IMG/VR virus record: IMGVR_UViG_3300029188_000196
Coordinates: 2,329 to 66,328 of that record
Strand: one strand, 5' to 3'
Origin: a virus
Length of the DNA: 64,000 nt
The translations under genes were made by a program, and so were the position numbers. The notes under the pieces were generated by a model. It saw only the letters and a list, made by a program, of their open reading frames with translations, was not told the origin of the DNA and did no database searches. Positions 1 through 64,000 of this stretch are shown in pieces. How positions within the stretch are numbered: position 1 is the first letter of the stretch; the number at the start of each line of letters is the position of its first letter.

Positions 1-559
1 GTGAAATATGGCCAATTTCAGTAACTCAATTAGTGTGCAAAACAGGTTCTTTTTGGCAATGCTACGTCAATACGGTTTGTTGAGTAGACATTTGTTTTGT
101 ACTTTTGTTGCATATAAATAGTTAAATCGTGCAATTATATTTACATTTCGCTTCAACCGGGGTAGTCATTTTCTGAATCGAGTGATTATTCAGGGATTAT
201 GACCGTCCAAAGCCTCTCTTGAAAGAATGAAATTTGCATAAAAATAAGGCCTACCGACAGACGTCGATAGACCTTAGGCATGATAAAATCATTTATTTTG
301 AAATATTGCTCATAGCTGATTATAATCACCTATTTTTATCTTATAAGTAATTATAATCAGTTTTTCATTTTACTTTCCTACACACCACATTTTTTCTTTG
401 CAATGCTAAATTGTAACCAGAGTGGCACTTAGCTGTTCTCCTTCCCAACATTGCCCCTTAGTCTGTTCAGCTGCTATTGTTGCTTTACGACATACAGTGT
501 CTTCTACTCAACGTAGAGTAACCTTGGGACTTATAGCCTCGTCCTTTCTTTATCTGTTG

Positions 560-964
560 CTATAGAGTTCCTGATGCTCCAAATTCCTTTAGTGAGATTA
601 GGTTTCCTTTTTCATTTGCCGCAAGCGAAATAACAACAGCGTTTTTCTCTATATCATACCGCCCACTAAATTGATAGTCTTTTCCCGTAACAAGACCGTT
701 AGCATCCAAAAGTGACTGAACAAACCCCATTCCGTTGATTCTCATTTTGCATTGTCCATCAGTCAACAGCTTATCCGGAACCCGAAATGACATAGGGTGA
801 ACCGCAGCACACGGCGTAATCACTATGGATTTTCGATCTTTTCTCTGCAAAACGCAAATATAATCCGGGCTTCCAAGAATACGAATGATGTCCTTTCCAA
901 TATGTACTCTCCGACTTTCCGCTGGAATCGTCACCAATAAATTCATGATTCGTCCTGAATTCAT
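560..964 (-). CDS. Hypothetical small protein, possibly an AbrB/SpoVT-like DNA-binding fold
   Basis: 134-aa ORF. The N-terminal segment 'RRVHIGKDIIRILG' resembles the swapped-hairpin AbrB/MazE motif. No other recognisable motif. Confidence 0.3.
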   Translation of the reverse strand: MNSGRIMNLLVTIPAESRRVHIGKDIIRILGSPDYICVLQRKDRKSIVITPCAAVHPMSFRVPDKLLTDGQCKMRINGMGFVQSLLDANGLVTGKDYQFSGRYDIEKNAVVISLAANEKGNLISLKEFGASGTL

Positions 965-1785
965 GTCGGAGTTCCTCTCTCGACAGCTGTACTATCTGGT
1001 GGCTCCATATTCTCAGACTGTTCCTGCAAAACGGATAAAGAGGTTTCCTTAGAGGCTTCATCGGTCTGGAGTGTTGATTCTTTTGAAAGTTCATCCTTTT
1101 CCTGTTCAGGCTCATTCAATGCCACAGCCCCCTGATACCCGATAAAATCCTCAAACATGTTCATCTGATGAGCTGCAACATAATCATTATAAGATTTTCC
1201 GATACAATTCTTATAGGCATCCGGGAAGAATTTTATCTGCTTTTTCTTCGTTTCGCCAGTAACAGGGTCTGTATATTGCTGTGGTTTCGGTGTGAACATG
1301 ATGGCCTCTTCCAAGTCGAATAGCATACAGAGACCTTGATTTGAGTTAGCCACCCGTCCAAGCACTTTATAACGGCATTCTCTATTCCAGCTCATCATTT
1401 TATAGATTTTCTCTACAAATTCTAATGATACAATGTCCTTATTCACCCAACTTTCACCCTTTTGTCTGGCCCATTCAACAGAAGCACTGTCTTCTTCCGG
1501 GCACATAATCAATGCAAGTCGCTTCTTGTACGGATTCAAAATCGGGACTACATACTTAATTCCTTCAAAAAGTCGGATGCAGGCCATGTTAAATTTCATA
1601 ACGCCATATTTTATGCTCAATGCGGGTTTATTCAGCATAGAGAACTGTGTACGCGGTGGAAGTTCATAGCCATCGAAATTTTCGTACTCCAGTTCTCTTT
1701 TTTGTTCTTTCCGTATCTGCGCCAGTTCACGAATCAGCGTAATTTCCTGTGCACTCAGTTTCTGCTCCCGGCTTTTTTCTTCCAT
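961..1785 (-). CDS. Hypothetical protein
   Basis: 274-aa ORF translationally coupled to the downstream gene. Acidic N- and C-termini, no motif recognised. Confidence 0.35.
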   Translation of the reverse strand: MEEKSREQKLSAQEITLIRELAQIRKEQKRELEYENFDGYELPPRTQFSMLNKPALSIKYGVMKFNMACIRLFEGIKYVVPILNPYKKRLALIMCPEEDSASVEWARQKGESWVNKDIVSLEFVEKIYKMMSWNRECRYKVLGRVANSNQGLCMLFDLEEAIMFTPKPQQYTDPVTGETKKKQIKFFPDAYKNCIGKSYNDYVAAHQMNMFEDFIGYQGAVALNEPEQEKDELSKESTLQTDEASKETSLSVLQEQSENMEPPDSTAVERGTPT

Positions 1786-1799
1786 TCTACAAGTTCCTC

Positions 1800-3644
1800 C
1801 TACATAGACATCAAAAGAGCATCCAGTTCACGCTGTACCTCATTTTTGCTCGGAATTGCGCCAATCATGGGATTTTCTACGACCAGTCCATACTCCATTA
1901 CATCGCTGTTCATAATGCTTTGAATCCACTTGCTCCGATATAATCGACATCCCAGATTCATAGCGGAGTTCTCAGCCTTCTTATAATGATTTTTTCCAAT
2001 CAAAGTCTGAGATTCATCCAGTTCAAAAATCAAGAATTTCGTATTTTGCCGCCCACGAGAGATACCACGACACTGATAGCGACAGTCCTGTTTCCAGTTC
2101 ATTTCATCTAATATCGCACCCGCAAAAGCTCTAGATGAAAATCTATTGCAGATGTCATTTGCATTTTGCCAATGAATCGCCGTTGAAGAGTCATGACCGC
2201 TCTTTCGCAGAATTATGACCTGCAGGATTGGATGATATAGCAGTTCCACATATTCACAGTCGTCCAATCTGGTATGACAAGCCTTGCTAAAACGAATTTC
2301 ATTTTTAGCAATTGTAATAACTGGGCTACTATGGTTGATAAAGCAGGCGCTGGAAGCCGTCAGATATTCAGACTGATACATCGAATCTTGTTTTTTCCCG
2401 GCCCTCATATCAGCCATAGCATTTAATTCTACCACTTCTTCTGGCATATAGGCACTCAGACAAAGGCTGCGGATACTTTCATCGTTTATACCACTCCAGT
2501 TCGGATGAATGCCTACAAATCCTTTCAATGCTCCCTGTTTAATTACAACGATATCCTGTACCCCACACCTTTTGCTGCTGGATGCCACAAGATGTGCAGC
2601 TCGTGCAATCTCCGGTGAAACAATCGCTTCGTGATGTTCTGGGACATAAGCCGAGCATCGGTCGCCATTATTCTTCGTCACCTTCCCCAGCTTATAATCT
2701 ACCACGATGCTCTTCCGAGCTTCCAAATCACCCCAGCGGCGTTCGTTTTTCATGATGTTGGCTACCATCATGCCGTTCCACTTTTGCCTGCCTCGCAGGG
2801 TGCTGCGCTTCTTTTTCGTAAGGATCATTGCAATTTGGTCGTAGTCGTACCCTTGAATAAAGGCCAGAAAAATAAAACGTACTGTCTTTGCTTCTTCCGG
2901 CTCGATTACCAGCTGCCCATCCGTTGTATGCCGATATCCCATCAAATCAGCTACCGGATATTGGCCAGTCATAATACGCTGATCATACGAAAGAATCATG
3001 CGACGGCTCTTATTACCAGATTCCCAGTCTGCTAAAAGAGCCTGAACATCCAAGCTATACTGGCTGTCAGGATTAAGCGTGTAAATATTTTCAGTTTCAA
3101 AGTACACACCAATCGGATGAGCCGGATGCATAGTTTTCAGGGCAGCGATTTGTGTCATGCAATCCGAGAAATTTCGAGCAAAACGCGAAACACTGGCACA
3201 AACAACCAAGTCGATTTTTCGCTCTTTTGCATCCTGCATCATGCGCTTAAAAGCATCACGCTTTCTCAGTGATGTACCGGATTTTCCTTCATCACTGTAT
3301 ATATTCTGCAGTGTCCAGTTCTCGGTTTCTGCAATCTTTTTAGTGTAATAGAGAGTTTGATTTTCAATTGAAGAAATCTGCTCTTCGCTGGAAGTACTAA
3401 CACGGGTATAAACCGCCACACGTTTCAGATTACTGTCATAAATAGATGGCGTGGGTTTTGCCGGACGGAAATAGTCTTTTGCCGTTTTCTGGCAGTGGTC
3501 CGTCTGCTTATGAATTCTACCACGAATTTCCGCTTTTCGTCTTTCTGCTTCCGTATGTCGGCTCTGCCAGTCCGTTCCAAGTGGGAGCATCTCAGTTTGT
3601 CCTGCAGGAATATACTCTATGGCTTTTTGTCCTTCTACAATCAT
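1800..3644 (-). CDS. Large serine recombinase (integrase)
   Basis: Resolvase catalytic motif 'VAVYTRVSTSSEEQ...SVSRFARN' followed by a recombinase domain and a long C-terminal extension. 614 aa, with about 75 aa ahead of the catalytic domain. Confidence 0.9.
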   Translation of the reverse strand: MIVEGQKAIEYIPAGQTEMLPLGTDWQSRHTEAERRKAEIRGRIHKQTDHCQKTAKDYFRPAKPTPSIYDSNLKRVAVYTRVSTSSEEQISSIENQTLYYTKKIAETENWTLQNIYSDEGKSGTSLRKRDAFKRMMQDAKERKIDLVVCASVSRFARNFSDCMTQIAALKTMHPAHPIGVYFETENIYTLNPDSQYSLDVQALLADWESGNKSRRMILSYDQRIMTGQYPVADLMGYRHTTDGQLVIEPEEAKTVRFIFLAFIQGYDYDQIAMILTKKKRSTLRGRQKWNGMMVANIMKNERRWGDLEARKSIVVDYKLGKVTKNNGDRCSAYVPEHHEAIVSPEIARAAHLVASSSKRCGVQDIVVIKQGALKGFVGIHPNWSGINDESIRSLCLSAYMPEEVVELNAMADMRAGKKQDSMYQSEYLTASSACFINHSSPVITIAKNEIRFSKACHTRLDDCEYVELLYHPILQVIILRKSGHDSSTAIHWQNANDICNRFSSRAFAGAILDEMNWKQDCRYQCRGISRGRQNTKFLIFELDESQTLIGKNHYKKAENSAMNLGCRLYRSKWIQSIMNSDVMEYGLVVENPMIGAIPSKNEVQRELDALLMSM

Positions 3645-4132
3645 TTTTCTTCAACCTTTTCCATTTCATTTTCCAATCGTGCTCTCCAAGCAAGATAGTC
3701 TGCTTTACGGATTGCTGTGTATTTTTCGGCTAAAACTTTCAGACTCCGCCTCTGATCTTCCACATCCAAAATAGTATCGATTCGCTGATCATTATCGTCC
3801 GTAACAATGTCAATCCGCATTGGCAAGTCAAACAGATATTGCAATAAGAAACAAAATTCGCATGTATTGGCTGCAAGGTAGGCTCGTGTCTGCGAAGAAA
3901 TTAGATTGATTTTCCCCTTTTTGCAGTCACGGAGTAAATGTACCATCTCTGGACGTTTGAAGATTTCTTTATTGCCTGTAATGTCAATGTACACACCGAA
4001 CAGCTCTTTATCTGTATCATCTTTGAATTTTTCAGCATAGTAGGAACTATGATAGGCTACTACGGCATCTTTAGAGCGTTCCCATAGTTTTGCCAGTTTT
4101 ACATAGCCGCCGACCTTATATTTGCTGTCCAT
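3641..4132 (-). CDS. Resolvase-like domain protein, catalytically degenerate
   Basis: Aligns to a resolvase N-terminal domain ('GGYVKLAKL...KRPEMVHLLRDCKKGKINLISSQTRAYLAANTCEF'). The Y-A-R-V-S nucleophile motif is replaced by Y-V-K-L-A, so the catalytic Ser is absent. Its stop overlaps the recombinase start. Confidence 0.55.
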   Translation of the reverse strand: MDSKYKVGGYVKLAKLWERSKDAVVAYHSSYYAEKFKDDTDKELFGVYIDITGNKEIFKRPEMVHLLRDCKKGKINLISSQTRAYLAANTCEFCFLLQYLFDLPMRIDIVTDDNDQRIDTILDVEDQRRSLKVLAEKYTAIRKADYLAWRARLENEMEKVEEK

Positions 4133-5105
4133 TTATAGCACCTTCTTCCGGCTGAACACTCCAATACCATCTCCGTTTCTTCTGATAGCAATGAATGCCC
4201 ATTTCCGTTTTCGCCATCCGTGCAACTCGTTTGCTGATGCCCTCATTATCCAGACGGCAATAAATTTCATTTGCACTCATATCACCATTTGCAAGAAAAT
4301 GTTTGATCCAATAGGCCGCCTTCTGCTGCTCAGAGTCAAATTTAGGCTTATCATCTTTCTGCTGAAATTCATAGGTTTGTGGTTTGCATTCCAGCCACTG
4401 AAAGCCACTCTCGGCAGAAATGGAAAAGCGAATGTCTTCTGCTGTAGGAGCAAGGCTGTTTTTGATTTGGTGTACGATTCTTATATCGGAGTTTTCCGTA
4501 TCTCGTTCTACCTGCAGGACGCTCCGCGCAGCTGCCACAACATCAATACTTCCAAGGCTACGGTACAGTCCCTTGGAGCCTTCCTTTTTATTAAGGTGTC
4601 CGATTAGAACGATGGCGCAGTCGTAGCCAGTAGCCCACATTCCAAGGCGGCGCATAAGTTTTCGTGCCCTACCTGCGATTTGCAAATCCGAATCGCTACC
4701 GAGGTATGCTTGGATCGGGTCAATCACGACCAATCGCGGCCGGAATTCAACAATTGCCTGACGGATACGCTCATCATCCAAGGTAAGACCGTTGTATACT
4801 TCCTCATTAATGAAAGCTATCTTCCTGCAATCTGCTCCGCATCGTTCCAGACGGGGTTTTATTGTGTCCGAAGCGTCATCTTCGGAGCACTGATAAATCA
4901 CCTTTTGTGGTACACCTACTTTACAGCCGTCTGGGGTCTTTCCTCCTGTCGAAAGCTCTGCAATCAGATTCATCATCATAGTGGATTTTCCATCGCCAGG
5001 ATCTCCCTGCAATAATGTGATTTTCCCAATTGCAATAAACGGATACCATAACCATCGTACATCTGTTGACTGAACTTCGCTGTACAACGTCAGTAACTGT
5101 TCCAC
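4116..5105 (-). CDS. AAA_25 / RecA-like (KaiC/DnaB-like) ATPase with C-terminal HTH-like region
   Basis: Walker A 'GDPGDGKST', Walker B 'LVVIDPIQ', then 'IGHLNK'. Typical of RepA/primase-associated helicases on mobile elements. GTG start. Confidence 0.75.
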   Translation of the reverse strand: MEQLLTLYSEVQSTDVRWLWYPFIAIGKITLLQGDPGDGKSTMMMNLIAELSTGGKTPDGCKVGVPQKVIYQCSEDDASDTIKPRLERCGADCRKIAFINEEVYNGLTLDDERIRQAIVEFRPRLVVIDPIQAYLGSDSDLQIAGRARKLMRRLGMWATGYDCAIVLIGHLNKKEGSKGLYRSLGSIDVVAAARSVLQVERDTENSDIRIVHQIKNSLAPTAEDIRFSISAESGFQWLECKPQTYEFQQKDDKPKFDSEQQKAAYWIKHFLANGDMSANEIYCRLDNEGISKRVARMAKTEMGIHCYQKKRRWYWSVQPEEGAINGQQI

Positions 5106-5177
5106 GTCGTTCTCACCGCCTCATCCTTGCAACTTAACTTCACGCTTTTATTATACGCCTGTCAGATAATTTTTTCT

Positions 5178-5225
5178 GTGAAGTAACACTTCACATGTGC
5201 AAGGAATTGTGATGTAACACTTCAC
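5178..5225. promoter_or_regulatory. Pair of 17-bp palindromic operators in a divergent promoter region
   Basis: A perfect palindrome GTGAAGTaacACTTCAC at 5178-5194 and a near-copy GTGATGTAACACTTCAC at 5209-5225 lie 31 bp apart, between the minus-strand ATPase gene and the plus-strand XRE gene. Confidence 0.5.
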
Positions 5226-5372
5226 AAAATCGCCTCAGAATACATGACCGCTAGAGGTAGGGCTGTAATCTCTGAGCATTTTCTATCATCAAATGCCCAT
5301 TGCTTGTATACGCTTCCTGAAAAGCGAATAATTATATTGTCTTATGCGGGCATTTGAAAGGAAGTTTTACTT

Positions 5373-5717
5373 ATGTCCGTCAATTATTCCGCTTTAGGGA
5401 AACGTATTGGCTATTTCAGAATGCAGTGCGGTAACATCACCCAAGAAGCCTTAGCTTCTAAAATCAATCGCAGCCGTGAATTTTTGGCTAAAATTGAAAA
5501 AGGCACCGAACATCCAAGCATTGCCACGCTAGTCGATATTGCTGATGCCCTTTGCATTTCTGTTGATGATTTGTTGATTGATAGTCTTCACTATTCTGTT
5601 TCAACATCTAACTCCGAACTGCATCGTTTACTATTGGATTGCAATGAAACAGAGCAGGCCATAATCACCCGCATGGCAAAAGAGTTAAAGGCTACTCTTG
5701 TCAGCCTTGGAATTTAA
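5373..5717 (+). CDS. XRE-family HTH transcriptional regulator (Cro/CI-like)
   Basis: HTH motif 'ITQEALASKINRSREFLAKIEKG'. 114 aa, divergent from the recombinase operon. Confidence 0.9.
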   Translation: MSVNYSALGKRIGYFRMQCGNITQEALASKINRSREFLAKIEKGTEHPSIATLVDIADALCISVDDLLIDSLHYSVSTSNSELHRLLLDCNETEQAIITRMAKELKATLVSLGI

Positions 5718-5823
5718 CATTTTTTCGTAGCAAAGGTTAAAATAAAAAGGCTCGCATAAGCTGCAGACGCACCCTCGAATTCTCCTAGGTGCTGTCTGTG
5801 GTTTATGCGGCCATAGACAGCAA

Positions 5824-5876
5824 TAAAAAAAGCCCACCAACGAACCATGTAGCAATTACACAGTGCGTTAGTGGGC
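5824..5876 (-). terminator. Rho-independent terminator downstream of the AAA-ATPase gene
   Basis: On the minus strand, hairpin GCCCAC...GTGGGC followed by TTTTTTT. Confidence 0.6.
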
Positions 5877-5882
5877 ATGTGG

Positions 5883-7514
5883 TCAATCTTTCTCGTATTT
5901 TTCAATCAGGCATTGATGTTCTTTAGTGTCCTTGTCGTAATTAATTCCTACGAGTAGGATATCTCCAGTATAGCTCAGAATCGAAGACGGATACTTTTTG
6001 TCTTTTATCTGTTGCATGGCTGTCGCAGCATTTTTACTCCACTTCAATTCAACGACCATCGCTGGATATGATGAAATATACTCTGGCTTCGGTATGAAAA
6101 CAAAATCTGCAAAGCCTCGGCCAGTTGGCAGCTCCCGAATCGGTTTGAAATAATACTGCATTGCGCTCAAGTATGCGATTGCCAGTACACTGCTCAACGA
6201 ATTTTCGTTATGATACTGGATTACCGATACATATTCATTATGGATTTTCTCAATTTGAGCAGCGACTGTTATGCCATCCATGTCCAATGTTGCATCAAGT
6301 AGACGTTCTGAATCTCGCTGGAAAGACAGCATCTCATTCCACGCTCCACTTTCGACTGCTGCTGTGAGCTCCTGCCGAATTTCTTCATTGGGTACGAAAG
6401 CCGTCTTCAATTTTTGATTAAACCCAAGATATCCCAGATGAATCATATAGGTCAGCACATCGTCCCTACTTTTTATATTAACTGTATCATTTTTGAACGT
6501 CGCTGTGTTCACCTTGACCTCTGCACCAGAAAGCATCTCGATGATGGCCGTTTTTAGTCCATCGAAATCCATATTAATCAGTGGCACAATTGCATCATAG
6601 GAAGCAGTTTCTGACCAATAGCTTTTGAATTCTCCTCGCAGCATTACACTGACAACCGCTCTAGGATTATAGACTTGATAATCCTTCAGAAGATATCCGT
6701 CATACCACCGCTTCACCTCATCGAAATCCTGATGGTACTCCTCCGCCAGTTTCCGCACCTCATCTTCTGTAAATCCAATATATGGTGCTAGTCTGCTTGC
6801 ACTCAGCATTGTAAATTCATCAAAATTATTCAGTGCCGACTGAGTTTTTTCCTTCTTTATGGGAAGGATGCCTGTCAGATAAGCCAGTTGAATATACTTT
6901 GTTGGCTCTGTTCCTTTGAACATTCCTCTGAGGAAATTGATGTAATCTTCCTGTGCCTTCGTATTAGCAGCCTCGTCACGAATAAGAACATCCCATTCAT
7001 CAATAATGACGATGAACTTTTTTCCTGTTAGGGCATTGATTTGTGATAAAGCCTCTGGCAGCGACTTTGTTTCCTCTGGAAGCGTATCTGGATAGTACTC
7101 CTTAAGCTCTGCAATTGTCCTCTCAGAAATGTAAGGAACTACCTGTTCCGCTCCCCCCGCTGGTTCCATACACCATTGAATATCAAGATGAATTACGTCA
7201 TATTGATTTAAGTGCTTCTTAAAATCCGCGCTCTTGCTGATTTCCAAATCTGCGAACATCGCTTCTGAGTCGCAGCCTCTACTATAGTAAGCTGTGAGCA
7301 TATTCGCTGTAATAGACTTACCGAATCTTCTCGGACGGCTGTTGCAAATATAACCTTGCAGTGTATTTAAAACTCTATTTGTGTATTTAATGAGTCCGCT
7401 TTTGTCCACATAGATTTCAGAATTCAAAGCGACTTGGAACGCAGAATTGTCTGGATTCACAAACATTCCCATATCGTATCCCGTTCCTTTCCGTGACTGT
7501 TTGATACAAATCAC
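5883..7514 (-). CDS. AAA-ATPase-like (PF09820-type) plus PD-(D/E)XK (PDDEXK_9-type) family protein
   Basis: 'SRPRRFGKSITANMLTAYY' P-loop region typical of the 'predicted AAA-ATPase' family, with a C-terminal nuclease-like region. The likely true start is the internal ATG at 7472 ('MGMFVNPDN'), preceded by AAAGGAA. A TTGCTA-17-TAAAAT promoter sits at about 7528-7556 on the minus strand. Confidence 0.75.
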   Translation of the reverse strand: MICIKQSRKGTGYDMGMFVNPDNSAFQVALNSEIYVDKSGLIKYTNRVLNTLQGYICNSRPRRFGKSITANMLTAYYSRGCDSEAMFADLEISKSADFKKHLNQYDVIHLDIQWCMEPAGGAEQVVPYISERTIAELKEYYPDTLPEETKSLPEALSQINALTGKKFIVIIDEWDVLIRDEAANTKAQEDYINFLRGMFKGTEPTKYIQLAYLTGILPIKKEKTQSALNNFDEFTMLSASRLAPYIGFTEDEVRKLAEEYHQDFDEVKRWYDGYLLKDYQVYNPRAVVSVMLRGEFKSYWSETASYDAIVPLINMDFDGLKTAIIEMLSGAEVKVNTATFKNDTVNIKSRDDVLTYMIHLGYLGFNQKLKTAFVPNEEIRQELTAAVESGAWNEMLSFQRDSERLLDATLDMDGITVAAQIEKIHNEYVSVIQYHNENSLSSVLAIAYLSAMQYYFKPIRELPTGRGFADFVFIPKPEYISSYPAMVVELKWSKNAATAMQQIKDKKYPSSILSYTGDILLVGINYDKDTKEHQCLIEKYEKD

Positions 7515-7585
7515 CTATTGTACTTTGATTTTACCATTTAGAAGGACAAATAGCAAGTTGATATTCCCTCGCAGCACCACTCTTT

Positions 7586-7975
7586 TCAGTCTTTTCTCAA
7601 GAGGATATACACATCTTCGACAAAACTCATGAATTCCACACTGGCTCTCTCGACCATGTGCTTTCCATTTATACCTTTCAACTCTTCCATGACCTTTTCT
7701 GCCGCAACACCTCTCCGCTCTCCCACTTCTTGCATCGTACTCACCACCGCCTCATCGATGAAAGAAGCGTACTTTGCACCATCGATATGGCTTCGTACTG
7801 GCACAAGTTCGCCACTTTCAATGCGGAGCACGTTCGGCATATAGATTCGTTCAATCCTTGCCAGTGCTTCATCAGCTTCCATTTTACAAAGATACAGCTG
7901 CATGGCACTTACAGCCGCAACCTCCGATGCACAAACTCCATAGTTCTCCGATACGAGCTTTGAGATGTTATTCAT
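7586..7975 (-). CDS. Hypothetical protein at the prophage/host junction
   Basis: 129-aa ORF with an AGGAG RBS 8 nt upstream. It sits just downstream of the strong terminator that ends the recombinase operon. Confidence 0.5.
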   Translation of the reverse strand: MNNISKLVSENYGVCASEVAAVSAMQLYLCKMEADEALARIERIYMPNVLRIESGELVPVRSHIDGAKYASFIDEAVVSTMQEVGERRGVAAEKVMEELKGINGKHMVERASVEFMSFVEDVYILLRKD

Positions 7976-8061
7976 TTTGCTTTCTCCTATGTGTATTACT
8001 TGCTACCCACAACATATAACAAAATTCTGCACATAGCAATCCCTGAAAAAAAAATACCTAT

Positions 8062-8104
8062 AAACGAAAAAAGGCCCCGCCAGACTATTTTGTCCAGCGG
8101 GGTC
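8062..8104 (-). terminator. Strong rho-independent terminator ending the prophage late/integrase transcript
   Basis: On the minus strand, GACCCCGCTGG...CCAGCGGGGCC hairpin (6-bp GC stem) followed by TTTTTTCGTTTAT. Confidence 0.7.
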
Positions 8105-8146
8105 GTGATTGTTCACATTTTGCTTCTAGTCGAATCATCTTTTTTC

Positions 8147-10415
8147 TTACACAGCATCTTTACGCTCACGCTTTGCAGCCATCGTCAGGTATCGGCGGTA
8201 CTGAATGCTGAATCCATAAACCTTATACGGAGCATCCACATACTCAACCGTGCCATCCATATTGCACCGCTTGAAACCTCGGAAGCTGTTCAGCGTCCGG
8301 CGGTTTCCAACCGTAGTAAGGGTCACACCGAAGGTCGTCTTGAACTCGACCACATCTCCTTTGACCGTTTCCTTTTCAATGAAAGCACAGTAGATGCCCT
8401 TTTCAAAATGAAGCAGGTCGGGAGCCTCGGCAATCAGCTCCGGTGTAAGTTTCAGGCTACGCTTACGAGTACTCGTAGGGTTGCCATCTTCATCCCTATA
8501 TGCACTACTCTGAACATTCAGCCCATATACCTTCAGAGGCATACCTGCCGTGTTCTGTTCAGGAAGCTGTTTCAGGCAGTCGATGAAGACATCGAAGTTC
8601 TTCTTCATGTTTCCGAGTTCTCCCTGTTCGTTTTCCAGCATACTGCGCTCTTTTCGCAGGTCATCCATACGCTTCCGAATCTCATTTGCAAGCGTGTTAT
8701 AGGTTTCGACCACAGAACCTTCCTCGACATCGATGCTGTACATTCTCGTTCCAAGGTCACTGGCTGTCAGTCCATTGCGGATGTCCATTTCAAGGTCACC
8801 AATGGAAAGGTCACCGTTTGCAATGGCTTCTTTTAAATTCTCGTTCTGCTCCATCGCCGCCTCACGCATTGCAACCACCTGTTTACCGATGATTTCATTC
8901 AGTTTGACTTCCAATTCTTTCACCTGATCGTCCAGAGCTTCGATACGCTGAGCAGAAACTGCACTGTTTTTCACTTTCCGGTAAAACTTGTCGTAGGCAG
9001 CCTTAAACATCCGGACGATATCCGAACCATCACCTTTTGTCTCGTAGTCATACTTTAGTCGGTAGAGCATTTCCATGAAGCTCTGTTCCAAAGCGACCTC
9101 ATGGTAGAGTATGGTAGAGTTCGGAAGGACACCGCTCCTCGGCGGCTTCCCGTTCCGCATCTGTCATCCGCCCCAGTTTGCTGCGGCAGTATTTCTTCTG
9201 GTCAAGAGTTCCAGTCTTGGGTTCTTCCCCTTCCCGTACTCCGGCTTTCCTCTTACAACGCCAGACCGGGAATGCAAAAGTGTACTTCTCCAGATATTCA
9301 CCGCCGTCCTCACCTGTTGCCTGCAAACTCCGCTCATCCGTATAGCCAGATGCCACGTTCGTGTAGGTGAGGCGGAAGAATCCGGCACCGCACTCTTCTC
9401 CATCCGGCAAATGCGTTCCACAGACAAGGTTTACAAAGGGACGTTTCACAATGGTCTTCTTCTCTTTGGTCTTGATGTCTCCCCGGTTGGGTTTGTTGTA
9501 CATCATGGCCTGTACTTTATCCCAAGTCAGACGGTCGATGATTGCGACATGATGGTTTTCGATATAGTAGCGAGGTGCTTCACCACTGTTCTTTGAAGAC
9601 CGATGGGTTAGGAAGTCTTTTGTGATGGTCTTCTGCATCTCAATGTCGCCCACATACTTCTCATTCCGAAGAATGATCATAACGGAACCAGCTGCCCATT
9701 TCTTTCCGTTTACTGTCGGCCGCCCCATCTCATTCAATTCTGCCGCGATTTTAGTGGCGGACAGTCCCAGCAGATACCGCTCAAAGATGTAGCGGACGGT
9801 GGCCGCCTGATCGGAGTTGATGATCCATTCACCATCCGGACCCATATCGTAGCCAATCATGCGCTTCAGATTGATCTGCGGACTGCCGCGCTGGAACTTG
9901 CGCTGGAGTGCCCAGCGGATGTTGTCCGAAATGGAGCGGCTTTCGTCTTGCGCCAGAGCCGAAAGAATGGTCAAAATCAATTCACCAGTTGCATCCAGCG
10001 TATCGATATTCTCTTTTTCAAAGAAAACGCCCACCGGAGGATTGAGCTGTCGAAGCTCACGGATACAAGTTAGTGTATCAACCGTGTTACGGGCAAAACG
10101 GGAAATGGACTTCGATACGATATAATCGATTCTTCCTGCCTTGGCATCATCCATCATGCGGTTGAACTCCACGCGGTGCGCACGGCTCGTGCCGGACAAT
10201 GCTTCGTCCGCATAGATGCCAGCGAAACGCCAGCCCGGTTTGCTGGTGATGAAACTCGTATAAAAAGCTTTCTGGGTCGTATAGGAAGTCTGCTGACTTT
10301 CATCTCCCGTGGAAACACGGCAGTAGGCAGCCACACGGATGTTGTTCTGCATCTTCAACTGACCGCCATTTTGCACAGAGCGTTTGGTTGCCGGAATAAT
10401 AGAAACATTTGCCAT
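8147..10415 (-). pseudogene. Large serine recombinase disrupted by a frameshift (10-bp tandem duplication)
   Basis: An N-terminal ORF (9099..10415; 'VAAYCRVSTGDE...SKSISRFARN') and a C-terminal ORF (8147..9160; coiled-coil and C-terminal domain) sit in frames that differ by +1. Deleting one copy of ATGGTAGAGT at 9101-9120 restores a single reading frame of about 755 aa ('...CPSELYHEVALEQSF...'), matching the neighbouring intact paralog. Confidence 0.8.
9101..9120. repeat. Perfect 10-bp tandem duplication (ATGGTAGAGT x2) causing the recombinase frameshift
   Basis: Read directly from the sequence. Confidence 0.9.
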
Positions 10416-10429
10416 AGTGCTTTCTCCTC

Positions 10430-12661
10430 TCATTTTATAAACCGTTTCCGGTATGCGTTATCCCGCATGACCTGTCCATCATAGTAGCTGGCGGTATTGC
10501 GGAAGTCTTCAATATTGCTGTCCATCTCCACTTTTGTTCGAGTGTCATCGAACCAATGAACACTGTACTTCAGCGGAGAGTAAACCGTGATGGACAGGAT
10601 GAACGCTTTGCAGTGTTCCCCTGTCAATCCATTCAAGAATGCTACGGTTCCCTCTCGGCCCTTGGGAAGCTGTCTCATCCACTGCACCGCTTCTTCTCTG
10701 CGGTCGTAGTCATCTTCCAGCTCATCCCAGTAGTCTTCCAGATAATCGAGCTTGTCCTCCAGCTTCTGGGCTTCGGTCTCATCCTGCTCTATCCGTTTTC
10801 TCAACCGCTCGATTTCCTCTTTTCGCTCAGTCAGGGCCGCTTCATCTATCGTTTCATCTCCAAGCAAGTCCCGCCGGGTCTCCATCGCATCTTTCTGGCT
10901 TTGAAGAAGGCTCATTCTCTTATGGGCAGCTTCTGCGTCTTTCTGGAGTGCGATGATTTGCTTTTTGTAGAAACAACGGTCACGCTCCATGAAGTCAATC
11001 TTCTGCAGGTTTTCAAGCCGTGCCTGCATCTGAATCACAAAGTCATCGGCCTCATGAGTAAGAAAGTCGGTATTCTCTGCGTACCGTCCGCTCATAATGT
11101 CTGCCACGCTCACATCATCCCGAATGGGGGCGCTCGACAACTGGAAGCGTTCTATCACGGCCCTGCGGATAACACGGACAATCTGCTCTTCGTAGACACT
11201 TTCGGCATGGCAGATGCTCTTTCCATTGTTCTGCTTCGCCGAAGGGCAAAACCATATAGGATTCAGATTTCTATTTCTTACATTGAAAAATCGTCCGCAG
11301 CTTCCGCAGATAAGCCGTCCTGAAAAAGCCCACTGTGTTTTTTCCTCTCTCTTGTGCGAATCCGATTTTGCATTGACGATCTTTTGCACCTTTTCAAACA
11401 GTTCCCTGCTCACAATCGCTGGATGATGGTCTTTAATGTAGTACTGCTGAACTTCACCTTTGTTTTTCCGCACTTCATGCGACAGATAGTCAGCAGTATA
11501 GCTTTTCTGTACCAGAACATCTCCAGTATACCGTTCATTGCGAATCATCCCAGCAATCCGACCGTTTGTCCATCCGGTGTCAAGCTCGCTGTTAAGCTGA
11601 CCTTTCTTGGATTTGACCTTGCGCAACTTCTGTGCACTGCTCTCCGGAGCAGGAATGTGCTCACGGTTCAATTTCCTTGCGATGTCTGCAAACGAGAACC
11701 CTTCTGCGACCTCTTGGAAGATGCGCCGGATAACTACAGCTTCCTCCTTAACGATTTCAACTGCCTTATACTTGTAGCCGCTTTCGCTGGTAATCATCTC
11801 ACCATTGTAGCGGTATCCATAGATGTCAACATTCCGCACATCTCCACGCTTAAAGCGCATCTTATTGCCAAGGTTGATGTTGCCGGAGATGCTTCGGCTT
11901 TCCTCTTGCGCAATAGCCCCCAGTGTAGTAAGGATGAATTCACTGGTCGGGTCTGCTGTATCGAGATTTTCTTTCTCGAATAGAATCGTCACATTGTTTT
12001 CTCGAAGCAAATCCAGTGCCATCATAAAATCAGCCGTATTTCGGGCGAATCTCGAAATCGACTTGCAAATCACGCGGTCGATTTTCCCTGCCTTGCAATG
12101 CCGAAGCAGTCTGCGGAAGCCGGTACGCTTTTCACTGTTCGTGCCAGAGATACCATAGTCCGAATATACACCGATGGGATTCCACTCAGGGTTGGCTTCA
12201 ATCAGCTGGTTAAAGTACCGTTCCTGCGTTTCATAGGAGTTTTCCTGGTCAGATGAATCCGTTGAAACACGGATATAAGCGGCAACATTCAGCGTTCCAG
12301 TCTTCTGCTTCGTTGCACGGAAGCTCTCAGCAGAGATGAAATCACCCGGTTTTGCTTCATATACCAATTCCTGAGAGGGCTCATCACTCCTCTCAACCGG
12401 AATCGTAATGTCCTGCCGTACCACGGCGGCCTTCTTTGTGGTGACTGCTTGGTCGATGAACGCCTGCAATGCGGGGTCAACTTTCTTTTTTTGTTGAGTA
12501 GACTTGTCTTTCGTCTGATTTTTCTTGGGTGAAAAAAGAACCGCAGCGGAACCCAGTTCAGGCAGGTTCACAGCTGCGGTCTTGTTAGATGTCTTTGGCT
12601 GTACCGACTTTTCTTCAGTCATCTTCTGCAATTTTGCCAAGAAATCAGTTGTTGTACTCAT
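10430..12661 (-). CDS. Large serine recombinase (integrase) with about 125-aa N-terminal extension
   Basis: 'LNVAAYIRVSTDSSDQ...CKSISRFARNTADF' catalytic domain, recombinase domain, zinc ribbon 'CGSCGRFF', coiled coil. AAAGGAGAG RBS precedes the first ATG, so the Lys/Thr/Gln-rich extension is translated. Its stop overlaps the start of the next recombinase (ATGA). Confidence 0.9.
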   Translation of the reverse strand: MSTTTDFLAKLQKMTEEKSVQPKTSNKTAAVNLPELGSAAVLFSPKKNQTKDKSTQQKKKVDPALQAFIDQAVTTKKAAVVRQDITIPVERSDEPSQELVYEAKPGDFISAESFRATKQKTGTLNVAAYIRVSTDSSDQENSYETQERYFNQLIEANPEWNPIGVYSDYGISGTNSEKRTGFRRLLRHCKAGKIDRVICKSISRFARNTADFMMALDLLRENNVTILFEKENLDTADPTSEFILTTLGAIAQEESRSISGNINLGNKMRFKRGDVRNVDIYGYRYNGEMITSESGYKYKAVEIVKEEAVVIRRIFQEVAEGFSFADIARKLNREHIPAPESSAQKLRKVKSKKGQLNSELDTGWTNGRIAGMIRNERYTGDVLVQKSYTADYLSHEVRKNKGEVQQYYIKDHHPAIVSRELFEKVQKIVNAKSDSHKREEKTQWAFSGRLICGSCGRFFNVRNRNLNPIWFCPSAKQNNGKSICHAESVYEEQIVRVIRRAVIERFQLSSAPIRDDVSVADIMSGRYAENTDFLTHEADDFVIQMQARLENLQKIDFMERDRCFYKKQIIALQKDAEAAHKRMSLLQSQKDAMETRRDLLGDETIDEAALTERKEEIERLRKRIEQDETEAQKLEDKLDYLEDYWDELEDDYDRREEAVQWMRQLPKGREGTVAFLNGLTGEHCKAFILSITVYSPLKYSVHWFDDTRTKVEMDSNIEDFRNTASYYDGQVMRDNAYRKRFIK

Positions 12662-12828
12662 AATTCTACTCTCCTTTCTGCCCTTTATTTCCTTTGGGCA
12701 GTCACATATTCCCTCTGTTTCGTGATATTATCAAGTAAATTTGGCGCAGAAAAACGGAGAATAATCTGTCGGATTATTGTCTTTTCTGCACGATATGTAC
12801 TCCCCGCCCAATAAGGACGGGGACAGAC

Positions 12829-14283
12829 TCAGATACGAGTCACAAGGTCGAGCGAGATCCAGCCTGCACCGGATTTCAGCTTGCCCCAGCCTTTCGTGGA
12901 ACCAACGCCAGTAGATTCTGCCACAATGGTGAATACACCCTTTCTGGTGTACTGCCCGGTCTTTGCATAGTTCGTGCCCGGACCTTTGCGGATGTTGAGG
13001 TCGCTGACGGACACACGGACTGCATACGGAACAGAGGACTTCTGCTCCGGATAGACCGCCTTGCCCGCCGGGTCAAACACACAGTAGCCCGGATTGGCAT
13101 CCGCACACTGCTTTGCGTTGGCGAGGTCACGGAACGCCCCCTTCTGGGATGCAGCGTTCTGCCAGCTCTTACGCACACGATACCATCCGGAAATCGTAGT
13201 GTCGGTGGTGGAATTGAACTTCGTCAGATTCCATTGCTCGATGATGCTGCAAAGGTTTTGTACATAGTCATGACTGGTAGCGTAACCACCATCCTTGATG
13301 ATTTGTGCGGCCTTCTTGTAATCGGTACAGCCAGCCAGACTCTCATAGCGTTTCTTGCTGCCATTCATCGCACCGAGCAGATACGCCGCATGGTCGGCAA
13401 TAGAGTCCTCGACACAAGTGTACTTACGGAAATCAGCATTGAACATCACATAGCTTCCTTCTGCATTCTGTTCCTGCGTTTTCTTGGTGTAGACGGACTT
13501 GCCATCCCACACAGAGTTCGGCCAGCTGTTCCCGGAAAGGCTGGTCTTCATACCAAAGCAGTTGTTCGCCTTTCGTGCCAGTTCGGAAGAACCGTAGCTG
13601 GATTCCAGAATGAACTGCGCCATCGACACACAGGCGAGGATGCCAGTGGTTTTCTGGTTTGCAGTAAACAGCGGACCGATTTTGGCTACCGTCTCCGCTC
13701 TAGTAAGATTTTCCAAGTCAGCCGCCTGCAAGCCGGGAGAATCATTCAGGGCAGCTGTAACCTTTTCGGCCAGATCCCCAAGACGAGCATACAGCCAGTC
13801 GCCGGGGCAGCTTTTATTTGCATACCAGCGATGGACCGTCAGTACCATCTCATCCGACGCAGGTGCGTAATTGAGAGTTTTATTCTTGTCGCCAAGCCAT
13901 AAAAGTTTCCGCTTGCCATTGCGCTGGCAAATGTCAGTGCAGAGTTTGATGAGCGAGGCATACACGGCACTGTTCATGGCATACGGCTCGCTCTTATCGC
14001 TTGCACACTCAATCGTGATGGCGCGCTGGTCATTGGCATTGCTGGACGAACACCAGCTGCGGTTTTTCTCTTCTACGCAAAGAGAGATTTTCCCGTCTTT
14101 GCCAATACCATAGTTACAGCTTGCCTGACGGCTCGTGCTTGCAAAGCATCCGCAGATACTTTCCGCAGAAAGCTGACCGACCACACAATGCGGAGTGATA
14201 CGGTCAATGCTGTGGGTGCGCTGCCCGGAATGATTCGGACTGAGTTTGGTGTAGGACACCAGAGGGCTATTGGAATAAGCCAT
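12829..14283 (-). CDS. Endolysin: N-acetylmuramoyl-L-alanine amidase (Amidase_2/PGRP) + glucosaminidase + ~50-aa module + SH3b
   Basis: 'HSIDRITPHCVVGQ' amidase_2 region. 'MAQFILESSYGSSELARKANNCFGMK' mannosyl-glycoprotein endo-beta-N-acetylglucosaminidase motif. C-terminal SH3-like 'VRVSVSDLNIRKGPGTNYAKTGQY...GWGKL'. Start at 14283, preceded by AAAGGAG. Confidence 0.85.
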   Translation of the reverse strand: MAYSNSPLVSYTKLSPNHSGQRTHSIDRITPHCVVGQLSAESICGCFASTSRQASCNYGIGKDGKISLCVEEKNRSWCSSSNANDQRAITIECASDKSEPYAMNSAVYASLIKLCTDICQRNGKRKLLWLGDKNKTLNYAPASDEMVLTVHRWYANKSCPGDWLYARLGDLAEKVTAALNDSPGLQAADLENLTRAETVAKIGPLFTANQKTTGILACVSMAQFILESSYGSSELARKANNCFGMKTSLSGNSWPNSVWDGKSVYTKKTQEQNAEGSYVMFNADFRKYTCVEDSIADHAAYLLGAMNGSKKRYESLAGCTDYKKAAQIIKDGGYATSHDYVQNLCSIIEQWNLTKFNSTTDTTISGWYRVRKSWQNAASQKGAFRDLANAKQCADANPGYCVFDPAGKAVYPEQKSSVPYAVRVSVSDLNIRKGPGTNYAKTGQYTRKGVFTIVAESTGVGSTKGWGKLKSGAGWISLDLVTRI

Positions 14284-14356
14284 TTCACACACTCCTTTAT
14301 AATAAGGAAAGGCCCGGACCACTCCGAGCCTTTATGGGTTGATTACTTCTTTGTGT

Positions 14357-15064
14357 TTAGGGAATCAGCAATTTCATACCGACACGGATGGCATTGGAAG
14401 TCAGACCGTTCAGGGTACGGATATCCGCACAGCGACTTCCATCTCCCAGTTCCTCCTTGGCAATCTTCCAGAGGTTGTCACCGGGCTGGACGGTATAGGT
14501 CTTGCTGGCCGTGAATGCGTAGGTGTCTGCACTGTTCAGGACATATGCCACGCCATCTTCTGCTTCCGCACACTTGATCTTCAGCCAGCCATCACAGAAC
14601 TGGATGATCTCTACAAGGGTGTTTTTCTTATAGACCGTCACGATCTCCGCACTGGTATCCGGTTTTTTGCGGATGTTCATGAGGGTCTTGAGCTTGCCAT
14701 AGGCAATGGTAGCCGGAAGTTCTTCTGCGGTCGGAAACTCGGTCTCGTCCACATCAGCCTCGGCTTTCTCCTCTGCCAAATCATCCGTCTTCGGCTGTTC
14801 CTCTACATCAGGTTCTTTCTCTTCCTGCTCGTCCAGAACCGGCTGTTCCTCGCTCTCCTCTGCTCCGGTGACAGGCACAGCCTCCTCCGGGTAGATCACA
14901 TTGCCGTCGTTGTCGAACACACGGCTGCCGGGATTCTCATCACACTTGGCTTTTGCGTTCGCCAACAGACGGTACGCGCCCAGCTGAGATGCTTCATCCT
15001 CCCAGTCCATGCGCACGCGATAGTAACCGGTCGTCAGTTTTGCAGGATAATTGTTCTTACTCAT
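14357..15064 (-). CDS. Cell-wall-binding protein (shared ~50-aa module + acidic linker + SH3-like + LysM) with no catalytic domain
   Basis: N-terminal 'TGYYRVRMDWEDEASQLGAYRLLANAKAKCDENPGSRVFD' is paralogous to a segment of the endolysin. C-terminal LysM 'YTVQPGDNLWKIAKEELGDGSRCADIRTLNGL'. GGAGG RBS 8 nt before the ATG at 15064. Confidence 0.65.
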   Translation of the reverse strand: MSKNNYPAKLTTGYYRVRMDWEDEASQLGAYRLLANAKAKCDENPGSRVFDNDGNVIYPEEAVPVTGAEESEEQPVLDEQEEKEPDVEEQPKTDDLAEEKAEADVDETEFPTAEELPATIAYGKLKTLMNIRKKPDTSAEIVTVYKKNTLVEIIQFCDGWLKIKCAEAEDGVAYVLNSADTYAFTASKTYTVQPGDNLWKIAKEELGDGSRCADIRTLNGLTSNAIRVGMKLLIP

Positions 15065-15116
15065 AGCACTTGCCTCCATAAAATGTGGGAGGGGCCGTTA
15101 CACCCCTCCCGGTTGC

Positions 15117-15560
15117 TCACTGTTTCTTCTCTTCGCTGGTTTTACCGTTCAGTTTAGCCGCATGATTCTCATCCACAAGCTGAATGAGCATGGCTTTCAA
15201 CTTCTCCGGCACAGGGAGTCCGATCACAGCACAGTTCTCCAGAATAGAAAGGCCCTCGTTAGAGATTGCCCAGAAAATCAGAGCAGTTCGGAGTGCTGCG
15301 CCCTCGCCGATGATCTGCGTATCGATCACACTGGAGATACCAACAAGGATGAAGATGCATACCTTCTTGGCGATACCCTTAAACCCGACCTCAGAAGACA
15401 GCTCATGTCGCACGGCCGCTGCAAGCACCCCAGTGAAATAATCACAGGTCACAAAAACAACCAGCGCATAAAAGAAGCCGTCAAAACCGCCGAAGAACCA
15501 GCCCAGGAATGCACCCATACCTGCAAACATCAGCTCTAACTTATCGATCACATTCTGCAT
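15117..15560 (-). CDS. Holin (TcdE/phage_holin_4-like, three predicted TMs)
   Basis: 147 aa with hydrophobic segments 'FAGMGAFLGWFFGGF', 'ALVVFVTCDYFTGVLAA', 'VCIFILVGISSVI' and a charged C-terminus. Sits immediately upstream of the lysin genes. Confidence 0.75.
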   Translation of the reverse strand: MQNVIDKLELMFAGMGAFLGWFFGGFDGFFYALVVFVTCDYFTGVLAAAVRHELSSEVGFKGIAKKVCIFILVGISSVIDTQIIGEGAALRTALIFWAISNEGLSILENCAVIGLPVPEKLKAMLIQLVDENHAAKLNGKTSEEKKQ

Positions 15561-15690
15561 AATTCTTTCCTTTCCGCCCTCTTGAGGGCATAAAAATTGG
15601 GCGGCATTGCTGCCACCCTGTGTAACTGTCTGTCTATACTAAACACCGTGGAGCAGGAGCAAGGAACACCTCTGCCCTTTCGGTGGGAAT

Positions 15691-18600
15691 TTACGAGGAG
15701 CTATCTTCCGTCAGCCACGCGCGGATCTGACAGTAGTAACCATCTGCCCATGCCTGATAGCCTCTTGCGGAGGGATGGATGCTGTTCGTCAGCGTCCGGC
15801 TCGTTTCCGTGAAGCGGTTCGTTACAGGCTTGTCCGAATACGGGAATGCCAGACGGCGGTCAGTACGCAGACCGTGCGCAAAGCAGGTCACATTCTTATG
15901 GTACTTGCCAGCATCAAATGCTTTGATGAGTGCGAGATTGAGCGTGTTGATGCTCATATGGAAGATGCCCATGCTTGCACCGCACTGATAAGAATAATCC
16001 GAACCGGGACCACAAAGACCGATACCGATCTTGCAATTCGGGAAGCCCGTTTCCTTATCCAGCAGCGCATCGATGAACTGCTTTGCCTGATCCACGAACT
16101 TCTGTACCTCTGCTTCCGTGCGGTATAGTGTAGTGCCCTGCGATACATCATTGGTACCAAGTGCGATCAGGAAGTAGTCGATGCCCTCATAGCCGTTGGT
16201 CTCGCAATATTTCTGGAAGTCCAAACGGCCTTTGATCTTGTCCCAGAACGCATTCGTTTTGCCAGCGTAATCCGTGTCTGCCAGATACCGGGCAAATGTC
16301 CAGCTGCCGCGTCCTTCGTGTTTACCGCCTTCCGGTCCTCTCGTTCCCAGCGGATGGATCACGCAGTCATTATCCTCTGCCAGCAGACGGTACACTTCCG
16401 TTGCCACAGAACCATTGTCCACGAGAGAATCTCCACAGATGCAGATATTTTTCGTGAGCTTATCCTTCAGCTTATGGTGGACCCTGACCTGCACAGGTTT
16501 GGACGATACCGTATGGCAGTCTTCTTCATCCAAACGGCGGACGGTCAGTGCAAAATCCGTACTGTCCTTCGTCGGCGTGTAATTCATGCAATACTCGTTC
16601 CGGGTCAAGCTCGGTGCATTCGTGCCTCTGGCGAGCACATACAGATTTTCCTTGCCATCATGCCGGGAAAGACAGTCAAAGAAGATGGAAAGCTGGCGCC
16701 CTTCCATGCAGTCCCAGTGGGACGGGGTCACGATGTCATCTTCTACAGCCGGAGTAATAGCTCTCTGCACATAATCCGTGATACGCTTCGGGATAAAAGA
16801 CGCCTCGTTATCTGCGAACAGATTGCCCGCTTTGTATTCCTTACCGCCCACAATGAACTTCACATCCGGGTGAATGTGCGGATTATATAGCTTGCTCTGA
16901 TACCAGCTTGCAATATAGAAACCATTCGTTCCCAGCTTGCGGAACAGGCTGGTGTCGTACAGATTGATGGTTCTCGTGCCAGCGTCATAAGCAAGAATGC
17001 GCATCGGCATGCCAAATGTCGAGCTGGGTGTGTTAAACGCCATCTCTACCGGATCACCTGCCGTGATCCACTCATAGTGAAACGTATCCGGAACACCCAG
17101 ACACTTGGTACTGACCTGGATCGTACCGGCATTCTGGTCAATGGTAATACCGCCGCTTGCCAGATACATGTGACGGGAATCCTTACCGGCGAGATCCGTG
17201 CGGAGCTGCTGGAAGCGGTCCTCATACTTCTTTTCGATATAGGAATCACGCCGTTCCTCATCGAACAGCTCACCAGCCTTATAAGTCGTGCCATCCAGTA
17301 CAATGCTGAAAGAGGAACCCATGTGCGGATACCAGAAATGCTTTTCATACCAGGCAGCGATATAGTAGCCGTTTACTCCCAATGCACGGTACTGCGCAGT
17401 GTTGTAAAGATTGATCTGGTCCTTGGATGAGTCATAGGCAAGGATCAGCATATGATTCTTTTCCGCTTCCGTACTATCCAACATCGGCACCGGCTCCTCG
17501 CTAGCACTGATCCAGTAGTAAGCACCGTTATCAACCACCGCCAGGATACGTTTTGTGACCTGAATGGTGCGGTTGACCGTATCGATCGCAAACTGGCCCG
17601 TGGACAGGAACATCTTTGCTGAACGGTACTTGTGCTGGGTCATCGCAGTATTCGCAATTTTGGCTGGATTGCCATAATCGATCCCGTTGATGACTGTACC
17701 GCTACTCGAAGGAGCTGCATACACCACATTCCAGTCAAAAAAGACCGCAAAAACAAAGCGCCCCCTTGTGAATAGATCGCCCCAGCTATCGCCGCTCGTA
17801 TTTTCCACCTTAATGACCGGAACCTCTGTCTTTTCTCCCGTCTCGTCTGCGGATACTTCCGCACCATCATAGTAGATCGCCCACCATTTTCCCACCACCG
17901 CAAAGTCAGCCGAAATACTGTTTTCCGCCACCAGTTTCGTCTGCTCGTACTGTGTACCATTTGTACGGCGGCAGACATATACACTCTTTCCCTCCGGGAA
18001 TGTGACCGTCACCTTGCTGCCAGTGAGCCTGATGTCCACACTTCCGTTCATCCACTGCCATCCAGTTGCATAATTCGACAGTAATCTCAGCGGAAGCATG
18101 TTGTCATAAAGGTAAACAGAGAGCTTCGAGAACAGCTTTTCATTGGTGGTGACCGAAATAAATCGAGTGTTCGGAAGCAATGTGATCACATAGTTGTCAT
18201 AAACCTTGCCGCTCTCTGCCCGGAAACAGCCGCCAAGAAATTTGCGGTCCATGTCATAGCAGACCATGTTGTTGTAGTCGTCCCGGCCGCTCATATAGCC
18301 GAACTCACCATCTACCAGAATTGCTCCGCCACTAACAGGGACCATATATGCCGCCCGCCAGCCCTCAGAGGATGCCAACCTGCCATACTGGTTTACAAAA
18401 CCATTTTTGATTACCCAGTTCTTCATGATATTCTGCATGGAACGTACCCTGCCGATGGCACGGACATTCTCTCCAGCAGTACCATAGGTCTTCCCGGTGT
18501 TATCCACACGGGCATCTACCAGCTCCTGTGCATAGTTGGCATTTTTGTCCGTAGATGCCTTGACATTGGCATTGATCTGGGCTTTCAGCGTTTCTGCGGT

Positions 18601-18933
18601 CTTATCCATCTCGGACTTACTGGCCACAACAGCACTGTTTGCGGCATCGACCTTCTGAGTGATATCCGCCACATCCTGTGCGGTCATCTTGCGCAGGGTG
18701 GCCACATCTGCTGCAGTATTCTGGCGGTACAGAGCCATCTGCTCCGAGAACCGAGAACACATCGCCCAGTATTCCTCCTGTGACAAAAGCGTTCCGGCCG
18801 GCACAGGTTTCCGGCTGAGATAGCTGTCACCCGTTGCTTCCTCATATACAATCGTAAGAGGCTCATACTCTTTTGCTTTGTCCCAGATACCATCATGGCG
18901 AGGGACGATTCGGTTTCCGATATATTTCGACAT
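15691..18933 (-). CDS. Tail fibre / receptor-binding protein with tandem duplicated beta domains and C-terminal SGNH/GDSL hydrolase domain
   Basis: C-terminal 'ICICGDSLVDNGS...DYFLIALGTNDVS' has the GDS(L) and GTND SGNH esterase motifs. An internal domain of about 150 aa is duplicated (residues ~425-572 and ~603-722; 'ILAYDSSKDQINLYNT...YKAGELF' versus 'ILAYDAGTRTINLYDT...YKAGNLF'). Start at 18933 with a GGGG RBS. Confidence 0.7.
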   Translation of the reverse strand: MSKYIGNRIVPRHDGIWDKAKEYEPLTIVYEEATGDSYLSRKPVPAGTLLSQEEYWAMCSRFSEQMALYRQNTAADVATLRKMTAQDVADITQKVDAANSAVVASKSEMDKTAETLKAQINANVKASTDKNANYAQELVDARVDNTGKTYGTAGENVRAIGRVRSMQNIMKNWVIKNGFVNQYGRLASSEGWRAAYMVPVSGGAILVDGEFGYMSGRDDYNNMVCYDMDRKFLGGCFRAESGKVYDNYVITLLPNTRFISVTTNEKLFSKLSVYLYDNMLPLRLLSNYATGWQWMNGSVDIRLTGSKVTVTFPEGKSVYVCRRTNGTQYEQTKLVAENSISADFAVVGKWWAIYYDGAEVSADETGEKTEVPVIKVENTSGDSWGDLFTRGRFVFAVFFDWNVVYAAPSSSGTVINGIDYGNPAKIANTAMTQHKYRSAKMFLSTGQFAIDTVNRTIQVTKRILAVVDNGAYYWISASEEPVPMLDSTEAEKNHMLILAYDSSKDQINLYNTAQYRALGVNGYYIAAWYEKHFWYPHMGSSFSIVLDGTTYKAGELFDEERRDSYIEKKYEDRFQQLRTDLAGKDSRHMYLASGGITIDQNAGTIQVSTKCLGVPDTFHYEWITAGDPVEMAFNTPSSTFGMPMRILAYDAGTRTINLYDTSLFRKLGTNGFYIASWYQSKLYNPHIHPDVKFIVGGKEYKAGNLFADNEASFIPKRITDYVQRAITPAVEDDIVTPSHWDCMEGRQLSIFFDCLSRHDGKENLYVLARGTNAPSLTRNEYCMNYTPTKDSTDFALTVRRLDEEDCHTVSSKPVQVRVHHKLKDKLTKNICICGDSLVDNGSVATEVYRLLAEDNDCVIHPLGTRGPEGGKHEGRGSWTFARYLADTDYAGKTNAFWDKIKGRLDFQKYCETNGYEGIDYFLIALGTNDVSQGTTLYRTEAEVQKFVDQAKQFIDALLDKETGFPNCKIGIGLCGPGSDYSYQCGASMGIFHMSINTLNLALIKAFDAGKYHKNVTCFAHGLRTDRRLAFPYSDKPVTNRFTETSRTLTNSIHPSARGYQAWADGYYCQIRAWLTEDSSS

Positions 18934-18955
18934 ATTTTCCCCTTTCCCGGCCGCA

Positions 18956-19624
18956 TTAGCCGTTTGCAAACTCTACGATCAGCCGCCCATTACCATCCAT
19001 GGAAAAGATGAGTTTCAGACCATCTTCGGTACTAAAGGCAAGATAACCATCATCCGTGACCGTACAGTTCAAAAGATTCTCGATGAATTTCTGGATGGTG
19101 CTGGATTCCGACTTGTCACTGAAGCCGAGTCCGTCCTCCGACACAACGGCAAAATAGCCATCGTCCGTGATATACACTTCCAGCAGTCCCTGGCGGATGG
19201 CTTCCACAACACCGGCGTAGGTATAAGTGGCGATCTTGCCGTTGTTGATGGCTGCCCGCTCCACCTTCAGCGTGAGGGAGAACGACCCAAGGACATCCCC
19301 TGCTGTGCTGAGCATAACAACATCCAGTGGAAAACACCCTGCCTGTGCGGTCATGAAGGTCGTGATCGTAAAGATGACCGCCCCATTTTCAACAAACACA
19401 AGGTCGGATGCCGTCTCGCTGGTGTAATGGAATATTGTGCCGTCCGGTCTGGTACCGGAGCAGGCAACGATGCAGTCCTGCGGCACGGAATACTGTACCG
19501 AGTTGTTATACAGGACACATCTGACTTTCCGTGCCCTGTTATCATATTGTTTGACCGGGACTATCACCGGGATCAGATTCTCCGTCAGTGACAGCTCCAC
19601 TTCCTGATAAATGCTTGTGATCAT
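18956..19624 (-). CDS. Putative tail/baseplate-associated structural protein
   Basis: The likely start is ATG at 19624 with GGAGGG 9 nt upstream. The Arg-rich N-terminal extension in the ORF track is read-through of the upstream gene. Its position between Tal and the tail fibre suggests a structural role. Confidence 0.4.
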   Translation of the reverse strand: MITSIYQEVELSLTENLIPVIVPVKQYDNRARKVRCVLYNNSVQYSVPQDCIVACSGTRPDGTIFHYTSETASDLVFVENGAVIFTITTFMTAQAGCFPLDVVMLSTAGDVLGSFSLTLKVERAAINNGKIATYTYAGVVEAIRQGLLEVYITDDGYFAVVSEDGLGFSDKSESSTIQKFIENLLNCTVTDDGYLAFSTEDGLKLIFSMDGNGRLIVEFANG

Positions 19625-21584
19625 TACGCGCTCCCTCCTGATCGGTCTTCTTATCCTCTGTTTCTTCTTTATTCCCATTATCTTTCTCTTCGGTGTCCGG
19701 GTTCTCCGGCTCCGGCTGTTCCGGTTCCGTTGGTGTAGTCGGTTCCGTTGGCTGTTCCGGCTCATAGCCAATGGTCTGCCACTGTTCTCCATCCCAGAGC
19801 TTTAACCGAAGGTTCTTCTTATCGATCCAGAGCGTATCTGCTGCCAGGGCCTCCGGTGCGGTTTCCGATACCGGGATACTCGGCTGGTACTTTTCATCCA
19901 GTTCTTTTTCAACCTCTTCCGACAGCTTCTTCGCCGCACTGTATCTCTCGTCCAACTCCTTTTGCAGATCTTCTGAGATTTCCGTAAGGGTGCCATACCG
20001 CTTATCCAGTTCCTCATACAGCTCTATGGACAGCTTTTTGGCAGTTTCGTACCGCTGATCGAGTGTTTTCTGAAGCTCGGCAGAGATAGCGGTCGCTGTT
20101 TTGTACCGCTCATCCAGTTCCTTCAGCAGCTCCTCGGAAAGCTCCGTGGCTTTCTTATAGCGGTCATCCAGTTCCTTGAGGGTCTGTTCCAGCAGGATCG
20201 CTGTCCTGACTGCCGTGTCATCCGACTCCCAGCCATAGCTCCACGTCTTACCGCCATCCGTGGATACAAACAGTCCGGCAGAGCTGTTCTTCCATGCGAC
20301 CGTGGACTGTTTCAAAGTCGCCGCATTGAATGCATACCGGGTCGTGTTTCCCTTGCTGTCCGTCTCATTTTTATAATGAAGGCCAAATAGCGCAGCAAAA
20401 AGCGCACCGTCATAAATAATAGATGCTGTGATCCCACCGACCTGCTCCCCCACTGCTGTCTCCGCACGGACTGCCGTATCGTAGGCAATCGTTGCTGTAT
20501 TCCGGATGCTGTTGAGCGAACCGGTCAGAGAAGAATTCCGGCTGCTGACCGTGGAGTTTGAGAGCGTGATGCTGTTATAACGTTCCAGCAGCGCATCATA
20601 CTCGGTCTCGGTGACTTTGGAACTGACCTCAATGCCCAGCTTTGAGATATACACATGGACCGTATCACAAAGGGAAACACGCTCTGCTTCCACAATGTCC
20701 TCATACCCCGGCGTATTCCAGAGCTGTAAAAAGTCGATCTTGATGTCGATCTCCGGCTCCGTTAAGTCCGTGGTGTCGATATAGTTCTGTGCGTATTCCC
20801 GGAGTGCCGCTTCACTCGGCTTTTCCTGAAAATTACTGGTACAGTCCAGCACGGTGATCTTCTGGTAGGGGATCGACCGTTTGCTTTGCAGCACCACCTT
20901 CTCCGGCAGTTCCATGACCGCCTGGGTTTCATTATCCACCCAGTACGGATGCACACCAGTGATTGTGTTCTCGATAGATTTTTCCATCTTGAAATCCGTC
21001 AGGTTCTTACCGTAGATGATGTGGACGTTATGGTCGGCACCTCTTGCCTTATGGAACCTGACCGTATACCGGTCCCACTCGAATTCACCGCCAAAAACAT
21101 CCAGAACTGACCCTGCCATACCTCCAAGGCAGTTTCGGAAGGAAGATGGAACCCCAAGCGTAAAAGTCGCGCTGGATTCCACATCCGTCCAGACATTAAA
21201 CGGACAGTCAGAAGCCGCATGGCTTTTCAACCCCTGCATTGCCCCGACACAGCCAGTCACTGAAAAAGACGATACCGTGATAAAGTTGAGCTGGTAGGAA
21301 ATATGCCGTGCCTGCACCTCCAGCTTTCCGTCAATGGGAGTAGTGATCTTGTAGATACGGAACGGCTGAGACTGCATGGTATCGGATGGCTTGGCAAGGA
21401 TGATATTCCCCTCCTCCAGCATCTCTGCATGGATGCCATCTGCCGGACAGATGAGTTTCAGCTCATAGCTTCCGTTTCTCTTTTCCGTTACGGTACAGGA
21501 CTGTGCATCTGCCAGCTTTCCGATGCCGTTATGGTCAAATCTCATTTCTCTGGAATCATATAAACATGGGATCACTGGCTGCAC
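19542..21584 (-). CDS. Tail-associated lysin / Tal-like tail tip protein (prophage tail endopeptidase family) with C-terminal coiled-coil repeats
   Basis: Located after Dit. The N-terminal ~350 aa are typical of siphovirus tail endopeptidase. The C-terminus carries six 18-aa 'ELDxRYxxAxxLSEEL' repeats and a Pro/Glu/Thr-rich tail. Confidence 0.7.
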   Translation of the reverse strand: MQPVIPCLYDSREMRFDHNGIGKLADAQSCTVTEKRNGSYELKLICPADGIHAEMLEEGNIILAKPSDTMQSQPFRIYKITTPIDGKLEVQARHISYQLNFITVSSFSVTGCVGAMQGLKSHAASDCPFNVWTDVESSATFTLGVPSSFRNCLGGMAGSVLDVFGGEFEWDRYTVRFHKARGADHNVHIIYGKNLTDFKMEKSIENTITGVHPYWVDNETQAVMELPEKVVLQSKRSIPYQKITVLDCTSNFQEKPSEAALREYAQNYIDTTDLTEPEIDIKIDFLQLWNTPGYEDIVEAERVSLCDTVHVYISKLGIEVSSKVTETEYDALLERYNSITLSNSTVSSRNSSLTGSLNSIRNTATIAYDTAVRAETAVGEQVGGITASIIYDGALFAALFGLHYKNETDSKGNTTRYAFNAATLKQSTVAWKNSSAGLFVSTDGGKTWSYGWESDDTAVRTAILLEQTLKELDDRYKKATELSEELLKELDERYKTATAISAELQKTLDQRYETAKKLSIELYEELDKRYGTLTEISEDLQKELDERYSAAKKLSEEVEKELDEKYQPSIPVSETAPEALAADTLWIDKKNLRLKLWDGEQWQTIGYEPEQPTEPTTPTEPEQPEPENPDTEEKDNGNKEETEDKKTDQEGARNDHKHLSGSGAVTDGESDPGDSPGQTI

Positions 21585-21591
21585 CTCCCTC

Positions 21592-22374
21592 TTACAGCGT
21601 CCACCAGCGTGGAGTCACCTCCACCGCCGTGATACCGCCTGTCCATGTGATCTGTGTCTTTCCTTCCGGCAGTTCCGGGAAATCATCCGAAAGGATTGTC
21701 TCATTGCAGAAGCCGGAAGCGTTGTAGGCATTGTGCGTCTCACAGTTGAGCAGCACATAGTCCTGAATGCTGTGGATCGTAATCTTTTGTTCTCCCACAT
21801 ACAGCTCACCACCGCTGTCTCCGTAAACCTTGAAGATGGGCTGTGCCGGAAAAGCAAAGGGGTTCTTTAAGGTCGACCTGCCATCCAGCCGGATCACCCT
21901 CTGCCCATCCACGCTCCACCTCTGGGGCTTACAGTTGAATGTCAGCTCCATCTCAGCGGCTTTCTGGGCGGTGATATCAAAGGCAAGGGCATCCTTGCAG
22001 ACCGCCATCCGGAAAAAATCCGGATCGTAGGTATCCTGCAATTTCTGATACCCGATCGGAGATAACAGCCACGCCTTGACCGCTGCTGTCTTGGCTGGCA
22101 GACCATTGAAGAAAAATGCCTTATATTTGATATCCACGTTCTGATATCTGCGCCTGCCTGTTCTTGCATTCTCGGTGATGATATCCCCGTTCCTGCCGGG
22201 TACGGAGGTGCTCTCCACATCCGCAGCCGGGGAATCATACACACCGGGGCCAGACAAATATAATAGGAAGTCCTTACTGGACTTCCCGGCAAAGGACAGA
22301 TACTGTCTGGCGTATCTGCCTTTAAGCTGAAACTGTGATACTGTCTGCTTTGGGGCATTGTAGCCCATACGCAT
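21592..22374 (-). CDS. Distal tail protein (Dit, Sipho_tail family)
   Basis: 260 aa, immediately downstream of the TMP, conserved synteny. 'FFFNG...AFDITAQKAAEMELTFNCKPQRW' beta-sandwich-like region. Confidence 0.75.
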   Translation of the reverse strand: MRMGYNAPKQTVSQFQLKGRYARQYLSFAGKSSKDFLLYLSGPGVYDSPAADVESTSVPGRNGDIITENARTGRRRYQNVDIKYKAFFFNGLPAKTAAVKAWLLSPIGYQKLQDTYDPDFFRMAVCKDALAFDITAQKAAEMELTFNCKPQRWSVDGQRVIRLDGRSTLKNPFAFPAQPIFKVYGDSGGELYVGEQKITIHSIQDYVLLNCETHNAYNASGFCNETILSDDFPELPEGKTQITWTGGITAVEVTPRWWTL

Positions 22375-22383
22375 CTACCTCCT

Positions 22384-25300
22384 TTACTTGAAGACCGAAT
22401 CATCCTCGTGGATCATGCCGTTGATCTTATCGGCAACGGTCTGTGCGAGTTCATCATCGTTCCGGGCATTGTAGCCATTGACCGTGATATACACACCGCC
22501 AAGGTTGGTCGTCCGGGTGGTGCCGCCTCCGGCCAGAGCCGCCTGCGGGAAGTTCCAGCCAGAGCCATCGAAGTGCGGCAGGGTCAGTTCCGGCAGGCTG
22601 AAGGAACTGATGCCCTCCATTCCCTGCTGTACCTTTGCTGCCATCGACCTGATCTGGCTGATCAGTCCGCCCTCGCCTTTCTTGATGCCACCGGAAAGCA
22701 GTTTCATAAAGTCGGGCATATAGGTGTCCGCATCTGCCAGAGGTCCTTCATCCGGCACAGAGAAGTGCAGGAACGAACGGATACCGCTTGCCACACTCTT
22801 GACCGCATTGCCGACCCAGCTCACACCCTTCTTGATGCCTCCTGCAATGCCGCCAACGATGTCCTTGCCCCAGCTGACTGCCGAGGAAGCCACGTTCTTG
22901 ATACCGCCCCAGATGGACGATGCCACGTTGCCAATAGCAGATGCCGCATTGGAGATTCCGTTCTTGATGGCGTTTATTCCATTCGAGAATACCGAAGTGA
23001 CCTTGTTCCAGATATTTGTGACACCTTCCCGGAAGCCATCGCAGTTTTTCCAGAGAGCGGTCAGTCCAAGACCGATGCCGCCAACGGCTGCCACTGCGAT
23101 ACCTGCAGGACCCGCCAAACCAGCAAGTGCCGTGCCTGCGGATGCGAGGAAACCACCTGCGGAGCTTGCTACCCCTGCAAGGGCTGTACCTGCACCAGCA
23201 GCCAGGCCGGATACGGTCGTACCCACAGAACCGAGCAGACCGGAAAGCGTTGTGCCGACTGTCCCGGCAATACCGCCCAGCGAAGAACCGATAGACGATA
23301 CGATGCCGGAAAGACTACCGCCTAAGCCGCCGATCTTCGATACCACACCAGAGAGCAGTCCGCCCAGATTCGACAGGATTCCCCCACCGCTGGAGCCAAG
23401 GCTTCCCAGCTTCGAGATGATGCCGGAGATTCCCTCTCCCAGACCGCCCATTTTGGAGGTCAGTCCGGAGATCAGATTGCCAAAGTTCGACACGATCTGA
23501 CCGCCATCTGCACTGCCGATTTTTGACAGGAAACTGCCGATGTTGGATAACAGACCACCGCCGTTCTCTGTACCGAGGACATTGCCGAGGTTCTGCATGG
23601 TATCACCAATGTTTCCGATGGTGCTCTTCATGGAACCAAGCTTGTCCACAAGCCCCGTGACCGTATTGACCGTATCGCCGACTTTGCTGATACCATTGCC
23701 CAGACTCTTTAAGAAATCCGAGTTGAAAGTATCGCCAAGGCTTCGGATCGAATTTCCAAGGGAACTGGTCTGAGAACTCAGCTCGCCAATGGAAGATTTC
23801 ATGTCCGCAAAACCCTGCTTTACTTCATCACTCATGCCGCCGACTGCGGTTTTGGTGATGCCCTGCAAGTCTGTCCAGAGCTGTTGAAACTGTGTTTTCA
23901 CACCGGAAAGGCCAGACATCAACTGAGTCTGGATACTACTGCCAACGCTCCGTGCAGCCGAACCGATTCCGCTCTGGTTTCTGCTGATTGTTGCAGCAAA
24001 GCCCCCGACCACCGAATCCATCCAGTCTCCCAGAGAATTCACAGGGGTCGTAAGGTTATTGCTCATTGACCCAGCCAGACCTTTCACGGCTTTAACTACA
24101 ACTTTTACATTTTTCTTGATACCACTTGCCAGCAGCTTCATAAAGTCTGGCATATACTCATCGGCATCGGACAGCGGACCTTCATCTGGCACTGAGAAGT
24201 GCATGACGGAACGAATCTTATCCGCAACACCATTGATGGCACTTGTCACCTCTCCGATCTTCGACTGAATGCCAGAAACGATATTCCCGATAATATCCGC
24301 ACCCCAAGAGAAAGCCTGACTTGCCAGCCCCTTGATATACGCAACTGCGCTGTTGAACCCTGCTTCAATTGCGGAACGAATGTTTCCGACCGTACTTATG
24401 ATGCCACTATGCATAGCAGTGAAAGCACTGATTGCCGCATCCCTTGCGCTGTTGCTGAAAGAAGTAACCGCAGTCTTTGCCGCATTCCACCCAGCAGAAA
24501 TTGTGGACTGGATCGTAGCGGTAACGGACGAAATCGTACTGCTGATGCCGGTCCAGATGGAAGAAACAGTGGACTGGATTGCAGAAAGGACCGTCGAGAT
24601 GACTGTCTTGATCGCATTCCATACCGTGCTCATCTGGGTCTGGATGCCAATCAGCAGCGGAGATAGGAACGATACAATGGCGTTCCACACCGTAGTCACT
24701 GCGGTCTGGATCGCAGTCAACGCGGTGGAGATCGCGGTCTGGATGGCTGTCCAAATCGTAGAGAAAGTTGTTTGCAATCCGGTCAAAATCGGCGTTATAA
24801 ATGCAACGATGGCGTTCCAGATGGAAGTGATTTTCGTCTGGATTGCGGTCAATGCCGCACCGATCAGGATTTGTATTGCCTGCCAGATGGTCTCAAACAA
24901 ATATTTGAACGCATCCAACAGAGGTTTCATGGTGTTATAGATGCCATTCCACACCGAAGTGATGGTCGTGCTGATGGTATTCATGACCGTAGTGATCGCG
25001 GTCGAGATCGCCGTCCACACAGTTGTCACCGTGGTATGGATCGTATTCAGCACGGAAGAAACTGCTGTAGAAATGGCAGTCCAGATGGTGCTGAAGGTCG
25101 TCTGGATACTCGTAAGGACAGTCGTAAAGAAACTCGAAACTGCTGTAAATACTGTCGTTGCCACACTCTGGATAGCGGAAACTGTGTTTGAAAAGAAGCT
25201 GCTGATTCCGCTCCACACGGTCTCGAAGAAGCTCTTGATACTGCCCCAGACCGTCTGCCAGTCTGTCCCAAACAGACCGAGGAACACATCCAGTGCGCTC

Positions 25301-27375
25301 TTTAGTGCGGTAAGCGTCGTGGAGAATACAGACTTCACACCTTCCCAGATGCTGGCGAAGATTTCCTTTACCGCTTCCCATGCACCGCTCCAATTGCCGG
25401 AGAACACATTGGAAAAGACATCGAACAGACCGAGCAGCGTATCCAGAACCGTACTCAATACCGTAGCCATAATCTGGAATGCTCCCTCGAACAGCGGTGC
25501 AAGCACCTGACAGAAGCCATCCCAGACGGCTTTCAGTACCTCAGTGACATCCTTAAAATCAAAGCCCAGCCCGTTGATCCGCTGTGTCAGCTGGTCGCAG
25601 AAGCCTTTCACCTTGGAAACAATGTCGTTCCAGATGCCGGTAATGGCAGTGCGGAACTCCTCGTTGGTGTTCCAGAGGTTCATGAACGCCGCCACCAGCG
25701 TACCGATGACCGCCACCACTGCTACGACCGGCCCGGACAGACCACCCAGAACCACACCCAGCTTGCTGAACACACCGCTGGCACTGCCCACATGGGTGAT
25801 GAGAAGCCGGACACCCTTTGCAAGAGAACTGAATCCCCGCATCGCTGTGCCGACGGTCGATATGGTCTTGCCCAGCACAATAAGCAACGGACCAATGGAT
25901 GCCGCCAGAAGTCCGATCTTGATGATCGTTTCCCTGGTGCTTTCATCCATGCTGTTCAGCTTGTCCACGAACTGCTGCACGGCAGATACGATCTTGCGGA
26001 TGGTGGGCATCAGGATATCGCCAAAAGAAATAGCCAGCTCCTCCAGCTGAGATTTCAGGATGGTAAGCTGACCATTTAAATTGTCCTGCATGGTCTCTGC
26101 CATGCTCTCGGATGCGCCATCGCAGTTTTCAATGGCACCACGCAGTTTGTTGATGTCCGTCTCGCTGGAATTCATCAGGGCAAGGAAACCGGACATGGCA
26201 TTCTTACCGACCAGTGCCTCTGCGTTGGCTGCCTTCTCAGATTCCGACAGCCCGGAGAATGCCACACGGCAGTCCGCAAGGATGTCGTTTAGGCTTCTCA
26301 TGCTGCCATCTGCGTTGCTGGTCGCAATCGTGACCTCACCGATGTTTTTACCAACATAGGTCACTTCACCGGAAAGGTTGTTCATGATGGTACGAAGGGA
26401 AGTACCAGCCTGAGAAGCCTTGATACCACTGTTTGCCATCAGACCGATGGCTTCTGCGGTATCCTCTGCCGAGAACCCCAGTGCACCGGCAATAGGCGCA
26501 CAGTACTTGAACGTCTCGCCCATCATGGAGACATTGGTGTTCGCATTGGAAGAAGCGGCCGCAAGGATATCTGCAAAATGCCCGGAATCTGCCGCAGACA
26601 AACCGAAAGCTGTGAGGGCATCCGTAACGATATCCGAAGTCGTAGCGAGGTCTTCACCGGATGCCGCCGCAAGGTTCATGATACCTTCGATACCGTTCAG
26701 CATGTCGGAGGTCTTCCATCCGGCCATGGTCATATACTCCATCGCCGAAGCTGCCTCGGATGCAGAGAACTTGGTCTTTGCACCCATCTCACGGGCTTTC
26801 GCACGAAGCTGGTCGAAGTCATCCCCGGTCGCACCGGAAATGGCAGAGACCTTGCTCATCTCGGAATCGAAATCTGCTGCAGTCTTCACTGCAGCAGTGC
26901 CAAGACCCGTTACAGCGGCAGTCACCGGCAGGAACTTCTTACCGACATTCTCCACAGAAGATCCAATGTTCTGGAGCTTTTCTCCGGCTTCATCGATTTT
27001 GGCAAGAGTCGCATTCGTGGTCGCCGCCTGGTCCTGTAAGGATCGCAGATTCTGTTCAGTCTCCACGATCTCACGCTGGAGAGCATCGTACTGCTGCTGG
27101 GTGATCTCACCGTTGGCAAGCTGCTCATTAGCCTGCTGTGCGGCAGTCTTCAGCGTTGCCAGCTTTTCCTTGGTGGCTTCAATGGCATCCTTGAGCATCT
27201 TTTGCTTCTGGACGACCAGTTCTGTATTGGAGGGGTCCAACTTCAGGAGTTTGTTGACATCCTTCAGTCCGGACTGCGTCCCCTTGATTGACTTGTTTAC
27301 ACTTTCCAGTGCTTTGGAGAGCTTTGTGGTATCGCCGCCGATCTCAACGGTGATGCCCTGGATTCTGGATGCCAT
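22384..27375 (-). CDS. Tail tape measure protein (about 1660 aa)
   Basis: N-terminal TMP helical region ('KLDPSNTELVVQKQKMLKDAIEATKEKLATLKTAAQQ'). Long internal T/V/W-rich repeats ('STIWTAIQTAISTALTAIQTAVTTVWNAIVSF...'). Gly/Ser-rich tract. Duplicated 'HFSVPDEGPL(S/A)DAD(E/T)YMPDFMKLL' modules. Start at 27375 with AAGGAGGTGG RBS. Confidence 0.9.
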   Translation of the reverse strand: MASRIQGITVEIGGDTTKLSKALESVNKSIKGTQSGLKDVNKLLKLDPSNTELVVQKQKMLKDAIEATKEKLATLKTAAQQANEQLANGEITQQQYDALQREIVETEQNLRSLQDQAATTNATLAKIDEAGEKLQNIGSSVENVGKKFLPVTAAVTGLGTAAVKTAADFDSEMSKVSAISGATGDDFDQLRAKAREMGAKTKFSASEAASAMEYMTMAGWKTSDMLNGIEGIMNLAAASGEDLATTSDIVTDALTAFGLSAADSGHFADILAAASSNANTNVSMMGETFKYCAPIAGALGFSAEDTAEAIGLMANSGIKASQAGTSLRTIMNNLSGEVTYVGKNIGEVTIATSNADGSMRSLNDILADCRVAFSGLSESEKAANAEALVGKNAMSGFLALMNSSETDINKLRGAIENCDGASESMAETMQDNLNGQLTILKSQLEELAISFGDILMPTIRKIVSAVQQFVDKLNSMDESTRETIIKIGLLAASIGPLLIVLGKTISTVGTAMRGFSSLAKGVRLLITHVGSASGVFSKLGVVLGGLSGPVVAVVAVIGTLVAAFMNLWNTNEEFRTAITGIWNDIVSKVKGFCDQLTQRINGLGFDFKDVTEVLKAVWDGFCQVLAPLFEGAFQIMATVLSTVLDTLLGLFDVFSNVFSGNWSGAWEAVKEIFASIWEGVKSVFSTTLTALKSALDVFLGLFGTDWQTVWGSIKSFFETVWSGISSFFSNTVSAIQSVATTVFTAVSSFFTTVLTSIQTTFSTIWTAISTAVSSVLNTIHTTVTTVWTAISTAITTVMNTISTTITSVWNGIYNTMKPLLDAFKYLFETIWQAIQILIGAALTAIQTKITSIWNAIVAFITPILTGLQTTFSTIWTAIQTAISTALTAIQTAVTTVWNAIVSFLSPLLIGIQTQMSTVWNAIKTVISTVLSAIQSTVSSIWTGISSTISSVTATIQSTISAGWNAAKTAVTSFSNSARDAAISAFTAMHSGIISTVGNIRSAIEAGFNSAVAYIKGLASQAFSWGADIIGNIVSGIQSKIGEVTSAINGVADKIRSVMHFSVPDEGPLSDADEYMPDFMKLLASGIKKNVKVVVKAVKGLAGSMSNNLTTPVNSLGDWMDSVVGGFAATISRNQSGIGSAARSVGSSIQTQLMSGLSGVKTQFQQLWTDLQGITKTAVGGMSDEVKQGFADMKSSIGELSSQTSSLGNSIRSLGDTFNSDFLKSLGNGISKVGDTVNTVTGLVDKLGSMKSTIGNIGDTMQNLGNVLGTENGGGLLSNIGSFLSKIGSADGGQIVSNFGNLISGLTSKMGGLGEGISGIISKLGSLGSSGGGILSNLGGLLSGVVSKIGGLGGSLSGIVSSIGSSLGGIAGTVGTTLSGLLGSVGTTVSGLAAGAGTALAGVASSAGGFLASAGTALAGLAGPAGIAVAAVGGIGLGLTALWKNCDGFREGVTNIWNKVTSVFSNGINAIKNGISNAASAIGNVASSIWGGIKNVASSAVSWGKDIVGGIAGGIKKGVSWVGNAVKSVASGIRSFLHFSVPDEGPLADADTYMPDFMKLLSGGIKKGEGGLISQIRSMAAKVQQGMEGISSFSLPELTLPHFDGSGWNFPQAALAGGGTTRTTNLGGVYITVNGYNARNDDELAQTVADKINGMIHEDDSVFK

Positions 27376-27400
27376 TTGCGTAACCACCTCCTTGCAGGCA

Positions 27401-27479
27401 TGAAAAAAGCCCATCTGCACGGAGCAGACAGGCTAAAAAATGGGTATAAAAATACCCTGCCAGCTTTCACCAGCAGGGT
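27401..27479 (-). terminator. Two tandem rho-independent terminators between the ATPase moron and the TMP gene
   Basis: On the minus strand, ACCCTGCTGGTGAAAGCTGGCAGGGT + ATTTTTAT, then CCCAT...ATGGG + CTTTTTTCA directly before the TMP RBS. Confidence 0.55.
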
Positions 27480-27491
27480 TGATTAGAATTT

Positions 27492-28889
27492 TTACTTGTA
27501 AAGGTCTTCCAGCGTTATCAGCCGAACTTCACCTCGCTCTTGTGCCTGAAGAAGTCCATCTGTGAATCCGCCTTTCGAGAAGATATAGTAGTGATAGTTG
27601 TTGCCCTTTCCAAAAACTGAGGCATAATTCCGAATCAAATCGAGTTCATCCACACCGATTTTCTCATTCCGGTATTTGCATGAACCGATGATATAGTCTT
27701 TGCCCTCAACAGGAGTTCCGACGATATCAATCTGTATCTGCTTTTTCTTCTTCGGGTCTGTCCCCCACCACTGGCCGATTTCACTCAGCTCAATAGGAAG
27801 GCTATCCGAATAATAGAGCAGGTAATCCTGACACATCTTCTCATAAATTAGACCCATGTAATCCGGAAGATACTGTTTTACAGCGTGTGGATAGGTCTTT
27901 GCAATTCTGCCAGAGTCAATGGCACTCATATTGATTGGCACAAACCGATACCAGAAACGGAAGAAGTTATCAGCCAGCAGATAGATGGTTTTCTTACCCG
28001 GTTTTTCTGTAATCGGTGTTTCTTTCTTAGCAATGCCAAGGTCGATCAGCGTTTTCAGGTACTTCGATACGACCGAGTTCTCCTCGCCGACCTTCATCTT
28101 GATATCGTTCATTCGGGAAGCACCTTCTGCAATCGCTTTAATGATTGCATTATAAATGGCTGGCTCCCGGAGTTCCTGCTTCAGTAAGTTCCCCGGTTCC
28201 TCATACAGATAGCTGGAGCGGTCAAAGAAATTATCCAACAGAGCTTCATCCACACTATCTCGCACATCCAACTTATTGATATAGTGGGGAACTCCTCCCG
28301 TGATTCCATAAATCAGGGAATTGTCTTCTGCGGACAGATTTGGGTGGAACACAGCGGTTTCTTTATAGTCTAGCGGCTCAATCTTAAACTGGCCAGTACG
28401 TCTGCCATACAGCGGACTTTCCTTGCCAAGCACCTGACTCTCCATGAAGCTCATAGAGGAGCCGCAAAGAATCAGGTACATCTTTGATTCTGTCCACTTG
28501 TGGTCGATGATGTGCTGCAGCATCGCTGAAATGGCCGGCTTTGCCTTTGCAAGATACGGGTACTCGTCAATAACAAAGACTATTCGTTTTTCCTTTGAAA
28601 GTGCAGTCAGCTCGTCCAAGGCAGCATCATAAGACCTGAACTCTGGTGCAAACTCCATATCTGGCCGCTCAAAACTCATGATTGACTTTGAGAGAGCCTC
28701 CAGATTTTCCTTTCCTGTCGTATTCAATGCAGAAAAGAAAATGGTAGGCTTATCTTTACAGAACTCATTGATCAATGCTGTTTTACCAACACGTCGTCTG
28801 CCGTAGATGACGATGCACTCAAACTTATCACCAGCGTACCGTTTATTCAGTTTCCGAAGCTCATCCTCACGGCAATAGAATTGATTCAT
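27492..28889 (-). CDS. AAA+ ATPase (Arch_ATPase/DUF234-type 'ATP-binding protein'); moron in the tail module
   Basis: Walker A 'GRRRVGKTALI', 'VFVIDEYPYL' Walker B, DUF234-like C-terminal region. It has its own TTGACT-17-TATTAT promoter and its own terminators, and sits between G/GT and TMP where no conserved tail gene is expected. Confidence 0.7.
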   Translation of the reverse strand: MNQFYCREDELRKLNKRYAGDKFECIVIYGRRRVGKTALINEFCKDKPTIFFSALNTTGKENLEALSKSIMSFERPDMEFAPEFRSYDAALDELTALSKEKRIVFVIDEYPYLAKAKPAISAMLQHIIDHKWTESKMYLILCGSSMSFMESQVLGKESPLYGRRTGQFKIEPLDYKETAVFHPNLSAEDNSLIYGITGGVPHYINKLDVRDSVDEALLDNFFDRSSYLYEEPGNLLKQELREPAIYNAIIKAIAEGASRMNDIKMKVGEENSVVSKYLKTLIDLGIAKKETPITEKPGKKTIYLLADNFFRFWYRFVPINMSAIDSGRIAKTYPHAVKQYLPDYMGLIYEKMCQDYLLYYSDSLPIELSEIGQWWGTDPKKKKQIQIDIVGTPVEGKDYIIGSCKYRNEKIGVDELDLIRNYASVFGKGNNYHYYIFSKGGFTDGLLQAQERGEVRLITLEDLYK

Positions 28890-28950
28890 ACGTCCACCTC
28901 CAATAATTATACTCGTGAGTTAGTAACTCGTAAGTTACTTCTTTGCGAGT

Positions 28951-28979
28951 ATAATAAATCAGATGGTCTGCAAAGTCAA
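28951..28979 (-). promoter_or_regulatory. Sigma70-type promoter (TTGACT-17-TATTAT) of the ATPase moron, followed by a nested palindromic 5'UTR
   Basis: The -35 and -10 hexamers are 17 bp apart. Downstream are nested inverted repeats TTATACTCG...CGAGTATAA and GTAACtcgtaaGTTAC (28908-28954), then a GGAGGTGG RBS. Confidence 0.5.
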
Positions 28980-28997
28980 GTAAAATAAGTCGAACCT

Positions 28998-29539
28998 TTA
29001 GAACCGGTCGAAGTCCGACTGACTTGCCAGCTCTTTGTACGGATAGTCGTCGTTCTGCCGCTCCGTGAACATATCATTGACCAACCCGATGGTCAGCAGG
29101 TCGAGGTCGGCGATGCTGATACCGAGCTGTACACAGCGCAGCAGAAAGAGCGGGGTGGTCATTTCCCGCTCACTTTTTCGAGGTTTTTTCTGGATTCCAC
29201 CTCGGTCTGCACGTTCAGACCCCACAGTTCGATCAGCTGGGGAAGGATCTGATAAATGGAGAACGTGTTGAACTGGTCCAGGAACTCCTCCGGGCTGTCC
29301 GGCACATTCGCAGGGTCAGCATGACGGGCCATCAGCCATGCCAGATCCTCGAACATTTCCAGACTGAACAGGTCGAGGTTGGAATTGTCCTCATCGTTCT
29401 CACCCACGCTCTTTTCCAGCTGGCGCAGGTCTTTATAGATGTCACGGCCGAACTTGATGCGGTACAGGCGAGGCACAGCGGCACTTGCCTTAAAGATGAC
29501 TTCCTTGCCATCGATCTCGATTTTCTTTGTAACTGCCAT
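28998..29539 (-). CDS. Tail assembly chaperone GT, -1 frameshift fusion product
   Basis: The -1 frame is open from the slippery site to 28998 ('GIQKKPRKSEREMTTPLFLLRCVQLGISIADLDLLTIGLVNDMF...'). Conserved position between the major tail protein and the TMP. Confidence 0.6.
29159..29539 (-). CDS. Tail assembly chaperone G (gpG-like)
   Basis: 'MAVTKKIEIDGKEVIFKASAAVPRLYRIKFGRDI' is a typical TAC N-terminus. Start at 29539 with GGAGGA 9 nt upstream. It ends 7 codons after the slippery site. Confidence 0.7.
   Translation of the reverse strand: MAVTKKIEIDGKEVIFKASAAVPRLYRIKFGRDIYKDLRQLEKSVGENDEDNSNLDLFSLEMFEDLAWLMARHADPANVPDSPEEFLDQFNTFSIYQILPQLIELWGLNVQTEVESRKNLEKVSGK
29183..29189 (-). other. 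Programmed -1 ribosomal frameshift slippery heptamer A_AAA_AAC (G/GT)
   Basis: The minus-strand sequence AGA AAA AAC in the G frame becomes CAG AAA AAA C in the T frame. This is a classic X_XXY_YYZ site near the 3' end of G. Confidence 0.65.
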
Positions 29540-29572
29540 AATCGTAATCCTCCAAAATTTCATGTAAAATTG

Positions 29573-29593
29573 GCAGAGCCGAAGCCCTGCCGT
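29573..29593. repeat. Direct repeat copy 1 (CAGAGCCGAAGCCCTGC hairpin-like) flanking the SPFH gene
   Basis: A 17-bp element identical to that at 30461-30481. It forms a GGCAG...CTGCC stem followed by a U-rich tract on the minus strand. Confidence 0.7.
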
Positions 29594-29605
29594 ATATCGT
29601 GTTTC

Positions 29606-30439
29606 TTACTCTGCCGGGTCAATGCTGACCAGTGCATTACCGCCACTCACAGTCGGCAGCTTTCCATCCCACTTCTGGATCTTCTGGTAATCGATCAGCG
29701 TATCGGACAGGCTTTCTGCCAGTTTGCGGTTTGCCTCTGCCTGTGCTTCTGCGGCAATGGAAGTCTTCTGGGCTTCCGCCTCTGCATTGGTGATCGCCAC
29801 CTGCTTATCCGCTTCTGCCTTGGCAATGGCGGCTTCATTCTCGATCTTCTGCTTATCTGCGTTCTGCTGGGCAATGGACTTCTGCTGGATGGCTTCGTTG
29901 TAGGCATCCTCGAAATTCATGTCGTTGATGACGACCTTATTCACGAACACAACGTCCTCACCATACTTCTGCACAAGGGACTCTGCCAGCTTCTGCTGCG
30001 CCAAAGGTTCAATCTTAGTGCGGTTGGTTACCTCATTGGGGCCAAGTTCAGCCATCGCAGACTTGATGGCAGATGCCACCAGCTCGTCACCGACCAAATT
30101 CTTGATGTCGGACACATTCGCATACAGCCATGCACTCTTCTCAGGAAGCACCTGATAGGTCACGATCACATCTGCAGCATACACAGGTGTTTTATCGGCG
30201 GCTTCGCCCCAGACCTGTGCTTCGATATGCTTATCCTGCTGCTTGTTGTTGACCTTGTGGATACTCTGCACAAAGGGAATGCAGAAGTTGAGCTTGCCAC
30301 TCTGAATGGTGGTCTCCTTGATCTGACCGAAGCTGGTCTTCACGCCGGTGTAGCCGGTAGGGATGATGTGGAACGAGCAGACAGCCAGCACCAGAACGAT
30401 GATCACTGCGAACAAAGGAAAAATCTTCTTCATAATCAT
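29606..30439 (-). CDS. SPFH/Band 7 (prohibitin/HflKC-like) membrane protein; moron in the tail module
   Basis: N-terminal TM helix 'IFPLFAVIIVLVLAVC', SPFH core 'IIPTGYTGVKTSFGQI...', Ala/Glu/Gln-rich coiled-coil C-terminus. Inserted between the major tail protein and G/GT. Confidence 0.8.
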   Translation of the reverse strand: MIMKKIFPLFAVIIVLVLAVCSFHIIPTGYTGVKTSFGQIKETTIQSGKLNFCIPFVQSIHKVNNKQQDKHIEAQVWGEAADKTPVYAADVIVTYQVLPEKSAWLYANVSDIKNLVGDELVASAIKSAMAELGPNEVTNRTKIEPLAQQKLAESLVQKYGEDVVFVNKVVINDMNFEDAYNEAIQQKSIAQQNADKQKIENEAAIAKAEADKQVAITNAEAEAQKTSIAAEAQAEANRKLAESLSDTLIDYQKIQKWDGKLPTVSGGNALVSIDPAE

Positions 30440-30460
30440 ATACCTCTTTATAATAATGTA

Positions 30461-30481
30461 AGCAGAGCCGAAGCCCTGCGG
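30461..30481. repeat. Direct repeat copy 2 flanking the SPFH gene
   Basis: Same 17-bp element as 29573-29593. It lies immediately downstream of the major tail protein gene and acts as a terminator-like hairpin. Confidence 0.7.
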
Positions 30482-30497
30482 TGTGTGTGTCGGTCAC

Positions 30498-31112
30498 TTA
30501 GCCCTGCGGCTCCTCGGTGTGACCGGTGTCTTCGGTGTCCACAGCTTCCGCCTGCGGCTCATAGACCGCATCGTACCACTTGTTATAGACATCATCGGTG
30601 GTGTTGGTACCGGTCTTTGCCTTTACATAACCGTTTGCCAAAGGGGTTGCCTGCAGGTTCAGGGTGTCCGTCTTGACTTCCTTGCTGTCCTCATTGGTCT
30701 CACCCTCGATGGACGGACGGCTTGCCACACAGTTGTACAGCACATGACGGATGTGGCGCTGGTCACCATCGAACTCGAACAGGAACGCAAAATGCTCCAG
30801 TTCCACATTGGCATTCTCAGCAAGCACGCCGTTGCCGTCCAGCTCCTCGTGCATGATGTCCGTAAGGAAGCTCTCCGGAATCAGTGCGATCTCCAGATCA
30901 CCCTCGTAGCCGGAGTTGTTATTCACGACATAGTAAGCGATATTGTCCGCATAGAACGGCTCGATCTCGCCATTGGCATCCATAGAAAGACTGACTGCAC
31001 CGGGGATGCGGACCGGCTTTGCGTAAGTGACGCTGCCATCTTCGTCAAAGGTTGCCTTGGCATAATGGCAGTTTTTCAGGCCAAATTTGACCTTATTGCT
31101 TTTCTTCGACAT
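30498..31112 (-). CDS. Major tail protein (TP901-1/phi13 family)
   Basis: 'KFGLKNCHYAKATFDEDGSVTYAKPVRIPGAVSLSMDANGE' family signature. 204 aa with an acidic C-terminus. Confidence 0.8.
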   Translation of the reverse strand: MSKKSNKVKFGLKNCHYAKATFDEDGSVTYAKPVRIPGAVSLSMDANGEIEPFYADNIAYYVVNNNSGYEGDLEIALIPESFLTDIMHEELDGNGVLAENANVELEHFAFLFEFDGDQRHIRHVLYNCVASRPSIEGETNEDSKEVKTDTLNLQATPLANGYVKAKTGTNTTDDVYNKWYDAVYEPQAEAVDTEDTGHTEEPQG

Positions 31113-31146
31113 AGTGTTCCTCCCATAAAAATATCCTGCATGAGCA

Positions 31147-31464
31147 TCACACGGTCAGCTCATACAGGACTTCATACATCTTTTCGGTTTCGATCCAGAC
31201 CTCACTTTTCTCATAGTAGAGTTCATGCTCGGTCAGGACTTCTTCAATATTTGCTTCCATATCCGGGTCTTTGTAATCGGTGTAGACCTCAATGTCCAGC
31301 CGGTTGAAATGGTGGTACACAAGGTTATCCGCACCAAAGTTCTCAGCCCTGGGATACAGAAAGCAGATAAACGGTGGATCAGGACTCTCCCCTTCTGCGA
31401 AATGGTCATACGCATAAGGAAGCCCCATCTCCTCCACCAGAGCTTTTACTTCTTCGTGGGTCAT
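31147..31464 (-). CDS. Putative tail completion/terminator protein
   Basis: 105 aa, placed between the gp10-like and major tail genes. Called on synteny only. Confidence 0.35.
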   Translation of the reverse strand: MTHEEVKALVEEMGLPYAYDHFAEGESPDPPFICFLYPRAENFGADNLVYHHFNRLDIEVYTDYKDPDMEANIEEVLTEHELYYEKSEVWIETEKMYEVLYELTV

Positions 31465-31473
31465 TGGTTTCTC

Positions 31474-31851
31474 CTATTTCAGCGCCTTTTCGATGAGGGA
31501 CTGGAGCTGCTCGATGCCGGCCTGTTCTGCTGGAGCGATATGCGGTCTTCCTGCCACCCGTCCGCCACCGCGCTTGGCATGACCTTTTTCCAGCAGATGT
31601 GCCAGCTGGTAGCGGTTCTTGGAATGCACTACCATCTGAAGGCTCTGGCTGGATTCGGACTGCTTGGTCGCCATCCAGCTTCCTTTGTACGCGCCCGTCC
31701 GGGATGGTGCATTGGCCGAGATCTGGTCTTTGACCGTTTTCGCAGATTTGCGGACTGCCTTCTTGACCTCCGTGGAGGCAAGGGTCGCATACTCTTTCAG
31801 TCCTTCGTTGATGGCGTCTGCCATCTCATCAATGCTGACGGTTCTGCTCAT
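31474..31851 (-). CDS. HK97 gp10-family head-tail joining protein
   Basis: 125 aa at the conserved position; 'APSRTGAYKGSWMATKQ' region. Confidence 0.55.
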   Translation of the reverse strand: MSRTVSIDEMADAINEGLKEYATLASTEVKKAVRKSAKTVKDQISANAPSRTGAYKGSWMATKQSESSQSLQMVVHSKNRYQLAHLLEKGHAKRGGGRVAGRPHIAPAEQAGIEQLQSLIEKALK

Positions 31852-32182
31852 CCGGCTGCCTCCTTTCCAGTCTGCAATGAATCTTCAGAATCTTCTTCTG
31901 ATAGTTCATCGGGTCAACGGATTCGATATTGTAGAGCTGCTCCCGGAAGCGGATGCGGAAACCCGTTGATGTGAGATTTCTGGTCTCACTGCACCAGCGC
32001 ACCGTAAACACCACGCTCTTCTGTTCGGCTGTGACCTCACCCTCTTCTTCCTGCGCCTGATAGGTCGAAGCGTAGGCAAAGCAGGTGAAATATTCCTCCC
32101 ATGTGTTCCGATGGTTTCCGACCTTATCGGTCACAACCGTGCTTTTCTCGATCGTGATCCGCTCATTCAGTTTCTCGATCAT
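31829..32182 (-). CDS. Head closure / head-tail adaptor protein (SPP1 gp16-like)
   Basis: 117 aa, synteny and 'VFTVRWCSETRNLTSTGFRIRFREQLYNIESV' motif region. Confidence 0.6.
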   Translation of the reverse strand: MIEKLNERITIEKSTVVTDKVGNHRNTWEEYFTCFAYASTYQAQEEEGEVTAEQKSVVFTVRWCSETRNLTSTGFRIRFREQLYNIESVDPMNYQKKILKIHCRLERRQPDEQNRQH

Positions 32183-32520
32183 CAGAACACCCCCTCCCTC
32201 ACAGCAAACAGAATGGAACGAAGCGTCAGCATCAGCTGGTGATGATCAGCTTCGTCCCGGTGCTCATAGAGATACCCCAGTGCATACAGAATCGCTACAC
32301 GGCAGGTGCTTCGCAGGGCTTCCAGTTCCCTTGTGGGCTGTATCCCATTTTCGGCATCCCGGTCAGCGGCATTGACTGCCTCCCACTGGTCTTCCGATAA
32401 ACGTCCCACATCCTTGCACATCTGCTCCGCAGAAGATAAAAGGATGCCGATCAGGGCATCCTCATCACTGCTGTCCACGCGGAGATAGGTCTTCGCTTCG
32501 TAAAGCGGGATCAGTGCCAT
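32182..32520 (-). CDS. gp6-like head-tail connector protein
   Basis: 'MALIPLYEAKTYLRVDSSDEDALIGILLSSAE' is a typical Phage_connect_1 N-terminus. Confidence 0.65.
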   Translation of the reverse strand: MALIPLYEAKTYLRVDSSDEDALIGILLSSAEQMCKDVGRLSEDQWEAVNAADRDAENGIQPTRELEALRSTCRVAILYALGYLYEHRDEADHHQLMLTLRSILFAVREGVF

Positions 32521-32546
32521 AACCGGCTCCTCCTTTCCAGGCTTTC

Positions 32547-33752
32547 TTAGCCCTGCGGTGCCATCTGCAGAAGCTGTACGGCTTCCGGCAGGATCAGCTT
32601 GCCATCCACACGCTGGGTGGTCAGGAAACCGACCTGATCAGTACGGGCATACAGCTCGTTCAGACGGCGGAAGGTGCGGTTCTGGCGGTCAGCCACCCAG
32701 TAGTAGCTGTAATCACCAAAGGCCATGACCTTGCTGCCACCCTTGATCTCCGGCATGAAGGCGGAGGTCTTCAGCGGACGGTTCAGCAGGGTATCAGGCT
32801 TGCCGATTTCCAGACCCGGCTTCCAGATATAGTTGCCGTTGTTGTCCTTGATGGTCATCAGCTGCAGCACCAGGGCTTCGTTGCAGAGGAACTGTGCCTT
32901 CTTGCGGTACGGAGCCTTCAGTGCGTAGTAGAGCTTGAAGATCTCATCAAAGGACACAGCATCCTTCTGGGCAGCGGTCACACCGACCTTGGCACCGCCG
33001 GTCTCTGCCAGCAGGCCCAGAGGCTTGCCCACACCGTCGCCGGTGATAAATGCACGCTCCTCTGCGTTGCCCATACGCACACCGAAACGGCGGGCAATAT
33101 AGGTGGCAAGGTCGAATGCAGAGTCGTTCAGCAGCTCGTTGGAGATCTTGATCATAGTGCCCAGCTTGTAAGCAGACAGCATGGTCTGACCGAAGGTGGT
33201 GTCGCTCTCCGGGATCTCCTCGCCCTCATCGATCCAGCTTGCCTCGCCGGTATCCTCTGCGATAGGAATCTTACGGGTACCGGAGCTGGTGCGGATGACG
33301 GTCGCCATACCACGGAAGATGTTGTTCTCCTCCAGTGCCTCTACCAGCTTCTTCTCAAACTCATCGGGAACGGTAAAGCCGCCCTCGGTGTCCTCACCCA
33401 CAGACAGGGCATTGCGGACCTCGCCGTAATGGCCGCGGTTGCGGATCATGTTCCAGAAGTTCTCAGCGTACTCGGCAGTGGCGGTCGGCTTGACATCCTT
33501 CTTGGCACCGTTCTTCGGGTCCGCATGGACAGGGCTGGAAGTCGGTGCGGACAGCTGTGCCTCGATCTGTGCCTGCTGCTCCAGACGCTCGATCTCCGCA
33601 CCCAGGTCCTTGACCTCCTGTGCCATCTTGTTGTACTGCTCCACGGCATCAGCCTTTACCAGACCATTCTCGCCGCGGTTCTTCTCCAGAAAGTCCTTGG
33701 TCTGCTCCCAGAGAGTGTTGCGCTTGGTGCGCAGTTCCAGAATCTTACTCAT
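32547..33752 (-). CDS. Major capsid protein, HK97 family
   Basis: 401 aa; 'GGFTVPDEFEKKLVEALEENNIFRGMATVIRTSSGTRKIPIA' HK97-fold signature. N-terminal delta-domain-like coiled coil. Confidence 0.85.
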   Translation of the reverse strand: MSKILELRTKRNTLWEQTKDFLEKNRGENGLVKADAVEQYNKMAQEVKDLGAEIERLEQQAQIEAQLSAPTSSPVHADPKNGAKKDVKPTATAEYAENFWNMIRNRGHYGEVRNALSVGEDTEGGFTVPDEFEKKLVEALEENNIFRGMATVIRTSSGTRKIPIAEDTGEASWIDEGEEIPESDTTFGQTMLSAYKLGTMIKISNELLNDSAFDLATYIARRFGVRMGNAEERAFITGDGVGKPLGLLAETGGAKVGVTAAQKDAVSFDEIFKLYYALKAPYRKKAQFLCNEALVLQLMTIKDNNGNYIWKPGLEIGKPDTLLNRPLKTSAFMPEIKGGSKVMAFGDYSYYWVADRQNRTFRRLNELYARTDQVGFLTTQRVDGKLILPEAVQLLQMAPQG

Positions 33753-33809
33753 AGTGTTTGTCCTCCATAAATTGATTTGTGGTGATATGAAAAACAGCCT
33801 GAATGCACA

Positions 33810-34709
33810 TCACTTCATGCACTCAAGCTGCTTCATCAGGATATTGTAGGGGATGCTGCCATCCTCAGTCTTGCCGTCCATGTCAAGGACAGGCCCCGGA
33901 TTAGCAGGCGGTTCTACCTGAGGGGTCGGCTCGGCGGACGGTTTCGGGTCAGCAGGCGGCTCCTTCGGCTCAGTGTGTTTCTGGCCCACATCTTCCGGTT
34001 TCACACCCAGACGGTTCAGGACGATTAGATCCATCTGACGGCTGGAGAAAAGGTGCCCTGCCGTGTCCTTCTGGAACGGCTTCTCTTCTCCGCCCTCGCC
34101 CGGTTCACTGTCGGGGGCTTCTTCCGGATTCTCCGGGTCTGCCGGGTCACTGTCCGGCTCCTCCTCTTTCTTTGCAAAGAGGATCTCGTCTGCAAAGCCC
34201 AGCTCCACCGCCTTCTTCGCATTCATCCAAGTTTCATTGCTCATAAGGTTGGCGATGCGAGCATGGCTGAGTCCGCTCTTTGCAGCGTAGGCATTGATAA
34301 TGCTCTCCTTGACCTCGGTCAGCACCTCGATGGCTTTCTCCATGTCCTTAGTATTGCCCATCGCTACCGTGCTGGGGTCATGGATCATCAGCATGGCAAC
34401 GGGACTCATCTGGACAATGTCACCGGCCATTGCCACAACGGATGCAGCAGATGCCGCAATCGCATCGATCTTGACCGTGATGCTGCCCTTGTAATCCTTA
34501 AGCATGGTATAGATCTCAGCAGCGGCGAACACATTTCCGCCCGGAGAGTTGATCCAGACGGCCACATCCCCCTCACCGGATTCCAGCTCATCCCGGAACA
34601 TCTGTGGCGTGATCTCATCGCCCCAGAACGATTCCTCATCGATGGGGCCTTCCAGCCGGAGGATTCTGGTATCGTCACTGTTTTTGATCCAGTTCCAGAA
34701 TTTCTTCAT
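33810..34709 (-). CDS. Prohead protease (ClpP/S14 family) with acidic C-terminal extension
   Basis: 'VWINSPGGNVFAAAEIYTMLKD...AASAASVVAMAGD...MIHDP' ClpP motifs including the catalytic Ser and His regions. Confidence 0.85.
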   Translation of the reverse strand: MKKFWNWIKNSDDTRILRLEGPIDEESFWGDEITPQMFRDELESGEGDVAVWINSPGGNVFAAAEIYTMLKDYKGSITVKIDAIAASAASVVAMAGDIVQMSPVAMLMIHDPSTVAMGNTKDMEKAIEVLTEVKESIINAYAAKSGLSHARIANLMSNETWMNAKKAVELGFADEILFAKKEEEPDSDPADPENPEEAPDSEPGEGGEEKPFQKDTAGHLFSSRQMDLIVLNRLGVKPEDVGQKHTEPKEPPADPKPSAEPTPQVEPPANPGPVLDMDGKTEDGSIPYNILMKQLECMK

Positions 34710-36106
34710 CGGGTTCTCCTTCTTTCATTTTTCCGTGGCTTACTCTCACTCAGCCGGTTATCGCTTTCAGGTTCTTCTTCCGGGTCGGGCTGTGTTTCTT
34801 TCGGCTGATTCTGCTGGACGGCGGCAGCTTTATTCTGCTGTGCCACTCCTGCATCTTTCAGCTTTACATAGCCGCCGTTCAGGTAGTAGTCATCTCCGCC
34901 CTCCTCTGCCGGGATGAGATCCATGTTCTCCAGCCGATGCACATCATTCGGGGAGAGGAACCCATTGCTGATGCCGGTCGCATAACCGTTCATCCGGCTC
35001 TGATAGTCGCCACGGAGCAGACCGTCCACATTGAACTTCGGGAAGTAGGTGTCCTGCTCCTCTTCCAGCAGCAGATCCTTGATGATGCCCTGCTCGATGC
35101 GGACAAGCCACGGAGTCAGGGAGTGCATCACGAAGTTCAGTGACTGGTATTCAATGTTGGAGAAGGTCGCTCTGGACAAGTCCGCCACCAGATGCGGAGG
35201 CACACGGAAGATACGGCAGATCTCCGTCACGGAAAACTGCTTCGTTTCCAAAAACTGGCTGTCCTCCGGCGGCAGGGAGATTGGTTTGTAGGATAGGCCC
35301 TCTTCCAGCACAGCCACACGATGTGCATTGGAAGCACCACCGTAAGCCGCTTCCCAGCTGTCCCGGATACGGTTCGGGTCTTTCACAACGCCGGGATGCT
35401 CCAGCACACCGCTAGGCTGTGCACCATTCTTGAAGAAGGACGAGCCGTACTTGTCCACCGCAATGGATGTGCCGAGGCTGTTCTTCATCATGGCAATCGG
35501 TGAGAAACCAATCAGACCATTAAAGCCAAGCCCCGGCACATGGAAGATCTCGTCCCGGCGGAAGTAGATGTCTTTATTCTGCTCTCCCGGAACTTCATCC
35601 GTGTATGCGTGGTAGATATAGTAAAGCTCGCCACTCTCATCTCGATCCACTTCGACATTCTCCGGCAAAAGCGGATACAGACCCAGCACCGTGTTCTTGC
35701 CATCCCGAACAATCTGTGCATAGGCGTTGCCCCAGAGGAGCAGGTGGGTCATCAGTGTCTCCCAGAAGACAAAGGATGTCATCTCCGGGTTGGGCTGCCG
35801 ATACAGAATCTTGTACAGCGGATGATCCCGTGCCTTTTCCTTGTTGCCGTTATCGTCCGTCACACGGTAGAGATGCAGCGGCAGTGCTGCAATGGACTCT
35901 GCCAGCAGACGGACACAGGCATATACGGTCGGGATCTGCATGGCGGCTTTTTCATCCACCTGCTCCCCGGCATTGGAACGACCAAACACAAAGGTCTGCC
36001 CGGAATCGCGGACGTTATCCGTGACCTGCGGCAGACCTTCTTTTGGCTGTTCTGTTTTGGGAGAATCCCTTGGGTTCTCAAACCCCATCCATTCCCAGAA
36101 TCCCAT
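34706..36106 (-). CDS. Portal protein (HK97 family)
   Basis: 466 aa; conserved portal core ('LPLHLYR...GNAYAQIVRDG'). Start codon overlaps the stop of the upstream gene. Confidence 0.85.
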   Translation of the reverse strand: MGFWEWMGFENPRDSPKTEQPKEGLPQVTDNVRDSGQTFVFGRSNAGEQVDEKAAMQIPTVYACVRLLAESIAALPLHLYRVTDDNGNKEKARDHPLYKILYRQPNPEMTSFVFWETLMTHLLLWGNAYAQIVRDGKNTVLGLYPLLPENVEVDRDESGELYYIYHAYTDEVPGEQNKDIYFRRDEIFHVPGLGFNGLIGFSPIAMMKNSLGTSIAVDKYGSSFFKNGAQPSGVLEHPGVVKDPNRIRDSWEAAYGGASNAHRVAVLEEGLSYKPISLPPEDSQFLETKQFSVTEICRIFRVPPHLVADLSRATFSNIEYQSLNFVMHSLTPWLVRIEQGIIKDLLLEEEQDTYFPKFNVDGLLRGDYQSRMNGYATGISNGFLSPNDVHRLENMDLIPAEEGGDDYYLNGGYVKLKDAGVAQQNKAAAVQQNQPKETQPDPEEEPESDNRLSESKPRKNERRRTR

Positions 36107-36321
36107 TAAGCCTTATCCTCCTTCTCCAGCTCCGGCAGACCGGCAAGGCTGGTACCGAGGGATGCAACGCCTGCCACGATAGCTGCACTGCCAACTGCCA
36201 TCCAGTCCACAGTACCACCGGGCATCTGGGTCACGATCAGAGCTGCGCCGGTCTGGAACATCGTCTTTGCAGCACGGATACCGGCTGCCTTCCACCATTC
36301 TGCACTCATCAGATACTTCAT
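36106..36321 (-). CDS. Small membrane protein (holin-like) between terminase and portal
   Basis: 71 aa, two hydrophobic segments. GGGAGG RBS; stop overlaps the portal start (TAATG). Confidence 0.5.
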   Translation of the reverse strand: MKYLMSAEWWKAAGIRAAKTMFQTGAALIVTQMPGGTVDWMAVGSAAIVAGVASLGTSLAGLPELEKEDKA

Positions 36322-36399
36322 AGAAACCTCCCTTTCTTTCCCGATTCTTTCCTGCTTTCTTTCTCGTCTTAATGTGGAAAGAAAGAAGTGAAAGAAAAA

Positions 36400-38025
36400 C
36401 TAAAAAACGATCATGTCACGTTCGTCGTAGACGCTTCCCTGCTGCTGTCCTTCGTTTCGGATGCAGCGGTCCAGTGCCATGATCGCAGCGACGATACCAT
36501 CGATCTTCTCCGGCGACTTCGCCTTTGTCGGCTTGATGTTGCCCGCCGGGTCGGTATCCACGACCACATTGCCGGCCATCCATGCCATGACCGGGTTGCC
36601 GCCGTGGATAATTCTGCCTTCCATCAGGAGCTTGTAGAACTCCTTGGTAGGCGGGCTCATATCTTTGAAGCCCTGACCAAAAGGCACGACCGTAAATCCC
36701 ATCCCCTCAAGGTTCTGGGTCATCTGCACGGCTCCCCATCGGTCAAAGGCAATCTCTAAAATGTGATAGGTCTTGCCCAGTTCCTCGATGACCTTTTCGA
36801 TAAAACCGTAGTGGATGACATTGCCCTCGGTCGCCATCAGGTAGCCCTGCTGGTACCAGACATCATACGGAACGGATGCCCTGCGCACACGCTGGGGGAT
36901 CGTATTATCCGGTATCCAGAAGAACGGAAGCATGATGTATTTTTCTTCCGAGGTTCTGGGCGGGAACATCAGCACAAAAGCAGTGATGTCTCCGGTGCTG
37001 GACAAGTCCAGTCCTCCATAACAGTCACGGCCTTTGAGAGTTTCCATATCGATAAGCTGGTTGCCGAGGTCATAGATGTGTTCTGGGATGAACCGGGTCA
37101 GCGAGGACACCCACATATTCAGACGGAGCTGCTTGAACACATTCTCCTCTGCCGGATTGTCCGGTGCCTCCTGATACGCATCCCGAACACGCTGGATCTG
37201 AATGGTCTGGCCGAGAGAGGGATTGGCTTTATACCAGTTCGCTTCGTCGTGCCAGTCATCTTCATCCGTTAGTCCGTAGACCACGGGGTAAAAGGTGTGG
37301 TCAATCTTACGTCCAGCCAACAAGTCAAGTGCCTTCATGTGGAGTTCGTAACAGATGCTCTCCTTGTCCGTGCCGGCCGTGGTGATCAGGAAGAACAACG
37401 GCTGCTCACGGGCATCACCGGAGCCTTTGGTAAGGACATCATAGAGCTTTCGGTTGGGCTGGGCATGAACCTCATCCAGCACCAGACCCGACACATTCAA
37501 GCCGTGCTTCGTGCCGACTTCGGCAGACAGGACTTGGTAAAATCCTACATTGCCGTAATTCACGATACGCTTCGTTGCCGCCATAATCTTGCACCGCTTC
37601 AAGAGTGCCGGTGTCATCTGCACCATCTGGTGCGCGACATCAAAGACGATGGATGCCTGCTGGCGGTCGGCGGCAGCACCATAGACTTCGGCAGAGGGTT
37701 CGTTATCGGCAAAGAGCAGATACAGAGCCACCGCAGCGGCAAGTTCGGACTTGCCGTTCTTCTTACCGATTTCGACATAAGCCGTGCGAAACTGACGGTT
37801 TCCTCTCTCGTCCACGATGCCGAACACATCCCGGATGATCTGTTCCTGCCACGGAAGCAGCCAGAACCGTTTTCCCGCCCACTTGCCTTTAGTGTGTCGG
37901 AGGTTCTCAATAAAGGTCACTGCCCGGTCTGCTTTTGCGGCATCGTAGTGGCAGGTTGAAAGCATGAACCGGCTTGGCTTATAGTCCTTCAGTTTCGGAT
38001 AGTTTTTTGGTCTGCACTCTGCCAT
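36400..38025 (-). CDS. Terminase large subunit (Terminase_1 family)
   Basis: ATPase Walker A 'EIGKKNGKSELAA', 'LVLDEVHAQ' Walker B/DE and a C-terminal nuclease region. 541 aa. Confidence 0.9.
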   Translation of the reverse strand: MAECRPKNYPKLKDYKPSRFMLSTCHYDAAKADRAVTFIENLRHTKGKWAGKRFWLLPWQEQIIRDVFGIVDERGNRQFRTAYVEIGKKNGKSELAAAVALYLLFADNEPSAEVYGAAADRQQASIVFDVAHQMVQMTPALLKRCKIMAATKRIVNYGNVGFYQVLSAEVGTKHGLNVSGLVLDEVHAQPNRKLYDVLTKGSGDAREQPLFFLITTAGTDKESICYELHMKALDLLAGRKIDHTFYPVVYGLTDEDDWHDEANWYKANPSLGQTIQIQRVRDAYQEAPDNPAEENVFKQLRLNMWVSSLTRFIPEHIYDLGNQLIDMETLKGRDCYGGLDLSSTGDITAFVLMFPPRTSEEKYIMLPFFWIPDNTIPQRVRRASVPYDVWYQQGYLMATEGNVIHYGFIEKVIEELGKTYHILEIAFDRWGAVQMTQNLEGMGFTVVPFGQGFKDMSPPTKEFYKLLMEGRIIHGGNPVMAWMAGNVVVDTDPAGNIKPTKAKSPEKIDGIVAAIMALDRCIRNEGQQQGSVYDERDMIVF

Positions 38026-38510
38026 CAGCTTCCACCTCCTCCCAGCAGATTCTCCATCTCATCGGCTGCATCCGCAGGACCACCGTCCGAAGCAATGATC
38101 CGGCTTCGGGAGGACGGGGTCAGACCGAACTGCTCTGCAAACTTGTTCATGATCTTCAGATAGGTCTGTGCAATGGACACCTGCGGCACTTGCTGCCAGT
38201 AGCCGGACGGGGTCTTGACGATGGTGCCGTGCTGGGTGATGAACTCCTCAGCCTCTTTCCATCGGGCATAGGCCTGACAGTAACCGGCAAAGGCCGCCAT
38301 ATCCACTTCGGTCAGGATGCCGATGGCTTCCATCTGCTTTGCAAGTCTGCGCCACTCTTTCTTTGCTTCCGGCTCCAGCCACTTCGGACAGGCCGGCGCT
38401 TTCTTATTGGGCTTCGGTTCGCTGGTATTCAGCGGATGCTTGCCCGGATTGCCTTCCAGCTCCTTCATGGCGGTCGGCTTTGGTTTTCTGCCTCTGGTAG
38501 CCATTGGCAT
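38025..38510 (-). CDS. Terminase small subunit (P27 family)
   Basis: 'MATRGRKPKPTAMKELEGNPGKHPLN' is a typical P27 N-terminus. The start is at 38510 or 38504 (GGGAGGAG RBS). The ORF-track N-terminal extension is untranslated leader. Confidence 0.7.
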   Translation of the reverse strand: MPMATRGRKPKPTAMKELEGNPGKHPLNTSEPKPNKKAPACPKWLEPEAKKEWRRLAKQMEAIGILTEVDMAAFAGYCQAYARWKEAEEFITQHGTIVKTPSGYWQQVPQVSIAQTYLKIMNKFAEQFGLTPSSRSRIIASDGGPADAADEMENLLGGGGS

Positions 38511-38632
38511 CTCCTCCCTTCTGCAAAAATGGGTAAAGAAAAAGGACCTCCGAAGAAGTCCTTGAAATCTATATAAAACACATCGGATACGAGGCACAGC
38601 CCCTTTACGGGGCGTGTACCCTTTGGGTGCTG

Positions 38633-39013
38633 TTAGGTGTTGGGGTTGGCTTCCTTCCAAGCCTCGTACTCATCGACCAGCTCCGCTTCCTCGATGACCT
38701 GCCAGACGCTGCAGAAGCGGCTTCTTTGCTGCTCGATCTCCGCTTCCGTCCAGTCTTCCGGCTTGCGGCTCATGTCGTGGTAGGCATCCATCTCCGCCTT
38801 CGTCCGGAAGAATAGGATCTGCTTCAGCTTCAGCGTTTCCTCGTTGTTCCGCAGGCTGTACCGCTTATCCTCTGCCGCCCTGCAAAGGCTTCCGAGGTCG
38901 TTGCAGCCAAGGGTCATGTCCTGCTTGAAGGCGATCTCGATGCCGATCAGCTTCTTCTCGGTGTCGGCTTCCTGAATGTTCTTAAGGTAGGTTTTTGCTT
39001 TGTTCGTCATGGT
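38633..39013 (-). CDS. Hypothetical early protein
   Basis: 126 aa starting 'MTNKAKTYLKNIQEAD'. Preceded by GGAGG and promoter-operator module P1. Confidence 0.5.
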   Translation of the reverse strand, partial: TMTNKAKTYLKNIQEADTEKKLIGIEIAFKQDMTLGCNDLGSLCRAAEDKRYSLRNNEETLKLKQILFFRTKAEMDAYHDMSRKPEDWTEAEIEQQRSRFCSVWQVIEEAELVDEYEAWKEANPNT

Positions 39014-39060
39014 CTGTATCCTCCGTATGTTTTGTTTTCCGTAGGGCTTTTCCCTTCGTT

Positions 39061-39110
39061 GTGACTGTATATTACCGTCACTGCCGGATACTATCAAGCG
39101 GCTATACTGC
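39061..39110 (-). promoter_or_regulatory. Repeated early promoter-operator module, copy P1 (TTGATA-17-TAATAT with GTGAC-N11-GTCAC)
   Basis: Read on the minus strand: CTTGATAG, a 17-nt spacer, TAATAT. The palindrome GTGACGGTAATATACAGTCAC overlaps the -10. Confidence 0.6.
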
Positions 39111-39210
39111 ACGATCATACACACCTCTTTTTGTCGGATTTATGTGTATTTACACGCCGGAAGAATCCGCCACTACGAGCAAAAGCTCCCGAAGGAGCCC
39201 TGCCCATTTC

Positions 39211-39495
39211 TTAGTGTGCGTTTTTAATGCACCACTCGATTGCGTGTCCGGCATCCGTGTAGGTCTCATCGGAAATCTTCAGAAGCTCCAGCCGGCACTC
39301 AATCGGTGACCAGCCTTCCTCTGGGTCTTCCACAAATCCGTATACCGCTCCCTCCAGCATGCCGTTCCAGTTCATCTGGGCTACCAGAACCCGGTCACCG
39401 AACTGCATGATGCTGTCGTAGCAAGGTCTGAGTCGGTCATAGAAACTCTCGATGCTGATGTTGTTTTCCGGGAAGTCGATCAAATGCATTTTCAT
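39211..39495 (-). CDS. Hypothetical early protein
   Basis: 94 aa from 'MKMHLIDFPENN'. Preceded by module P2 and a GGAGG RBS. Confidence 0.5.
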   Translation of the reverse strand: MKMHLIDFPENNISIESFYDRLRPCYDSIMQFGDRVLVAQMNWNGMLEGAVYGFVEDPEEGWSPIECRLELLKISDETYTDAGHAIEWCIKNAH

Positions 39496-39540
39496 GGTAA
39501 AATCCTCCGTGTTTTCGTTATTCCTTGGGGCTTTCCCCTT

Positions 39541-39595
39541 TCGGTATGTGCATATTACCGTCAGGTGCAAAGGATAGCAAGCGGCTAAAGTACAC
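39541..39595 (-). promoter_or_regulatory. Early promoter-operator module, copy P2 (TTGCTA-17-TAATAT)
   Basis: Conserved module sequence. A GGGGAAAGCCCC 5'UTR hairpin lies downstream. Confidence 0.6.
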
Positions 39596-39629
39596 GATCT
39601 TCTGCCCGGAATACCAAGCAGAATGTACA

Positions 39630-39836
39630 TCACTCTGCATCCTGCTCCATGAGTTCCACAATGGTATCGTAGAAGAACTGCGGGTCATATGCCAGCGGCT
39701 CCCGTCCGGCTTCCTTGTCCATCCTGATCTGGTCTTCCACCATATCCTCGGCATCCTCCAGCGTGAAGGCATCCTTATCGCTGTCATCCATGTGGTTGTA
39801 GATTTCCACGATGGTATCCATCATCCGTTCTTCCAT
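39630..39836 (-). CDS. Small acidic hypothetical protein
   Basis: 69 aa, very acidic ('DDSDKDAFTLEDAEDMVEDQIRMDKEAG'). GGAGGG RBS 8 nt upstream. Confidence 0.45.
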   Translation of the reverse strand: MEERMMDTIVEIYNHMDDSDKDAFTLEDAEDMVEDQIRMDKEAGREPLAYDPQFFYDTIVELMEQDAE

Positions 39837-39885
39837 GTGCTTTTCCCTCCTGGCGCATCCACGCCGCCACATCTGCCCCTGTCTG

Positions 39886-39951
39886 GGGCGTTACCGGTTC
39901 ATCCGGATTGTTTTGCCACCCGTGGCACAAGCCCCTGTGTGGGGCTGTGTC
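39886..39951. repeat. Two GC-rich hairpins GCCCC-TGTNT-GGGGC about 36 bp apart
   Basis: GCCCCTGTCTGGGGC (39886-39900) and GCCCCTGTGTGGGGC (39937-39951) lie between two early genes. No U-tract follows, so they are not canonical terminators. Confidence 0.5.
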
Positions 39952-39964
39952 GGGGGCTGCCGGT

Positions 39965-40156
39965 TTATCTGTTCATCCGTCCCAGCAGGTAGGCTTCCTC
40001 CATTGCTTTCTGGATGCCCCAGACCGGAACCTCGATGAAGTCCTCGCTGTCATTGTCGCGGACTTCGAGGTCTCCCCGGCTGTCTACCGCTGCCATCAGG
40101 CGCTTGGCGATCTCCAGCAGGGCTTTTTCCTCTTCCTTGGTGATGTTCTTCTTCAT
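39965..40156 (-). CDS. Hypothetical early protein
   Basis: 64 aa from 'MKKNITKEEEKALLEIAKRL'. Preceded by module P3. Confidence 0.45.
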   Translation of the reverse strand: MKKNITKEEEKALLEIAKRLMAAVDSRGDLEVRDNDSEDFIEVPVWGIQKAMEEAYLLGRMNR

Positions 40157-40186
40157 GGTGGTTTCCTCCGTTTTTCTTGGTTTTCC

Positions 40187-40240
40187 GTTTCGGTATGTGC
40201 ATATTACCGTCACTTCCACACACTATCAAGCGGCTATACT
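40187..40240 (-). promoter_or_regulatory. Early promoter-operator module, copy P3 (TTGATA-17-TAATAT)
   Basis: Conserved module sequence. Confidence 0.6.
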
Positions 40241-40327
40241 ACACAAAGATGGGAAATCAGAACTGTGAGTATTACGGTAGAAGAAAAGGGCTGCCGTTTT
40301 TCGGCAAGCCCCATGTGTTTCTCTGGC

Positions 40328-40792
40328 TTAGTAGTCTTCTTCGTCCTCGTAATCTTCCTCGTCGTAGTCCTCTTCGTCCCAGCCGTCTTCCTCTTCTTCC
40401 ATCCAGCTGTCATCCCGGTCTTCTTGCTCATCCTTGAAGTCCCACATGTCTTTGGTCGGCTGGTTTCGGAGGTCTGGGTTCTGTTCGATGTAGTCGGCGA
40501 CCGCTCCCTCAAGGGTATCCAGCACCTTTTCGTAAGCATCCTCGCTGAAGATTTCCCAAAGGGCAACCGTCAGGTCTGCGATTTCGTGGTTGCCTTTTGC
40601 AATCAGGAATCGGGCCGGCGGGTTGCAGGTTTCCTTGCCGTAGGCAATGTTCACCATGTCGCCGTCGTTGCAGAATCGGTATCCGATTCGGTTGATGGCT
40701 CTGACCAGTTCTCCGGCGAGGCTTTCTGCCTTGCCCATGTCCGGCACCAGTTCCTTAAAAAGTTTGCTCAGTCGCTCTTCGTTCTTCGTCAT
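40328..40792 (-). CDS. Acidic early protein with poly-Asp/Glu C-terminus (candidate DNA-mimic / anti-restriction protein)
   Basis: 154 aa ending 'DDSWMEEEEDGWDEEDYDEEDYEDEEDY'. Preceded by module P4. Confidence 0.45.
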   Translation of the reverse strand: MTKNEERLSKLFKELVPDMGKAESLAGELVRAINRIGYRFCNDGDMVNIAYGKETCNPPARFLIAKGNHEIADLTVALWEIFSEDAYEKVLDTLEGAVADYIEQNPDLRNQPTKDMWDFKDEQEDRDDSWMEEEEDGWDEEDYDEEDYEDEEDY

Positions 40793-40822
40793 TGTCGTAT
40801 CCTCCGTTTTTGTTGTTTTCCC

Positions 40823-40878
40823 CTTTCGGTGACTGTATATTACCGTCACCTCGGAGCACTATCAAGTGGCTATACTAC
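40823..40878 (-). promoter_or_regulatory. Early promoter-operator module, copy P4 (TTGATA-17-TAATAT with GTGAC-N11-GTCAC)
   Basis: Conserved module sequence including the full palindrome. Confidence 0.6.
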
Positions 40879-40994
40879 ACGATCATTCGGCCCTGTAATT
40901 GTCATATTCATGTGCTTTTCATGCCAGCTTTCGGAAGACAGACACGAGCAAAAGGCTGGTCGATTCCAGCCCCTTGCGCCTGTCGGTCTTGCCC

Positions 40995-41255
40995 TTATCG
41001 GATAATTTCGAGGTAGCTGATGTTGCCCCAGCAATCCGTACCCTTGAAGCGGATGCGCTTTTCGTTCTCCCTGTCGAGGGTGAATTTCCGCAGGAGCTTC
41101 ATCTTCTGGATACGGTTCAGAAGGTCCTTGCCGTTCTTCGCATCCTCAACGGCATCCCTGATCTCGACCACCGCACTGTCGCTTCCGTACCAAAGGTTGC
41201 TGAGTGCCTCCGGAATTCCGTTTGCAAGGTAAAGGTTGATTTTTGTGTAGGTCAT
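40995..41255 (-). CDS. Hypothetical early protein
   Basis: 86-aa ORF, second gene of a two-gene unit behind P5. Confidence 0.45.
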   Translation of the reverse strand: MTYTKINLYLANGIPEALSNLWYGSDSAVVEIRDAVEDAKNGKDLLNRIQKMKLLRKFTLDRENEKRIRFKGTDCWGNISYLEIIR

Positions 41256-41270
41256 GTTTTTGTTCTCCTC

Positions 41271-41477
41271 TCAGAATGTCATCGTTTCCAGAATCTCATC
41301 CATGCCTGTCTCCCAGTCATGGCGGCTAAGTTCAATTTTGCTGTACATCTCTGCGCTGTCCGGCTCATCGAAAAGCCGGAAGCATTCTCTTGCCAGCTCC
41401 TCGCTAGTGTGCTGCTGGATTTCATCCGGCTGTCCATCCAGCCGTGTAAAGGTGATCTCGTAAGTGTAGCGTTCCAT
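41271..41477 (-). CDS. Hypothetical early protein
   Basis: 68 aa, 'MERYTYEITFTRLDGQPDEIQQH...'. Preceded by module P5. Confidence 0.45.
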   Translation of the reverse strand: MERYTYEITFTRLDGQPDEIQQHTSEELARECFRLFDEPDSAEMYSKIELSRHDWETGMDEILETMTF

Positions 41478-41496
41478 GTTCTTTGCCCCTTTCGTT

Positions 41497-41550
41497 TTGG
41501 TAGCTGTATATTACCGTCACTGCCGGATACTATCAAGCGGCTAAAGTACA
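41497..41550 (-). promoter_or_regulatory. Early promoter-operator module, copy P5 (TTGATA-17-TAATAT)
   Basis: Nearly identical to P1 over more than 50 bp. Confidence 0.6.
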
Positions 41551-41616
41551 CGATCATCTGCGCCCTGATCTGGTGGATTTATGTGTTTATCCGGGGAGGT
41601 TTCCCTCCCCGTTTTC

Positions 41617-41793
41617 TTAGCTGAACATCTCTGCCGTGTCATCGTCAATCCAAAGGTGCATGCCATCTGCTTCCATGATCGCGTGGTCTTCATGAACCTC
41701 GGTGATGATTCCTTCCCGGCTTCCGCTACCATCGAATTCGTTCCAGTGCCATGTTGTCTTTCTTCCTTTTTTCCATGTTCTCCAATCAGCCAT
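41617..41793 (-). CDS. Hypothetical early protein
   Basis: 58 aa from 'MADWRTWKKGRK'. Preceded by module P6. Confidence 0.4.
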   Translation of the reverse strand: MADWRTWKKGRKTTWHWNEFDGSGSREGIITEVHEDHAIMEADGMHLWIDDDTAEMFS

Positions 41794-41816
41794 TCTGCTG
41801 TCCTCCTTTGCTTTTT

Positions 41817-41866
41817 GTAGCTGTATATTACCGTCACTGCCCTGTGATAGCAAGGCCATAAAACCT
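41817..41866 (-). promoter_or_regulatory. Early promoter-operator module, copy P6 (TTGCTA-17-TAATAT)
   Basis: Conserved module sequence. Confidence 0.55.
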
Positions 41867-42002
41867 CATATTATCAACGATCTTCGTCCCTCATGTTTGG
41901 TACATATATGACCCCTGATTGACTTGCTATATATGTGTTTCTGCGGCATTATACACACAACGAAAGCAAAGAAAACCAAACCAAAAACGGAGGACAAAAA
42001 CC

Positions 42003-42254
42003 ATGAAAAAGACCATTACAGAAGTTGAAACCGCAATCGAAAACCGCATCGCAGAGCTTGAAGAAGAATACGAGCTGGACATTTACGACCGCAACGACAT
42101 TCGGGAAGAAGAATACCAGAAAGCCGGATGGCGGCACGACCCTTTCCCAGAGGAGCTTGAGGAAAAGGACGAAGAAGAGGAAGAGGATTGGCACTACCAC
42201 AGCATGGAGGAACGACTGAACGAGGTCGGCATGAGCATGAGGGATTTCTTCTAA
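42003..42254 (+). CDS. Small acidic coiled-coil protein (only plus-strand gene in the prophage)
   Basis: 83 aa from 'MKKTITEVETAIENRIAELEEEY' with an 'EEKDEEEEEDWHYH' acidic tail. GGAGG RBS 9 nt upstream. Confidence 0.5.
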   Translation: MKKTITEVETAIENRIAELEEEYELDIYDRNDIREEEYQKAGWRHDPFPEELEEKDEEEEEDWHYHSMEERLNEVGMSMRDFF

Positions 42255-42373
42255 GGAATCCCAAGAGGCTCCCCAGCAGAGGCTGGGGCTCTGCCTCGTA
42301 TCCCCCGTTTTGGTTTGGTATGATACACAAAACCGCTGCCAGATGTTTGTGTACATTATGGCGGCGGTTTTCC

Positions 42374-42402
42374 TTGCTATCGTTGCTTTCCAGAGGTAAT
42401 AT
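42374..42402 (+). promoter_or_regulatory. Inverted-orientation copy P9 of the early promoter module (TTGCTA-17-TAATAT, plus strand)
   Basis: Same module on the opposite strand. It fires into the 42412-42447 hairpin and runs antisense to the minus-strand genes at 42453..43099. Confidence 0.45.
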
Positions 42403-42411
42403 ACAGTAAAC

Positions 42412-42447
42412 TGGAAGGGGGTTCTCATTCTTTTGAGGCCCCCATTT
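42412..42447. terminator. Bidirectional terminator hairpin between convergent genes
   Basis: GGGGG-ttctcattcttttgagg-CCCCC, followed by ATTTTCC on the plus strand. Confidence 0.55.
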
Positions 42448-42452
42448 TCCGT

Positions 42453-42644
42453 CTAATCGGCTTCGCCCTGTATTGCCTGATGCATCACCCTGCGGTTATG
42501 CGCTCTGGCTTTCTTTTTCAGATCCCTTTTCCATCTGCGGATGGTCACCGCCTTGCAGTGGTTTCTCGACCATTCGTATTCATCCAGAACGTATCTGCCG
42601 CCGTGTTCCCTCTCGCCATAAGCCGGCATCTTTCTGTGTCCCAT
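42453..42644 (-). CDS. Small basic hypothetical protein
   Basis: 63 aa, Arg/Lys/His-rich. Confidence 0.4.
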   Translation of the reverse strand: MGHRKMPAYGEREHGGRYVLDEYEWSRNHCKAVTIRRWKRDLKKKARAHNRRVMHQAIQGEAD

Positions 42645-42715
42645 AGGCTCCTCCTGTTAAACTAAGCCCTCCCGGTCTTTTCTGGCCGAGAGGGTATTTT
42701 TCTGATTGTGGTATC

Positions 42716-43099
42716 TTATTCCGGTTTCGTGCCGTCATCCATCCGGATGATACTCATCTGCCCGAACATGCTGACGAATGCTTCCGGCACCCAGAAGCGT
42801 TCCGTATATTTGCGGATGAGGTCTTCCGGCAGCTCTGCGAAATCCTCCTCGCCCAATCCGCAAATGAAGAAGTTTCCCTTGATGGGCTGCTTCAGCTCTG
42901 GGATGTATCTGCTGAACGGCTTCTCAGTGAACAGCCCGTTGTCGTCCGTTACCAATGCGACTGCATCGGCTTCCCACGGGTAGGTTGCCGTAATGCAGTC
43001 GCATTCGAGGATGCGGTAGAATTCATCCAGCGAATCCTCGATGTCGACCACCTGCGGATGCTCCATAGGCTTGATCAGAAGGACTTTCATTCGACCCAC
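42716..43099 (-). CDS. DUF3846-like protein
   Basis: 'MKVLLIKPMEHPQVVDIEDSLDEFYRIL' N-terminus resembles DUF3846, a family common in early/anti-restriction regions of phages and conjugative elements. Family assignment is from memory. Confidence 0.45.
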   Translation of the reverse strand: MGRMKVLLIKPMEHPQVVDIEDSLDEFYRILECDCITATYPWEADAVALVTDDNGLFTEKPFSRYIPELKQPIKGNFFICGLGEEDFAELPEDLIRKYTERFWVPEAFVSMFGQMSIIRMDDGTKPE

Positions 43100-43106
43100 C
43101 CCGCTT

Positions 43107-43556
43107 TCACGATTCCGTATCCATGCATTCTTTCAGCGCACTTTCGAGGATGTGCATCGGGAACTTGAATGTCTTGTAGCCGTCATGCAGAACTTTGTAG
43201 TAATGCAGACTCGGTGCGCGCCGACCGAAGTCGTTTTCCATAATGTAGACCATTGCGGTCACCATCTCCGGCTCTGCGCCCTCACGGAGCAGTTCGATGT
43301 TCAGTTCTTCCTTGCGGTAGTAGGTCGGGTAGCCCTCGTAGGTGTCGAGGTTCTTTTCATCCCTCTCGGAAATCTCCCACACCAGAACCGGGGTGTTCTT
43401 CTTCGGATTCGGTGCAATGGTGGCGCAGCCCCGGAACAAAAGCTCCCAGCCGGCCAGCACCGCCTGTCCTGCGATTCTGGCATCCGGACACCGGTGTGCC
43501 ATCTGCTCCACCGACAGGTTGCTGCCGTAGGCAATGTAGTATTTCTTGTTTTTCAT
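43107..43556 (-). CDS. Gamma-glutamyl cyclotransferase-like (GGCT/AIG2-like) protein
   Basis: 'KYYIAYGSNLSVEQMAHRCPDA...VLAGWELLF' matches the AIG2/GGCT fold signature (YGSN(L/M) motif). 149 aa. Confidence 0.65.
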   Translation of the reverse strand: MKNKKYYIAYGSNLSVEQMAHRCPDARIAGQAVLAGWELLFRGCATIAPNPKKNTPVLVWEISERDEKNLDTYEGYPTYYRKEELNIELLREGAEPEMVTAMVYIMENDFGRRAPSLHYYKVLHDGYKTFKFPMHILESALKECMDTES

Positions 43557-43686
43557 TATTTCTTCGCGCTCCTTTCGTTTTCGCCCTTGTAAGGTGGTAT
43601 GGTATATATGCCTCTGTTCGGCTTAATTATCAAGGTCGATGAGCATCATATACTGCACAATGTTTTCTACCTGTGATCGTGTACTT

Positions 43687-43917
43687 TTACATTGGCGGCA
43701 GTTCACACGCCGTTACTTCGACTCCCTGGAAATCTTCGGTTCCCAGTTCGATTTGGCTGTCCTGCCACCAATCCTCCGCAACACGCTCGGCTTCCTGAAC
43801 GGTCGGCTCTTTCATTTCGGATTCATACACGGTGATGGTTCTCTGGTAGGTTTCGGTAATGGTCACCTTGAACGCTCTGCCATTCGGCTGGTTCTTTGTC
43901 TTGCTGGTATTGTTCAT
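43687..43917 (-). CDS. Hypothetical protein
   Basis: 76-aa ORF downstream of amidoligase-1, preceded by a GGGCGG..CCGCCC hairpin and a GAGGAAGGGAG RBS. Confidence 0.4.
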   Translation of the reverse strand: MNNTSKTKNQPNGRAFKVTITETYQRTITVYESEMKEPTVQEAERVAEDWWQDSQIELGTEDFQGVEVTACELPPM

Positions 43918-43990
43918 AGCTTTCGCTCCCTTCCTCTACCACCTAAAGGGCGGTTGTCCGCCCATAAGGTTCTTTCAGTTTGCGTAAGGC

Positions 43991-44926
43991 TTACCGCCAT
44001 GCGCTGTTCCCTTCCATGTTGTTCAGGTAGTATTCTCTGGCAGTCTTGAATTCGTCACCGATGAAGCCAAGCCTCAGCATCCAGCACCGCATTGCGTACT
44101 TTTCGTTCTCGGTCTGCTGGGGTTTAGGGCTTGCTGTTCTGACCATCTTGGCAAGCTGGTTGATGGCAAGGCAAAGCTGGATGAATGACTTGACCTGTCC
44201 AGCATGCATTCCGTTCTGCTTGCCATCGTGAGGGCAGTCGAATTGAAAAAGCCGAAATTCGATGGTGTGGTGTCCGTGGAAGAAGCTGTGCAGGTTGCAA
44301 ACTCGATATCGTGACGAATTGTAGTGGGTGTACCGATTCCCGTCCGCATTCTGTGTCTGATACCAGAGGTCTTCAAGCTCCTCCATCGTTCTGGGCTTCT
44401 TTCGATTGACCCCTTCCAGAAACTTGGGGTCAACCGTTCGGCAGTAACGGTTCATTCGGTTGCGGTCAATTCGGATTGCTTTTGCCAGCTGGCTTTCATG
44501 GGCCGCCATGATGTTCACGAGGTTTCGGATGGTCTGCGGTGTGTGTCCCTCCCCGCTGATATGAACATGAACTCCCGCCATTCTGGTGTAATCACTTTTC
44601 ATTCCGGCTTTCCGCAGTGCTCTTACAACCCCCTGCAGAAGTTCCATGTCCTCGTAATGAAGAATGGGGCTGACCATTTCACATTTCTGGCTTTCCGGGC
44701 CGGTAATGCTGACATCCTTCTGAAACTTCCACTCCCTGCCCTGCGCATCCCACGCACTCCACGCATCGTAGCCGTTGCGTCCTGCAGTGTATTCGTAGCG
44801 GTCGGTCTCAAAATACCGTGCCGCCGTTCTGGCAGCTTTCTCTCTCGTGATATTGTTACCCTCGATTTCAATACCGAATGTAGGCTTCTTCATGGCTTCA
44901 ATCTGCTCTCTTGTTTTATCATTCAT
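43991..44926 (-). CDS. Amidoligase (GCS2/COG2170-like carboxylate-amine ligase, 'Amidoligase_2')
   Basis: 'KKPTFGIEIEGNN' N-terminal strand and 'GVHVHISGEGH' HxH motif, as in the glutamate-cysteine-ligase-2 / PF12224 family. 311 aa. Preceded by module P7. Confidence 0.7.
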   Translation of the reverse strand: MNDKTREQIEAMKKPTFGIEIEGNNITREKAARTAARYFETDRYEYTAGRNGYDAWSAWDAQGREWKFQKDVSITGPESQKCEMVSPILHYEDMELLQGVVRALRKAGMKSDYTRMAGVHVHISGEGHTPQTIRNLVNIMAAHESQLAKAIRIDRNRMNRYCRTVDPKFLEGVNRKKPRTMEELEDLWYQTQNADGNRYTHYNSSRYRVCNLHSFFHGHHTIEFRLFQFDCPHDGKQNGMHAGQVKSFIQLCLAINQLAKMVRTASPKPQQTENEKYAMRCWMLRLGFIGDEFKTAREYYLNNMEGNSAWR

Positions 44927-44948
44927 GGTATGTTCTCCTTTGGCTTTC

Positions 44949-44997
44949 TTCCCTTTCGGTGTGTGTATATTACCGTCAGGAACGGACTAATTCAAGG
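44949..44997 (-). promoter_or_regulatory. Early promoter-operator module, copy P7 (TTGAAT-17-TAATAT)
   Basis: Conserved module sequence. Confidence 0.55.
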
Positions 44998-45065
44998 CCA
45001 TAAAAGAACATATAGTCGACAAATATACAGTAGAAAAATCGTGTACATTTCTGCGATTTATCCGC

Positions 45066-45094
45066 TTGATAATGTACATTTGAAGAGTTAATAT
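45066..45094 (+). promoter_or_regulatory. Inverted-orientation promoter P10 (TTGATA-17-TAATAT, plus strand), antisense to the amidoligase-2 3' end
   Basis: It shares the CCGCTTGATA -35 context with the early modules. No RBS-preceded ORF lies downstream. Confidence 0.4.
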
Positions 45095-45151
45095 CGGTAC
45101 AATGGAAGAAGGTCTCGCATATTTCCGGCCCCCATTGGGGGGCTTGGGAGC

Positions 45152-46300
45152 TTACGCTCCCGCCTCCAGCATCTGCGCCGTGTCTGCCTCACAGTCGGGC
45201 TGTGTTGGCTCGGCATTTGCCGATGCGACCGTTACCCCAGAGGGGAAACCGCCCTCCTGTGCCGCCTGTTTCGCGGCCTTGAGTGAATCTCGTTTTGCCT
45301 TTTCCCTTGCGAGGAACTTCTGTGCTTCCTCATCCGTGCGGAAAGCCGCATGCCCGGAAAGATTCTCCATGAGGATCTTGCGAGTTGCTTTGAAATCCGA
45401 CCCATTCATGCCCAGACGGATGAGCCATGTGCGGAGCGCATATTTTTCATTTTCATCGTTGACATTCTTAGCCTGAATGCGCTTCTGGCTGATGGCCTGC
45501 TGGTTCATCAGAACGGCAAGCTGTGCGAAAGCTGTCAGGTGTTCGTGGTCCGGTGCAGTCGGGAAGCCAGTGAAAATGACCTTCTCGGTGGTGATTTTCA
45601 AGCCTTCCAATGCCGCGCCATGCTCTGCTTCATAACCATTGACTGCGCTGATGAAGTTCATGGTGGCAAGGGTGCAAGTGTCATCCTTCAGCTTGTCGAC
45701 CAGCCCCTCTTCCACATGAAAGTGGCCGCCCGTTGCTTTCCCGATAAGATTTCCGCGGCTGTAAAGGAGGTTGACCAGATTACGCAGGGTCACACCGTTG
45801 TGCTGACTGACCAGGAAGGAAAGTTCCAAATCCAGAGGAACTTCATCCTGCTGGTCTTCCTCTTCCGTTTGCTCTTCGGTCTCCTGCTCCCCTGTATCCA
45901 ACTCTTCTTCCGGCTCATCCTCTGCTGTGTCGTCCGGCTCCGGTACTTCCGCAGGTTCATTCTGCTCTGCAAAATCATCTGCTTCGGATTCCTGCTCATC
46001 GGGAACTTCCGGTTCTGCTTCAGTCGGCTGTTCCTCTTCCGGTGCCGACTCTGCGTTCTCCGGCTGAACATCCGTGCTCTCGGCGTTGCGAATCAGCCCC
46101 TCGTTCAGCAGGCTCGTCAACAGCTCTGCATCCGCATTCTCCGGTTCGACCAGCAGGTTTCCATCCCGGTCGATGGTATAGTCGCCAATATCATAGGCAT
46201 ACAGAGGTGCTTTGGTGTAGTAAGGGTGGATGCCAGTCAGCTCCTCCATGCGTCTTGCGAGGGTCTTGCGCTCGGCTACATTCAGTTCAAATTTCAACAT
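45152..46300 (-). CDS. Amidoligase paralog with a large acidic insert (possibly divergent/inactive, or a partner/substrate)
   Basis: The C-terminal half aligns with the 43991..44926 protein ('GGHFHVEEG' ~ 'GVHVHISGEGH'; 'ENEKYALRTWLIRLGMNGSDFKATRKILMENLSGHAAFR' ~ 'ENEKYAMRCWMLRLGFIGDEFKTAREYYLNNMEGNSAWR'). An acidic Glu/Pro/Thr-rich insert of about 130 aa lies after the N-terminal domain. Preceded by module P8. Confidence 0.6.
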   Translation of the reverse strand: MLKFELNVAERKTLARRMEELTGIHPYYTKAPLYAYDIGDYTIDRDGNLLVEPENADAELLTSLLNEGLIRNAESTDVQPENAESAPEEEQPTEAEPEVPDEQESEADDFAEQNEPAEVPEPDDTAEDEPEEELDTGEQETEEQTEEEDQQDEVPLDLELSFLVSQHNGVTLRNLVNLLYSRGNLIGKATGGHFHVEEGLVDKLKDDTCTLATMNFISAVNGYEAEHGAALEGLKITTEKVIFTGFPTAPDHEHLTAFAQLAVLMNQQAISQKRIQAKNVNDENEKYALRTWLIRLGMNGSDFKATRKILMENLSGHAAFRTDEEAQKFLAREKAKRDSLKAAKQAAQEGGFPSGVTVASANAEPTQPDCEADTAQMLEAGA

Positions 46301-46346
46301 AATTCGTCGCTCCTTTTTTAATTAGTCTTTTGTGCATTCCGATGTT

Positions 46347-46395
46347 CTTTTCGGTAGCACATATATCCCTCTAAACCGAGCAAATAGCAAGGCCA
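46347..46395 (-). promoter_or_regulatory. Early promoter-operator module, copy P8 (TTGCTA-17-GATATA)
   Basis: Conserved -35 context GGCCTTGCTAT; the -10 is more divergent. Confidence 0.45.
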
Positions 46396-46522
46396 TTTCC
46401 CGATATTCTTCATGTTCAACCATTTACACAACACGGTTCAAAAGCTGTTGTGTAAATGGTCCTGATATGTATGCCCACCATATCACTGGGTAGCTGTCTA
46501 CCTAGTAATATAGCGGGCCAGT

Positions 46523-48694
46523 TTATTCTTCCAGTCCTGCGCACCATGCGATGCCTGCCAGAACAAAGTACACACATGGAAGTGCGACACCGTTACCCCA
46601 GAGTTTGTACTCAGCCGCATCCGAATACGGATCTGCCAGCCATTTCCGGATTTGCTTCTCCGTCTTCGGCTTCTTCGCATGGGTCACGATCTTACGGTGT
46701 GTTTCAAACACATCTGCCCAGAATGCCAACTCTTCCTCGGTTGGATTTTCCGTTCCAAGGTCTCTGCACCACCAATCCGGGAATCCTTGAAGTCTGGCAC
46801 ACTCGGTCGGTGTCAGGCGGCGGACGGTGTAGGTCACAGGTGTGGACTGTGCTTCCGGGTTGTCGATGACAAGACGGTCATTGAAAGCGTCCTGCCCATT
46901 GAAGCCGCTGGGATGTGCCCCGCTCGCCACGGTACCAGCCACACCCTCGTTCAGATGCGGTGCCGGTGCAATGGTGGTCGGGTCTTTGTAATCCCGTGCC
47001 ATCAGAGTCGGAGATACATTCTCCTCTACTCGCATAAAGGAGCCAGTGGTCATGGCATACACATCTTCCGGTGCGCAGACTGCATGACGGTCAGTGGCGT
47101 CCAGCGTAAAGCAGACATCCTCATTGACCCCATCTCCCTGTGGACCATTCTCGTCCTTGCGGCCGATCATGTTACCCTGCAGGACGAAGGTCTGCATCTG
47201 GTCGCTTCGGGTCGCCATGAGTGCGCCAGACTTTCCATGCAGGTCAATCAGCTCATTGCGCTGATTCACATGGAAAGCAGTCACATCTTCCGGCTGTACC
47301 ACAAAGGTCTGCTGTTTCATTCCCGGCTCTGCTGCCAGTGCCGCTGACTTGTCCCCCAGATCCCGGACTTCATCTCTCTGGTTCTGGGTAAAAGCAACAG
47401 GCTCTACCACACAGATGCCGCCCTGATTGCAAGTCGGAGCACCGCCGCTGCGGTCCAGTGTCCGGGAAGTTTCCGCTTCATAGAAACCGCTATGCGGATT
47501 GTCGGACATCATGGAATGGCTGGCTTTCGAGCAGACACCATAGCATTTCGGGACGAACAGTGTCTGGTCGTTGTTACAGCCAAGGGTGGCCGATTTTTCT
47601 TCCTGCCAGATGACTCCCTTGCCGCCGCCCTCACACCCGGAACGGATCTTCAGCGTGACTGCCGGAGAATTATCTGCACCATCCATGACCAGCGGAACAT
47701 TGCCACCGCCCGTACCGCATCGGCTGGTCAGCGTTTGAACCTTGCCATCTTCGGAAATCTTCACCCTGCTGTCTGCCGGATGATTTTCCAATGCAATGGC
47801 GGCAGGTACGACACCTGCCCGGAGGGTCGGTGACCGTTCTTCCTCATATCCGATGCTTCTGGCATTTGCGGAATGCTCAGTACAGAAACCAGCAGCTTCA
47901 AGAATCTCTCCCGGCTTGTTCAGGCCGATTCTTCCTGCACAGCTTGCCGTTCCAATGCCGCTTTCAGAACTGGCGGCAGCTCTTTGCCACGCACGGAAGC
48001 TCTCCGGAGAATACCGAGACAGGCCTTCGGACTTAAATAGTACTTTTCCGGCACTTTGACCTGCAAAGTCTGCGACAAGGAACAGACGTTTTCTTCGTTG
48101 AGCCAAGCCGAAGTGTTGAGCATCGAGAGTTCTGTATGCCACGCTCCATCCGTCTCCCAGAATAATATCGGCGGTTGCCCACTTTCCCTTTTCAGGCATA
48201 GGCAGCGGTGGCGCTTCTGGCTCTTTGACTGCGATGATTTCTTCAAGGACCGACTTAAAGTCCTCACCGGATTTGCTGGAGAACAGTCCGGGAACGTTCT
48301 CGACGACAAAATATCGTGGGTTTTCTCCATCGGTTGCTTCCCTCATTTCTTTAATAATCCTGACCGCCTCATAAAACAGACCACTTCGGGTTGTCTTTTC
48401 TCCGCCGTGGTCGATATGCTGAACGCCCTCTCTTTTTCCAGCCACAGAAACGGACTGGCAAGGGAAACCACCTGTGATGATATCTACAGGAGGGAGTTCC
48501 GCTCCACGAAGACTGGAAATATCTCCGTAGTGGATTACCTGCGGCAGTCGTTTTGTAGTCACACGAATTGGGAATGGTTCAACTTCACAGTTCCAGACCG
48601 GCTGGATTCCTGCAAGCAGCCCTCCCAATTCAAAACCCCCGGAACCTGCAAAGAGGCTGCCGAGGGTCAAGGTCTTATTCTGTTCTGTACTCAT
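46523..48694 (-). CDS. DNA (cytosine-5)-methyltransferase, large (723 aa; probably multispecific phage-type)
   Basis: Motif I 'LFAGSGG', motif IV 'GFPCQSVSVAG', motif VI 'FVVENVPGL'. A long variable region suggests several target-recognition domains. Confidence 0.85.
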   Translation of the reverse strand: MSTEQNKTLTLGSLFAGSGGFELGGLLAGIQPVWNCEVEPFPIRVTTKRLPQVIHYGDISSLRGAELPPVDIITGGFPCQSVSVAGKREGVQHIDHGGEKTTRSGLFYEAVRIIKEMREATDGENPRYFVVENVPGLFSSKSGEDFKSVLEEIIAVKEPEAPPLPMPEKGKWATADIILGDGWSVAYRTLDAQHFGLAQRRKRLFLVADFAGQSAGKVLFKSEGLSRYSPESFRAWQRAAASSESGIGTASCAGRIGLNKPGEILEAAGFCTEHSANARSIGYEEERSPTLRAGVVPAAIALENHPADSRVKISEDGKVQTLTSRCGTGGGNVPLVMDGADNSPAVTLKIRSGCEGGGKGVIWQEEKSATLGCNNDQTLFVPKCYGVCSKASHSMMSDNPHSGFYEAETSRTLDRSGGAPTCNQGGICVVEPVAFTQNQRDEVRDLGDKSAALAAEPGMKQQTFVVQPEDVTAFHVNQRNELIDLHGKSGALMATRSDQMQTFVLQGNMIGRKDENGPQGDGVNEDVCFTLDATDRHAVCAPEDVYAMTTGSFMRVEENVSPTLMARDYKDPTTIAPAPHLNEGVAGTVASGAHPSGFNGQDAFNDRLVIDNPEAQSTPVTYTVRRLTPTECARLQGFPDWWCRDLGTENPTEEELAFWADVFETHRKIVTHAKKPKTEKQIRKWLADPYSDAAEYKLWGNGVALPCVYFVLAGIAWCAGLEE

Positions 48695-49464
48695 TCGGCA
48701 ACCTCCTCTCCGAGCATCTGCTCATTGGCTTTCTGGTAAAAATCTCTGGATACCTCAAATCCATAGCTGTTGCGGCCAAGCTCCCGTGCGGCACGAAGGG
48801 TCGAACCGCTGCCAGCACATGGGTCAATAACCACATCGCCGGGGTCAGTGAAAGTTTCGATCAGGCGTTTCAGCACAGAGATTGGTTTCTGAGAGGGATG
48901 AATTTTCGGATATTCCTTACTATCCCGTTTCCAGTCAAACCAGTTGAAGATCATGTGGGGCTTGCCGTCCTCACCGAGATTGCGGAACTTGGGGAGCTTG
49001 CCCCGGTACAGCACCAGCGCATACTCCGTTGCACCCACAATCTTCATGTTGGCTTTGAGTACCTGTGGACTGTAGTTCTTACAGAACACCAGTGGGATAT
49101 AATTCTTGAAGCCGTATTTTTCCGCTTCGGTGATCACCTTCGGGATCTGCTGGAACGCACAGAACACAATCATGCATGGCGCGTCCTTTTCACCCGTGCC
49201 GGGTTCTTTCTTCAGCAGGCGGTTGCAGAAATGGAAATATTCTGCAATGTTGAAAGTGAAGTCGGTATTGAATGCCGCTTTCCTCGCCTTGCTGCTCTCC
49301 CCGTTTTTGTTGTCGCCATCCACATACCAGTCCGGCCGACTGGCGTAGAAGTCCGTACCGATGTTGTACGGAATGTCTGCGATCACCAGCTGTGCCTTGG
49401 GGATGTTGTAGGACTTGAAGTTCTGGAAGTTGTCATGGATGAGGACACATTTTACATCAGGCAT
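48691..49464 (-). CDS. DNA N6-adenine/N4-cytosine methyltransferase (beta-class)
   Basis: 'VIADIPYNIG' DPPY motif and 'HPSQKPISVLKRLIETFTDPGDVVIDPCAGSGST' AdoMet motif. The likely start is the internal ATG at about 49464. Confidence 0.8.
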   Translation of the reverse strand: MPDVKCVLIHDNFQNFKSYNIPKAQLVIADIPYNIGTDFYASRPDWYVDGDNKNGESSKARKAAFNTDFTFNIAEYFHFCNRLLKKEPGTGEKDAPCMIVFCAFQQIPKVITEAEKYGFKNYIPLVFCKNYSPQVLKANMKIVGATEYALVLYRGKLPKFRNLGEDGKPHMIFNWFDWKRDSKEYPKIHPSQKPISVLKRLIETFTDPGDVVIDPCAGSGSTLRAARELGRNSYGFEVSRDFYQKANEQMLGEEVAE

Positions 49465-50737
49465 CGGCATCCACACTTTCCGGCTCAAAGGTCGCCACTT
49501 CCTCAAACTTCAGCTTCTGACTGTCACGGATAACATACACATCATCGTAGTGACCCTCCCGGAACTGAATGTAGCGTTTGACTGCAACATCCACGAACTT
49601 CGGTTCCACCTCCACACCATAACAGATACGATCGATCTGTTCACAGGCAATCAGGGTCGATGCGCTGCCGAGGAAGCCGTCCAGAACAATGCCGTTGGTC
49701 ATGGTGGACTGCTTGATCAGATAGGCAATCAGTGGAACAGGCTTGCTGGAGGGGTGGCCGAAACCATCCTCTTTGGAGTTCTTGATGCCCTCAAATTCAA
49801 ACACATTGGTCTGCTTCTGATCGCCGTACCAGCGATGACGGCCGTCCTTACGCCAGCCAAAGATGATAGGCTCGGAGTTGAACTTCCAGTCGGTACGCAT
49901 AAAAGGCGCACGAGGCTTCTTCCAAATCAGGCCGGCTCCCACCTTGAAGCCCGCATCCTCGAAAGCATCGTAAAACACACGGGCTTTCATCGTGGCGTAG
50001 AATTCATAGATGGAAGCGTCCATCGCCATCGCATTTTTGAAGTTGGCGTAGACCTTCATCAAAAACTCGTAGGCGGACTTGTCATCCAGATCATCATTCT
50101 TGATACTGCCGGAAGCATTCTCCAGCTTGACGAAGTAAGGTGCATCGGTACAGACCAGATTAACCTTGGTATCGCCCAGCAGATTTTTATAAACCTCCGG
50201 GTCCGTGGAATCTCCGCAGATGGCTGTGTGTTTACCAAGGTGCCAGATATCTCCGGCCTTGGAAAAACACGGCTGTTTCAGTTCAGATTCCACATCGAAA
50301 TCATCATCTTTCACATCCTTGTCGTGGACACTAGTAAAGAGTTCACTGATTTCCGGTGGCTCAAAACCTGTCTTTCCGAGGTCGAAGTTTGAATCTTCGA
50401 GGTCTTTCAGCAGATCAGCCAGCAGGGAATCATCCCATGCACCCGTAATCTTGTTGAGTGCGATGTTCAGGGCTTTCTCCCTGGTCTTGTCGATGTCCAC
50501 CACCGCGCAAGGCACTTCGGTGTAGCCCAGCTCCATCGCTACGGTCAGTCTCTGGTGACCACCGATGATCGTCATATCGGCATTGACCACCAAAGGATCT
50601 GCGAAGCCGAACTCCGTGATGGAGTTCTTGATCTTCTCGTACTCTTTGTCCCCCGGCTTCAGCTTCTTCCGGGGATTGTATGCGGCCGGCTTGAGTACGG
50701 ACACCGGCAGCATCTTCAATTCAGCAGTCGCTTTCAT
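49457..50737 (-). CDS. ParB-like nuclease domain fused to DNA methyltransferase (N6/N4 family)
   Basis: N-terminal ParB/Srx motif 'IIGGHQRLTVAMELG'. C-terminal 'HPSSKPVPLIAYLI...DGFLGSASTLIACEQ' MTase motifs. Confidence 0.8.
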   Translation of the reverse strand: MKATAELKMLPVSVLKPAAYNPRKKLKPGDKEYEKIKNSITEFGFADPLVVNADMTIIGGHQRLTVAMELGYTEVPCAVVDIDKTREKALNIALNKITGAWDDSLLADLLKDLEDSNFDLGKTGFEPPEISELFTSVHDKDVKDDDFDVESELKQPCFSKAGDIWHLGKHTAICGDSTDPEVYKNLLGDTKVNLVCTDAPYFVKLENASGSIKNDDLDDKSAYEFLMKVYANFKNAMAMDASIYEFYATMKARVFYDAFEDAGFKVGAGLIWKKPRAPFMRTDWKFNSEPIIFGWRKDGRHRWYGDQKQTNVFEFEGIKNSKEDGFGHPSSKPVPLIAYLIKQSTMTNGIVLDGFLGSASTLIACEQIDRICYGVEVEPKFVDVAVKRYIQFREGHYDDVYVIRDSQKLKFEEVATFEPESVDADA

Positions 50738-50758
50738 GTAGATCCTCCCACTTTAGAT

Positions 50759-50977
50759 TCACACGCGCATGACCCCAGAGAACGGCACGAAAAAGGAGCC
50801 GAATAAAAAGCCCGACTCCATCTCATCGCCATTTTCCCGCGGCTGTTCGGTCATCTCGCACCATTCCGGGTTTTCTCCGTTCACGGATGCCAGCACCTTA
50901 TCTTCCGCATCGTCAATCGCATGTACACAGATCCCCCCGGTGTTGAACATCGGGAACACACCGACAATCTTACTCAT
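50759..50977 (-). CDS. Hypothetical protein
   Basis: 72-aa ORF. Confidence 0.35.
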   Translation of the reverse strand: MSKIVGVFPMFNTGGICVHAIDDAEDKVLASVNGENPEWCEMTEQPRENGDEMESGFLFGSFFVPFSGVMRV

Positions 50978-51470
50978 CCTGCTTTGCCCCCTTTAACCCA
51001 TATCGAAATTCAAAATAGCATTCCCGGCTGCAAAATCTTCTCTGTCCGTTACATTCGTGGACGGCCTTAAACTCTCTTCCACAGTTCTGGCAGATTGCAT
51101 TTCGGCCGGTCGCCAGACTTTTGTAGTGTTTTCGCTCGTACTCGTCTTTGCATTCCTTTGAGCAAAAGCGCCGAACACCACCGACTTTCTGCAACACCGG
51201 TTTTCCACACACCGGACAGAACTTCCCTTTCGTCATGTTCGGAGGGATCAGGTGACAATTCCCGACTTCCGGCAGCCCAAGTTCTCTGCAATAGTCGATG
51301 ACCTGTTCTATCGGAAGGCCTGTTTTCTCTGCGATTTCCACGCACTCCACGCCTGCCAGCCGCTGATTCCGCACTTCTTCACGCTCTGCGGAATAGGCCA
51401 TGCCTTCTATCAGGCAGTCCAGACGAACTCCATGCTTTACCACATCACGCTGTATTGTCAAAGGTTCCAT
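50970..51470 (-). CDS. Sigma-70 region-4-like HTH + double zinc-ribbon protein (putative transcription regulator)
   Basis: 'REEVRNQRLAGVECVEIAEKTGLPIEQVI' region-4-like HTH, followed by two CxxCG...RRFCSxEC modules. AAGGAG RBS 8 nt before the ATG at 51470. Confidence 0.55.
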   Translation of the reverse strand: MEPLTIQRDVVKHGVRLDCLIEGMAYSAEREEVRNQRLAGVECVEIAEKTGLPIEQVIDYCRELGLPEVGNCHLIPPNMTKGKFCPVCGKPVLQKVGGVRRFCSKECKDEYERKHYKSLATGRNAICQNCGREFKAVHECNGQRRFCSRECYFEFRYGLKGAKQDE

Positions 51471-51753
51471 CCGATGCACTCCTTCCTCGATTCGCACAGG
51501 CGCGGCTGCAATATTTCCGTTCTAGTCCATACTGTTGTCGGTAGGAAAATTCCCTGCCGCACACCGGGCAGATCTTCGACCGCACGGTCTTCCAGTTCTC
51601 CAGTTTCGGATGAGTGTTGTTCCACCGTGACCGGCATTCCGGTGAACAGAACTTCCGTGGTCTGCCTTTATGGTTTGGTACGATTGCCGTACCGCACTGA
51701 GGACAGAACGAAAACGCCATGTCCTTGATCATCTCAGCCGTGAAATCTTCCAT
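51445..51753 (-). CDS. Double zinc-ribbon protein, paralog of the C-terminal half of 50970..51470
   Basis: 'FCPQCGTAIVPNHKGRPRKFCSPECRSRW' and 'ICPVCGREFSYRQQYGLERKYCSRACANRG' repeat the same module found in the neighbouring gene. Confidence 0.5.
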   Translation of the reverse strand: MEDFTAEMIKDMAFSFCPQCGTAIVPNHKGRPRKFCSPECRSRWNNTHPKLENWKTVRSKICPVCGREFSYRQQYGLERKYCSRACANRGRSASDGTFDNTA

Positions 51754-52155
51754 CTGCCCTCACCCCACTCTCATTTTTCGCCGTTTCTTCGGCGGTTTCT
51801 TGGAAAAGTTTCATAATTCATATGAAAAGCGGCGAAGTGGAAATCGGCACCGCCCCGCCAGGTCGGATTGTTGTTGCGGCGGCCGATTCGCACTCGCCCC
51901 TGCTCCTCCCGGAACAAGCTAAAATGTGCGAAAGCTCCCTGTTTACGAGAGTTTTCACACACTTTGGTTCATTTCGGGGAAAAAGGAAGGCACCTGAACC
52001 GAAGCTCCGATGCCTGTGCATTTTCCTGTTTCATTTTGCGCCGTTAATCCTCTGACCCCCGGCCTACTAATTTTGCGATTTTTCACACGAAAGCCATCGC
52101 CGGTCTCCGTGTGACTTCACCATAGAGAAGTGACCCCGGCCCCCGGTGGGCCCTG
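51754..52155. other. 400-bp GC-rich noncoding region with multiple hairpins (function unknown)
   Basis: No RBS-supported ORF. Contains GGCCC-ACCG-GGGCC and GTGAC...GTGAC elements. Lies between the HNH gene and the zinc-ribbon genes. Confidence 0.4.
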
Positions 52156-52515
52156 TCAGTAGGTGTAGGTCGGGTTGATGTCCTCGGTCAGTGTCTTGCG
52201 GTCATGACACTCTTTGCAGAGAGCCTGCCAGTTGCTCCGATCCCAGAACAATTTCTGGTCACCACGGTGTGGTTTGATGTGATCCACCACCGTTGCCCGG
52301 ACGTACTTTCCTCGCTTGGCACACTCCACACACAGCGGATGAGCTTCGAGATACGATTTTCTCGCTTTCTGCCACCGCCTGTTATAACCTCGCCTGGCGG
52401 CGGGTCTTGTTGCTTCCGGATGGAGAGGCAGATGCTTCTCACAGTAGAGCCGGCCGGCTTCCACCAGTTCTGGGCAACCGGGATGGTGGCACGGTGTCTT
52501 TGGTCTGTACGGCAT
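52156..52515 (-). CDS. HNH endonuclease
   Basis: 'VDHIKPHRGDQKLFWDRSNWQALCKECHDRKT' HNH motif with CxxC pairs. Confidence 0.85.
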   Translation of the reverse strand: MPYRPKTPCHHPGCPELVEAGRLYCEKHLPLHPEATRPAARRGYNRRWQKARKSYLEAHPLCVECAKRGKYVRATVVDHIKPHRGDQKLFWDRSNWQALCKECHDRKTLTEDINPTYTY

Positions 52516-52518
52516 GGG

Positions 52519-53586
52519 TCAGTCCTCCCACGGAAGACCAGCCTTGCCGAAGTGACCGTAGGCACTGACCTTGTTGTAGTCCACGTCCAGCAATCCCAGC
52601 CGCTTGATGATACCCTGCGGAGTCAGGTCGTAGCTGTCTTTGACATAAGCCTGAATGAACTCCAAGTCCTCACGCTCCGTGCCGAAGCACTCGACCGACA
52701 CACCCACCGGCTGAACCACACCAATGGCGTAGGCCAGCTGGACTTCGCACTTGTCAGCGTAGCCAGCCTGCACAATGTTCTTGGCAATCTTCCGTGCCAT
52801 GTATGCTGCGGAGCGGTCCACCTTGGTGGGGTCTTTACCGCTCAGAGCACCACCGCCCATGCGACCGATGCCGCCATAGGTGTCACACGCCAACTTCCGG
52901 CCGGTCACACCGCAGTCTGCGTAGCTACCACCCAGCACGAAACGGCCGGTCGGATTCACAAGCTTCGTGAAGTCACCGTTCAGACCATACTCGCAGGCGG
53001 CCAGCACCATCATAGATTCGATGATGTGGCGGAAGTCGCTGACCTCCACATCCGGGCTATGCTGCACGGAGCAGAGAAATGTGGTAATGCGACCAGTGTC
53101 GTAATCATAGCTGACCTGTGCCTTGGCATCTGCACGGAACATCTTAGTTGGATGATTCTTCAGCAGTTGCAGGAACTTGGTTGCTACCATGTATGGAATC
53201 GGCATCTGCTCTGCCGTTTCGTTTGTAGCGTAACCGTACATGATTCCCTGGTCACCGGCACCACCCTTATCCACGCCGAGTGCGATGTCCGGCGACTGTT
53301 TGTCCACCAAAACGCCGATGCGAATTCGGTCGCTAAAGTCGAAGCCCATCTTCTCCGCACCAATGTGAGTAATCACATTGTGTACGAGCTGATGGTAGTT
53401 CGGCTGATAGTCAGTCGTCATCTCGCCAGCAATAAAGAGCTGGTTCTTCTTCAGCAGGCATTCGATTGCGACACGCGCATTCTTGTCGTGCTTCAGAACA
53501 TCCGTCACGATGGCGTCTGCAATCTGGTCACAGATTTTATCGGGATGGCCGTTGCTGACCTGTTCACAGGTAATGATCTTGCTCAT
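52519..53586 (-). CDS. metK: S-adenosylmethionine synthetase (MetK), phage-encoded
   Basis: 'SEQVSNGHPDKICDQIADAI' N-terminal signature and 'GGGALSGKDPTKVDRSAAYMAR' C-terminal signature. Start at 53586 with a GGAGGG RBS. Confidence 0.85.
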   Translation of the reverse strand: MSKIITCEQVSNGHPDKICDQIADAIVTDVLKHDKNARVAIECLLKKNQLFIAGEMTTDYQPNYHQLVHNVITHIGAEKMGFDFSDRIRIGVLVDKQSPDIALGVDKGGAGDQGIMYGYATNETAEQMPIPYMVATKFLQLLKNHPTKMFRADAKAQVSYDYDTGRITTFLCSVQHSPDVEVSDFRHIIESMMVLAACEYGLNGDFTKLVNPTGRFVLGGSYADCGVTGRKLACDTYGGIGRMGGGALSGKDPTKVDRSAAYMARKIAKNIVQAGYADKCEVQLAYAIGVVQPVGVSVECFGTEREDLEFIQAYVKDSYDLTPQGIIKRLGLLDVDYNKVSAYGHFGKAGLPWED

Positions 53587-53983
53587 GGTTCTTGCCCTCC
53601 ATCTCTTTCCAGCCATTTTCTTTATTGCCACAGTTCTTACAAGTGTAGTAAAGCGTGGAATTGTCGCACTCCTCCATGTGAGGTTGAAGGCGTTTCCCGC
53701 ACTTGGGACAGTGTCGAATCGGGACGACCGTAGCTCTCAAATCGAAGCCACTCCAATTGGACAACTCATACGGATAAACTACGCGCTTACCCTCTTCCTC
53801 CGCTTCTGCCAGACAATAGCAGTTCGGTGTGTCTACACAATCACGCATCACGACATTGTCCTCGTCATCGGTATCCACACACATAACCGTCATGCCATCG
53901 GGCAAAGGAATGAGCCGCATCAGCTGGATGTCCTCATATCCGTCTGTATCTGTTCCCAAGAAGTCCTGATTACCGTTTTTCAT
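53564..53983 (-). CDS. Hypothetical acidic protein with C-terminal zinc ribbon
   Basis: 'CPKCGKRL...CKNCGNK' CxxC pairs. The ATG at 53983 is the likely start. Confidence 0.4.
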   Translation of the reverse strand: MKNGNQDFLGTDTDGYEDIQLMRLIPLPDGMTVMCVDTDDEDNVVMRDCVDTPNCYCLAEAEEEGKRVVYPYELSNWSGFDLRATVVPIRHCPKCGKRLQPHMEECDNSTLYYTCKNCGNKENGWKEMEGKNHEQDHYL

Positions 53984-54374
53984 TGTATATGTCCTCCAGA
54001 CCAAGTTGTACTTTTACCGCCGTTTCGATATCTGCGACCATTTTTGCATCCTCGCAGGCACACAGCTTTCGCCGCAGCCTCCACTTTGGAATGGCGGTGA
54101 TCTGTTCTGCCAACACCACAGAGTCCTCATCCAGCAGGTCACTGATGATGCAATGGGTCGGCATATACATCTTCTTTATCTGGCTCGTCATCGGAAGTAC
54201 CGTCACAACATCCGAGCATCGATTCGCCACATCATTGCTGATAACCAGCACAGGACGGTCACCTTCCTGCACGGAAGTACCGGTGTTCTCTCTCAGGTGT
54301 GCGTACCAGATATCCATCCTTTTGGGAGGCTGGATATTCGTCACCGAAGGCAGCGGTTTTCTGTAGATTCGCAT
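53970..54374 (-). CDS. MazF/PemK-family toxin (mRNA interferase-like)
   Basis: 'DIWYAHLRENTGTSVQEGDRPVLVISNDVANRCSDVVTVLPMTSQIKK' matches the PemK/MazF core (RPxxVxS...P.TS). The start is uncertain (54374 or 54317). Confidence 0.7.
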   Translation of the reverse strand: MRIYRKPLPSVTNIQPPKRMDIWYAHLRENTGTSVQEGDRPVLVISNDVANRCSDVVTVLPMTSQIKKMYMPTHCIISDLLDEDSVVLAEQITAIPKWRLRRKLCACEDAKMVADIETAVKVQLGLEDIYNEKR

Positions 54375-54378
54375 CGGC

Positions 54379-54696
54379 TTATTCTTCCTGCTCATCTCTC
54401 GCCCTTTCTGCGGATTCTTTCCACGGCATCTTACCACCGTAGTATCTCTCCGCATAGGCTTTCTGCTCATATGCAGGAAGGCGGTTCATGCGCTCATCAT
54501 GCTTACGGATAGACTCTTCATGCTGTTCTCTGGTCTTTCGGAACGGGCACGGAGTCTCCGGAGTGTGAGAACATACAGGGTTTGCAAGTGCCCTGCAAAG
54601 ATGGAGATTTCCAACAAAGGCACATCCTTTACTGTTCTCCTCGCTGACTGCCTTCTGCTTTGCGGTCAGCTTGCGTTCTGCTTGACGAAAATCCAT
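54379..54696 (-). CDS. Cys/His-rich hypothetical protein translationally coupled to the MazF-like gene (candidate non-canonical antitoxin)
   Basis: 106 aa from 'MDFRQAERKLTAKQ'. Contains C..C..C..H..C.C. Its stop lies 2-5 nt from the MazF-like start. No AbrB or RHH similarity. Confidence 0.4.
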   Translation of the reverse strand: MDFRQAERKLTAKQKAVSEENSKGCAFVGNLHLCRALANPVCSHTPETPCPFRKTREQHEESIRKHDERMNRLPAYEQKAYAERYYGGKMPWKESAERARDEQEE

Positions 54697-54849
54697 AATC
54701 AAATCATCCTTTCCGGGGTTTCCCCACATCGTTTATGTATAAAAAGATGCCATGTGGCTTCATAGAACCGCACAGCACCCTTTTATCACCAAAAGCAGTC
54801 ACCCAGCGGAGCAAGTCAGCACCAGGCAACCGCAGCAAAAGTAAACAGG

Positions 54850-54895
54850 CATAAAAAAAGACCGACCGGGTGTTACGCCGGTTGGCCTATCTTTC
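54850..54895 (-). terminator. Rho-independent terminator after the sigma factor gene
   Basis: On the minus strand, GGCCAACCGGCGTAACACCCGGTCGGTC + TTTTTTTATG. Confidence 0.6.
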
Positions 54896-55090
54896 AGGAT
54901 CATCGCCTGTTCTTCCTGTTCACTTTTGCATTATAAGTATAACACAGCATTTCGTTTCTGTCCAGTGCCAAAATGGTACAATTTTGTTTCTGTTCAGATT
55001 TGTTTTTGATTTTTCATACGCAATATCAAATTCATCTGTTCAAAGTTGCTCGAATATTGAGCAACAACTAATTATTGGGCAACACTCTTG

Positions 55091-55747
55091 TCACCCCAGC
55101 ATGATGCGGAGCTTATTGTTTTCCCGTTCTTCAAGAACCCCAGCCATATAAACGATGGCTTTGTCCTTGATTCGGCTGATTGTAGTATGTGACCGGACAT
55201 GGAGAGCATCTGCGATGGCATCCCAGCCCTGGTCTTCGATCCAGAGCATTCTTGCCACGAGCGATGTTTTCTCATCCATGCCGGATATCGTAGTACTGAT
55301 GAAATCAACTACGCTTTTCTTTTCGAGATACCGACTTTCAAGCATCAAGAGCTGTTCTTTGTAATACGCCGGCTCATCATTCAACTCTGCCATCAGCCTG
55401 TCGTACTCTTTTTCATAGTTGAGAGCGATTCGTGCTGTCGGGTCAGAGATGTTACTGCTCTTCACTCGCTCACAGTCGGTACTGACTCCGGGGTGGCACA
55501 TCATTTCGATGACTTCTGTTTTCGACAACGACCGGTGCGGAAGACTACCCTTTTCGCCCCTTGCCTTCAAGTCCTCCAACTGATGCTTTGCCGTGCGCAT
55601 CTCAAACTCCACCTTGCGATAGTTTTCCAGAAGCGTTCTGGCAGCAGCTACAAAATAGCTGTTACAGGCTGCGCGTGTTTCATCGCTCAATTCAAGGGTG
55701 ATCATTTCGCCATTTGCAGTTTCAAACTCCATCTGATTTCTTGACAT
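55091..55747 (-). CDS. Sigma-70 family (ECF-like) sigma factor
   Basis: C-terminal region 4 'TSLVARMLWIEDQGWDAIADALHVRSHTTISRIKDKA'. GGGGAGG RBS 8 nt upstream. Confidence 0.7.
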   Translation of the reverse strand: MSRNQMEFETANGEMITLELSDETRAACNSYFVAAARTLLENYRKVEFEMRTAKHQLEDLKARGEKGSLPHRSLSKTEVIEMMCHPGVSTDCERVKSSNISDPTARIALNYEKEYDRLMAELNDEPAYYKEQLLMLESRYLEKKSVVDFISTTISGMDEKTSLVARMLWIEDQGWDAIADALHVRSHTTISRIKDKAIVYMAGVLEERENNKLRIMLG

Positions 55748-55818
55748 ATCTTTGTCCTCCCCTATTGGTTTATATTGTCAGTATTCAGTTATCAACTATC
55801 TGCCGGACGCTGTTTTGC

Positions 55819-57213
55819 TCACCCGTAAAGGCGTGCTTTGACGGCTCCAATCAGGTCATCCTGCCGGATTTCCTTCCTGTCGAGAGCTTTCATAACATCT
55901 TCATCTACGGTATCTTTCATCAGGATGTGGTGGATCGTTACAACGCTTTTCTGGCCCTGCCGCCACAGACGAGCATTCGTCTGCTGGTAAAGTTCCAGCG
56001 ACCATGTAACCCCGAACCAAATCAGGATGTGCCCGCCAGACTGGATATTCAGTCCATGCCCTGCGGAAGCCGGGTGAATCAGAGCAACTGAGATTTTCCC
56101 ATCACACCAGTTCTCCATATCCTTGCTGCTTTTGAGTTCCCTCACCGGAGTATGCTTCTTTTTGAAATACTCAATGATTCGATCCTTATCGTGCTTGAAC
56201 CAATATGCCACCAGAACGCTCTGCCCATTAGCCAATTCGATTAGTTCGTCCAAGGCTTCCAGTTTTTTGTTGTGGATCTCACGAACCGTGCCGTTCTCAT
56301 CGTAGACAGCTCCGTTCGCCATCTGGTGGAGCTTCCCGGACAATGCTCCTGCGTTTGCTGCTTCCACATCTCCGTCTACCATTGGCAAAATCAGGTCTGC
56401 TTTCATCTGGTCATAGAGTTTGCGTTCTCGTTCATCCATCTGGATCTCGACCTTGTTGTAAATGCACTCTGGCATATCAAGGTAATCCAGAGCCTTCATG
56501 GAGATGCAAATATCTGAGATTCGGTCGTATATCAGTTTATCTGCGCCCTTCCGCAGCTCGTAACTGAATACAACACCCGTATTGGGATTCATGCTTCCGG
56601 GTCGGAAGTACGCATAACGGTAATCCGTAATGAACCGTCCCAGCCGTTGTCCCATGTCCAAGATTCCAATTTCTGCCCACAGATCCATGAGACCATTCGG
56701 GCTGGGTGTACCGGTAAGCCCTACCACTCGTTTGAACTTCGGGCGAATCGACTTGAGCTTTTTCCACCGGGCGCTTTTGTTATTCTTAAACGAGGACAGT
56801 TCATCAATCACGAGCATATCAAAGTCCCATTCGAGCTGATGCTCCTCATAGTACTTCACCAGCCACGGAATGTTTTCACGGTTGATGGTGTAGATGATGG
56901 ATTTCCGCTCCAAGGCTTTGATTCGCTGCTTCTCCGTTCCGACCATGACGGACACCGTCAAATACTGAAGGTGCTCCCACTTGATCACTTCTGCCGGCCA
57001 AGTGTCCCGTGCGCCCCGGAGCGGAGCTACGATCAAGACCTTCTGAATGAGGAACTGCTCCAGTACCAGCTCTTCGATTGCCGTCAAAGTGATAACCGAC
57101 TTACCGAGTCCCATGTCCAGAAGCAATATTGCAACAGGATGCGTCAGGAGAAAACTCGATGCAAACCTCTGATACTCATGAAGCTGTTCTTTTTTCAACT
57201 TCTCACTTTCCAT
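55819..57213 (-). CDS. SNF2-family helicase
   Basis: 'LLDMGLGKSVITLTAI' motif I, 'LVIDELSSFKN' DExx motif, and helicase-C motifs in the C-terminal half. Confidence 0.85.
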   Translation of the reverse strand: MESEKLKKEQLHEYQRFASSFLLTHPVAILLLDMGLGKSVITLTAIEELVLEQFLIQKVLIVAPLRGARDTWPAEVIKWEHLQYLTVSVMVGTEKQRIKALERKSIIYTINRENIPWLVKYYEEHQLEWDFDMLVIDELSSFKNNKSARWKKLKSIRPKFKRVVGLTGTPSPNGLMDLWAEIGILDMGQRLGRFITDYRYAYFRPGSMNPNTGVVFSYELRKGADKLIYDRISDICISMKALDYLDMPECIYNKVEIQMDERERKLYDQMKADLILPMVDGDVEAANAGALSGKLHQMANGAVYDENGTVREIHNKKLEALDELIELANGQSVLVAYWFKHDKDRIIEYFKKKHTPVRELKSSKDMENWCDGKISVALIHPASAGHGLNIQSGGHILIWFGVTWSLELYQQTNARLWRQGQKSVVTIHHILMKDTVDEDVMKALDRKEIRQDDLIGAVKARLYG

Positions 57214-57216
57214 TTC

Positions 57217-57681
57217 TTACCCTCCATCAGTGGAGTTCTTTATAGCGGGGATATTATCGAAATCCGAAAAAGGATCTCCGTACTTTGCCACAACTGCATC
57301 GTACTCCCTGAACTCCACATCACCCATCTGCTTCACCACATCTTCCACTGCTCTCAGGATCGGGATTTTCGCTCCAACACCCTCTGTGCTGTCTCCGGGG
57401 CGGTATTCTCGAATCGCATCAATGACCGGACGAATCTGTTCAAAGCGATCTACACAGTAGACTGGAAATCCGAGTTCTTCAAGCTGTATCTTCCGCTTCA
57501 CTTGCAACGGGCGCATCATCTTGCCCGGAGCTTTCAGCTCACAAAAACCGACGTGACCTCCAGGAAGAAGCACAAGACGATCCGGCACACCGTTCATCGT
57601 CTGGGAAGAAAACTTTAACGCCAGACCTCCCTGCTTCTTCACTTCATCACGGAAAGCCTGTTCAACCACATACTCTCTCAC
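57217..57681 (-). CDS. VRR-NUC domain nuclease
   Basis: 'GVPDRLVLLPGGHVGFCELKAPGK' PD-(D/E)xK core, as in VRR-NUC proteins. Confidence 0.8.
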   Translation of the reverse strand: MREYVVEQAFRDEVKKQGGLALKFSSQTMNGVPDRLVLLPGGHVGFCELKAPGKMMRPLQVKRKIQLEELGFPVYCVDRFEQIRPVIDAIREYRPGDSTEGVGAKIPILRAVEDVVKQMGDVEFREYDAVVAKYGDPFSDFDNIPAIKNSTDGG

Positions 57682-57699
57682 TGTCCTCGCCTAATCCTT

Positions 57700-58188
57700 T
57701 CCCTATCCTTCTCAGCCCTTCCGCTTTGCGTGTTTCTCAATGTTGCTCTTCGCGCGCGCGTATATGGGCGAATCGCGTGTTTTACCTGTTTTCTGTATGT
57801 CTATCTGTCTATTTTTATATAAATACATAGATAGTAATTATTAAGCAACAGAGCAACAACAGTACAGAAAACACAGTAAAATCAACAACTTTTTGGCGTT
57901 GCCGAGAACTGTTGCCCTCGTGTTGTGTTGCTGGACTGTTAAGCAACACCTTTGTTGACACTCGGCACTTTTTCTCGAAAATTACCGATTTTGTTGCCTG
58001 TTGCTCGCCCCTCATTTCTGAGCAACGGCAACAGCAACAACCCAAAACAGAGTTATTTTCCGCTCTACATTCCCATCTTCTCCTTTCCTTCACCCGTAAC
58101 CCAATCAACAAGAGTTGCCCTAGAGCGTCCCTCTGCTCTCCTGCAACACCTGTCAAGTCGGTTCGCTGTGACAGCCCATGACGTTCTC
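57700..58188. other. Putative phage origin of replication: iteron array (GTTGC/GCAAC x >12) plus AT-rich inverted-repeat unwinding element
   Basis: 'TTAAGCAACA' occurs twice; many AGCAACA/TGTTGC copies lie at 57840-58070. The AT-rich palindrome CTATCTGTCTATTT-ttatata-AAATACATAGATAG is at 57800-57840. The region lies between the VRR-NUC and primase genes and contains no ORF. Confidence 0.55.
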
Positions 58189-60837
58189 TCATTCTTCGTC
58201 ACCTGCATCACGGACATAGACATTCACGATGCCGTAGCCCTTGACGCGCTGCTTTTTAGGGCTTCGCTTCCAGCCATCGATACGCTCCATCATAGCGATG
58301 ATTGAATTGGAGTCCTGACGCCCAATAGAACCACGATCCCGGCCGAAGCACTCGCACCAGATCTCCTGATTGCATACGACCGTACGCTTCACCGTTCCCG
58401 GCAGCGTGGACACACCATCGTTGCTGAACTCGGTTCCCTGAATATAGTCCCGACGTTGGAACAGAGTAAGGCTGTCCCAGTTTGCAGGGAGCAGCTTGTC
58501 CAGATACTCACGCACCATAGGCTCACGGTCATCCGTCTCCATCGACATCTTCTGCTGATGGATCGCTTCGATACCGATATCACCTTCGAGGTACAGTTTC
58601 TCGCCCTGCTCATAGCGATACAGAGCTTCCGCCCAAATCTGCTTAACCTCCTCATCCGAGAGTTCCCACGAGGGGCGGCAACCACGCACACGGTCTTCTT
58701 CTTTGAAGCCCGGAGTATTGACAGGCCAGAAACGGCGGTTACCAGTAACATCGCGGAGATAACCGTTTTCCGCATTCGTTGTGCCGATGAAAACACACTG
58801 GCGCGGATGCGGCGTGGCACGGCGGCCGAATGCAGCGCGGAAGATGTCATCCTGACGAGATAGAAAGCCTTTCAGGATTTCAGTGTCGGCCTTGCGCAGA
58901 CCTGCCAGCTCACCGATTTCCATGATCCAGTAGCCCTGCAGTTTTTCGGCAGCAGTCTTATCCTTGGTATCGTTCAGCTGAAGAGAGTCGTTGTACCAGT
59001 TTCCGCCCATGCGGCGAATCAGTGTAGACTTGCCACAGCCCTGCTCACCCTTCATGACCAGCATGGAATCGAACTTTATGCCCGGATGCTTAACACGAGC
59101 AATAGCAGCCACAAAAGTCTTTCTGGTAACGGCACGGATATAGGGCGTATCTTCTGCGCCCAAAGTAATATACAGAAGCGTGTCCAGCCGTTCGGTACCA
59201 TCCCATTTGGGCAGCGCATCCAGCCACTGCTTGATAGGATGGTAGGAGCGGTCATCTGCGATTTTGGTAAGACCCGCCTTGAAGTTACGGTCGGAAAAAG
59301 TACCATAGTGAGCTTCTAAGTACGCCATAAGCTGCGCATCATCCTGATCGCGCCAGAATTCTTTCTCCGGCCGGCCCCACGGTGCTTTTCCCGTAAATTC
59401 AATGTTATCTGCCAAAGCGTTATAGCGAATGCCTTTCAATTCCGGGTCATTGCTCAGGATCAAAAGGAGGTTACGGATGCTGTTCACAAGCTGTCCGGAT
59501 TTCGAGTAGTCCAGTGCAGTCTTCCACGCATCCGGGTCAGCAGGAGTACCACCGACATTGTTGGCAGATACTGTTGCACCGGCTGTGTTACTGGCGTTAC
59601 CGCTGTTACCGCTTTTGGGCGGCTTACCACCCATCAGCTTGAAATCCGCTTCCGCTGCGGCTTCACGCATCTGGAGCAGCACCTTTTTCACTTCACCATC
59701 TGCGGCCGCGAACTCACACATTGCTTTGTAGGACGGCAGCTTCGTGGTTTCCGTCACCGTGACAGATTCGCCATCCAGATTGCCGAAGCGGTGGACACGG
59801 ACAGCATCAAAGGAATTCAGCAGCATACCACTTGCCGGGTCGGTAGCATGATGGGAATACATAAACTTGTTCTCATATACCACGACACCAGCAACAGAGT
59901 CTGCCGGGATATAGCTGTATCGGTCCGGAGAGGCAGTCGGCTCATACACCTCGTTGAGAAAACTGCCAATAGCAGACGGAATGTCGTATGCCTGACAGAA
60001 TGCACCGATCAGGTTATTTTTCGTCAGTGGGTCTTTCTGCTTCTGCATCATGTGCTGAACGATCTTCGTCTGCCGGGAAGAAACCGGGTACTCGCTGACA
60101 TCGTGCCAGTTCTTGTACCTAGCAAGGACGCTGTCCGGATTCAGCAGGTCACCATGCAGTTCCCGGTACACATATACGCCGTCCTTAGAGGTGCTGGGCC
60201 AGTACATTAGTCGGTTCGGTTCGTAGGTAGTGTCATCGAACATCTCGATGTCGATTTCCTCAGCCACCTTACGAGCAATTGCTACATATTCCTCTGCCAT
60301 AACCGAACGCGACAGAGGAATGACCAAACGGAGGCGTGGAGCTTCCGGCTTATGCTTGTGCGTGGAATAGATGATGCCGGCGAAGTCCGTAGTAAAGTCC
60401 AGAACATCTTCAATACCAGGCACACCGTAATCGATGTCCAGCGTGATCGCAGAGCGGGACAAAACATCCTGCTTGCCACGATGACCACCTTTCAGCACGG
60501 CCATGACCATGCCGCCGACATCCTTGATCTCGCCCTGCTTGGTACGGCTGAAAGTCGCATACTGTGCCATCGTTTCATCGGTGTACACCGTCTTGGCAAG
60601 GCGCTCCTTAAGCTGTTTGAATGTGATTTTATACGGTTTCCAATTCTTCTGGTTACGATTTTTGCCTACAGCGATGTCCAGAACGAAATCATCGTGGGGA
60701 GACAACTCCACCTCGATTTTAGGATGAGGCTGCCCTGCGGCAGCCGCCTCCTTCTGCATTATCGTGGTGTTGGCCGACTCGACCGGGACTGCGGTGGTCT
60801 CCATGCCCATCACAGTATTCTCTTTCTTTTCACTCAT
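58189..60837 (-). CDS. Bifunctional primase-polymerase / VirE-type (D5-like) helicase
   Basis: 882 aa; C-terminal P-loop 'VMKGEQGCGKSTLIRRMGG' of the VirE/D5 family and N-terminal prim-pol-like region. GGAGGA RBS. Confidence 0.8.
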   Translation of the reverse strand: MSEKKENTVMGMETTAVPVESANTTIMQKEAAAAGQPHPKIEVELSPHDDFVLDIAVGKNRNQKNWKPYKITFKQLKERLAKTVYTDETMAQYATFSRTKQGEIKDVGGMVMAVLKGGHRGKQDVLSRSAITLDIDYGVPGIEDVLDFTTDFAGIIYSTHKHKPEAPRLRLVIPLSRSVMAEEYVAIARKVAEEIDIEMFDDTTYEPNRLMYWPSTSKDGVYVYRELHGDLLNPDSVLARYKNWHDVSEYPVSSRQTKIVQHMMQKQKDPLTKNNLIGAFCQAYDIPSAIGSFLNEVYEPTASPDRYSYIPADSVAGVVVYENKFMYSHHATDPASGMLLNSFDAVRVHRFGNLDGESVTVTETTKLPSYKAMCEFAAADGEVKKVLLQMREAAAEADFKLMGGKPPKSGNSGNASNTAGATVSANNVGGTPADPDAWKTALDYSKSGQLVNSIRNLLLILSNDPELKGIRYNALADNIEFTGKAPWGRPEKEFWRDQDDAQLMAYLEAHYGTFSDRNFKAGLTKIADDRSYHPIKQWLDALPKWDGTERLDTLLYITLGAEDTPYIRAVTRKTFVAAIARVKHPGIKFDSMLVMKGEQGCGKSTLIRRMGGNWYNDSLQLNDTKDKTAAEKLQGYWIMEIGELAGLRKADTEILKGFLSRQDDIFRAAFGRRATPHPRQCVFIGTTNAENGYLRDVTGNRRFWPVNTPGFKEEDRVRGCRPSWELSDEEVKQIWAEALYRYEQGEKLYLEGDIGIEAIHQQKMSMETDDREPMVREYLDKLLPANWDSLTLFQRRDYIQGTEFSNDGVSTLPGTVKRTVVCNQEIWCECFGRDRGSIGRQDSNSIIAMMERIDGWKRSPKKQRVKGYGIVNVYVRDAGDEE

Positions 60838-60852
60838 ATTGTGAGTCCTCCA

Positions 60853-61920
60853 TTACTGGTTCAGGATCTTCCACTGCTTCGGCTCCATCGTAGCGACCTG
60901 CCAGCCCACTTCCTCCAGCACCGTTGCACGGTCATAGGACTCGATGTCCTGTGATGCACGAGTGATGGCGTTCGACAGACCATACTTGGAGAGGTCACCA
61001 CCCTCAATGAGATACTTGAGGATGCTGTTCTGTTCGTCACTGTTCATGCCGTAGTTCTTCGCAGTAAGCTCCACCACATCAGTGACAGCACCCTCGATGG
61101 GGATACCTGCCGCTTCTTTCAGCTGGTCAACTGCCGTATGGAAGCGGCTCTCCTCAATGGCTGCAGTCGTTGCGTCACGGAGTTTGAGCAGGAAAGCTTT
61201 GTCCTCAGCTTCCATCGTTTCGTCCGAATAAACGGTATAATCGCAATCTTCGATGGCTTTCTGCTGGCGTCCGACATGGTGACGGCGTTCGCCCAGACTA
61301 TTCAGTATCATGCCATTGGTGCAGACAAGGCGGTACAAAAGAGGGCGCACAGACACGGCTCCCAGTCCGACCTCGGAGTTGGAAATCACCACACCAGCCT
61401 GCACAATATCGCCCTTTTTCACCTCTGCTTCCAGACGATGGTTGACGATTTTGATGTGGAGACGGGATTCCGTCACCTCTGTGGACACCACTTCAACATC
61501 CGGCAGGCCAGCGAAAAGAGGAAGCGTGGCAGTTGCAATTTCCAGATTGTCCACACGGCGGTAACGCTCCGACAGGAAAGCACGAGCAGTCGGCATGCCG
61601 CTGCCGTAATCCATCGTGCGAACCATGTAATTGACTTTACGGTCATAGACGAGGGTATTCACGGTACTGACCAGCAGTTCCGGGTGGGTCTGTGCCAGAT
61701 AATCATAGAACTTGGTGGGGATGTTCAACGCACTTGCCATCTGATGATGGAACAGCGTATTCGGCGCAAAACGCTCGGTACTGTTTTTGTTGTAGATGCC
61801 GATCCAGTCCGCCTCATCGCCCATGAAGATGCTCTGCGCCGGAACAATAAGATCACGCTTTGCCTTCGCTTCTTTTTCGACCTGTTGCATGACCTCAGCG
61901 AGTGTACGACCCTGTTTCAT
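60853..61920 (-). CDS. DUF932-family phage/plasmid protein
   Basis: 355 aa, conserved partner of primase genes on mobile elements. Domain family assigned from memory. AAGGAG RBS. Confidence 0.5.
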   Translation of the reverse strand: MKQGRTLAEVMQQVEKEAKAKRDLIVPAQSIFMGDEADWIGIYNKNSTERFAPNTLFHHQMASALNIPTKFYDYLAQTHPELLVSTVNTLVYDRKVNYMVRTMDYGSGMPTARAFLSERYRRVDNLEIATATLPLFAGLPDVEVVSTEVTESRLHIKIVNHRLEAEVKKGDIVQAGVVISNSEVGLGAVSVRPLLYRLVCTNGMILNSLGERRHHVGRQQKAIEDCDYTVYSDETMEAEDKAFLLKLRDATTAAIEESRFHTAVDQLKEAAGIPIEGAVTDVVELTAKNYGMNSDEQNSILKYLIEGGDLSKYGLSNAITRASQDIESYDRATVLEEVGWQVATMEPKQWKILNQ

Positions 61921-61972
61921 AATGTGCTCCTTCCTGCGGACAGTCCGCTTTAAAATAAGTGATAGTTGATTG

Positions 61973-62329
61973 TCATTGGTTGAGTTCTAACCGGATACGG
62001 TTAGAAAGCTGCATAACAACCTCCCCCATTTTCTCCCGGCTCAAGTGTTTCTCATATAAGAGCGAGGACACTGCCTCTGTCTTCTCCAGTAAATCCAGAA
62101 GTATATTTCGATGCTGTTCGCGGCGCATTTCTGCGTCCTGCACCATCTGCTCAAGGATTTTTTCATAGTCATCGCCATCTGCCAGATTTACCTCATAGTA
62201 GCTGGCAAGATATCGTTTGAGCTCCTCCCCGGCATACTCCCCGGCATACTCTCCGACTGCTTCCAAGGCATCATCCAAAGAGAGAATGACGAGGAGTTGC
62301 TGGTCCTTCAGTTCCACGCTGTATGCCAT
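61973..62329 (-). CDS. Hypothetical protein with EYAG tandem repeat
   Basis: Likely start 'MAYSVELKDQQ'. Contains a 12-bp tandem DNA duplication at 62227-62254 encoding EYAGEYAGE. Confidence 0.45.
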   Translation of the reverse strand: MAYSVELKDQQLLVILSLDDALEAVGEYAGEYAGEELKRYLASYYEVNLADGDDYEKILEQMVQDAEMRREQHRNILLDLLEKTEAVSSLLYEKHLSREKMGEVVMQLSNRIRLELNQ

Positions 62330-62342
62330 GATGCGCCTCCTG

Positions 62343-64000
62343 TCAGTCTTTGCGGTACCACTCGCACTCGTAACCATCTGCACGAAGCGGGAGCTTGTCA
62401 TCGACCCAGTCCGGTGATTCGGCCATCATATCACAGAGTTCCTTGACTGAGGATTTACCATTGGGGACTTCCACGATCATTTCATCGTGAACGTGGGCAA
62501 CGATGTCAAACCCGGTGGCATCGACACGAAGCATAGCCTCTGCCAGAATATCTCTGGCGATTGCCTGAATGCAGTTCTCAACGAGTTTCGGGCCGTAAGT
62601 CATGATACGCTCCCATTTGCGTGTCTTACCGACACCCATGTAGGTCAGTTCCATACGATTGAAGCTGTTCAGCCGTTTTTCTGGCTCGATGTAAGCCAGC
62701 TTCCGTCCAGACGGCAGACAGATGAACAGCTTGTGGTCATAGTAACCAATCTTCAAACGGCCAGCTGTCTGCATCTTTCCCGTATCAAGAGCTTTGTTAG
62801 CGGCACGGTCAACATCCCACCAGAACTTCGTAATAGCAGGACTGGCGGCGCGCCACTGCTTGATGATATCCGGGAGTTCTTCCTCTTTCAGTCCTTTATC
62901 GATAGCTCCCATCGACTTCATTGCACCAACGCCGCCACCATAACCGAGGGCCAGCTCAGCGACCTTTCCGGTCGTTCTCAGCTCACCGTTGATGCCATGC
63001 TTCTCAACAGGTACATGGAACATCTGGCTGGCAGAAGCGCAATAGATATCCTTTCCTTCACGGAAAACATCCAACCGCCACTGCTCCCCTGCCATCCATG
63101 CAAGAACACGAGCCTCGATCTGGCTGAAGTCTGCCACAATGAACCGGCAGCCCGGTTTCGGAATAAACATGGTACGAATCAACTGAGAGAGCACATCTGG
63201 GGTGTTTTCGTAAATCATCTCAAGAACACCGAACTCTCCCATACGAACGAGCGTCCGGGCCTCTGCCAGAGTTTCAATGTGATTCTGCGGCAGGTTTTGA
63301 AGCTGCACGAGACGCCCTGCCCAACGACCAGTACGATTGGCACCCATAAACTGAAAACAACCGTGTATCCGGCCATCCTTGCACACGCTCCGTGCTGCTG
63401 CTTCATATTTTTTGACTGAGGACTTTGCCATCTTTGCCCGGAGTGCCAAAACCTCGATTGCTTCCGCATTAGAGGAGGCGTTCTTCTCTAGTTCTTTCAT
63501 GGTCTGCTTGACGGCCTTTTTAGAGAGGCTGTCGATTTCAACGCCCTGCTCCGAGAGCCATCCTTTTAATTGGGATACGCTATTGGGATTGTCACAGCCA
63601 GTCAGTTCATAGGCTCTTGCGGTAGCGGTTTCGCTGTGCATCACATCGCAGGCGATTGCCTGCTTTACCAGCTCCATATCTACTAGCACACCACGGTCAT
63701 TGATACGCTGGTCAAGGCGATACAGCTCCATTTCGTGCGGACTGATTGGATACAACGAGATTTTCTTCTCGATGTCACGTTCTGTCTCAACATCCTGGCA
63801 GCAGTAATATTTGAATTTGTCCCATTTTTCCGGTGCATGTTCCGGGAGATTCCAAGTGCGGCCACTGTTCAGTTTGGTAGGTTTGCACGGAACACAAAAG
63901 TAGCGGATCAGGTCGTGCCCCTCCTTATCTTTCTGCTCTACTGTTTTCAGGGCTTCTGCACAGCCCTCCAGAGACAGCGGCAGCGACAAGTAACAGGCCT
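62343..64000 (-). CDS. Family A DNA polymerase (partial; N-terminus beyond the window end)
   Basis: Motif A 'FIVADFSQIEARVLAW', motif B 'RTTGKVAELALGYGGGVGA', motif C 'VHDEMIVEV'. The ORF remains open up to the window edge. Confidence 0.85.
   Translation of the reverse strand, partial: ACYLSLPLSLEGCAEALKTVEQKDKEGHDLIRYFCVPCKPTKLNSGRTWNLPEHAPEKWDKFKYYCCQDVETERDIEKKISLYPISPHEMELYRLDQRINDRGVLVDMELVKQAIACDVMHSETATARAYELTGCDNPNSVSQLKGWLSEQGVEIDSLSKKAVKQTMKELEKNASSNAEAIEVLALRAKMAKSSVKKYEAAARSVCKDGRIHGCFQFMGANRTGRWAGRLVQLQNLPQNHIETLAEARTLVRMGEFGVLEMIYENTPDVLSQLIRTMFIPKPGCRFIVADFSQIEARVLAWMAGEQWRLDVFREGKDIYCASASQMFHVPVEKHGINGELRTTGKVAELALGYGGGVGAMKSMGAIDKGLKEEELPDIIKQWRAASPAITKFWWDVDRAANKALDTGKMQTAGRLKIGYYDHKLFICLPSGRKLAYIEPEKRLNSFNRMELTYMGVGKTRKWERIMTYGPKLVENCIQAIARDILAEAMLRVDATGFDIVAHVHDEMIVEVPNGKSSVKELCDMMAESPDWVDDKLPLRADGYECEWYRKD

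What the first reader, a model, noticed from the sequence alone, without database searches (positions are those of the whole stretch)
39061..46395. Eight near-identical promoter-operator modules, one ahead of each early transcription unit
A conserved module of about 55 bp recurs eight times on the minus strand (P1-P8). Each has a consensus -35 TTGATA/TTGCTA, an exact 17-bp spacer ending TGACGG, and a -10 TAATAT. Several copies carry the palindrome GTGAC-N11-GTCAC across the -10. Each sits directly upstream of a separate early gene or gene pair. Identical promoters with an embedded palindromic operator imply one repressor or activator (or a phage sigma/anti-sigma) switching the whole early set together. 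The repressor is not obvious in the window. Such repetition also invites recombinational gene shuffling.
Basis: seen in the sequence. Interest (0 to 1): 0.75.

Follow-up and report, generated by a model that had tools for sequence, protein, structure and literature searches.

The report
Repeated promoter cassettes heading phage accessory genes
A gut-bacterial prophage carries seven near-identical (plus at least four diverged) copies of a roughly 110-base promoter-and-leader cassette, each driving its own small accessory gene unit just upstream of the DNA-packaging genes; the same cassette recurs in hundreds of related prophages, so it is a real, conserved control element whose regulator is still unknown.

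Summary
The repeat is real. There are seven copies, not eight, of CTTGMTA-N11-TGACGGTAATAT, all on the minus strand between 39069 and 44996. Each lies 24-52 nt (predicted start site to ATG) upstream of a gene with a ribosome-binding site.

The GTGAC-N11-GTCAC palindrome occurs in 2 of 7 window copies and 6 of 111 non-redundant relatives. It is not a conserved operator.

The units are not classical early genes. They form an array of promoter-gene-terminator cassettes between the DNA methylase genes and terS in a temperate siphophage of gut Clostridia. The genes include amidoligase, Nmad4, DUF6900 and acidic proteins.

The module extends beyond 55 bp. It has an upstream A/T-rich inverted repeat, a housekeeping-sigma-like core with a conserved GACGG box, and a Shine-Dalgarno-like leader. 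It occurs in at least 230 fetched loci.

A strong terminator directly upstream of terS is conserved in 35 of 35 non-redundant relatives. This suggests the module promoters fire when late genes must stay silent.

Best reading: sigma-A promoters for co-behaving, moron-like accessory cassettes. A dedicated regulator is plausible but was not identified. This is a new variant of a known kind.

The parts
39011..39121 (-). Module copy 1 (gene O, 125 aa, 38633-39010). -35 at 39097-39092, GACGG box at 39080-75, -10 at 39074-69, predicted start site A at 39062.
   Evidence: (42.7 bits)
39496..39604 (-). Module copy 2 (Nmad4 gene, 39211-39495). -35 at 39580-75, -10 at 39557-52, predicted start site 39545.
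   Evidence: (49.9 bits)
40157..40253 (-). Module copy 3 (DUF6900 gene 39965-40156, then an 80-aa gene 39630-39872). -35 at 40229-24, -10 at 40206-01, predicted start site 40194.
   Evidence: (45.9 bits)
40793..40889 (-). Module copy 4 (154-aa protein with a very acidic tail, 40328-40792). -35 at 40865-60, -10 at 40842-37, predicted start site 40830. One of the two copies with the GTGAC-N11-GTCAC palindrome.
   Evidence: (40.1 bits)
41478..41560 (-). Module copy 5 (68-aa gene 41271-41477 and 86-aa gene 40995-41255). -35 at 41536-31, -10 at 41513-08, predicted start site 41501.
   Evidence: (43.6 bits)
41794..41882 (-). Module copy 6 (58-aa gene, 41617-41793). -35 at 41853-48, -10 at 41830-25, predicted start site 41818. 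Lies back-to-back with the plus-strand promoter at 41924.
   Evidence: (41.3 bits)
44927..45080 (-). Module copy 7 (Amidoligase_2 gene 43991-44926, then DpnD/PcfM gene 43687-43917). -35 TTGAAT at 44995-90, -10 at 44972-67, predicted start site 44960. TGTACA elements lie upstream at 45042 and 45073.
   Evidence: (37.7 bits)
46301..46460 (-). Inverted repeat ACCATTTACACAACA-N12-TGTTGTGTAAATGGT at 46460-46419. Core TTGCTA-N17-GATATA with TAGAGG box at 46390-46361.
   Evidence: PWM score below 8
43557..43684 (-). Diverged relative heading the GGACT, DUF3846 and 63-aa genes (42453-43556). Core TTGATA-N17-CATATA with CAGAGG box at 43633-43604.
41924..42002 (+). Diverged relative on the other strand (TTGCTA-N17-CATTAT, box CTGCGG). 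Drives the only plus-strand gene, an acidic 83-aa protein (42003-42254).
   Evidence: 10.0 bits; gene family present in 45 loci
42324..42443 (+). Complete module on the plus strand with no ORF. Inverted repeat at 42324-42361, core with CAGAGG box at 42374-42402, then about 15 nt to a hairpin with a T-tail at 42417-42443. Antisense to the 3' end of the 63-aa gene.
   Evidence: (14.1 bits)
12706..12734 (-). Same promoter class (TTGATA-N11-CAGAGG-GAATAT) directly upstream of the serine recombinase gene (10430-12661).
   Evidence: (12.1 bits)
38535..38563 (-). Strong intrinsic terminator (AAGGACTTCTTCGGAGGTCCTT + TTTCTTT) between gene O and the true terS start (ATG at 38504). It closes the array.
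   Evidence: conserved in 35/35 non-redundant relatives
40948..40977 (-). Cassette terminator after the 86-aa gene. Similar GC-rich hairpins follow the other cassettes: 40291-40307, 39182-39201, 41592-41611, 45128-45143, 43948-43963, 39930-39946.

Best explanation
Shown from sequence and comparison. The copies are a family of promoter-plus-leader cassettes of the housekeeping-sigma (sigma-A / sigma-70) type. Each turns one small accessory gene or gene pair into its own transcription unit, closed by its own hairpin terminator. Together the units form a 'moron'-like array between the phage's DNA methylase genes and terS.

A cassette has four parts:
- an A/T-rich inverted repeat or its remnant (ATCGTGTAGTATAG in this window) 5-15 nt upstream of the -35;
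- the core C-TTGMTA, 11 variable bases, TGACGG, TAATAT;
- a start-site A 7 nt after the -10;
- a purine-rich leader beginning ACCGAAAGGGG, which is complementary to the 16S rRNA tail. About half of the longer leaders (40-62 nt) in relatives also carry a small GGGN-loop-NCCC hairpin.

Inferred. Host RNA polymerase can use these promoters without any phage factor. The cassette genes would therefore be made as soon as the DNA enters a cell, and probably also from the prophage. The cassette terminators, and the strong conserved terminator just before terS, would keep this transcription out of the late genes. The genes behave as a set because they share the same cis elements.

Less certain. The GACGG box and the upstream inverted repeat lie outside what sigma-A is known to read. 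I consider it somewhat more likely than not that an element-encoded DNA-binding protein uses them to tune all copies together, most plausibly by repression after establishment. That factor was not identified.
For: Copies and position.
- Seven exact 12-mers lie on one strand, in intergenic positions, with a 17-bp spacing to a TTG hexamer.
- 93% of 555 instances in 320 sequences (319 fetched loci plus the window) are followed by an SD and start codon 24-54 nt after the predicted start site.

Conservation pattern.
- The logo of 270 unique instances and the 111 non-redundant modules keep -35, box, -10, the +1 A (82/111) and ACCgAAAgGG. The 11-nt spacer and the flanks vary.

Cassette structure.
- A GC-rich hairpin follows most cassette stop codons in the window; the DpnD/PcfM and DUF3846 3' ends have none that passed the scan. 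In diverged arrays each cassette ends in a T-tailed terminator.
- The arrangement of array, then terminator, then terS or terL holds in diverged phages.
- 35 of 35 non-redundant terS upstream regions have a strong terminator 25-40 nt before the start codon.

Separation from the early region.
- No motif copy occurs at the lysis-lysogeny switch or among the replication genes. Promoters there are canonical TTGACA-N17-TATAAT or TG-extended.

The wider promoter class.
- CTTGMTA-N11-(C/T)AGAGG-TAATAT precedes serine recombinase genes in 18 of 60 loci that were not selected for the motif.
- The same class precedes this window's recombinase gene.

Upstream inverted repeat.
- It lies between the previous cassette's terminator and the -35, so it belongs to neither mRNA.
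- It sits in two registers 10 bp apart. GTGTA peaks at -50 and -60; its partner TACAC peaks at -75 and -85.
Against: - There are no transcript data. Start sites and promoter activity are predictions.
- The generic promoter scan does not find more sigma-70-like sites in this region than in shuffles (9 found against 7.5 expected). The case rests on the specific motif, not on consensus matching.
- Most loci were fetched by the motif itself. Conservation of the 12-mer and of TTGMTA is therefore partly by construction. Natural variants at orthologous positions show the box tolerates change except for its last GG: GGGCGG, ATACGG, AGATGG, AGAGCG.
- If the promoters are constitutive, the late operon still needs a way through the terS terminator, and none was found.
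- No candidate regulator co-varies with the motif.
Confidence: 0.62

Rival explanations
1. A regulon under one element-encoded repressor, as in plasmid establishment regions. The GACGG box in the spacer, the upstream inverted repeat, or both, are operators. The genes fire in a burst on entry and are then shut off in the lysogen.
For: - The conserved non-sigma elements sit where operators sit in p576: just upstream of the -35 and inside the spacer (PMC6294495). The same holds for IncN CUP/ArdK (PMC6289460).
- The gene content is the kind found in entry and counter-defence islands: amidoligase, DpnD/PcfM, Nmad4 and acidic proteins, placed next to three methylases and a SAM synthetase.
- The same promoter class precedes integrase genes.
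- In loci L283 and L287 the same core promoter carries a different 15-bp inverted repeat in front of an XRE-type regulator gene. That looks like a swappable operator on a common chassis.
Against: - No repressor gene was found within the array families.
- The box is asymmetric and has no partner half-site.
- The inverted repeat is degenerate in this window's own copies.
- The switch-region palindrome in L121 is unrelated.
Confidence: 0.3
2. There is no dedicated regulator. The GACGG or AGAGG box is part of what the host polymerase itself reads, an extended -10 or '-16 region' variant. The near-identity of the copies reflects common descent and recombination.
For: - The most invariant box positions are the two G's just before the -10. 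A G at -14 is the key base of the extended -10 (this point rests on my own knowledge).
- The box's upstream four bases differ between promoter sub-classes (TGAC versus CAGA, CAAC or CTAC), while GG-TAATAT stays.
- The class is spread over many Clostridia genera and different phage backbones. Only one contig is shared between the polA loci and the motif loci.
Against: - Within the array class all six box bases, the C before TTG, and TTGMTA are kept, although single changes would improve the match to consensus. TTGACA occurs once in 111.
- Canonical promoters in the same phage lack the box.
- In a 6.3-Mb and a 2.4-Mb isolate scaffold, the only stretches listed lay in the prophage.
Confidence: 0.3
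3. The modules are loading sites for a phage antiterminator, analogous to lambda PR' and Q. The box between -35 and -10 would be the binding element. Polymerases started at any module could then read through all cassette terminators and the terS terminator to make late mRNA.
For: - A conserved terminator sits immediately upstream of terS, with no room for a promoter after it (about 30 nt to the start codon).
- The last module is always the nearest promoter upstream of the packaging genes.
- A conserved element lies in the spacer, where lambda Q binds (this point rests on my own knowledge).
Against: - There is no -10-like pause element in the first transcribed bases (ACCGAAAGGG).
- No Q-like gene lies next to the array.
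- The same promoter class precedes integrase genes at the far end of prophages, where antitermination into late genes makes no sense.
- No Rfam antitermination RNA was found.
Confidence: 0.1
4. The promoters are read with a phage-encoded sigma-like or region-4-like factor. Candidates are the ArpU-like 218-aa protein (55091-55747) and the HTH plus double zinc-ribbon protein (50970-51497). On this reading the modules are middle or late promoters.
For: - The 218-aa protein gives weak matches: phrog_36 'transcriptional regulator' and the ArpU family (E = 0.0018, below cutoff).
- The zinc-ribbon protein has an N-terminal helix-turn-helix that weakly matches ECF sigma region 4.
- It belongs to a family that, in other elements, sits about 180 nt upstream of the same promoter class.
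- The -35 variant is unusually fixed as CTTGMTA.
Against: - Close relatives of the 218-aa protein are in only 2 viral contigs.
- Only 1 of 66 unbiased zinc-ribbon loci carries a GAnGG box downstream. The linkage seen was largely due to ascertainment.
- Two of seven arrays with at least 6.5 kb of upstream flank lack the family.
- The hexamers and spacing are good sigma-A matches.
- A terminator between late promoters and terS would be counter-productive.
Confidence: 0.12

Closest known systems
Morons of lambdoid and other temperate phages (promoter + gene + terminator units inserted between conserved modules; Juhala/Hendrix concept, cited from my own knowledge)
   Same: Each unit has its own sigma-70-type promoter and a hairpin terminator. 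The units sit between two core modules (methylase/replication side and packaging), and their presence varies between related phages.
   Different: - Here 7-11 units stand in tandem and share one conserved ~110-bp promoter-leader cassette with extra conserved elements. Classical morons have unrelated promoters.
- Expression from the prophage was not tested.
Establishment-gene regulon of plasmid p576 (Reg576; PMC6294495)
   Same: Several sigma-A promoters lie within a few kb, and each carries the same short motif just upstream of the -35 and/or inside the spacer. They head putative counter-defence and establishment genes.
   Different: - p576 has 4 promoters, heptamer direct repeats, and a ribbon-helix-helix repressor encoded in the regulon.
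- Here the element is a phage, the conserved elements are a GACGG box and a long inverted repeat, and no repressor gene was found.
CUP (conserved upstream) elements and ArdK of IncN plasmids such as pKM101 (Delver & Belogurov 1997, as cited in PMC6289460)
   Same: Repeated conserved promoter-containing sequences lie ahead of several leading-region genes and are bound by one repressor.
   Different: - That system is proteobacterial and conjugative, with an unrelated sequence and a known regulator.
- Its genes include ardA, ardB and repA control.
Ltr (RinA/ArpU/LtrA-C)-dependent terS promoters of Gram-positive phages (PMC3753634)
   Same: There is a terminator directly upstream of terS, and a sigma-region-4-like candidate regulator is encoded after the replication module.
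   Different: - In those phages the activator gene abuts terS, three 7-nt direct repeats are the binding site, and there is one promoter.
- Here a 12-kb methylase and cassette region intervenes, the repeated element is a full promoter present 7 or more times, and there is no space for a promoter after the terminator.
Frpo single-strand promoters in plasmid anti-defence islands (PMC11541004)
   Same: Multiple copies of a conserved promoter element are scattered through an island of counter-defence-type genes.
   Different: - Frpo works as a long hairpin that contains the -35 and -10 in its stem.
- Here the inverted repeat lies wholly upstream of the hexamers, and the element is a double-stranded DNA phage.

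Membership tests
Sigma-A / sigma-70-type promoter | -35 hexamer resembling TTGACA and -10 hexamer resembling TATAAT, 17 +/- 1 bp apart | tested here: met
   TTGATA, TTGCTA or TTGAAT, an exact 17 bp spacer, then TAATAT in all 7 copies. In 111 relatives the -35 is TTGCTA 58 times and TTGATA 45 times.
Sigma-A / sigma-70-type promoter | Sits upstream of, and in the same orientation as, a gene with a ribosome-binding site | tested here: met
   7/7 in the window. 518/555 in all loci, with leaders of 24-54 nt.
Sigma-A / sigma-70-type promoter | Transcription start mapped 6-8 nt downstream of the -10 | not testable with these tools
   Only indirect support: a conserved A at that position (82/111).
Moron (autonomous promoter-gene-terminator unit) | Own promoter and own factor-independent terminator flanking the ORF | tested here: met
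   Hairpins follow most cassettes: T-tailed for 4 of them, without a T-run for 3, and none detected after the DpnD/PcfM and DUF3846 genes. T-tailed terminators are seen in diverged arrays.
Moron (autonomous promoter-gene-terminator unit) | Variable presence between otherwise related phages | tested here: met
   62 different orders of motif-headed genes in 107 loci, mostly collinear with gains and losses.
Moron (autonomous promoter-gene-terminator unit) | Expressed from the repressed prophage | not testable with these tools
   No transcript data.
Repressor-controlled multi-promoter regulon (CUP/ArdK, Reg576 type) | The same non-sigma motif inside or next to every promoter of the set | tested here: met
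   The GACGG box and the upstream GTGTA-type element are present in all 7 copies and conserved in relatives.
Repressor-controlled multi-promoter regulon (CUP/ArdK, Reg576 type) | A cognate DNA-binding repressor encoded by the element, usually within the regulon | tested here: inconclusive
   No HTH or RHH family was detected among the array genes. The candidates outside the array are not linked to the motif.
   GTGAC-N11-GTCAC is exact in 2/7 window copies and 6/111 relatives, and 11/111 when one mismatch is allowed.
Lambda-type Q-dependent late promoter | A -10-like pause-inducing element in the first transcribed bases, and a Q gene next to the promoter | tested here: not met
   The initial transcript ACCGAAAGGG has no TAnnnT. 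No Q-like gene was recognised.
Lambda-type Q-dependent late promoter | A terminator between the promoter and the late genes that must be overridden | tested here: met
   Terminator at 38535-38563, conserved in 35/35 relatives.
Ltr (RinA/ArpU)-activated terS promoter | Activator gene immediately upstream of terS, with three short direct repeats just after it | tested here: not met
   The ArpU-like candidate lies 16 kb upstream of terS. Gene O, which abuts terS, matches no Ltr family. No triple 7-nt repeat was seen by eye in the intergenic sequence; no dedicated repeat search was run on it.
Frpo-type single-strand promoter | -35 and -10 lie within the stem of a long hairpin | tested here: not met
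   The inverted repeat ends 3-16 nt upstream of the -35 and excludes both hexamers.

The most novel reading that the evidence does not exclude
The cassette is the cis half of a transcription system specific to mobile elements and shared across gut Clostridia. In this reading, promoters of the form CTTGMTA-N11-(GACGG or AGAGG)-TAATAT mark an 'entry set' made up of the integrase and the counter-defence cassettes. An element-encoded factor reads or gates them; the sigma-region-4-like HTH plus double zinc-ribbon family is the best candidate. In the lytic cycle the same promoters would feed the late operon by antitermination through the conserved terS terminator.
Probability: 0.12. Interest if true: 0.8.

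Novelty: new variant of a known kind. Interest (0 to 1): 0.5.

Why it matters
- The cassette is a sequence tag that marks accessory, probably counter-defence or establishment, genes in hundreds of uncultivated gut Clostridia prophages. Searching for it would list candidate genes whose products are otherwise unannotated.
- It offers ready-made promoter and leader parts for Blautia, Faecalibacterium and related bacteria, which have few genetic tools.
- The arrangement of many insulated promoters followed by a conserved terminator at terS poses a clear, testable question: how do these phages switch on late genes?
- If a single factor controls the set, it would be a handle on prophage behaviour in the gut.

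Tried and rejected
1. Palindromic operator: counted and rejected.
2. Known RNA families, covering riboswitches, antitermination RNAs and small RNAs: none in the region or the whole window.
3. Similar DNA in cultured phages and in plasmids. The module query found no match in either collection. The region query against phages found only an unannotated faecal contig.
4. The 218-aa ArpU-like protein as the module regulator. Close relatives are in only 2 contigs, and there is no solved-structure relative.
5. Gene O as a late regulator. It has no family or structure match, and it is absent from some arrays.
6. Linkage of the HTH-zinc-ribbon family to the TGACGG box. It looked strong in motif-selected loci. 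It fell to 1 of 66 in an unbiased sample, although a related AGAGG-box promoter class does follow that gene.
7. Searching the rest of the phage and the switch region for the inverted-repeat arm, as a sign of an autoregulated gene: nothing convincing.
8. Sporulation-sigma, sigma-B, sigma-D, ECF, Spo0A, CcpA, Rex and LexA consensus sequences. I compared these by eye from memory. None fits, and I give this no weight.
9. Integral helical phasing of the two inverted-repeat arms: not supported. The core-to-core distance is about 25 nt.
10. Dispersed repeat unrelated to genes: rejected on orientation and fixed distance to start codons.

Full report
**1. What is in the sequence**

- The 12-mer TGACGGTAATAT occurs exactly seven times in the 64-kb window. 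All copies are on the minus strand, between 39069 and 44978.
- Each copy is preceded at exactly 17 bp by TTGATA, TTGCTA or TTGAAT.
- A position matrix built from 111 non-redundant relatives scores the seven at 38-50 bits. The best hit in shuffled sequence scores 9.9.
- Other weak relatives lie at +42374, +41924 and -12734.
- An alignment of the seven copies shows a conserved block of about 95-110 bp, not 55 bp. It runs from GATGATCGTGTAnTTTAGCCGC upstream of the -35 to about +25.
- The palindrome GTGAC-N11-GTCAC is exact in two of the seven copies, and in 6 of 111 relatives.

**2. Where it sits**

- The window is a prophage with nearly all genes on the minus strand. In order these are: DNA polymerase A, VapE-type primase/helicase, SNF2 helicase, a MazF-like gene, SAM synthetase, three DNA methylases, the module region, terS/terL, portal, tail, holin/lysin, and serine recombinases.
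- Locus L121 is a viral contig whose polymerase A is 100% identical to the window's and whose sequence overlaps the window's right end. It extends the phage 10 kb beyond that end and contains the lysis-lysogeny switch.
- The switch has an S24-HTH repressor, an XRE repressor, a cro-like gene, canonical TTGACA promoters and an unrelated palindrome.
- No module copy occurs there, nor in 46.5-64 kb of the window. The units are therefore not the classical early genes.

The module-headed genes are:

| Gene | Coordinates or note |
|---|---|
| 382-aa protein | related to an amidoligase-associated phage family |
| Amidoligase_2, then DpnD/PcfM | one unit |
| GGACT, DUF3846 and a basic 63-aa protein | one unit |
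| 58-aa, 68-aa and 86-aa proteins | small unknowns |
| 154-aa protein | very acidic tail |
| DUF6900, then an 80-aa protein | one unit |
| Nmad4 | |
| 125-aa protein ('gene O') | |

Most cassettes end in a GC-rich hairpin, several with T-tails; none was detected after the DpnD/PcfM and DUF3846 genes.

**3. Spread**

Many stretches hold 3-6 copies.
- The pattern without the leading C hit 120 stretches of species-representative genomes. These are mostly Clostridia: Blautia, Faecalibacterium, Lawsonibacter, Wujia, Ruminococcus, Acutalibacteraceae and Eubacterium.
- About 35 single hits are expected by chance in 596 Gb. That accounts for the lone hits in unrelated phyla.
- The genomes closest to the window are Blautia sp. 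BIOML-A1 (94%), Blautia faecis (92%), Faecalibacterium intestinale (91%) and Clostridium fessum (90%).
- Across all loci, 518 of 555 instances precede an SD and start codon 24-54 nt from the predicted start site.
- The downstream genes fall into a limited set of families, usually in the same order. Cassettes are gained or lost: there are 62 orders in 107 loci.
- The arrays are joined to different replication modules. Only one contig is shared between the polymerase-based loci and the motif-based loci.

**4. Anatomy from comparison**

- The logo keeps C-TTGMTA, the box TGACGG, TAATAT, an A seven bases later, and ACCgAAAgGG. The 11-nt spacer varies. This pattern indicates selection, not merely recent copying.
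- A caveat applies. The loci were fetched by the motif, so part of this conservation is by construction.
- Orthologous promoters that miss the 12-mer show that the first four box bases can change, while the GG next to the -10 stays.
- Upstream of the -35 many relatives carry a long A/T-rich inverted repeat, roughly GCyATAAtGTACACAA - 6 to 24 nt - TTGTGTACATTATgGC, with up to 16 paired bases.
- The repeat lies between the previous cassette's T-tailed terminator and the -35, so it belongs to neither transcript.
- It occupies two registers 10 bp apart. In the window's seven copies only its right arm (ATCGTGTAGTATAG) is well kept.
- In L283 and L287 the same core promoter carries a different 15-bp inverted repeat in front of an XRE-type gene.
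- GAAAGGGG in the leader is complementary to the 16S rRNA 3' end (my own knowledge). In about half of the longer leaders it is followed by a GGGN-loop-NCCC hairpin.
- By analogy with STAB-SD-type 5' stabilisers (my own knowledge), this points to mRNA stabilisation. That is an inference.

**5. The end of the array**

- Gene O is followed by a strong terminator at 38535-38563.
- terS really starts at ATG 38504 (MATRGRKPKP...), about 30 nt after the terminator. No promoter lies between them.
- In 35 of 35 non-redundant related loci a strong terminator sits 25-40 nt upstream of terS, whatever gene precedes it.
- This is what one expects if upstream promoters are active when late genes must be off.
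- It also means late transcription must either read through this terminator or start in an unusual way. I could not decide which.

**6. Candidate regulators**

- The 218-aa protein (55091-55747) weakly resembles ArpU-type late activators. Close relatives are in only two viral contigs.
- The 175-aa protein (50970-51497) combines a sigma-region-4-like helix-turn-helix with two zinc ribbons. It belongs to a very common phage family, found in at least 545 viral stretches.
- In motif-selected loci a member of that family lies about 180 nt upstream of a module-type promoter that heads serine recombinase genes.
- In an unbiased sample only 1 of 66 loci carries a GAnGG box.
- In the same unbiased sample, 18 of 60 loci carry the sister form CTTGMTA-N11-(C/T)AGAGG-TAATAT. 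Most of the rest carry AGAG-TGA-TATATA.
- The window has both box types: TGACGG seven times, and AGAGG-like at 46390, 43633, +42374 and -12734.
- The module therefore belongs to a wider promoter class of Clostridia mobile elements. Neither candidate regulator can be tied to it.

**7. Mechanism**

- I commit to sigma-A promoters that make each cassette an autonomous, insulated unit. The cassettes would be expressed on DNA entry and probably from the prophage (confidence about 0.6).
- Whether the box and the inverted repeat are operators for a shared repressor, part of what the host polymerase reads, an antiterminator loading site, or the target of a sigma-like phage protein remains open.
- My weights for these four are about 0.30, 0.30, 0.10 and 0.12. 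The evidence for and against each is given in the rival explanations.

**8. Comparison with known systems**

- The closest in function are the p576 establishment regulon (PMC6294495) and the IncN CUP/ArdK elements (PMC6289460).
- The closest in structure are phage morons.
- The terS terminator recalls Ltr-controlled late operons (PMC3753634) and lambda PR'/tR'.
- The system fails defining tests for Frpo, for Q-type promoters, for Ltr promoters and for the proposed palindromic operator.
- I found no description of this motif in the searchable literature.

Noticed in passing
window 38535-38563 (minus); related loci: A strong intrinsic terminator lies about 30 nt upstream of the true terS start (ATG 38504). 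It is conserved in 35/35 non-redundant related phages, even where terS identity drops to about 62%. There is no room for a promoter after it, so late-gene transcription seems to need read-through or antitermination.
   Followed up: partly
window 42324-42443 (plus): A complete module (inverted repeat plus core with a CAGAGG box) on the opposite strand drives no ORF. It would make an RNA of about 50 nt that ends in a hairpin with a T-tail and is antisense to the 3' end of the 63-aa gene. It could be a small antisense RNA or a relic cassette.
   Followed up: no
window 41794-42254: A back-to-back divergent promoter pair (minus 41853, plus 41924). The plus-strand promoter drives the only plus-strand gene of the region, an extremely acidic 83-aa protein conserved in 45 array loci. 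This protein and the acidic tail of the 154-aa protein (40328-40792) could be DNA mimics.
   Followed up: no
window 50970-51497 and 51445-51753; L293:3485-3886; loci L322-L401: A very common phage protein family (at least 545 viral stretches) has a sigma-region-4-like HTH followed by two CxxC...FCSxxC zinc ribbons. In most members the gene is followed by a ~66-aa ORF, a CTTGMTA-type promoter and one to three serine recombinase genes. Its function is unknown; it may be a regulator of integrase expression.
   Followed up: partly
window 12706-12734 (minus): The promoter of the phage's serine recombinase genes belongs to the same promoter class as the cassettes (CAGAGG box). In relatives, the cassette's upstream element (TCGTGTAGTTTAT) matches the sequence preceding recombinase promoters, where it apparently falls within the 3' end of a small ORF. 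The cassette promoter may derive from an integrase promoter, or the reverse.
   Followed up: partly
L266, L310, L311, L276 versus window 31.9-45.4 kb: Prophage DNA 90-94% identical to this window occurs in cultured isolates of different families: Blautia and Clostridium fessum (Lachnospiraceae) and Faecalibacterium (Ruminococcaceae/Oscillospirales). This points to recent cross-family spread or an unusually broad host range.
   Followed up: no
L121 2120-2640 (beyond the window's right end): A perfect consensus promoter (TTGACA-N17-TATAAT) is followed by about 500 nt with no obvious ORF on that strand, next to the S24-type repressor gene. This may be a non-coding RNA of the immunity region.
   Followed up: no
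window 46523-53631: A dense counter-restriction arsenal lies just upstream of the array: a 723-aa C5 methylase, two N6/N4 methylases (one fused to ParB-N), a SAM synthetase, an HNH protein and a MazF/PemK-like protein with an N-terminal extension.
   Followed up: no
window 38593-38620 (minus): A second conserved hairpin (GGTACACGCCCC-loop-GGGGCTGTGCC) and a conserved 27-nt stretch (TCGTATCCGATGTGTTTTATATAGATT) lie between gene O and the terS terminator. They are kept in most relatives and could be a regulatory site for late transcription.
   Followed up: no
window 1-12661: There are three serine recombinase genes (1800-3644, 9099-10433, 10430-12661), plus AAA-ATPase and PD-(D/E)XK genes, at the left end. 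The leftmost ones may belong to a second integrated element.
   Followed up: no

What the first reader, a model, noticed from the sequence alone, without database searches (positions are those of the whole stretch)
42374..45094. Two inverted-orientation copies of the early promoter that would make antisense RNAs
Promoter copies at 42374-42402 and 45066-45094 point the opposite way, on the plus strand. The first fires straight into a bidirectional terminator hairpin and runs antisense to the gene at 42453..42644. The second runs antisense to the 3' end of amidoligase-2. Neither has a downstream RBS-supported ORF. They could produce short antisense or regulatory RNAs that join the early regulon. 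Alternatively they are relics of the recombination that spread the module.
Basis: inference. Interest (0 to 1): 0.5.

Follow-up and report, generated by a model that had tools for sequence, protein, structure and literature searches.

The report
Two conserved gene-less reverse-facing phage promoters
In this gut-Clostridia prophage, two real copies of the phage's own promoter face against all the genes and have no gene behind them; their conservation in about 80 related elements suggests they make short non-coding RNAs at the ends of opposing operons, but nobody has yet seen the RNAs.

Summary
42374-42402 (TTGCTA-N17-TAATAT) and 45066-45094 (TTGATA-N17-TAATAT) are plus-strand members of the phage's repeated promoter family. 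A scoring matrix built only from distant relatives ranks them among the gene-driving copies and far above background.

They are not decaying relics. Both keep position and orientation in about 80 related loci, including isolates of Blautia, Clostridium and Faecalibacterium. The -35 hexamer and four of the six -10 positions are invariant, while spacer and flanks vary.

Relatives that lack the small plus-strand gene I call p83 (42003-42254) have 189 family promoters, none inverted. Nearly all of those drive an RBS plus ORF. These two are therefore the only gene-less copies.

- Copy 1 always follows p83. It fires into a covarying GC hairpin (42412-51). The predicted RNA is about 40 nt and stops 2 nt short of the 63-aa gene, and that gene is missing in a third of relatives.
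- Copy 2 is the idle arm of a duplicated two-way promoter cassette. It has three hairpins and no U-tract here, so it probably reads antisense into the 382-aa gene.

No RNA data exist, and function is inferred. The nearest analogues are lambda OOP-type cis-antisense RNAs and T4 PeSL cassettes. Interest is moderate.

The parts
42349..42359 (+). Upstream GTGTACATTAT box of copy 1. It starts 25 nt before the -35 hexamer, as in the wider family.
42374..42402 (+). Copy 1 promoter core: -35 TTGCTA (42374-79), 17-nt spacer ending AGAGG, -10 TAATAT (42397-402).
   Evidence: matrix score 22.7. In 48 distinct homologous sequences the -35 is invariant in 47, and -10 positions 1, 2, 5 and 6 are invariant.
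42409..42451 (+). Predicted copy-1 transcript. It starts at A42409/42410 with the conserved 5' AACUGGAAG. The core hairpin is 42417-42443, followed by AUUUU at 42444-48. The extended stem spans 42412-42451. The same hairpin lies behind the convergent 63-aa gene.
   Evidence: -20.4 kcal/mol, z = -3.9. Covariation (pair 54-61: AU 24, GC 21, GU 3). TSS position and RNA length are inferred.
42453..42644 (-). Convergent 63-aa basic protein gene with a strong RBS. Its stop codon lies 2 nt beyond the hairpin. The gene is present or absent among relatives.
41924..42254 (+). Third + strand family promoter (41924-41952, TTGCTA-N17-CATTAT) and its gene p83 (42003-42254, 83 aa, acidic, no Pfam hit). Copy 1 always lies 80-200 nt after it.
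41825..41853 (-). Minus-strand family promoter forming a divergent pair with the p83 promoter. The -35 starts are 71 nt apart.
44967..44995 (-). Minus-strand family promoter (TTGAAT-N17-TAATAT) driving the amidoligase gene 43991-44926. It is the divergent partner of copy 2, with the same 71-nt geometry.
45041..45049 (+). Upstream GTGTACATT box of copy 2, 25 nt before the -35 hexamer. A second TGTACA lies in the spacer at 45073-78 and a GTAC at 45097-45100.
45066..45094 (+). Copy 2 promoter core: -35 TTGATA, 17-nt spacer ATGTACATTTGAAGAGT, -10 TAATAT (45089-94).
   Evidence: matrix score 14.4. In 35 distinct homologues the -10 is TAATAT in 34 and the -35 is TTGATA in 33.
45101..45162 (+). Predicted 5' part of the copy-2 transcript, starting at A45101/45102 with 5' AAUGGAAGA. 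It has three hairpins: 45104-26, 45127-44 and 45145-62. The last encloses the stop codon of the 382-aa gene (45152-54). There is no U-tract in this phage.
   Evidence: (-29.9 kcal/mol, z = -2.3). The ORF from ATG 45102 does not keep its frame among relatives.
45152..46300 (-). It has no Pfam family, and its C-terminal ~70 aa resemble the amidoligase C-terminus.

Best explanation
The two sites are functional, selectively maintained promoters of the phage's own family that have no gene behind them. Each is a miniature transcription unit: upstream GTGTAC box, -35, -10, a purine-rich 5' end (AACUGGAAG / AAUGGAAGA), then GC-rich hairpin(s).

Copy 1 belongs to the small plus-strand module p83 -> copy 1 -> hairpin. 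It most likely gives an RNA of about 36-42 nt ending at the hairpin plus AUUUU (42417-42448). Read-through p83 mRNA would run into the same hairpin, which also lies just behind the convergent minus-strand operon.

Copy 2 is the otherwise idle arm of a duplicated bidirectional promoter cassette. The other arm of that cassette drives the amidoligase gene. The paralogous cassette at 41825-41952 drives p83.

In distant relatives copy 2 is followed by a canonical hairpin plus UUUUCUUUU terminator, which would give an RNA of about 45 nt. In this phage the U-tract is lost, so the transcript probably continues antisense into the 3' end of the 382-aa gene.

Inferred mode of action: both work in cis at operon boundaries. 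They would pair with, or collide with, transcripts arriving from the opposing operon. That would set the 3' ends or stability of those transcripts, or keep read-through out of p83 and the next promoter.

Shown: family membership, conservation, lack of a gene, hairpin covariation, linkage to p83, cassette paralogy.

Inferred: promoter activity, transcription start sites, RNA lengths, any regulatory effect.
For: - Family membership was scored with an independent matrix.
- The layout [- promoter / + promoter-p83 / copy 1 / ... / - promoter / copy 2] recurs in nearly all of 70 viral contigs and 12 bacterial genome contigs. These include Blautia faecis, Clostridium fessum and Faecalibacterium intestinale isolates, plus MAGs with only 57-63% p83 identity.
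- The pattern of constraint is that of a promoter. For copy 1 / copy 2, entropy is 0.02 / 0.05 bits at -35 and 0.00 at -10 positions 1, 2, 5 and 6. It is 0.79 at copy 1's -10 positions 3 and 4, 0.64 in copy 1's spacer and 1.00 in its 3' flank.
- In p83-less relatives, 189 promoters are on the gene strand and 0 are inverted. 113 of 117 distinct ones have an RBS plus ORF within 130 nt, and the other four appear to be misses of my search pattern. So gene-less inverted copies are not a by-product of the family.
- The copy-1 hairpin is stable (z = -3.9) and covaries: AU 24 / GC 21 at one pair, CG 42 / GC 3 at the next, and no shuffle reached the observed score.
- Copy 1 and its hairpin stay together whether or not the 63-aa gene is present.
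- Copy 1 is always 80-200 nt after p83 on the same strand: 61 of 61 in a reverse search.
- The two divergent cassettes align over 157 nt at 74% column identity, within and between phages.
- L160, L161 and L150 show a canonical + strand terminator after copy 2.
- There is no conserved reading frame behind copy 2, and there is no ATG behind copy 1 in nearly all sequences.
Against: - There is no transcript evidence of any kind.
- The hexamers match sigma-70 consensus only 8-9 of 12.
- Some relatives carry weaker -10 variants of copy 1: TAAGAT 9, TAACAT 4, TATCAT 2, TAAAAT 1.
- The copy-1 hairpin fails the consensus terminator scan. Its U-tract is absent in 8 of 48 sequences (the L124 clade).
- Wobble pairs do not assign the hairpin to one strand: 86 cells pair only on the + strand, 56 only on the - strand.
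- A covariance model built from copy 1 does not find copy 2 in this window, so the two RNAs are not one structural family here.
- Most loci are closely related to each other, so they are not independent observations. The argument for selection rests mainly on the L124-L138 clade and on L150 and L159-L161.
- Conservation could reflect a DNA-level role rather than an RNA product.
Confidence: 0.5

Rival explanations
1. The sites are relics. The promoter/terminator cassettes are recombination hot spots, as PeSLs are in T4-type phages. The two inverted copies are debris from an inversion or insertion that brought in the inverted p83 cassette. They are carried along without a function of their own.
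For: - Cassette spacing differs among relatives, so genes are gained and lost between promoter modules.
- The 63-aa gene comes and goes exactly between two hairpins.
- A minus-oriented leader/RBS-like remnant lies between p83 and copy 1, at 42296-42325.
- L246 carries a fragment matching the copy-2 module in a foreign context, with the junction inside the upstream box.
- Inverted copies occur only in the clade that has p83.
- PeSL-mediated shuffling is documented in PMC2839356 and PMC4122927.
Against: - Neutral relics should have decayed at the divergence sampled: neighbouring proteins are down to 43-63% identity and flanks are unalignable.
- Instead the -35 hexamer, -10 positions 1, 2, 5 and 6, the AGAG motif, the transcript start and the hairpin are kept, while spacer and flanks vary.
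- Distant relatives keep or improve a + strand terminator after both copies.
Confidence: 0.15
2. The sites have a DNA-level role and the RNA does not matter. RNA polymerase, or the regulator that presumably binds the GTGTAC boxes, sits at these reverse-facing promoters. It would act as a roadblock or head-on collision partner that stops read-through from the upstream minus-strand operon where the hairpins are poor terminators. For copy 2, it might alternatively couple to its divergent partner through supercoiling or shared operators.
For: - Both copies sit exactly at the 3' end of a minus-strand operon whose hairpin lacks a good U-tract.
- The 71-nt divergent geometry is kept in every cassette.
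- Copy 2 has GTAC-containing boxes at about -60, -28 and +1 that are conserved even in the spacer, where entropy is 0.25 bits.
- The strand of the hairpin is ambiguous.
Against: - Other minus-strand gene junctions in the same region manage without a reverse promoter.
- The transcribed 5' segment and the hairpin are as conserved as the promoter, which a pure roadblock does not need.
- Distant relatives have a proper + strand terminator, which implies a defined RNA.
Confidence: 0.2
3. Copy 2 expresses a leaderless micro-protein. An ATG (45102) lies where transcription should start, and the first ~13 codons (MEEGLAYFxAPIG) are similar among relatives.
For: The ATG begins 8 nt after the -10 hexamer in 34 of 35 distinct sequences, and the N-terminal codons are similar.
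Against: - ORF length ranges from 11 to 443 aa, and three different frames follow the hairpin because of 1-nt indels.
- One sequence lacks the ATG.
- The paralogous copy 1 has no ATG in all but one sequence.
- The similarity is explained by the conserved RNA or DNA elements (GGCCCCC reads as Ala-Pro).
Confidence: 0.03

Closest known systems
Bacteriophage lambda OOP RNA (short cis-antisense RNA convergent with cII)
   Same: It is a small non-coding RNA gene with its own promoter and hairpin end, placed tail-to-tail with a phage operon so that its transcript is complementary to the 3' end of the opposing mRNA (my own knowledge; OOP/cII literature such as PMC5869508 was listed but not read here).
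   Different: No sequence or Rfam relationship. The copy-1 RNA would overlap only the 3' untranslated hairpin, not the coding sequence. Copy 2 lacks its own terminator in this phage. The promoters are copies of the phage's general gene promoter rather than a dedicated one. The host is a Gram-positive Clostridia lineage. No RNA has been observed.
PeSL (promoter-early stem-loop) cassettes of T4-type phages
   Same: Both are repeated composite stem-loop plus sigma-70-type promoter (plus SD) modules between small variable genes. Indels and replacements occur at the module boundaries (PMC2839356, PMC4122927).
   Different: The phage group and sequences are unrelated. PeSLs are described as sitting upstream of, and driving, the downstream gene. 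The two copies here are gene-less and inverted. They are conserved as such, which recombination debris would not be.
3'-UTR-derived sRNAs with their own promoter that share the mRNA's terminator (DapZ/MicL type in enterobacteria)
   Same: Copy 1 lies just after the p83 coding sequence on the same strand. It would use the next hairpin as a shared 3' end, and it is inseparable from p83. The comparison rests on my own knowledge of that class.
   Different: The promoter lies after the stop codon and after a first hairpin, not inside the coding sequence. No seed or target is known. It is not known whether p83 mRNA really reaches that hairpin.
Bidirectional (divergent) promoter regions in phage and bacterial regulatory switches
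   Same: Two back-to-back promoters have a fixed spacing (71 nt between -35 starts) and shared upstream boxes.
   Different: In the copy-2 cassette only one arm has a gene. The cassette is duplicated within the genome. No regulator has been identified.

Membership tests
This phage lineage's repeated promoter family (TKGMTA-N17-TAATAT with GTGTA box) | -35-like and -10-like hexamers with a 17-nt spacer | tested here: met
   Exact matches at 42374-42402 and 45066-45094.
This phage lineage's repeated promoter family (TKGMTA-N17-TAATAT with GTGTA box) | Extended similarity (GTGTA box 25 nt upstream of -35, AGAG/GACGG before -10, purine-rich start), scored with a matrix from independent relatives | tested here: met
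   Scores of 22.7 and 14.4 against a member range of -0.4 to 46.7 and a background of -128 +/- 22.
This phage lineage's repeated promoter family (TKGMTA-N17-TAATAT with GTGTA box) | Same strand as the genes, followed by SD plus ORF within about 130 nt | tested here: not met
   Both are on the opposite strand and have no conserved ORF. In p83-less relatives, 189 of 189 are on the gene strand and 113 of 117 have an RBS plus ORF.
cis-antisense small RNA genes of phages (lambda OOP type) | Own promoter convergent with a protein-coding operon | tested here: met
   Promoter by sequence and conservation only. Activity was not measured.
cis-antisense small RNA genes of phages (lambda OOP type) | Own intrinsic terminator giving a defined short RNA | tested here: inconclusive
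   Copy 1 has a stable hairpin plus AUUUU but fails the consensus scan. Copy 2 has no U-tract in this window, but has a canonical one in L160, L161 and L150.
cis-antisense small RNA genes of phages (lambda OOP type) | Transcript overlaps the coding 3' end of the opposing gene | tested here: inconclusive
   The copy-1 RNA would stop 2 nt before the stop codon of the 63-aa gene, which is absent in at least 28 of 80 loci. Copy 2 overlaps the 382-aa gene only if it reads past 45151.
cis-antisense small RNA genes of phages (lambda OOP type) | Detected transcript and effect on the target mRNA | not testable with these tools
   No RNA data are available.
PeSL cassettes (T4-type phages) | Composite stem-loop terminator plus strong sigma-70-like promoter in intergenic regions between small variable ORFs | tested here: met
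   The architecture is seen throughout 38.6-45.1 kb. The definition is from PMC2839356.
PeSL cassettes (T4-type phages) | Member of the T4-like myovirus hyperplastic regions, homologous to the described PeSL motifs | tested here: not met
   The window is a Clostridia prophage with serine recombinases, and its TerL is closest to Clostridium and Streptococcus phage records. There is no sequence relation.
PeSL cassettes (T4-type phages) | Mediates modular shuffling by recombination between copies | tested here: inconclusive
   Indels at module boundaries and one foreign-context fragment are consistent with it. No recombination product was demonstrated.
Any described RNA family (Rfam 15) | Covariance-model match | tested here: not met
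   No match at E <= 1 in 38000-47000 on either strand.
Type I toxin-antitoxin (antisense RNA versus small toxin gene) | Small hydrophobic toxin opposite the RNA, inherited together with it | tested here: not met
   The 63-aa protein is basic and hydrophilic. It is absent from at least 28 of 80 loci that keep copy 1.

The most novel reading that the evidence does not exclude
Copy 1 and copy 2 may be paralogous genes for an undescribed class of ~40-nt phage small RNAs. They would be found in a prophage lineage that spans Lachnospiraceae and Oscillospiraceae-type gut bacteria. Their 5' ends (AAYUGGAAGRGGG) resemble the shared 5' leader of all mRNAs made from the same promoter family (ACCGAAAGGGAAAAC). 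They could therefore act in trans as leader mimics or decoys for whatever factor reads that leader. Alternatively they could be dedicated duplex- or collision-based insulators that define operon ends where intrinsic terminators are weak.
Probability: 0.15. Interest if true: 0.6.

Novelty: new member of a known kind. Interest (0 to 1): 0.4.

Why it matters
Regulation of temperate phages of gut Clostridia is almost unstudied. This lineage is common in human gut viromes, with hundreds of related contigs. Nearly identical copies sit in cultured Blautia, Clostridium and Faecalibacterium strains.

Two conserved gene-less promoter-hairpin units would be the first candidate non-coding RNA genes for this lineage. 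They offer a simple, testable case of how a phage that gives almost every small gene its own promoter handles operon boundaries and its one reverse-oriented gene.

If the RNAs are not made, the sites still show that promoter-shaped DNA is kept under selection for another reason. Either way the prediction can be tested directly in available isolates.

Tried and rejected
- **Rfam.** A scan of 38-47 kb at E <= 1 found nothing.
- **Phage GenBank records.** There is only one unannotated fragment, covering window 42780-46400. No characterised phage carries p83, so no published transcript map can be borrowed.
- **Assigning the hairpin to one strand.** Wobble pairs were counted and the result is ambiguous, 86 against 56. 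Per-sequence folding energies favour the + strand in most clades and the - strand in the L124 clade.
- **RNAalifold.** On an unguided alignment it gave a poor consensus (-3.7 kcal/mol) because of register shifts, so I counted pairs on a stated structure instead.
- **One RNA family for both copies.** A covariance model from copy 1, plus three c1-like copy-2 sequences from distant relatives, finds only copy 1 in the window. Copy 2 here has been remodelled.
- **Trans-target search.** The 13-nt 5' motif matches the window no more often than chance: 7 matches against 6.3 expected.
- **Type I toxin-antitoxin with the 63-aa gene.** Rejected: the protein is hydrophilic and dispensable.
- **A minus-strand promoter overlapping copy 1 (ACGATA-N17-CATAAT).** Considered by eye. 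It is weak and not conserved in the L124 clade, so it was dropped.
- **A phage-encoded sigma factor or HTH regulator to explain the family.** Pfam scans of most window proteins found none.


Full report
**Setting.**
The window is a temperate siphovirus-type prophage of gut Clostridia, with essentially all genes on the minus strand. From high to low coordinates, it encodes:
- DNA polymerase A, DUF932, a VapE primase-helicase and an SNF2 helicase;
- a MazF toxin and a SAM synthetase;
- three DNA methylases;
- a 382-aa protein, an amidoligase, DpnD/PcfM, a GGACT cyclotransferase and DUF3846;
- a string of very small genes;
- the terminase, the portal, structural genes and an endolysin;
- large serine recombinases.

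Only one unannotated GenBank phage fragment matches the region, covering window 42780-46400.

**The observation.**
- TTGCTA-N17-TAATAT at 42374-42402;
- TTGATA-N17-TAATAT at 45066-45094.

Both are on the plus strand. The degenerate pattern occurs 10 times in the window against 0.16 expected.

I built a position matrix from 114 distinct promoters found in 78 relatives that share only 65-72% amidoligase identity. It scores the two sites at 22.7 and 14.4 bits. That is inside the range of the window's gene-driving members (-0.4 to 46.7). Background has mean -128 and sd 22.

Both sites also carry the family's GTGTAC box 25 nt before the -35 hexamer, the AGAG motif before the -10 hexamer, and a purine-rich start.

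A third plus-strand member, at 41924-41952, drives a real plus-strand gene. This is p83 (42003-42254), an acidic 83-aa protein with no Pfam family.

**Conservation.**
I searched for p83 relatives and found 70 viral contigs and 12 bacterial genome contigs. The genome contigs include:
- isolates of Blautia faecis, Clostridium fessum and Faecalibacterium intestinale, with 98-99% p83 identity;
- MAGs with 57-63% p83 identity.

Nearly all of these loci show the same map:
1. a minus/plus divergent promoter pair, with -35 starts 71 nt apart;
2. p83;
3. copy 1, about 120 nt after p83;
4. 1.6-3.7 kb of minus-strand genes;
5. a second minus/plus divergent pair with the same 71-nt geometry, whose plus arm is copy 2.

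Copy 1 was aligned from 48 distinct sequences and copy 2 from 35. In copy 1 the -35 hexamer is TTGCTA in 47 of 48. Positions 1, 2, 5 and 6 of the -10 hexamer never vary. Positions 3 and 4 vary in copy 1, giving TAATAT, TAAGAT, TAACAT, TATCAT and TAAAAT. The middle of the copy-1 spacer and its 3' flank vary freely. Entropies run 0.02, 0.00, 0.79, 0.64 and 1.00 bits respectively.

This is the pattern expected of a working promoter, not of drifting debris. It holds in clades whose neighbouring proteins are only 43-63% identical and whose flanks cannot be aligned.

**The two copies are exceptions in their family.**
In the 78 relatives without p83, the matrix finds 189 promoters on the gene strand and none on the other strand. 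Of 117 distinct promoters, 113 are followed by an RBS and an ORF within 130 nt. The remaining four look like misses of my search pattern. The family rule is therefore one promoter, one gene, same strand. Copies 1 and 2 are the only gene-less, inverted members, and they occur only in the p83 clade.

**Copy 1.**
If transcription starts at A42409/10, the RNA begins AACUGGAAG. It folds into a long imperfect hairpin (42412-42451, core 42417-42443, -20.4 kcal/mol, z = -3.9), followed by AUUUU.

The hairpin covaries. One pair is AU in 24 sequences, GC in 21 and GU in 3, with none unpaired. The next pair is CG in 42 and GC in 3. No shuffle reached the observed covariation score. In the L124 clade and in L141, the outer stem is re-formed with different 3' sequences.

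The stop codon of the convergent 63-aa gene lies 2 nt beyond the hairpin. A terminated RNA would therefore be antisense only to that gene's 3' untranslated hairpin. The 63-aa gene is also missing from at least 28 of 80 loci that keep copy 1 and its hairpin. In those loci the unit abuts the terminator of the DUF3846 gene.

The constant partner of copy 1 is p83. A reverse search of IMG/VR with a copy-1 pattern returned 64 new loci. All 61 that had enough upstream sequence carry p83 on the same strand, 80-200 nt upstream.

The hairpin is not a consensus terminator on either strand, with 4 T in 8 nt both ways. Wobble pairs do not decide which strand it serves.

**Copy 2.**
The minus promoter at 44995-44967 drives the amidoligase gene. 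Copy 2 is its back-to-back partner.

This cassette is a paralogue of the one that drives p83. The four cassettes of the window and of the distant locus L160 align over 157 nt at 74% column identity.

The predicted transcript starts AAUGGAAGA and forms three hairpins. The last hairpin encloses the stop codon of the 382-aa gene. No U-tract follows in this phage, so the RNA should continue antisense into that gene.

In L160, L161 and L150 the same unit has a single GC hairpin followed by UUUUCUUUU or AUUUUC. That is a canonical plus-strand terminator about 45 nt from the start, and it looks like copy 1. The two copies therefore seem to descend from one promoter-plus-hairpin unit.

In the window's clade copy 2 has since been remodelled. 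A covariance model built from copy 1 does not detect it there.

An ATG sits at the predicted start (45102). The reading frame behind it changes among relatives, and ORF length ranges from 11 to 443 aa. A protein product is therefore unlikely.

**Interpretation.**
The best-supported reading is that both sites are active, selected promoters that make short non-coding plus-strand RNAs at the ends of opposing operons.
- Copy 1 is part of the p83 module.
- Copy 2 is the second arm of a duplicated bidirectional cassette.

How they act is inferred. They may pair with the 3' ends of the convergent mRNAs, or interfere with read-through from them. I put 0.5 on this reading. I put 0.2 on a DNA-level role in which the RNA is irrelevant. 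I put 0.15 on the relic hypothesis and 0.03 on a leaderless micro-protein. The remainder is unassigned.

The relic hypothesis has some real support:
- genes come and go at module boundaries;
- a minus-oriented leader remnant lies at 42296-42325;
- one contig, L246, carries a copy-2 fragment in a foreign context.

Even so, it does not explain hexamer-specific conservation over this divergence.

**Comparison with known systems.**
In architecture the family resembles the PeSL promoter/stem-loop cassettes of T4-type phages (PMC2839356, PMC4122927). It is unrelated to them in sequence and phage type, and PeSLs drive genes.

In predicted function, the closest analogue is lambda OOP, a short RNA convergent with cII. 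Copy 1 also resembles 3'-UTR sRNAs that have their own promoter. There is no Rfam match.

I file this as a new member of a known kind. The interest is moderate: the conservation is striking and the prediction is easy to test, but nothing here departs from known principles and no transcript has been seen.

Noticed in passing
window 41825-41952 and 44967-45094; L160 4819-4946 and 9091-9218: The genome holds two paralogous divergent promoter cassettes with identical geometry (71 nt between the two -35 starts) and 74% column identity over 157 nt. The duplication is conserved in distant relatives.
   Followed up: yes
window 42003-42254 (+): p83 is the only plus-strand protein gene in the region. 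It is 83 aa, very acidic (DEEEEEDW run) and has no Pfam hit. It has no tblastn match in the GenBank phage collection. A DNA-mimic or anti-restriction role is only a guess.
   Followed up: partly
window 42452-42690; compare L001 7210-7330: The 63-aa basic protein gene with its RBS is present or absent exactly between two hairpins. It is present in 51 related loci and absent in at least 28. It has no promoter of its own, so it would depend on read-through of the DUF3846 terminator.
   Followed up: partly
window 39069-41551 (-) versus 42349-42402, 45041-45094 (+): Five minus-strand family promoters between 39097 and 41536 have the GTGTA box 15 nt before the -35 hexamer. The two gene-less copies and the family consensus from distant relatives have it at 25 nt. 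The difference is one helical turn.
   Followed up: partly
window 45041-45100; family-wide in L003-L080: GTAC-containing boxes recur at about -60, inside the -35/-10 spacer (about -28) and around +1. In copy 2 they lie 32 and about 22 nt apart. This suggests operators for a shared regulator, but no HTH or sigma gene was found by Pfam in the window.
   Followed up: partly
L151, L152, L153 (genome contigs): p83 and the promoter layout around it are 98-99% identical in isolates of Blautia faecis and Clostridium fessum (Lachnospiraceae) and Faecalibacterium intestinale (Oscillospirales). This points to very recent transfer or an unusually broad host range.
   Followed up: no
window 12706-12734 (-), genes 10430-12661 and 9099-10433: The best-scoring family promoter in the window (46.7 bits) sits after the endolysin and drives two tandem large serine recombinases. 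The family is therefore not simply 'early'.
   Followed up: partly
window 45145-45162: The stop codon of the 382-aa gene lies in the loop of a conserved hairpin (GGGAGC-GUAA-GCUCCC on the mRNA). A second GC hairpin follows directly, with no U-tract.
   Followed up: no
window 45152-46300 versus 43991-44926: The 382-aa protein has no Pfam family. Its residues 255-321 are 37-44% identical to the C-terminus of the amidoligase (shared ENEKYAxR motif). The N-terminal half is a long acidic low-complexity stretch.
   Followed up: no
window 42296-42325 (-): A minus-oriented leader/RBS-like remnant (ACCAAACCAAAACGGGGGATACGAGG) lies between p83 and copy 1. It resembles both the p83 leader in inverted orientation and the RBS region at 40795-40814. 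It has no start codon behind it.
   Followed up: partly
L246 3170-3480; L230 4700-5700: L246 carries a fragment that matches the window's copy-2 module from about 45049 onward, including the last 27 codons of the 382-aa gene. It sits in an otherwise unrelated context, with the left junction inside the upstream box. L230 is a deletion variant that keeps copy 2 but lacks p83 and copy 1.
   Followed up: partly
window 41592-41611: A GC hairpin directly behind the minus-strand gene 41617-41793 has its T-run on the plus strand (CGGGGAGG-TTTC-CCTCCCCG TTTTCTT). It would terminate plus-strand rather than minus-strand transcription.
   Followed up: no
window 53970-54470 and 52519-53631: A MazF/PemK-type toxin gene and a SAM synthetase gene lie in the replication/modification part of the prophage. 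A possible antitoxin partner for MazF was not checked.
   Followed up: no

What the first reader, a model, noticed from the sequence alone, without database searches (positions are those of the whole stretch)
46523..53586. Epigenetic/anti-restriction suite: three orphan DNA MTases (multispecific C5, N6/N4, ParB-fused) plus a phage-encoded MetK
Three methyltransferase genes have no cognate restriction enzyme. The phage also carries its own SAM synthetase 2 kb upstream. A phage-borne MetK is uncommon. It would secure the methyl donor for self-protective methylation during replication. It could also perturb host SAM-dependent defence (BREX or type I/III R-M).
Basis: partly seen in the sequence, partly recalled or inferred. 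Interest (0 to 1): 0.6.

Follow-up and report, generated by a model that had tools for sequence, protein, structure and literature searches.

The report
Gut phage DNA-methylation module with MetK
A human-gut prophage carries three stand-alone DNA methylases, one apparently built to recognise many different sites, next to its own enzyme for making the methyl donor SAM; the genes are real and look functional, but this combination is a published, very common feature of this phage group, so it is ordinary.

Summary
On the minus strand lie an intact compact SAM synthetase (52519-53586), an HNH gene, two Zn-ribbon genes, and three overlapping, probably co-translated, DNA methyltransferase genes. These are a ParB_N-fused amino-MTase (49457-50737), a stand-alone amino-MTase (48691-49506) and a 723-aa C5-MTase (46523-48694). 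No restriction endonuclease was found in the prophage, in about 10 kb beyond its right edge in near-identical relatives, or in a complete related genome.

The C5 enzyme has a 420-aa variable region with nine tandem TL-motif modules. These share motifs with the recognition domains of the Bacillus phage SPbeta-type enzyme, and they come and go as whole units among homologues. "Multispecific" is therefore plausible but unproven.

The rarity claim fails. The window is collinear with Ca. Heliusvirales phages. There the C5-MTase (67% of genomes) and SAM synthetase (58.9%) are the commonest published auxiliary genes. The same gene order recurs in 62 of 62 IMG/VR relatives and in Streptococcus prophages.

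MetK-to-MTase coupling is supported by gene neighbourhood. Sister phages carry a 260-aa "mini-MetK" overlapping the ParB-MTase gene, and a Mycoplasmopsis phage has MetK overlapping an MTase gene. No known mechanism supports perturbing BREX or type I systems by making SAM. Verdict: a new member of a known kind, of modest interest.

The parts
52519..53586 (-). Compact S-adenosylmethionine synthetase (MetK, 355 aa)
   Evidence: All three Pfam MetK domains score above threshold. It matches phrog_1569 at 3e-136 and E. coli MetK structures at 1e-96 over the full length. Identity to E. coli MetK is 47.6%, with 16 of 16 checked active-site residues conserved. Gene callers on public contigs call it as 355 aa.
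52156..52515 (-). HNH endonuclease (119 aa), phage packaging-associated type
   Evidence: PF01844 at 6.5e-10 and phrog_144 at 1.2e-36. It follows MetK with a median gap of 7 nt in 62 of 62 IMG/VR relatives. It has no PADLOC hit. It is not a candidate cognate restriction enzyme.
52016..52155 (.). Conserved non-coding element at the start of the 400-nt HNH-to-Zn-ribbon spacer; candidate DNA site (cos or late promoter)
   Evidence: The spacer is about 90% conserved in close relatives. Its first ~125 nt are conserved down to relatives with 72-75% MetK identity. There is no Rfam match. RNAalifold gives a weak structure with an unfavourable covariation term.
51445..51753 (-). Zn-ribbon protein (102 aa)
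   Evidence: phrog_2308 at 1.9e-17, plus weak Pfam zinc-ribbon hits. Its position is conserved in relatives, including Streptococcus phage Javan55.
50970..51497 (-). Zn-ribbon protein (175 aa), paralogue of the previous one
   Evidence: phrog_2308 at 1.6e-21. Its position is conserved.
50759..50977 (-). Conserved 72-aa ORF of unknown function, directly upstream of the ParB-MTase gene
   Evidence: No family hit. It is conserved at 60-95% identity in relatives. Sister phages carry a mini-MetK in this slot.
49457..50737 (-). ParB_N-fused beta-class amino-MTase (426 aa)
   Evidence: PF02195 plus PF01555 and phrog_498 at 2e-151. Motif IV (DAPY, residue 198) precedes motif I (FLGSAST, residue 355). 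DAPY aligns to the DPPY of the adenine MTase in PDB 5hek. A ParB box II-like GGHQR lies at residue 59.
48691..49506 (-). Stand-alone beta-class amino-MTase (271 aa from TTG; probable ATG start at 49470 or 49464)
   Evidence: PF01555 at 2.5e-25 and phrog_67 at 3.3e-48. Motif IV is DIPY at residue 44 and motif I is CAGSGST at residue 230. The gene is a present/absent cassette: 42 of 62 relatives have it.
46523..48694 (-). Orphan C5-cytosine MTase (723 aa)
   Evidence: PF00145 at 9.9e-41. PADLOC orphan-MTase model PDLC03715 (719 positions) matches at 2e-244. Motifs I (15), IV PCQ (78), VI ENV (132), VIII QRRKR (199), IX (625) and X GNG (700) are all present.
46823..48085 (-). Variable region of the C5-MTase (residues ~204-624) holding nine tandem TL/AL-motif recognition-domain-like modules
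   Evidence: The TL or AL dipeptides lie at residues 290, 321, 347, 370, 412, 452, 491, 530 and 563, with recurring flanks. Homologues differ by whole-module insertions and deletions; their variable regions span 392-531 aa. The motifs match the recognition domains of the SPbeta/phi3T-type MtbP enzyme.
53564..54729 (-). Upstream genes of the same operon: a 116-aa protein (54379-54729), a MazF/PemK-like toxin (53970-54470) and a 146-aa Zn-binding protein (53564-54004)
   Evidence: PF02452 at 5.7e-22 for the toxin. The ORFs overlap one another and the MetK start. A toxin-antitoxin pair next to metK is also reported in GBS prophage 12/111phiA.
55091..55747 (-). Putative transcription regulator (218 aa) upstream of the module
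   Evidence: phrog_36 'transcriptional regulator' at 5.4e-14. In sister phages the gene at this position carries DUF722/DUF1492/Sigma70_r4. A promoter-like site at 54964-54936 and a hairpin plus T-run at 54882-54865 lie just downstream on the minus strand.

Best explanation
This is the DNA-modification module of a temperate siphovirus of the Ca. Heliusvirales type, integrated in a gut Clostridia genome. The closest cultured carrier among the genome hits is Clostridium fessum. The module sits between the replication genes and the packaging genes, and all its genes face the same way.

Shown by sequence:
- It encodes an apparently active, compact SAM synthetase.
- About 1.8 kb downstream it encodes three overlapping DNA MTase genes: a ParB-fused amino-MTase, a stand-alone amino-MTase, and a C5-MTase with nine tandem recognition-domain-like modules.
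- There is no partner restriction enzyme.

Inferred:
- The genes are expressed during lytic growth, downstream of a late-regulator-like gene.
- The MTases methylate newly replicated phage DNA at many different motifs. The virions then leave already protected against the varied restriction-modification systems of the next hosts. This is the strategy known from Bacillus phages with multispecific C5-MTases.
- MetK raises SAM synthesis in the infected cell, so that the methyl donor does not limit this heavy, stoichiometric methylation.
For: Gene identity and integrity.

Orphan status: no REase in the window, none beyond its right edge, and none annotated in the complete relative NatCom_42228.

Operon structure: overlapping ORFs on one strand.

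Lineage: the window is collinear with NatCom_42228, with TerL 76%, PolA 61%, MetK 61% and ParB-MTase 54% identity.

MetK-to-MTase coupling:
- MetK, HNH and the ParB-MTase are present in order in 62 of 62 IMG/VR relatives; 60 of 62 also have the C5-MTase.
- The same order occurs in Streptococcus phage Javan55.
- Sister Heliusvirales phages instead carry a 260-286-aa MetK-family gene whose stop overlaps the ParB-MTase start.
- An unrelated Mycoplasmopsis phage has MetK overlapping a DNA MTase gene.

Multispecific architecture.

Precedent: temperate Bacillus phages array several recognition domains in one enzyme and express it on induction (PMC12707154; PMC8936443).
Against: - There are no methylome, expression or enzyme data for this phage or its close relatives.
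- MetK is dispensable for the MTase pair in at least one relative. NatCom_28274 has no MetK-family gene within the 9 kb held on either side of its C5 gene. Another Heliusvirales genome keeps MetK in the early region, away from any annotated MTase.
- Compact MetKs of the same clade also sit in ordinary chromosomal contexts in Oribacterium parvum and a Clostridia MAG.
- In a Streptococcus agalactiae lysogen, the prophage metK changes host aggregation and biofilm formation. A role in the lysogen is therefore possible (PMC8223999).
- The phage still avoids many palindromes, so methylation is not its only protection.
- The number of active recognition domains is unknown. Spacings of 23-31 aa between some TL motifs are shorter than I recall for classical recognition domains.
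Confidence: 0.6

Rival explanations
1. MetK is mainly a general metabolic or lysogenic-conversion gene. It raises SAM for host physiology (cell surface, biofilm, quorum signalling) or for polyamine synthesis used in DNA packaging. Its position near the MTases reflects shared ancestry of the module, not a shared task.
For: - In S. agalactiae prophage 12/111phiA, deleting or re-adding metK changes aggregation, chain length and glycocalyx of the lysogen (PMC8223999).
- Compact MetKs of the same clade occur in non-phage chromosomal contexts.
- One Heliusvirales genome has MetK far from any MTase, and one has the MTases without MetK.
- Virome papers treat K00789 as a generic auxiliary metabolic gene.
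Against: - In the window, MetK is embedded in an overlapping same-strand operon between the replication and packaging genes. It is not a stand-alone moron with its own promoter and terminator.
- Two non-orthologous MetK-family genes occupy two different slots of the same module in sister phages. The short form overlaps the ParB-MTase gene.
- An unrelated Mycoplasmopsis phage repeats the MetK-MTase overlap.
Confidence: 0.22
2. The MTases serve the phage's own biology rather than restriction evasion. They would mark DNA for packaging, replication timing or the lysis-lysogeny decision, as Dam methylation does at the P1 pac site. The ParB domain would target one enzyme to particular DNA.
For: - Orphan phage MTases with regulatory roles are known, for example the methylation requirement at the P1 pac site (PMC12707154).
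- The module lies next to the HNH gene, and in sister phages next to a small-terminase-like gene.
- ParB-fold fusions to N6_N4 MTases are enriched in prophages, and their function is unknown (bioRxiv 10.1101/2025.10.10.680097).
Against: - A single regulatory mark does not need three MTases.
- It also does not need nine recognition-domain-like modules that are gained, lost and recombined among near-identical phages. Examples are MTase genes at 69-73% identity beside a 100% identical MetK, and an amino-MTase cassette present in only 42 of 62 relatives. That turnover fits an arms race with host restriction systems.
Confidence: 0.13
3. MetK is an active counter-defence. By changing the SAM pool it disturbs SAM-dependent host defences (BREX, type I/III restriction-modification), or restores SAM after depletion by the host or a competing phage.
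For: SAM is a required cofactor of type I systems and BREX, and phages are known to manipulate the SAM pool (PMC12707154; bioRxiv 10.1101/2023.02.27.530186).
Against: - The documented manipulation goes the other way. T3 SAMase cleaves SAM and blocks host MetK, and that is what disables BREX. More SAM would be expected to support these defences, not hinder them.
- I found no report of a SAM-depleting defence system.
- Nothing in the window points to this role.
Confidence: 0.05

Closest known systems
Ca. Heliusvirales gut phages (de Jonge et al. 2024, PMC11283538), e.g. Clostridium phage NatCom_42228
   Same: The gene order is the same from the primase/helicase genes through MetK, HNH, ParB-MTase, long C5-MTase, amidoligase and GGCT to the terminase and structural genes. 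Identities are TerL 76%, PolA 61%, MetK 61%, HNH 68% and ParB-MTase 54%. The paper lists the C5-MTase (67%) and SAM synthetase (58.9%) as the commonest auxiliary genes.
   Different: The window has an extra stand-alone amino-MTase and a 723-aa C5 gene (640 aa in NatCom_42228). The paper treats the two genes as separate auxiliary metabolic genes. In the passages I searched it does not discuss their linkage or the recognition-domain array. MetK of NatCom_42228 is deposited as 'peptidase'.
Multispecific C5-MTases of temperate Bacillus phages (SPR, phi3T, SPbeta MtbP, rho11s, H2)
   Same: - It is an orphan, phage-borne C5-MTase.
- The conserved catalytic motifs flank an enlarged variable region with recognition domains in tandem.
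- The motif patterns are shared with an MtbP-type enzyme: 'YSPEGLSPTLTTMGGG' and 'EPAFTVNTIDRHGV' against the window's 'YEEERSPTLRAG', 'VQTLTSRCGTGGG' and 'EDVCFTLDATDRHAV'.
   Different: - The variable region is 420 aa with nine TL/AL modules, against 186 aa in the 443-aa MtbP-type enzyme.
- There is no detectable similarity outside the short motifs.
- No target sequence is known.
- Bacillus phages did not appear among the 37 records sharing this variable region.
Streptococcus 'Javan'-type prophages and GBS prophage 12/111phiA (metK studied experimentally, PMC8223999)
   Same: MetK is of the same compact type (347 aa, 58% identical). It is followed by HNH, Zn-ribbon genes, a ParB-type adenine MTase, a C5-MTase and the terminase (TerL 75% identical). 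A toxin-antitoxin pair lies next to metK in both.
   Different: The Streptococcus C5-MTase is of ordinary size (about 417 aa in Javan55). The experimental work addressed lysogen phenotypes (aggregation, biofilm), not phage DNA methylation.
ParB-CTPase-fold fusions to N6_N4 MTases in prophages (bioRxiv 10.1101/2025.10.10.680097)
   Same: The domain architecture, ParB_N followed by N6_N4_Mtase, is the same. The preprint reports this fusion as enriched in phages and prophages.
   Different: Nucleotide binding and target specificity of this member are untested. Motifs IV and I are the variants DAPY and FLGSAST.
T3 SAM lyase (SAMase), the known phage manipulation of the SAM pool
   Same: A phage enzyme acts on the host SAM pool in the context of restriction and BREX.
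   Different: The direction is opposite. T3 destroys SAM and inhibits host MetK to disable SAM-dependent defence. This phage makes SAM, most plausibly to feed its own MTases.

Membership tests
S-adenosylmethionine synthetase (MetK/MAT) | Three-domain architecture (PF00438, PF02772, PF02773), each above Pfam's threshold | tested here: met
   Scores are 95.8, 87.8 and 190.1 bits against cut-offs of 33.1, 29 and 25. It aligns full length to E. coli MetK at 1e-96.
S-adenosylmethionine synthetase (MetK/MAT) | Active-site residues for ATP/triphosphate, metal ions and methionine (E. coli H14, D16, K17, E42, E55, Q98, D118, D163, K165, F230, D238, R244, K245, K265, K269, D271) | tested here: met
   All 16 are identical in the pairwise alignment. 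The residue list and the E. coli sequence come from my own knowledge. The sequence agrees with the PDB alignment printed.
S-adenosylmethionine synthetase (MetK/MAT) | Catalysis of SAM formation from ATP and methionine | not testable with these tools
   This needs an enzyme assay or complementation. At 355 aa the protein is shorter than any solved MAT returned (377-430 aa).
Multispecific C5-cytosine MTase (Bacillus phage type) | Canonical C5-MTase motifs I-X in order, with catalytic PCQ, ENV and QRR | tested here: met
   Motif positions are 15, 78, 132, 199, 625 and 700. PF00145 matches at 9.9e-41 in three stretches.
Multispecific C5-cytosine MTase (Bacillus phage type) | Enlarged variable region between motifs VIII and IX carrying several recognition domains in tandem | tested here: met
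   The variable region is 420 aa with nine TL/AL modules. The MtbP-type enzyme has 186 aa. Homologues span 392-531 aa with 7-11 modules by a loose regular expression.
Multispecific C5-cytosine MTase (Bacillus phage type) | Modules behave as independent units (gain, loss, transfer) | tested here: met
   Whole-module insertions and deletions occur among 10 aligned homologues. A 41-aa stretch covering modules 3-4 recurs at 61% identity in the roughly 470-aa C5-MTase of Faecalibacterium phage FP_Toutatis.
Multispecific C5-cytosine MTase (Bacillus phage type) | Methylation of more than one unrelated target sequence by one polypeptide | not testable with these tools
   There are no methylome data. 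No module matched a recognition domain of a solved MTase. The AlphaFold model was unusable, with pLDDT 31.8.
Orphan (solitary) DNA MTase | No restriction endonuclease gene adjacent or in the same element | tested here: met
   No REase family appears in the window's ORFs. None lies in the ~10 kb beyond the right edge of relatives. None is annotated in the NatCom_42228 genome. The best PADLOC hit of the C5 enzyme is an 'orphan methyltransferase' model. Several small ORFs remain unassigned.
Type II restriction-modification system | MTase paired with a cognate endonuclease | tested here: not met
   The only nucleases near the MTases are the packaging-type HNH (phrog_144, no PADLOC hit) and a VRR-NUC-like replication endonuclease (phrog_93). 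Both are conserved in relatives whatever their MTase content.
Beta-class amino-MTases (N6-adenine or N4-cytosine), both smaller MTases | Motif IV (D/S/N-P-P-Y/F) placed N-terminal to motif I (FxGxG) | tested here: met
   DIPY at residue 44 precedes CAGSGST at 230. DAPY at 198 precedes FLGSAST at 355. DAPY aligns with the DPPY of the adenine MTase in PDB 5hek. The middle proline is replaced in both. Sequence does not tell whether the target base is adenine or cytosine.
ParB_N-MTase fusion | N-terminal ParB/Srx-fold domain fused to an N6_N4 MTase domain | tested here: met
   PF02195 covers residues 6-89 and PF01555 covers residues 192-386. phrog_498 matches at 2e-151. Nucleotide binding by the ParB domain was not tested.
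Ca. Heliusvirales | TerL homology and shared marker genes with designated members | tested here: met
   TerL is 76% identical over 527 aa to NatCom_42228. Portal (55%), major capsid protein (41%), SNF2 helicase (56%), primase (48%) and PolA (61%) are collinear. The authors' formal criterion (TerL HMM score and tree placement) was not run.

The most novel reading that the evidence does not exclude
The C5 enzyme may be a 'hyper-multispecific' MTase. Its nine recognition domains (7-11 across the family) would act as a recombining cassette array, well beyond the few targets I recall for the Bacillus phage enzymes. It would protect virions against a broad panel of gut restriction systems.

The MetK-family gene would then be a co-evolved supply component of this methylation machinery, not a generic metabolic gene. 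Sister phages have reduced it to a 260-aa minimal MetK that overlaps the ParB-MTase gene, which could hint at a physical or kinetic partnership.
Probability: 0.35. Interest if true: 0.6.

Novelty: new member of a known kind. Interest (0 to 1): 0.3.

Why it matters
If the explanation holds, one of the most prevalent human-gut phage lineages pre-methylates its DNA at many motifs and brings its own SAM supply to do so. That would help explain how these phages move among hosts with different restriction systems.

It also bears on host assignment from methylation patterns in metagenomes. The phage DNA would carry marks that the host does not have.

The long C5-MTases could be a source of new m5C specificities for biotechnology. 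The compact and minimal MetK forms could be of interest as small SAM synthetases.

None of this changes the verdict on the finding. The gene combination is already in the literature for this lineage. The untested part is the mechanism.

Tried and rejected
- **AlphaFold2 of the C5-MTase.** I used 51 homologues, but the model had mean pLDDT 31.8. I did not use it, and ran no fold search.
- **AlphaFold2 of the sister-phage mini-MetK.** Mean pLDDT was 51.7, with only the N-terminal domain confident. I did not use it.
- **Assigning specificities to the modules.** I searched the variable region against solved structures. Only motif IX matched.
- **SAM riboswitch or other RNA upstream of MetK or in the 400-nt spacer.** There were no Rfam hits at the gathering threshold or at E<=1. 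RNAalifold on 10 spacer sequences gave weak folding with an unfavourable covariation term.
- **HNH as a hidden restriction partner.** Rejected. It is the small packaging-type HNH, conserved next to MetK whatever the MTase content.
- **PD-(D/E)XK-containing ORF at 5883-7514.** Rejected as a partner. It lies about 40 kb away, in a separate low-GC segment beyond the phage recombinases.
- **Helicobacter 'phage MetK' records as independent phage acquisitions.** Rejected. They are host flanking genes (metK, ndk, plsX, fabH).
- **"The compact MetK clade is phage-only."** Rejected. Two members sit in ordinary chromosomal contexts.
- **Palindrome statistics to guess protected motifs.** Suggestive only.
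- **The classic Trautner papers and Murphy et al. 2013.** These are not held in the library.

Full report
**What is in the window**

All credible genes in the window lie on the minus strand. Reading in the direction of transcription, the order is as follows.
- Replication genes: family A DNA polymerase, DUF932, VapE-type primase, a VRR-NUC-like endonuclease and an SNF2 helicase.
- A putative transcription regulator (55091-55747, phrog_36).
- A small protein plus a MazF-like toxin, then a Zn-binding protein.
- MetK (52519-53586) and an HNH endonuclease (52156-52515).
- A 400-nt spacer, then two Zn-ribbon paralogues and a 72-aa ORF.
- The three MTase genes (46523-50737).
- An amidoligase-related acidic protein, an Amidoligase_2 protein, a gamma-glutamyl cyclotransferase, DUF3846 and an Nmad4 protein.
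- Small and large terminase, portal, ClpP-type protease, capsid, tail genes, holin and lysins.
- Two large serine recombinases.

This is a prophage. Left of about 8 kb the GC content drops to 0.40-0.44, and a third recombinase suggests a different element there.

**Checking the observation**

MetK:
- All three Pfam domains score far above threshold.
- It aligns end to end with E. coli MetK structures at E=1e-96.
- It keeps all 16 active-site residues I checked.
- At 355 aa it is shorter than E. coli MetK (384 aa), through loop deletions and a missing C-terminal tail.

The two smaller MTases:
- Both are beta-class amino-MTases, with motif IV ahead of motif I. The motif IV variants are DIPY and DAPY.
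- In the ParB-fused enzyme, DAPY aligns with the DPPY of a solved adenine MTase.
- The solved relatives of the stand-alone enzyme include both adenine-N6 and cytosine-N4 MTases. Sequence alone does not settle whether the target base is adenine or cytosine.

The C5 enzyme has all the canonical catalytic motifs.

The three MTase ORFs overlap each other, and the MetK stop lies a few nucleotides from the HNH start. These genes are therefore expressed as operons, not as isolated insertions.

**Orphan status**

I assigned families to the ORFs of at least 110 aa that I scanned and found no restriction endonuclease.
- The HNH is the small packaging-associated type (phrog_144). It follows MetK at a median of 7 nt in 62 of 62 relatives.
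- In public contigs carrying the identical DUF932 protein, the 10 kb beyond the window's right edge holds the polymerase, an ssDNA-binding protein, a DUF2800/PDDEXK_1 recombination exonuclease and the cro/cI-type switch. It holds no restriction enzyme.
- The complete genome of the relative NatCom_42228 has none annotated.
- The best PADLOC match of the C5 enzyme is an 'orphan methyltransferase' model of 719 positions, at E=2e-244. The family is therefore already catalogued as orphan.

**Is the C5 enzyme multispecific?**

Between motifs VIII and IX lie 420 aa. The experimentally founded multispecific class, represented here by an SPbeta/phi3T-type MtbP enzyme of 443 aa, has 186 aa there.

The region contains nine copies of a pattern: a hydrophobic residue, x, a hydrophobic residue, x, an acidic residue, xx, S, x, then T/A-L. 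The dipeptides lie at residues 290, 321, 347, 370, 412, 452, 491, 530 and 563. Two neighbouring modules are plainly duplicates of each other.

The MtbP-type enzyme shows the same motif patterns. It has 'YSPEGLSPTLTTMGGG' and 'EPAFTVNTIDRHGV', against the window's 'YEEERSPTLRAG', 'VQTLTSRCGTGGG' and 'EDVCFTLDATDRHAV'.

Among homologues of 679-825 aa, the differences are insertions or deletions of whole modules of about 30-45 aa. Their variable regions span 392-531 aa. A stretch covering modules 3-4 recurs in the roughly 470-aa C5-MTase of an unrelated Faecalibacterium phage.

This architecture fits a multispecific enzyme. That Bacillus phages array several recognition domains in one polypeptide is stated in PMC8936443 and PMC12707154. 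The conserved Thr-Leu dipeptide of C5-MTase variable regions is from my own knowledge.

How many modules are active, and on which sequences, cannot be told here. No module matched a solved recognition domain, and the structure prediction failed.

**How common is it?**

Across all deposited phages, MetK is rare: 139 of 50,697 records, some of which are host flanks. In this lineage it is normal.
- The window is 99% identical to an unannotated human faecal phage contig.
- It is collinear with Clostridium phage NatCom_42228 of Ca. Heliusvirales, with TerL 76% identical.
- The paper defining that order reports the C5-MTase in 67% and SAM synthetase in 58.9% of genomes, as the commonest auxiliary genes (PMC11283538).
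- A digester virome study ranks K00789 as the single most abundant viral auxiliary gene in two feedstock types (PMC13644194).
- MetK has its own PHROG family. About 90 Streptococcus prophage records annotate it.
- In Javan55 the order MetK, HNH, Zn-ribbon genes, ParB-type MTase, C5-MTase, terminase is the same, with TerL 75% identical.
- The homology searches with the long C5-MTase and with the sister phages' mini-MetK both saturated at 8,000 hits. The window's DUF932 protein is indexed in 1,976 blocks of the assembly collection.
- The ParB-MTase fusion is also a described, prophage-enriched architecture.

**Is MetK tied to the MTases?**

Within the close lineage the order is fixed. Of 62 IMG/VR relatives with enough downstream sequence, 62 have the HNH and the ParB-MTase, 60 have the C5-MTase, and 42 have the extra amino-MTase. 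This could reflect shared ancestry alone.

Three further observations argue for a functional tie.
- The MTase genes turn over quickly beside a stable MetK. One relative has a 100% identical MetK but MTases only 69-73% identical. The N-terminal half of the window's C5 enzyme is 65-70% identical to relatives whose variable region is 89-93% identical.
- Sister Heliusvirales phages lack the full MetK upstream of the HNH gene. Instead they carry a 260-286-aa MetK-family protein in the slot directly upstream of the ParB-MTase, with the stop overlapping the MTase start.
  - It scores above Pfam's threshold for the MetK N-terminal domain.
  - It keeps 13 of the 16 active-site residues, plus two conservative changes.
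  - It is very abundant, and one source names it SAM synthetase.
- An unrelated Mycoplasmopsis phage has MetK overlapping a DNA MTase gene.

Three observations count against an obligatory tie.
- NatCom_28274 has the MTase pair with no MetK-family gene in the 9 kb held on either side of the C5 gene.
- Another Heliusvirales genome keeps a 400-aa MetK in the early region.
- Compact MetKs of the same clade sit among housekeeping genes in Oribacterium parvum and among glycosyltransferases in a Clostridia MAG.

**Most likely mechanism**

I infer that the module is expressed during lytic growth. It lies on the late side of a regulator gene. In sister phages, the gene at that position carries DUF1492/Sigma70_r4.

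The three MTases would methylate progeny DNA at many motifs before packaging. MetK would keep SAM from becoming limiting. The steps shown are gene integrity, operon layout, orphan status and conserved neighbourhood. The steps inferred are timing, targets, the protective effect and the need for extra SAM.

In that case, destroying SAM is what disables the defence.

A role of MetK in the lysogen, as seen in Streptococcus agalactiae, remains a live rival.

**Verdict**

The combination is a known feature of a very common phage order, so the window adds another member.

Two parts could repay experiments. One is the unusually long recognition-domain array. The other is the MetK-family genes, full length here and minimal in sister phages, attached to the MTase operon.

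Noticed in passing
L173:5527-6354, L174:6289-7149, L176:6361-7143, L179:5001-5783 (sister Heliusvirales phages; not in the window): A 260-286-aa 'mini-MetK' sits directly upstream of the ParB-MTase, with its stop overlapping the MTase start. It scores above Pfam's threshold for the MetK N-terminal domain. It keeps 13 of 16 active-site residues plus two conservative changes, despite losing about 100 residues. The homology search saturated at 8,000 hits. AlphaFold gave only a partial model (pLDDT 51.7)..
   Followed up: partly
window 27492-28889 (-) and 29606-30439 (-): An ATPase_2 + DUF234 protein matches the PADLOC candidate defence family PDC-S27 at 3.7e-56. It sits between the tape-measure gene and the tail-tube gene, next to an SPFH/Band_7 protein. 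It looks like a defence cargo gene inside the tail module.
   Followed up: no
window 52016-52155: The first ~125 nt after the HNH gene are conserved down to distant relatives. They have no Rfam match and little covariation. In sister phages a small-terminase-like gene follows the HNH gene. The element may therefore be the cos site or a late promoter.
   Followed up: partly
window 42716-46300 (-): A conserved block lies downstream of the MTases: an acidic 382-aa amidoligase-related protein (phrog_2443), an Amidoligase_2 protein, a gamma-glutamyl cyclotransferase and DUF3846. It is present in most relatives. Its function is unknown.
   Followed up: no
window 39211-39633 (-): A protein with the Nmad4 domain ('nucleotide modification associated domain 4', PF18756, 8.6e-20) lies just upstream of the small terminase gene. 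It may hint at further nucleic-acid modification functions.
   Followed up: no
window 46523-48694 (-): The C5-MTase is mosaic. Its N-terminal catalytic half is 65-70% identical to relatives whose variable region is 89-93% identical. The N-terminal half is 55% identical to a Streptococcus phage Javan108 enzyme.
   Followed up: partly
window 12801-64000: The phage still avoids many palindromes. Observed/expected ratios are ACGT 0.26, CTAG 0.32, CGCG 0.43 and GGCC 0.50. CCCGGG, TTCGAA, CTCGAG and GGATCC are absent. CCGG (0.94), GCGC (0.87), AGCT (0.99) and TCGA (1.04) are not avoided, so these could be methylation-protected sites. There was no host control.
   Followed up: partly
window 53970-54729 (-): A 116-aa protein overlaps a MazF/PemK-like toxin, forming a probable toxin-antitoxin pair directly upstream of MetK. 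The GBS prophage 12/111phiA has relB-yafQ-endonuclease-metK at the corresponding place.
   Followed up: no
window 1-12661: There are three large serine recombinases (10430-12661, 9099-10433, 1800-3644). The segment left of ~8 kb has lower GC and carries an AAA_25 protein and an AAA-ATPase_like + PDDEXK_9 protein. This probably marks the prophage end abutting a second integrated element.
   Followed up: no
L090:9998-11056 (Oribacterium parvum), L094:10001-11071 (Clostridia MAG): Compact MetKs (352-356 aa, 54-59% identical to the phage enzyme) sit in non-phage contexts: TrkH/TrkA, TIM and PGK in one, glycosyltransferases in the other. The compact clade is therefore shared between some Clostridia chromosomes and phages, and the direction of transfer is unknown.
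   Followed up: partly
L002/L083 (PV036444.1 29804-30853); L085 (PQ159905.1): Two database annotation problems. The MetK of Clostridium phage NatCom_42228 is deposited as 'peptidase'. The 'S-adenosylmethionine synthetase' fragments in a Helicobacter phage record are host flanking genes (metK, ndk, plsX, fabH).
   Followed up: yes
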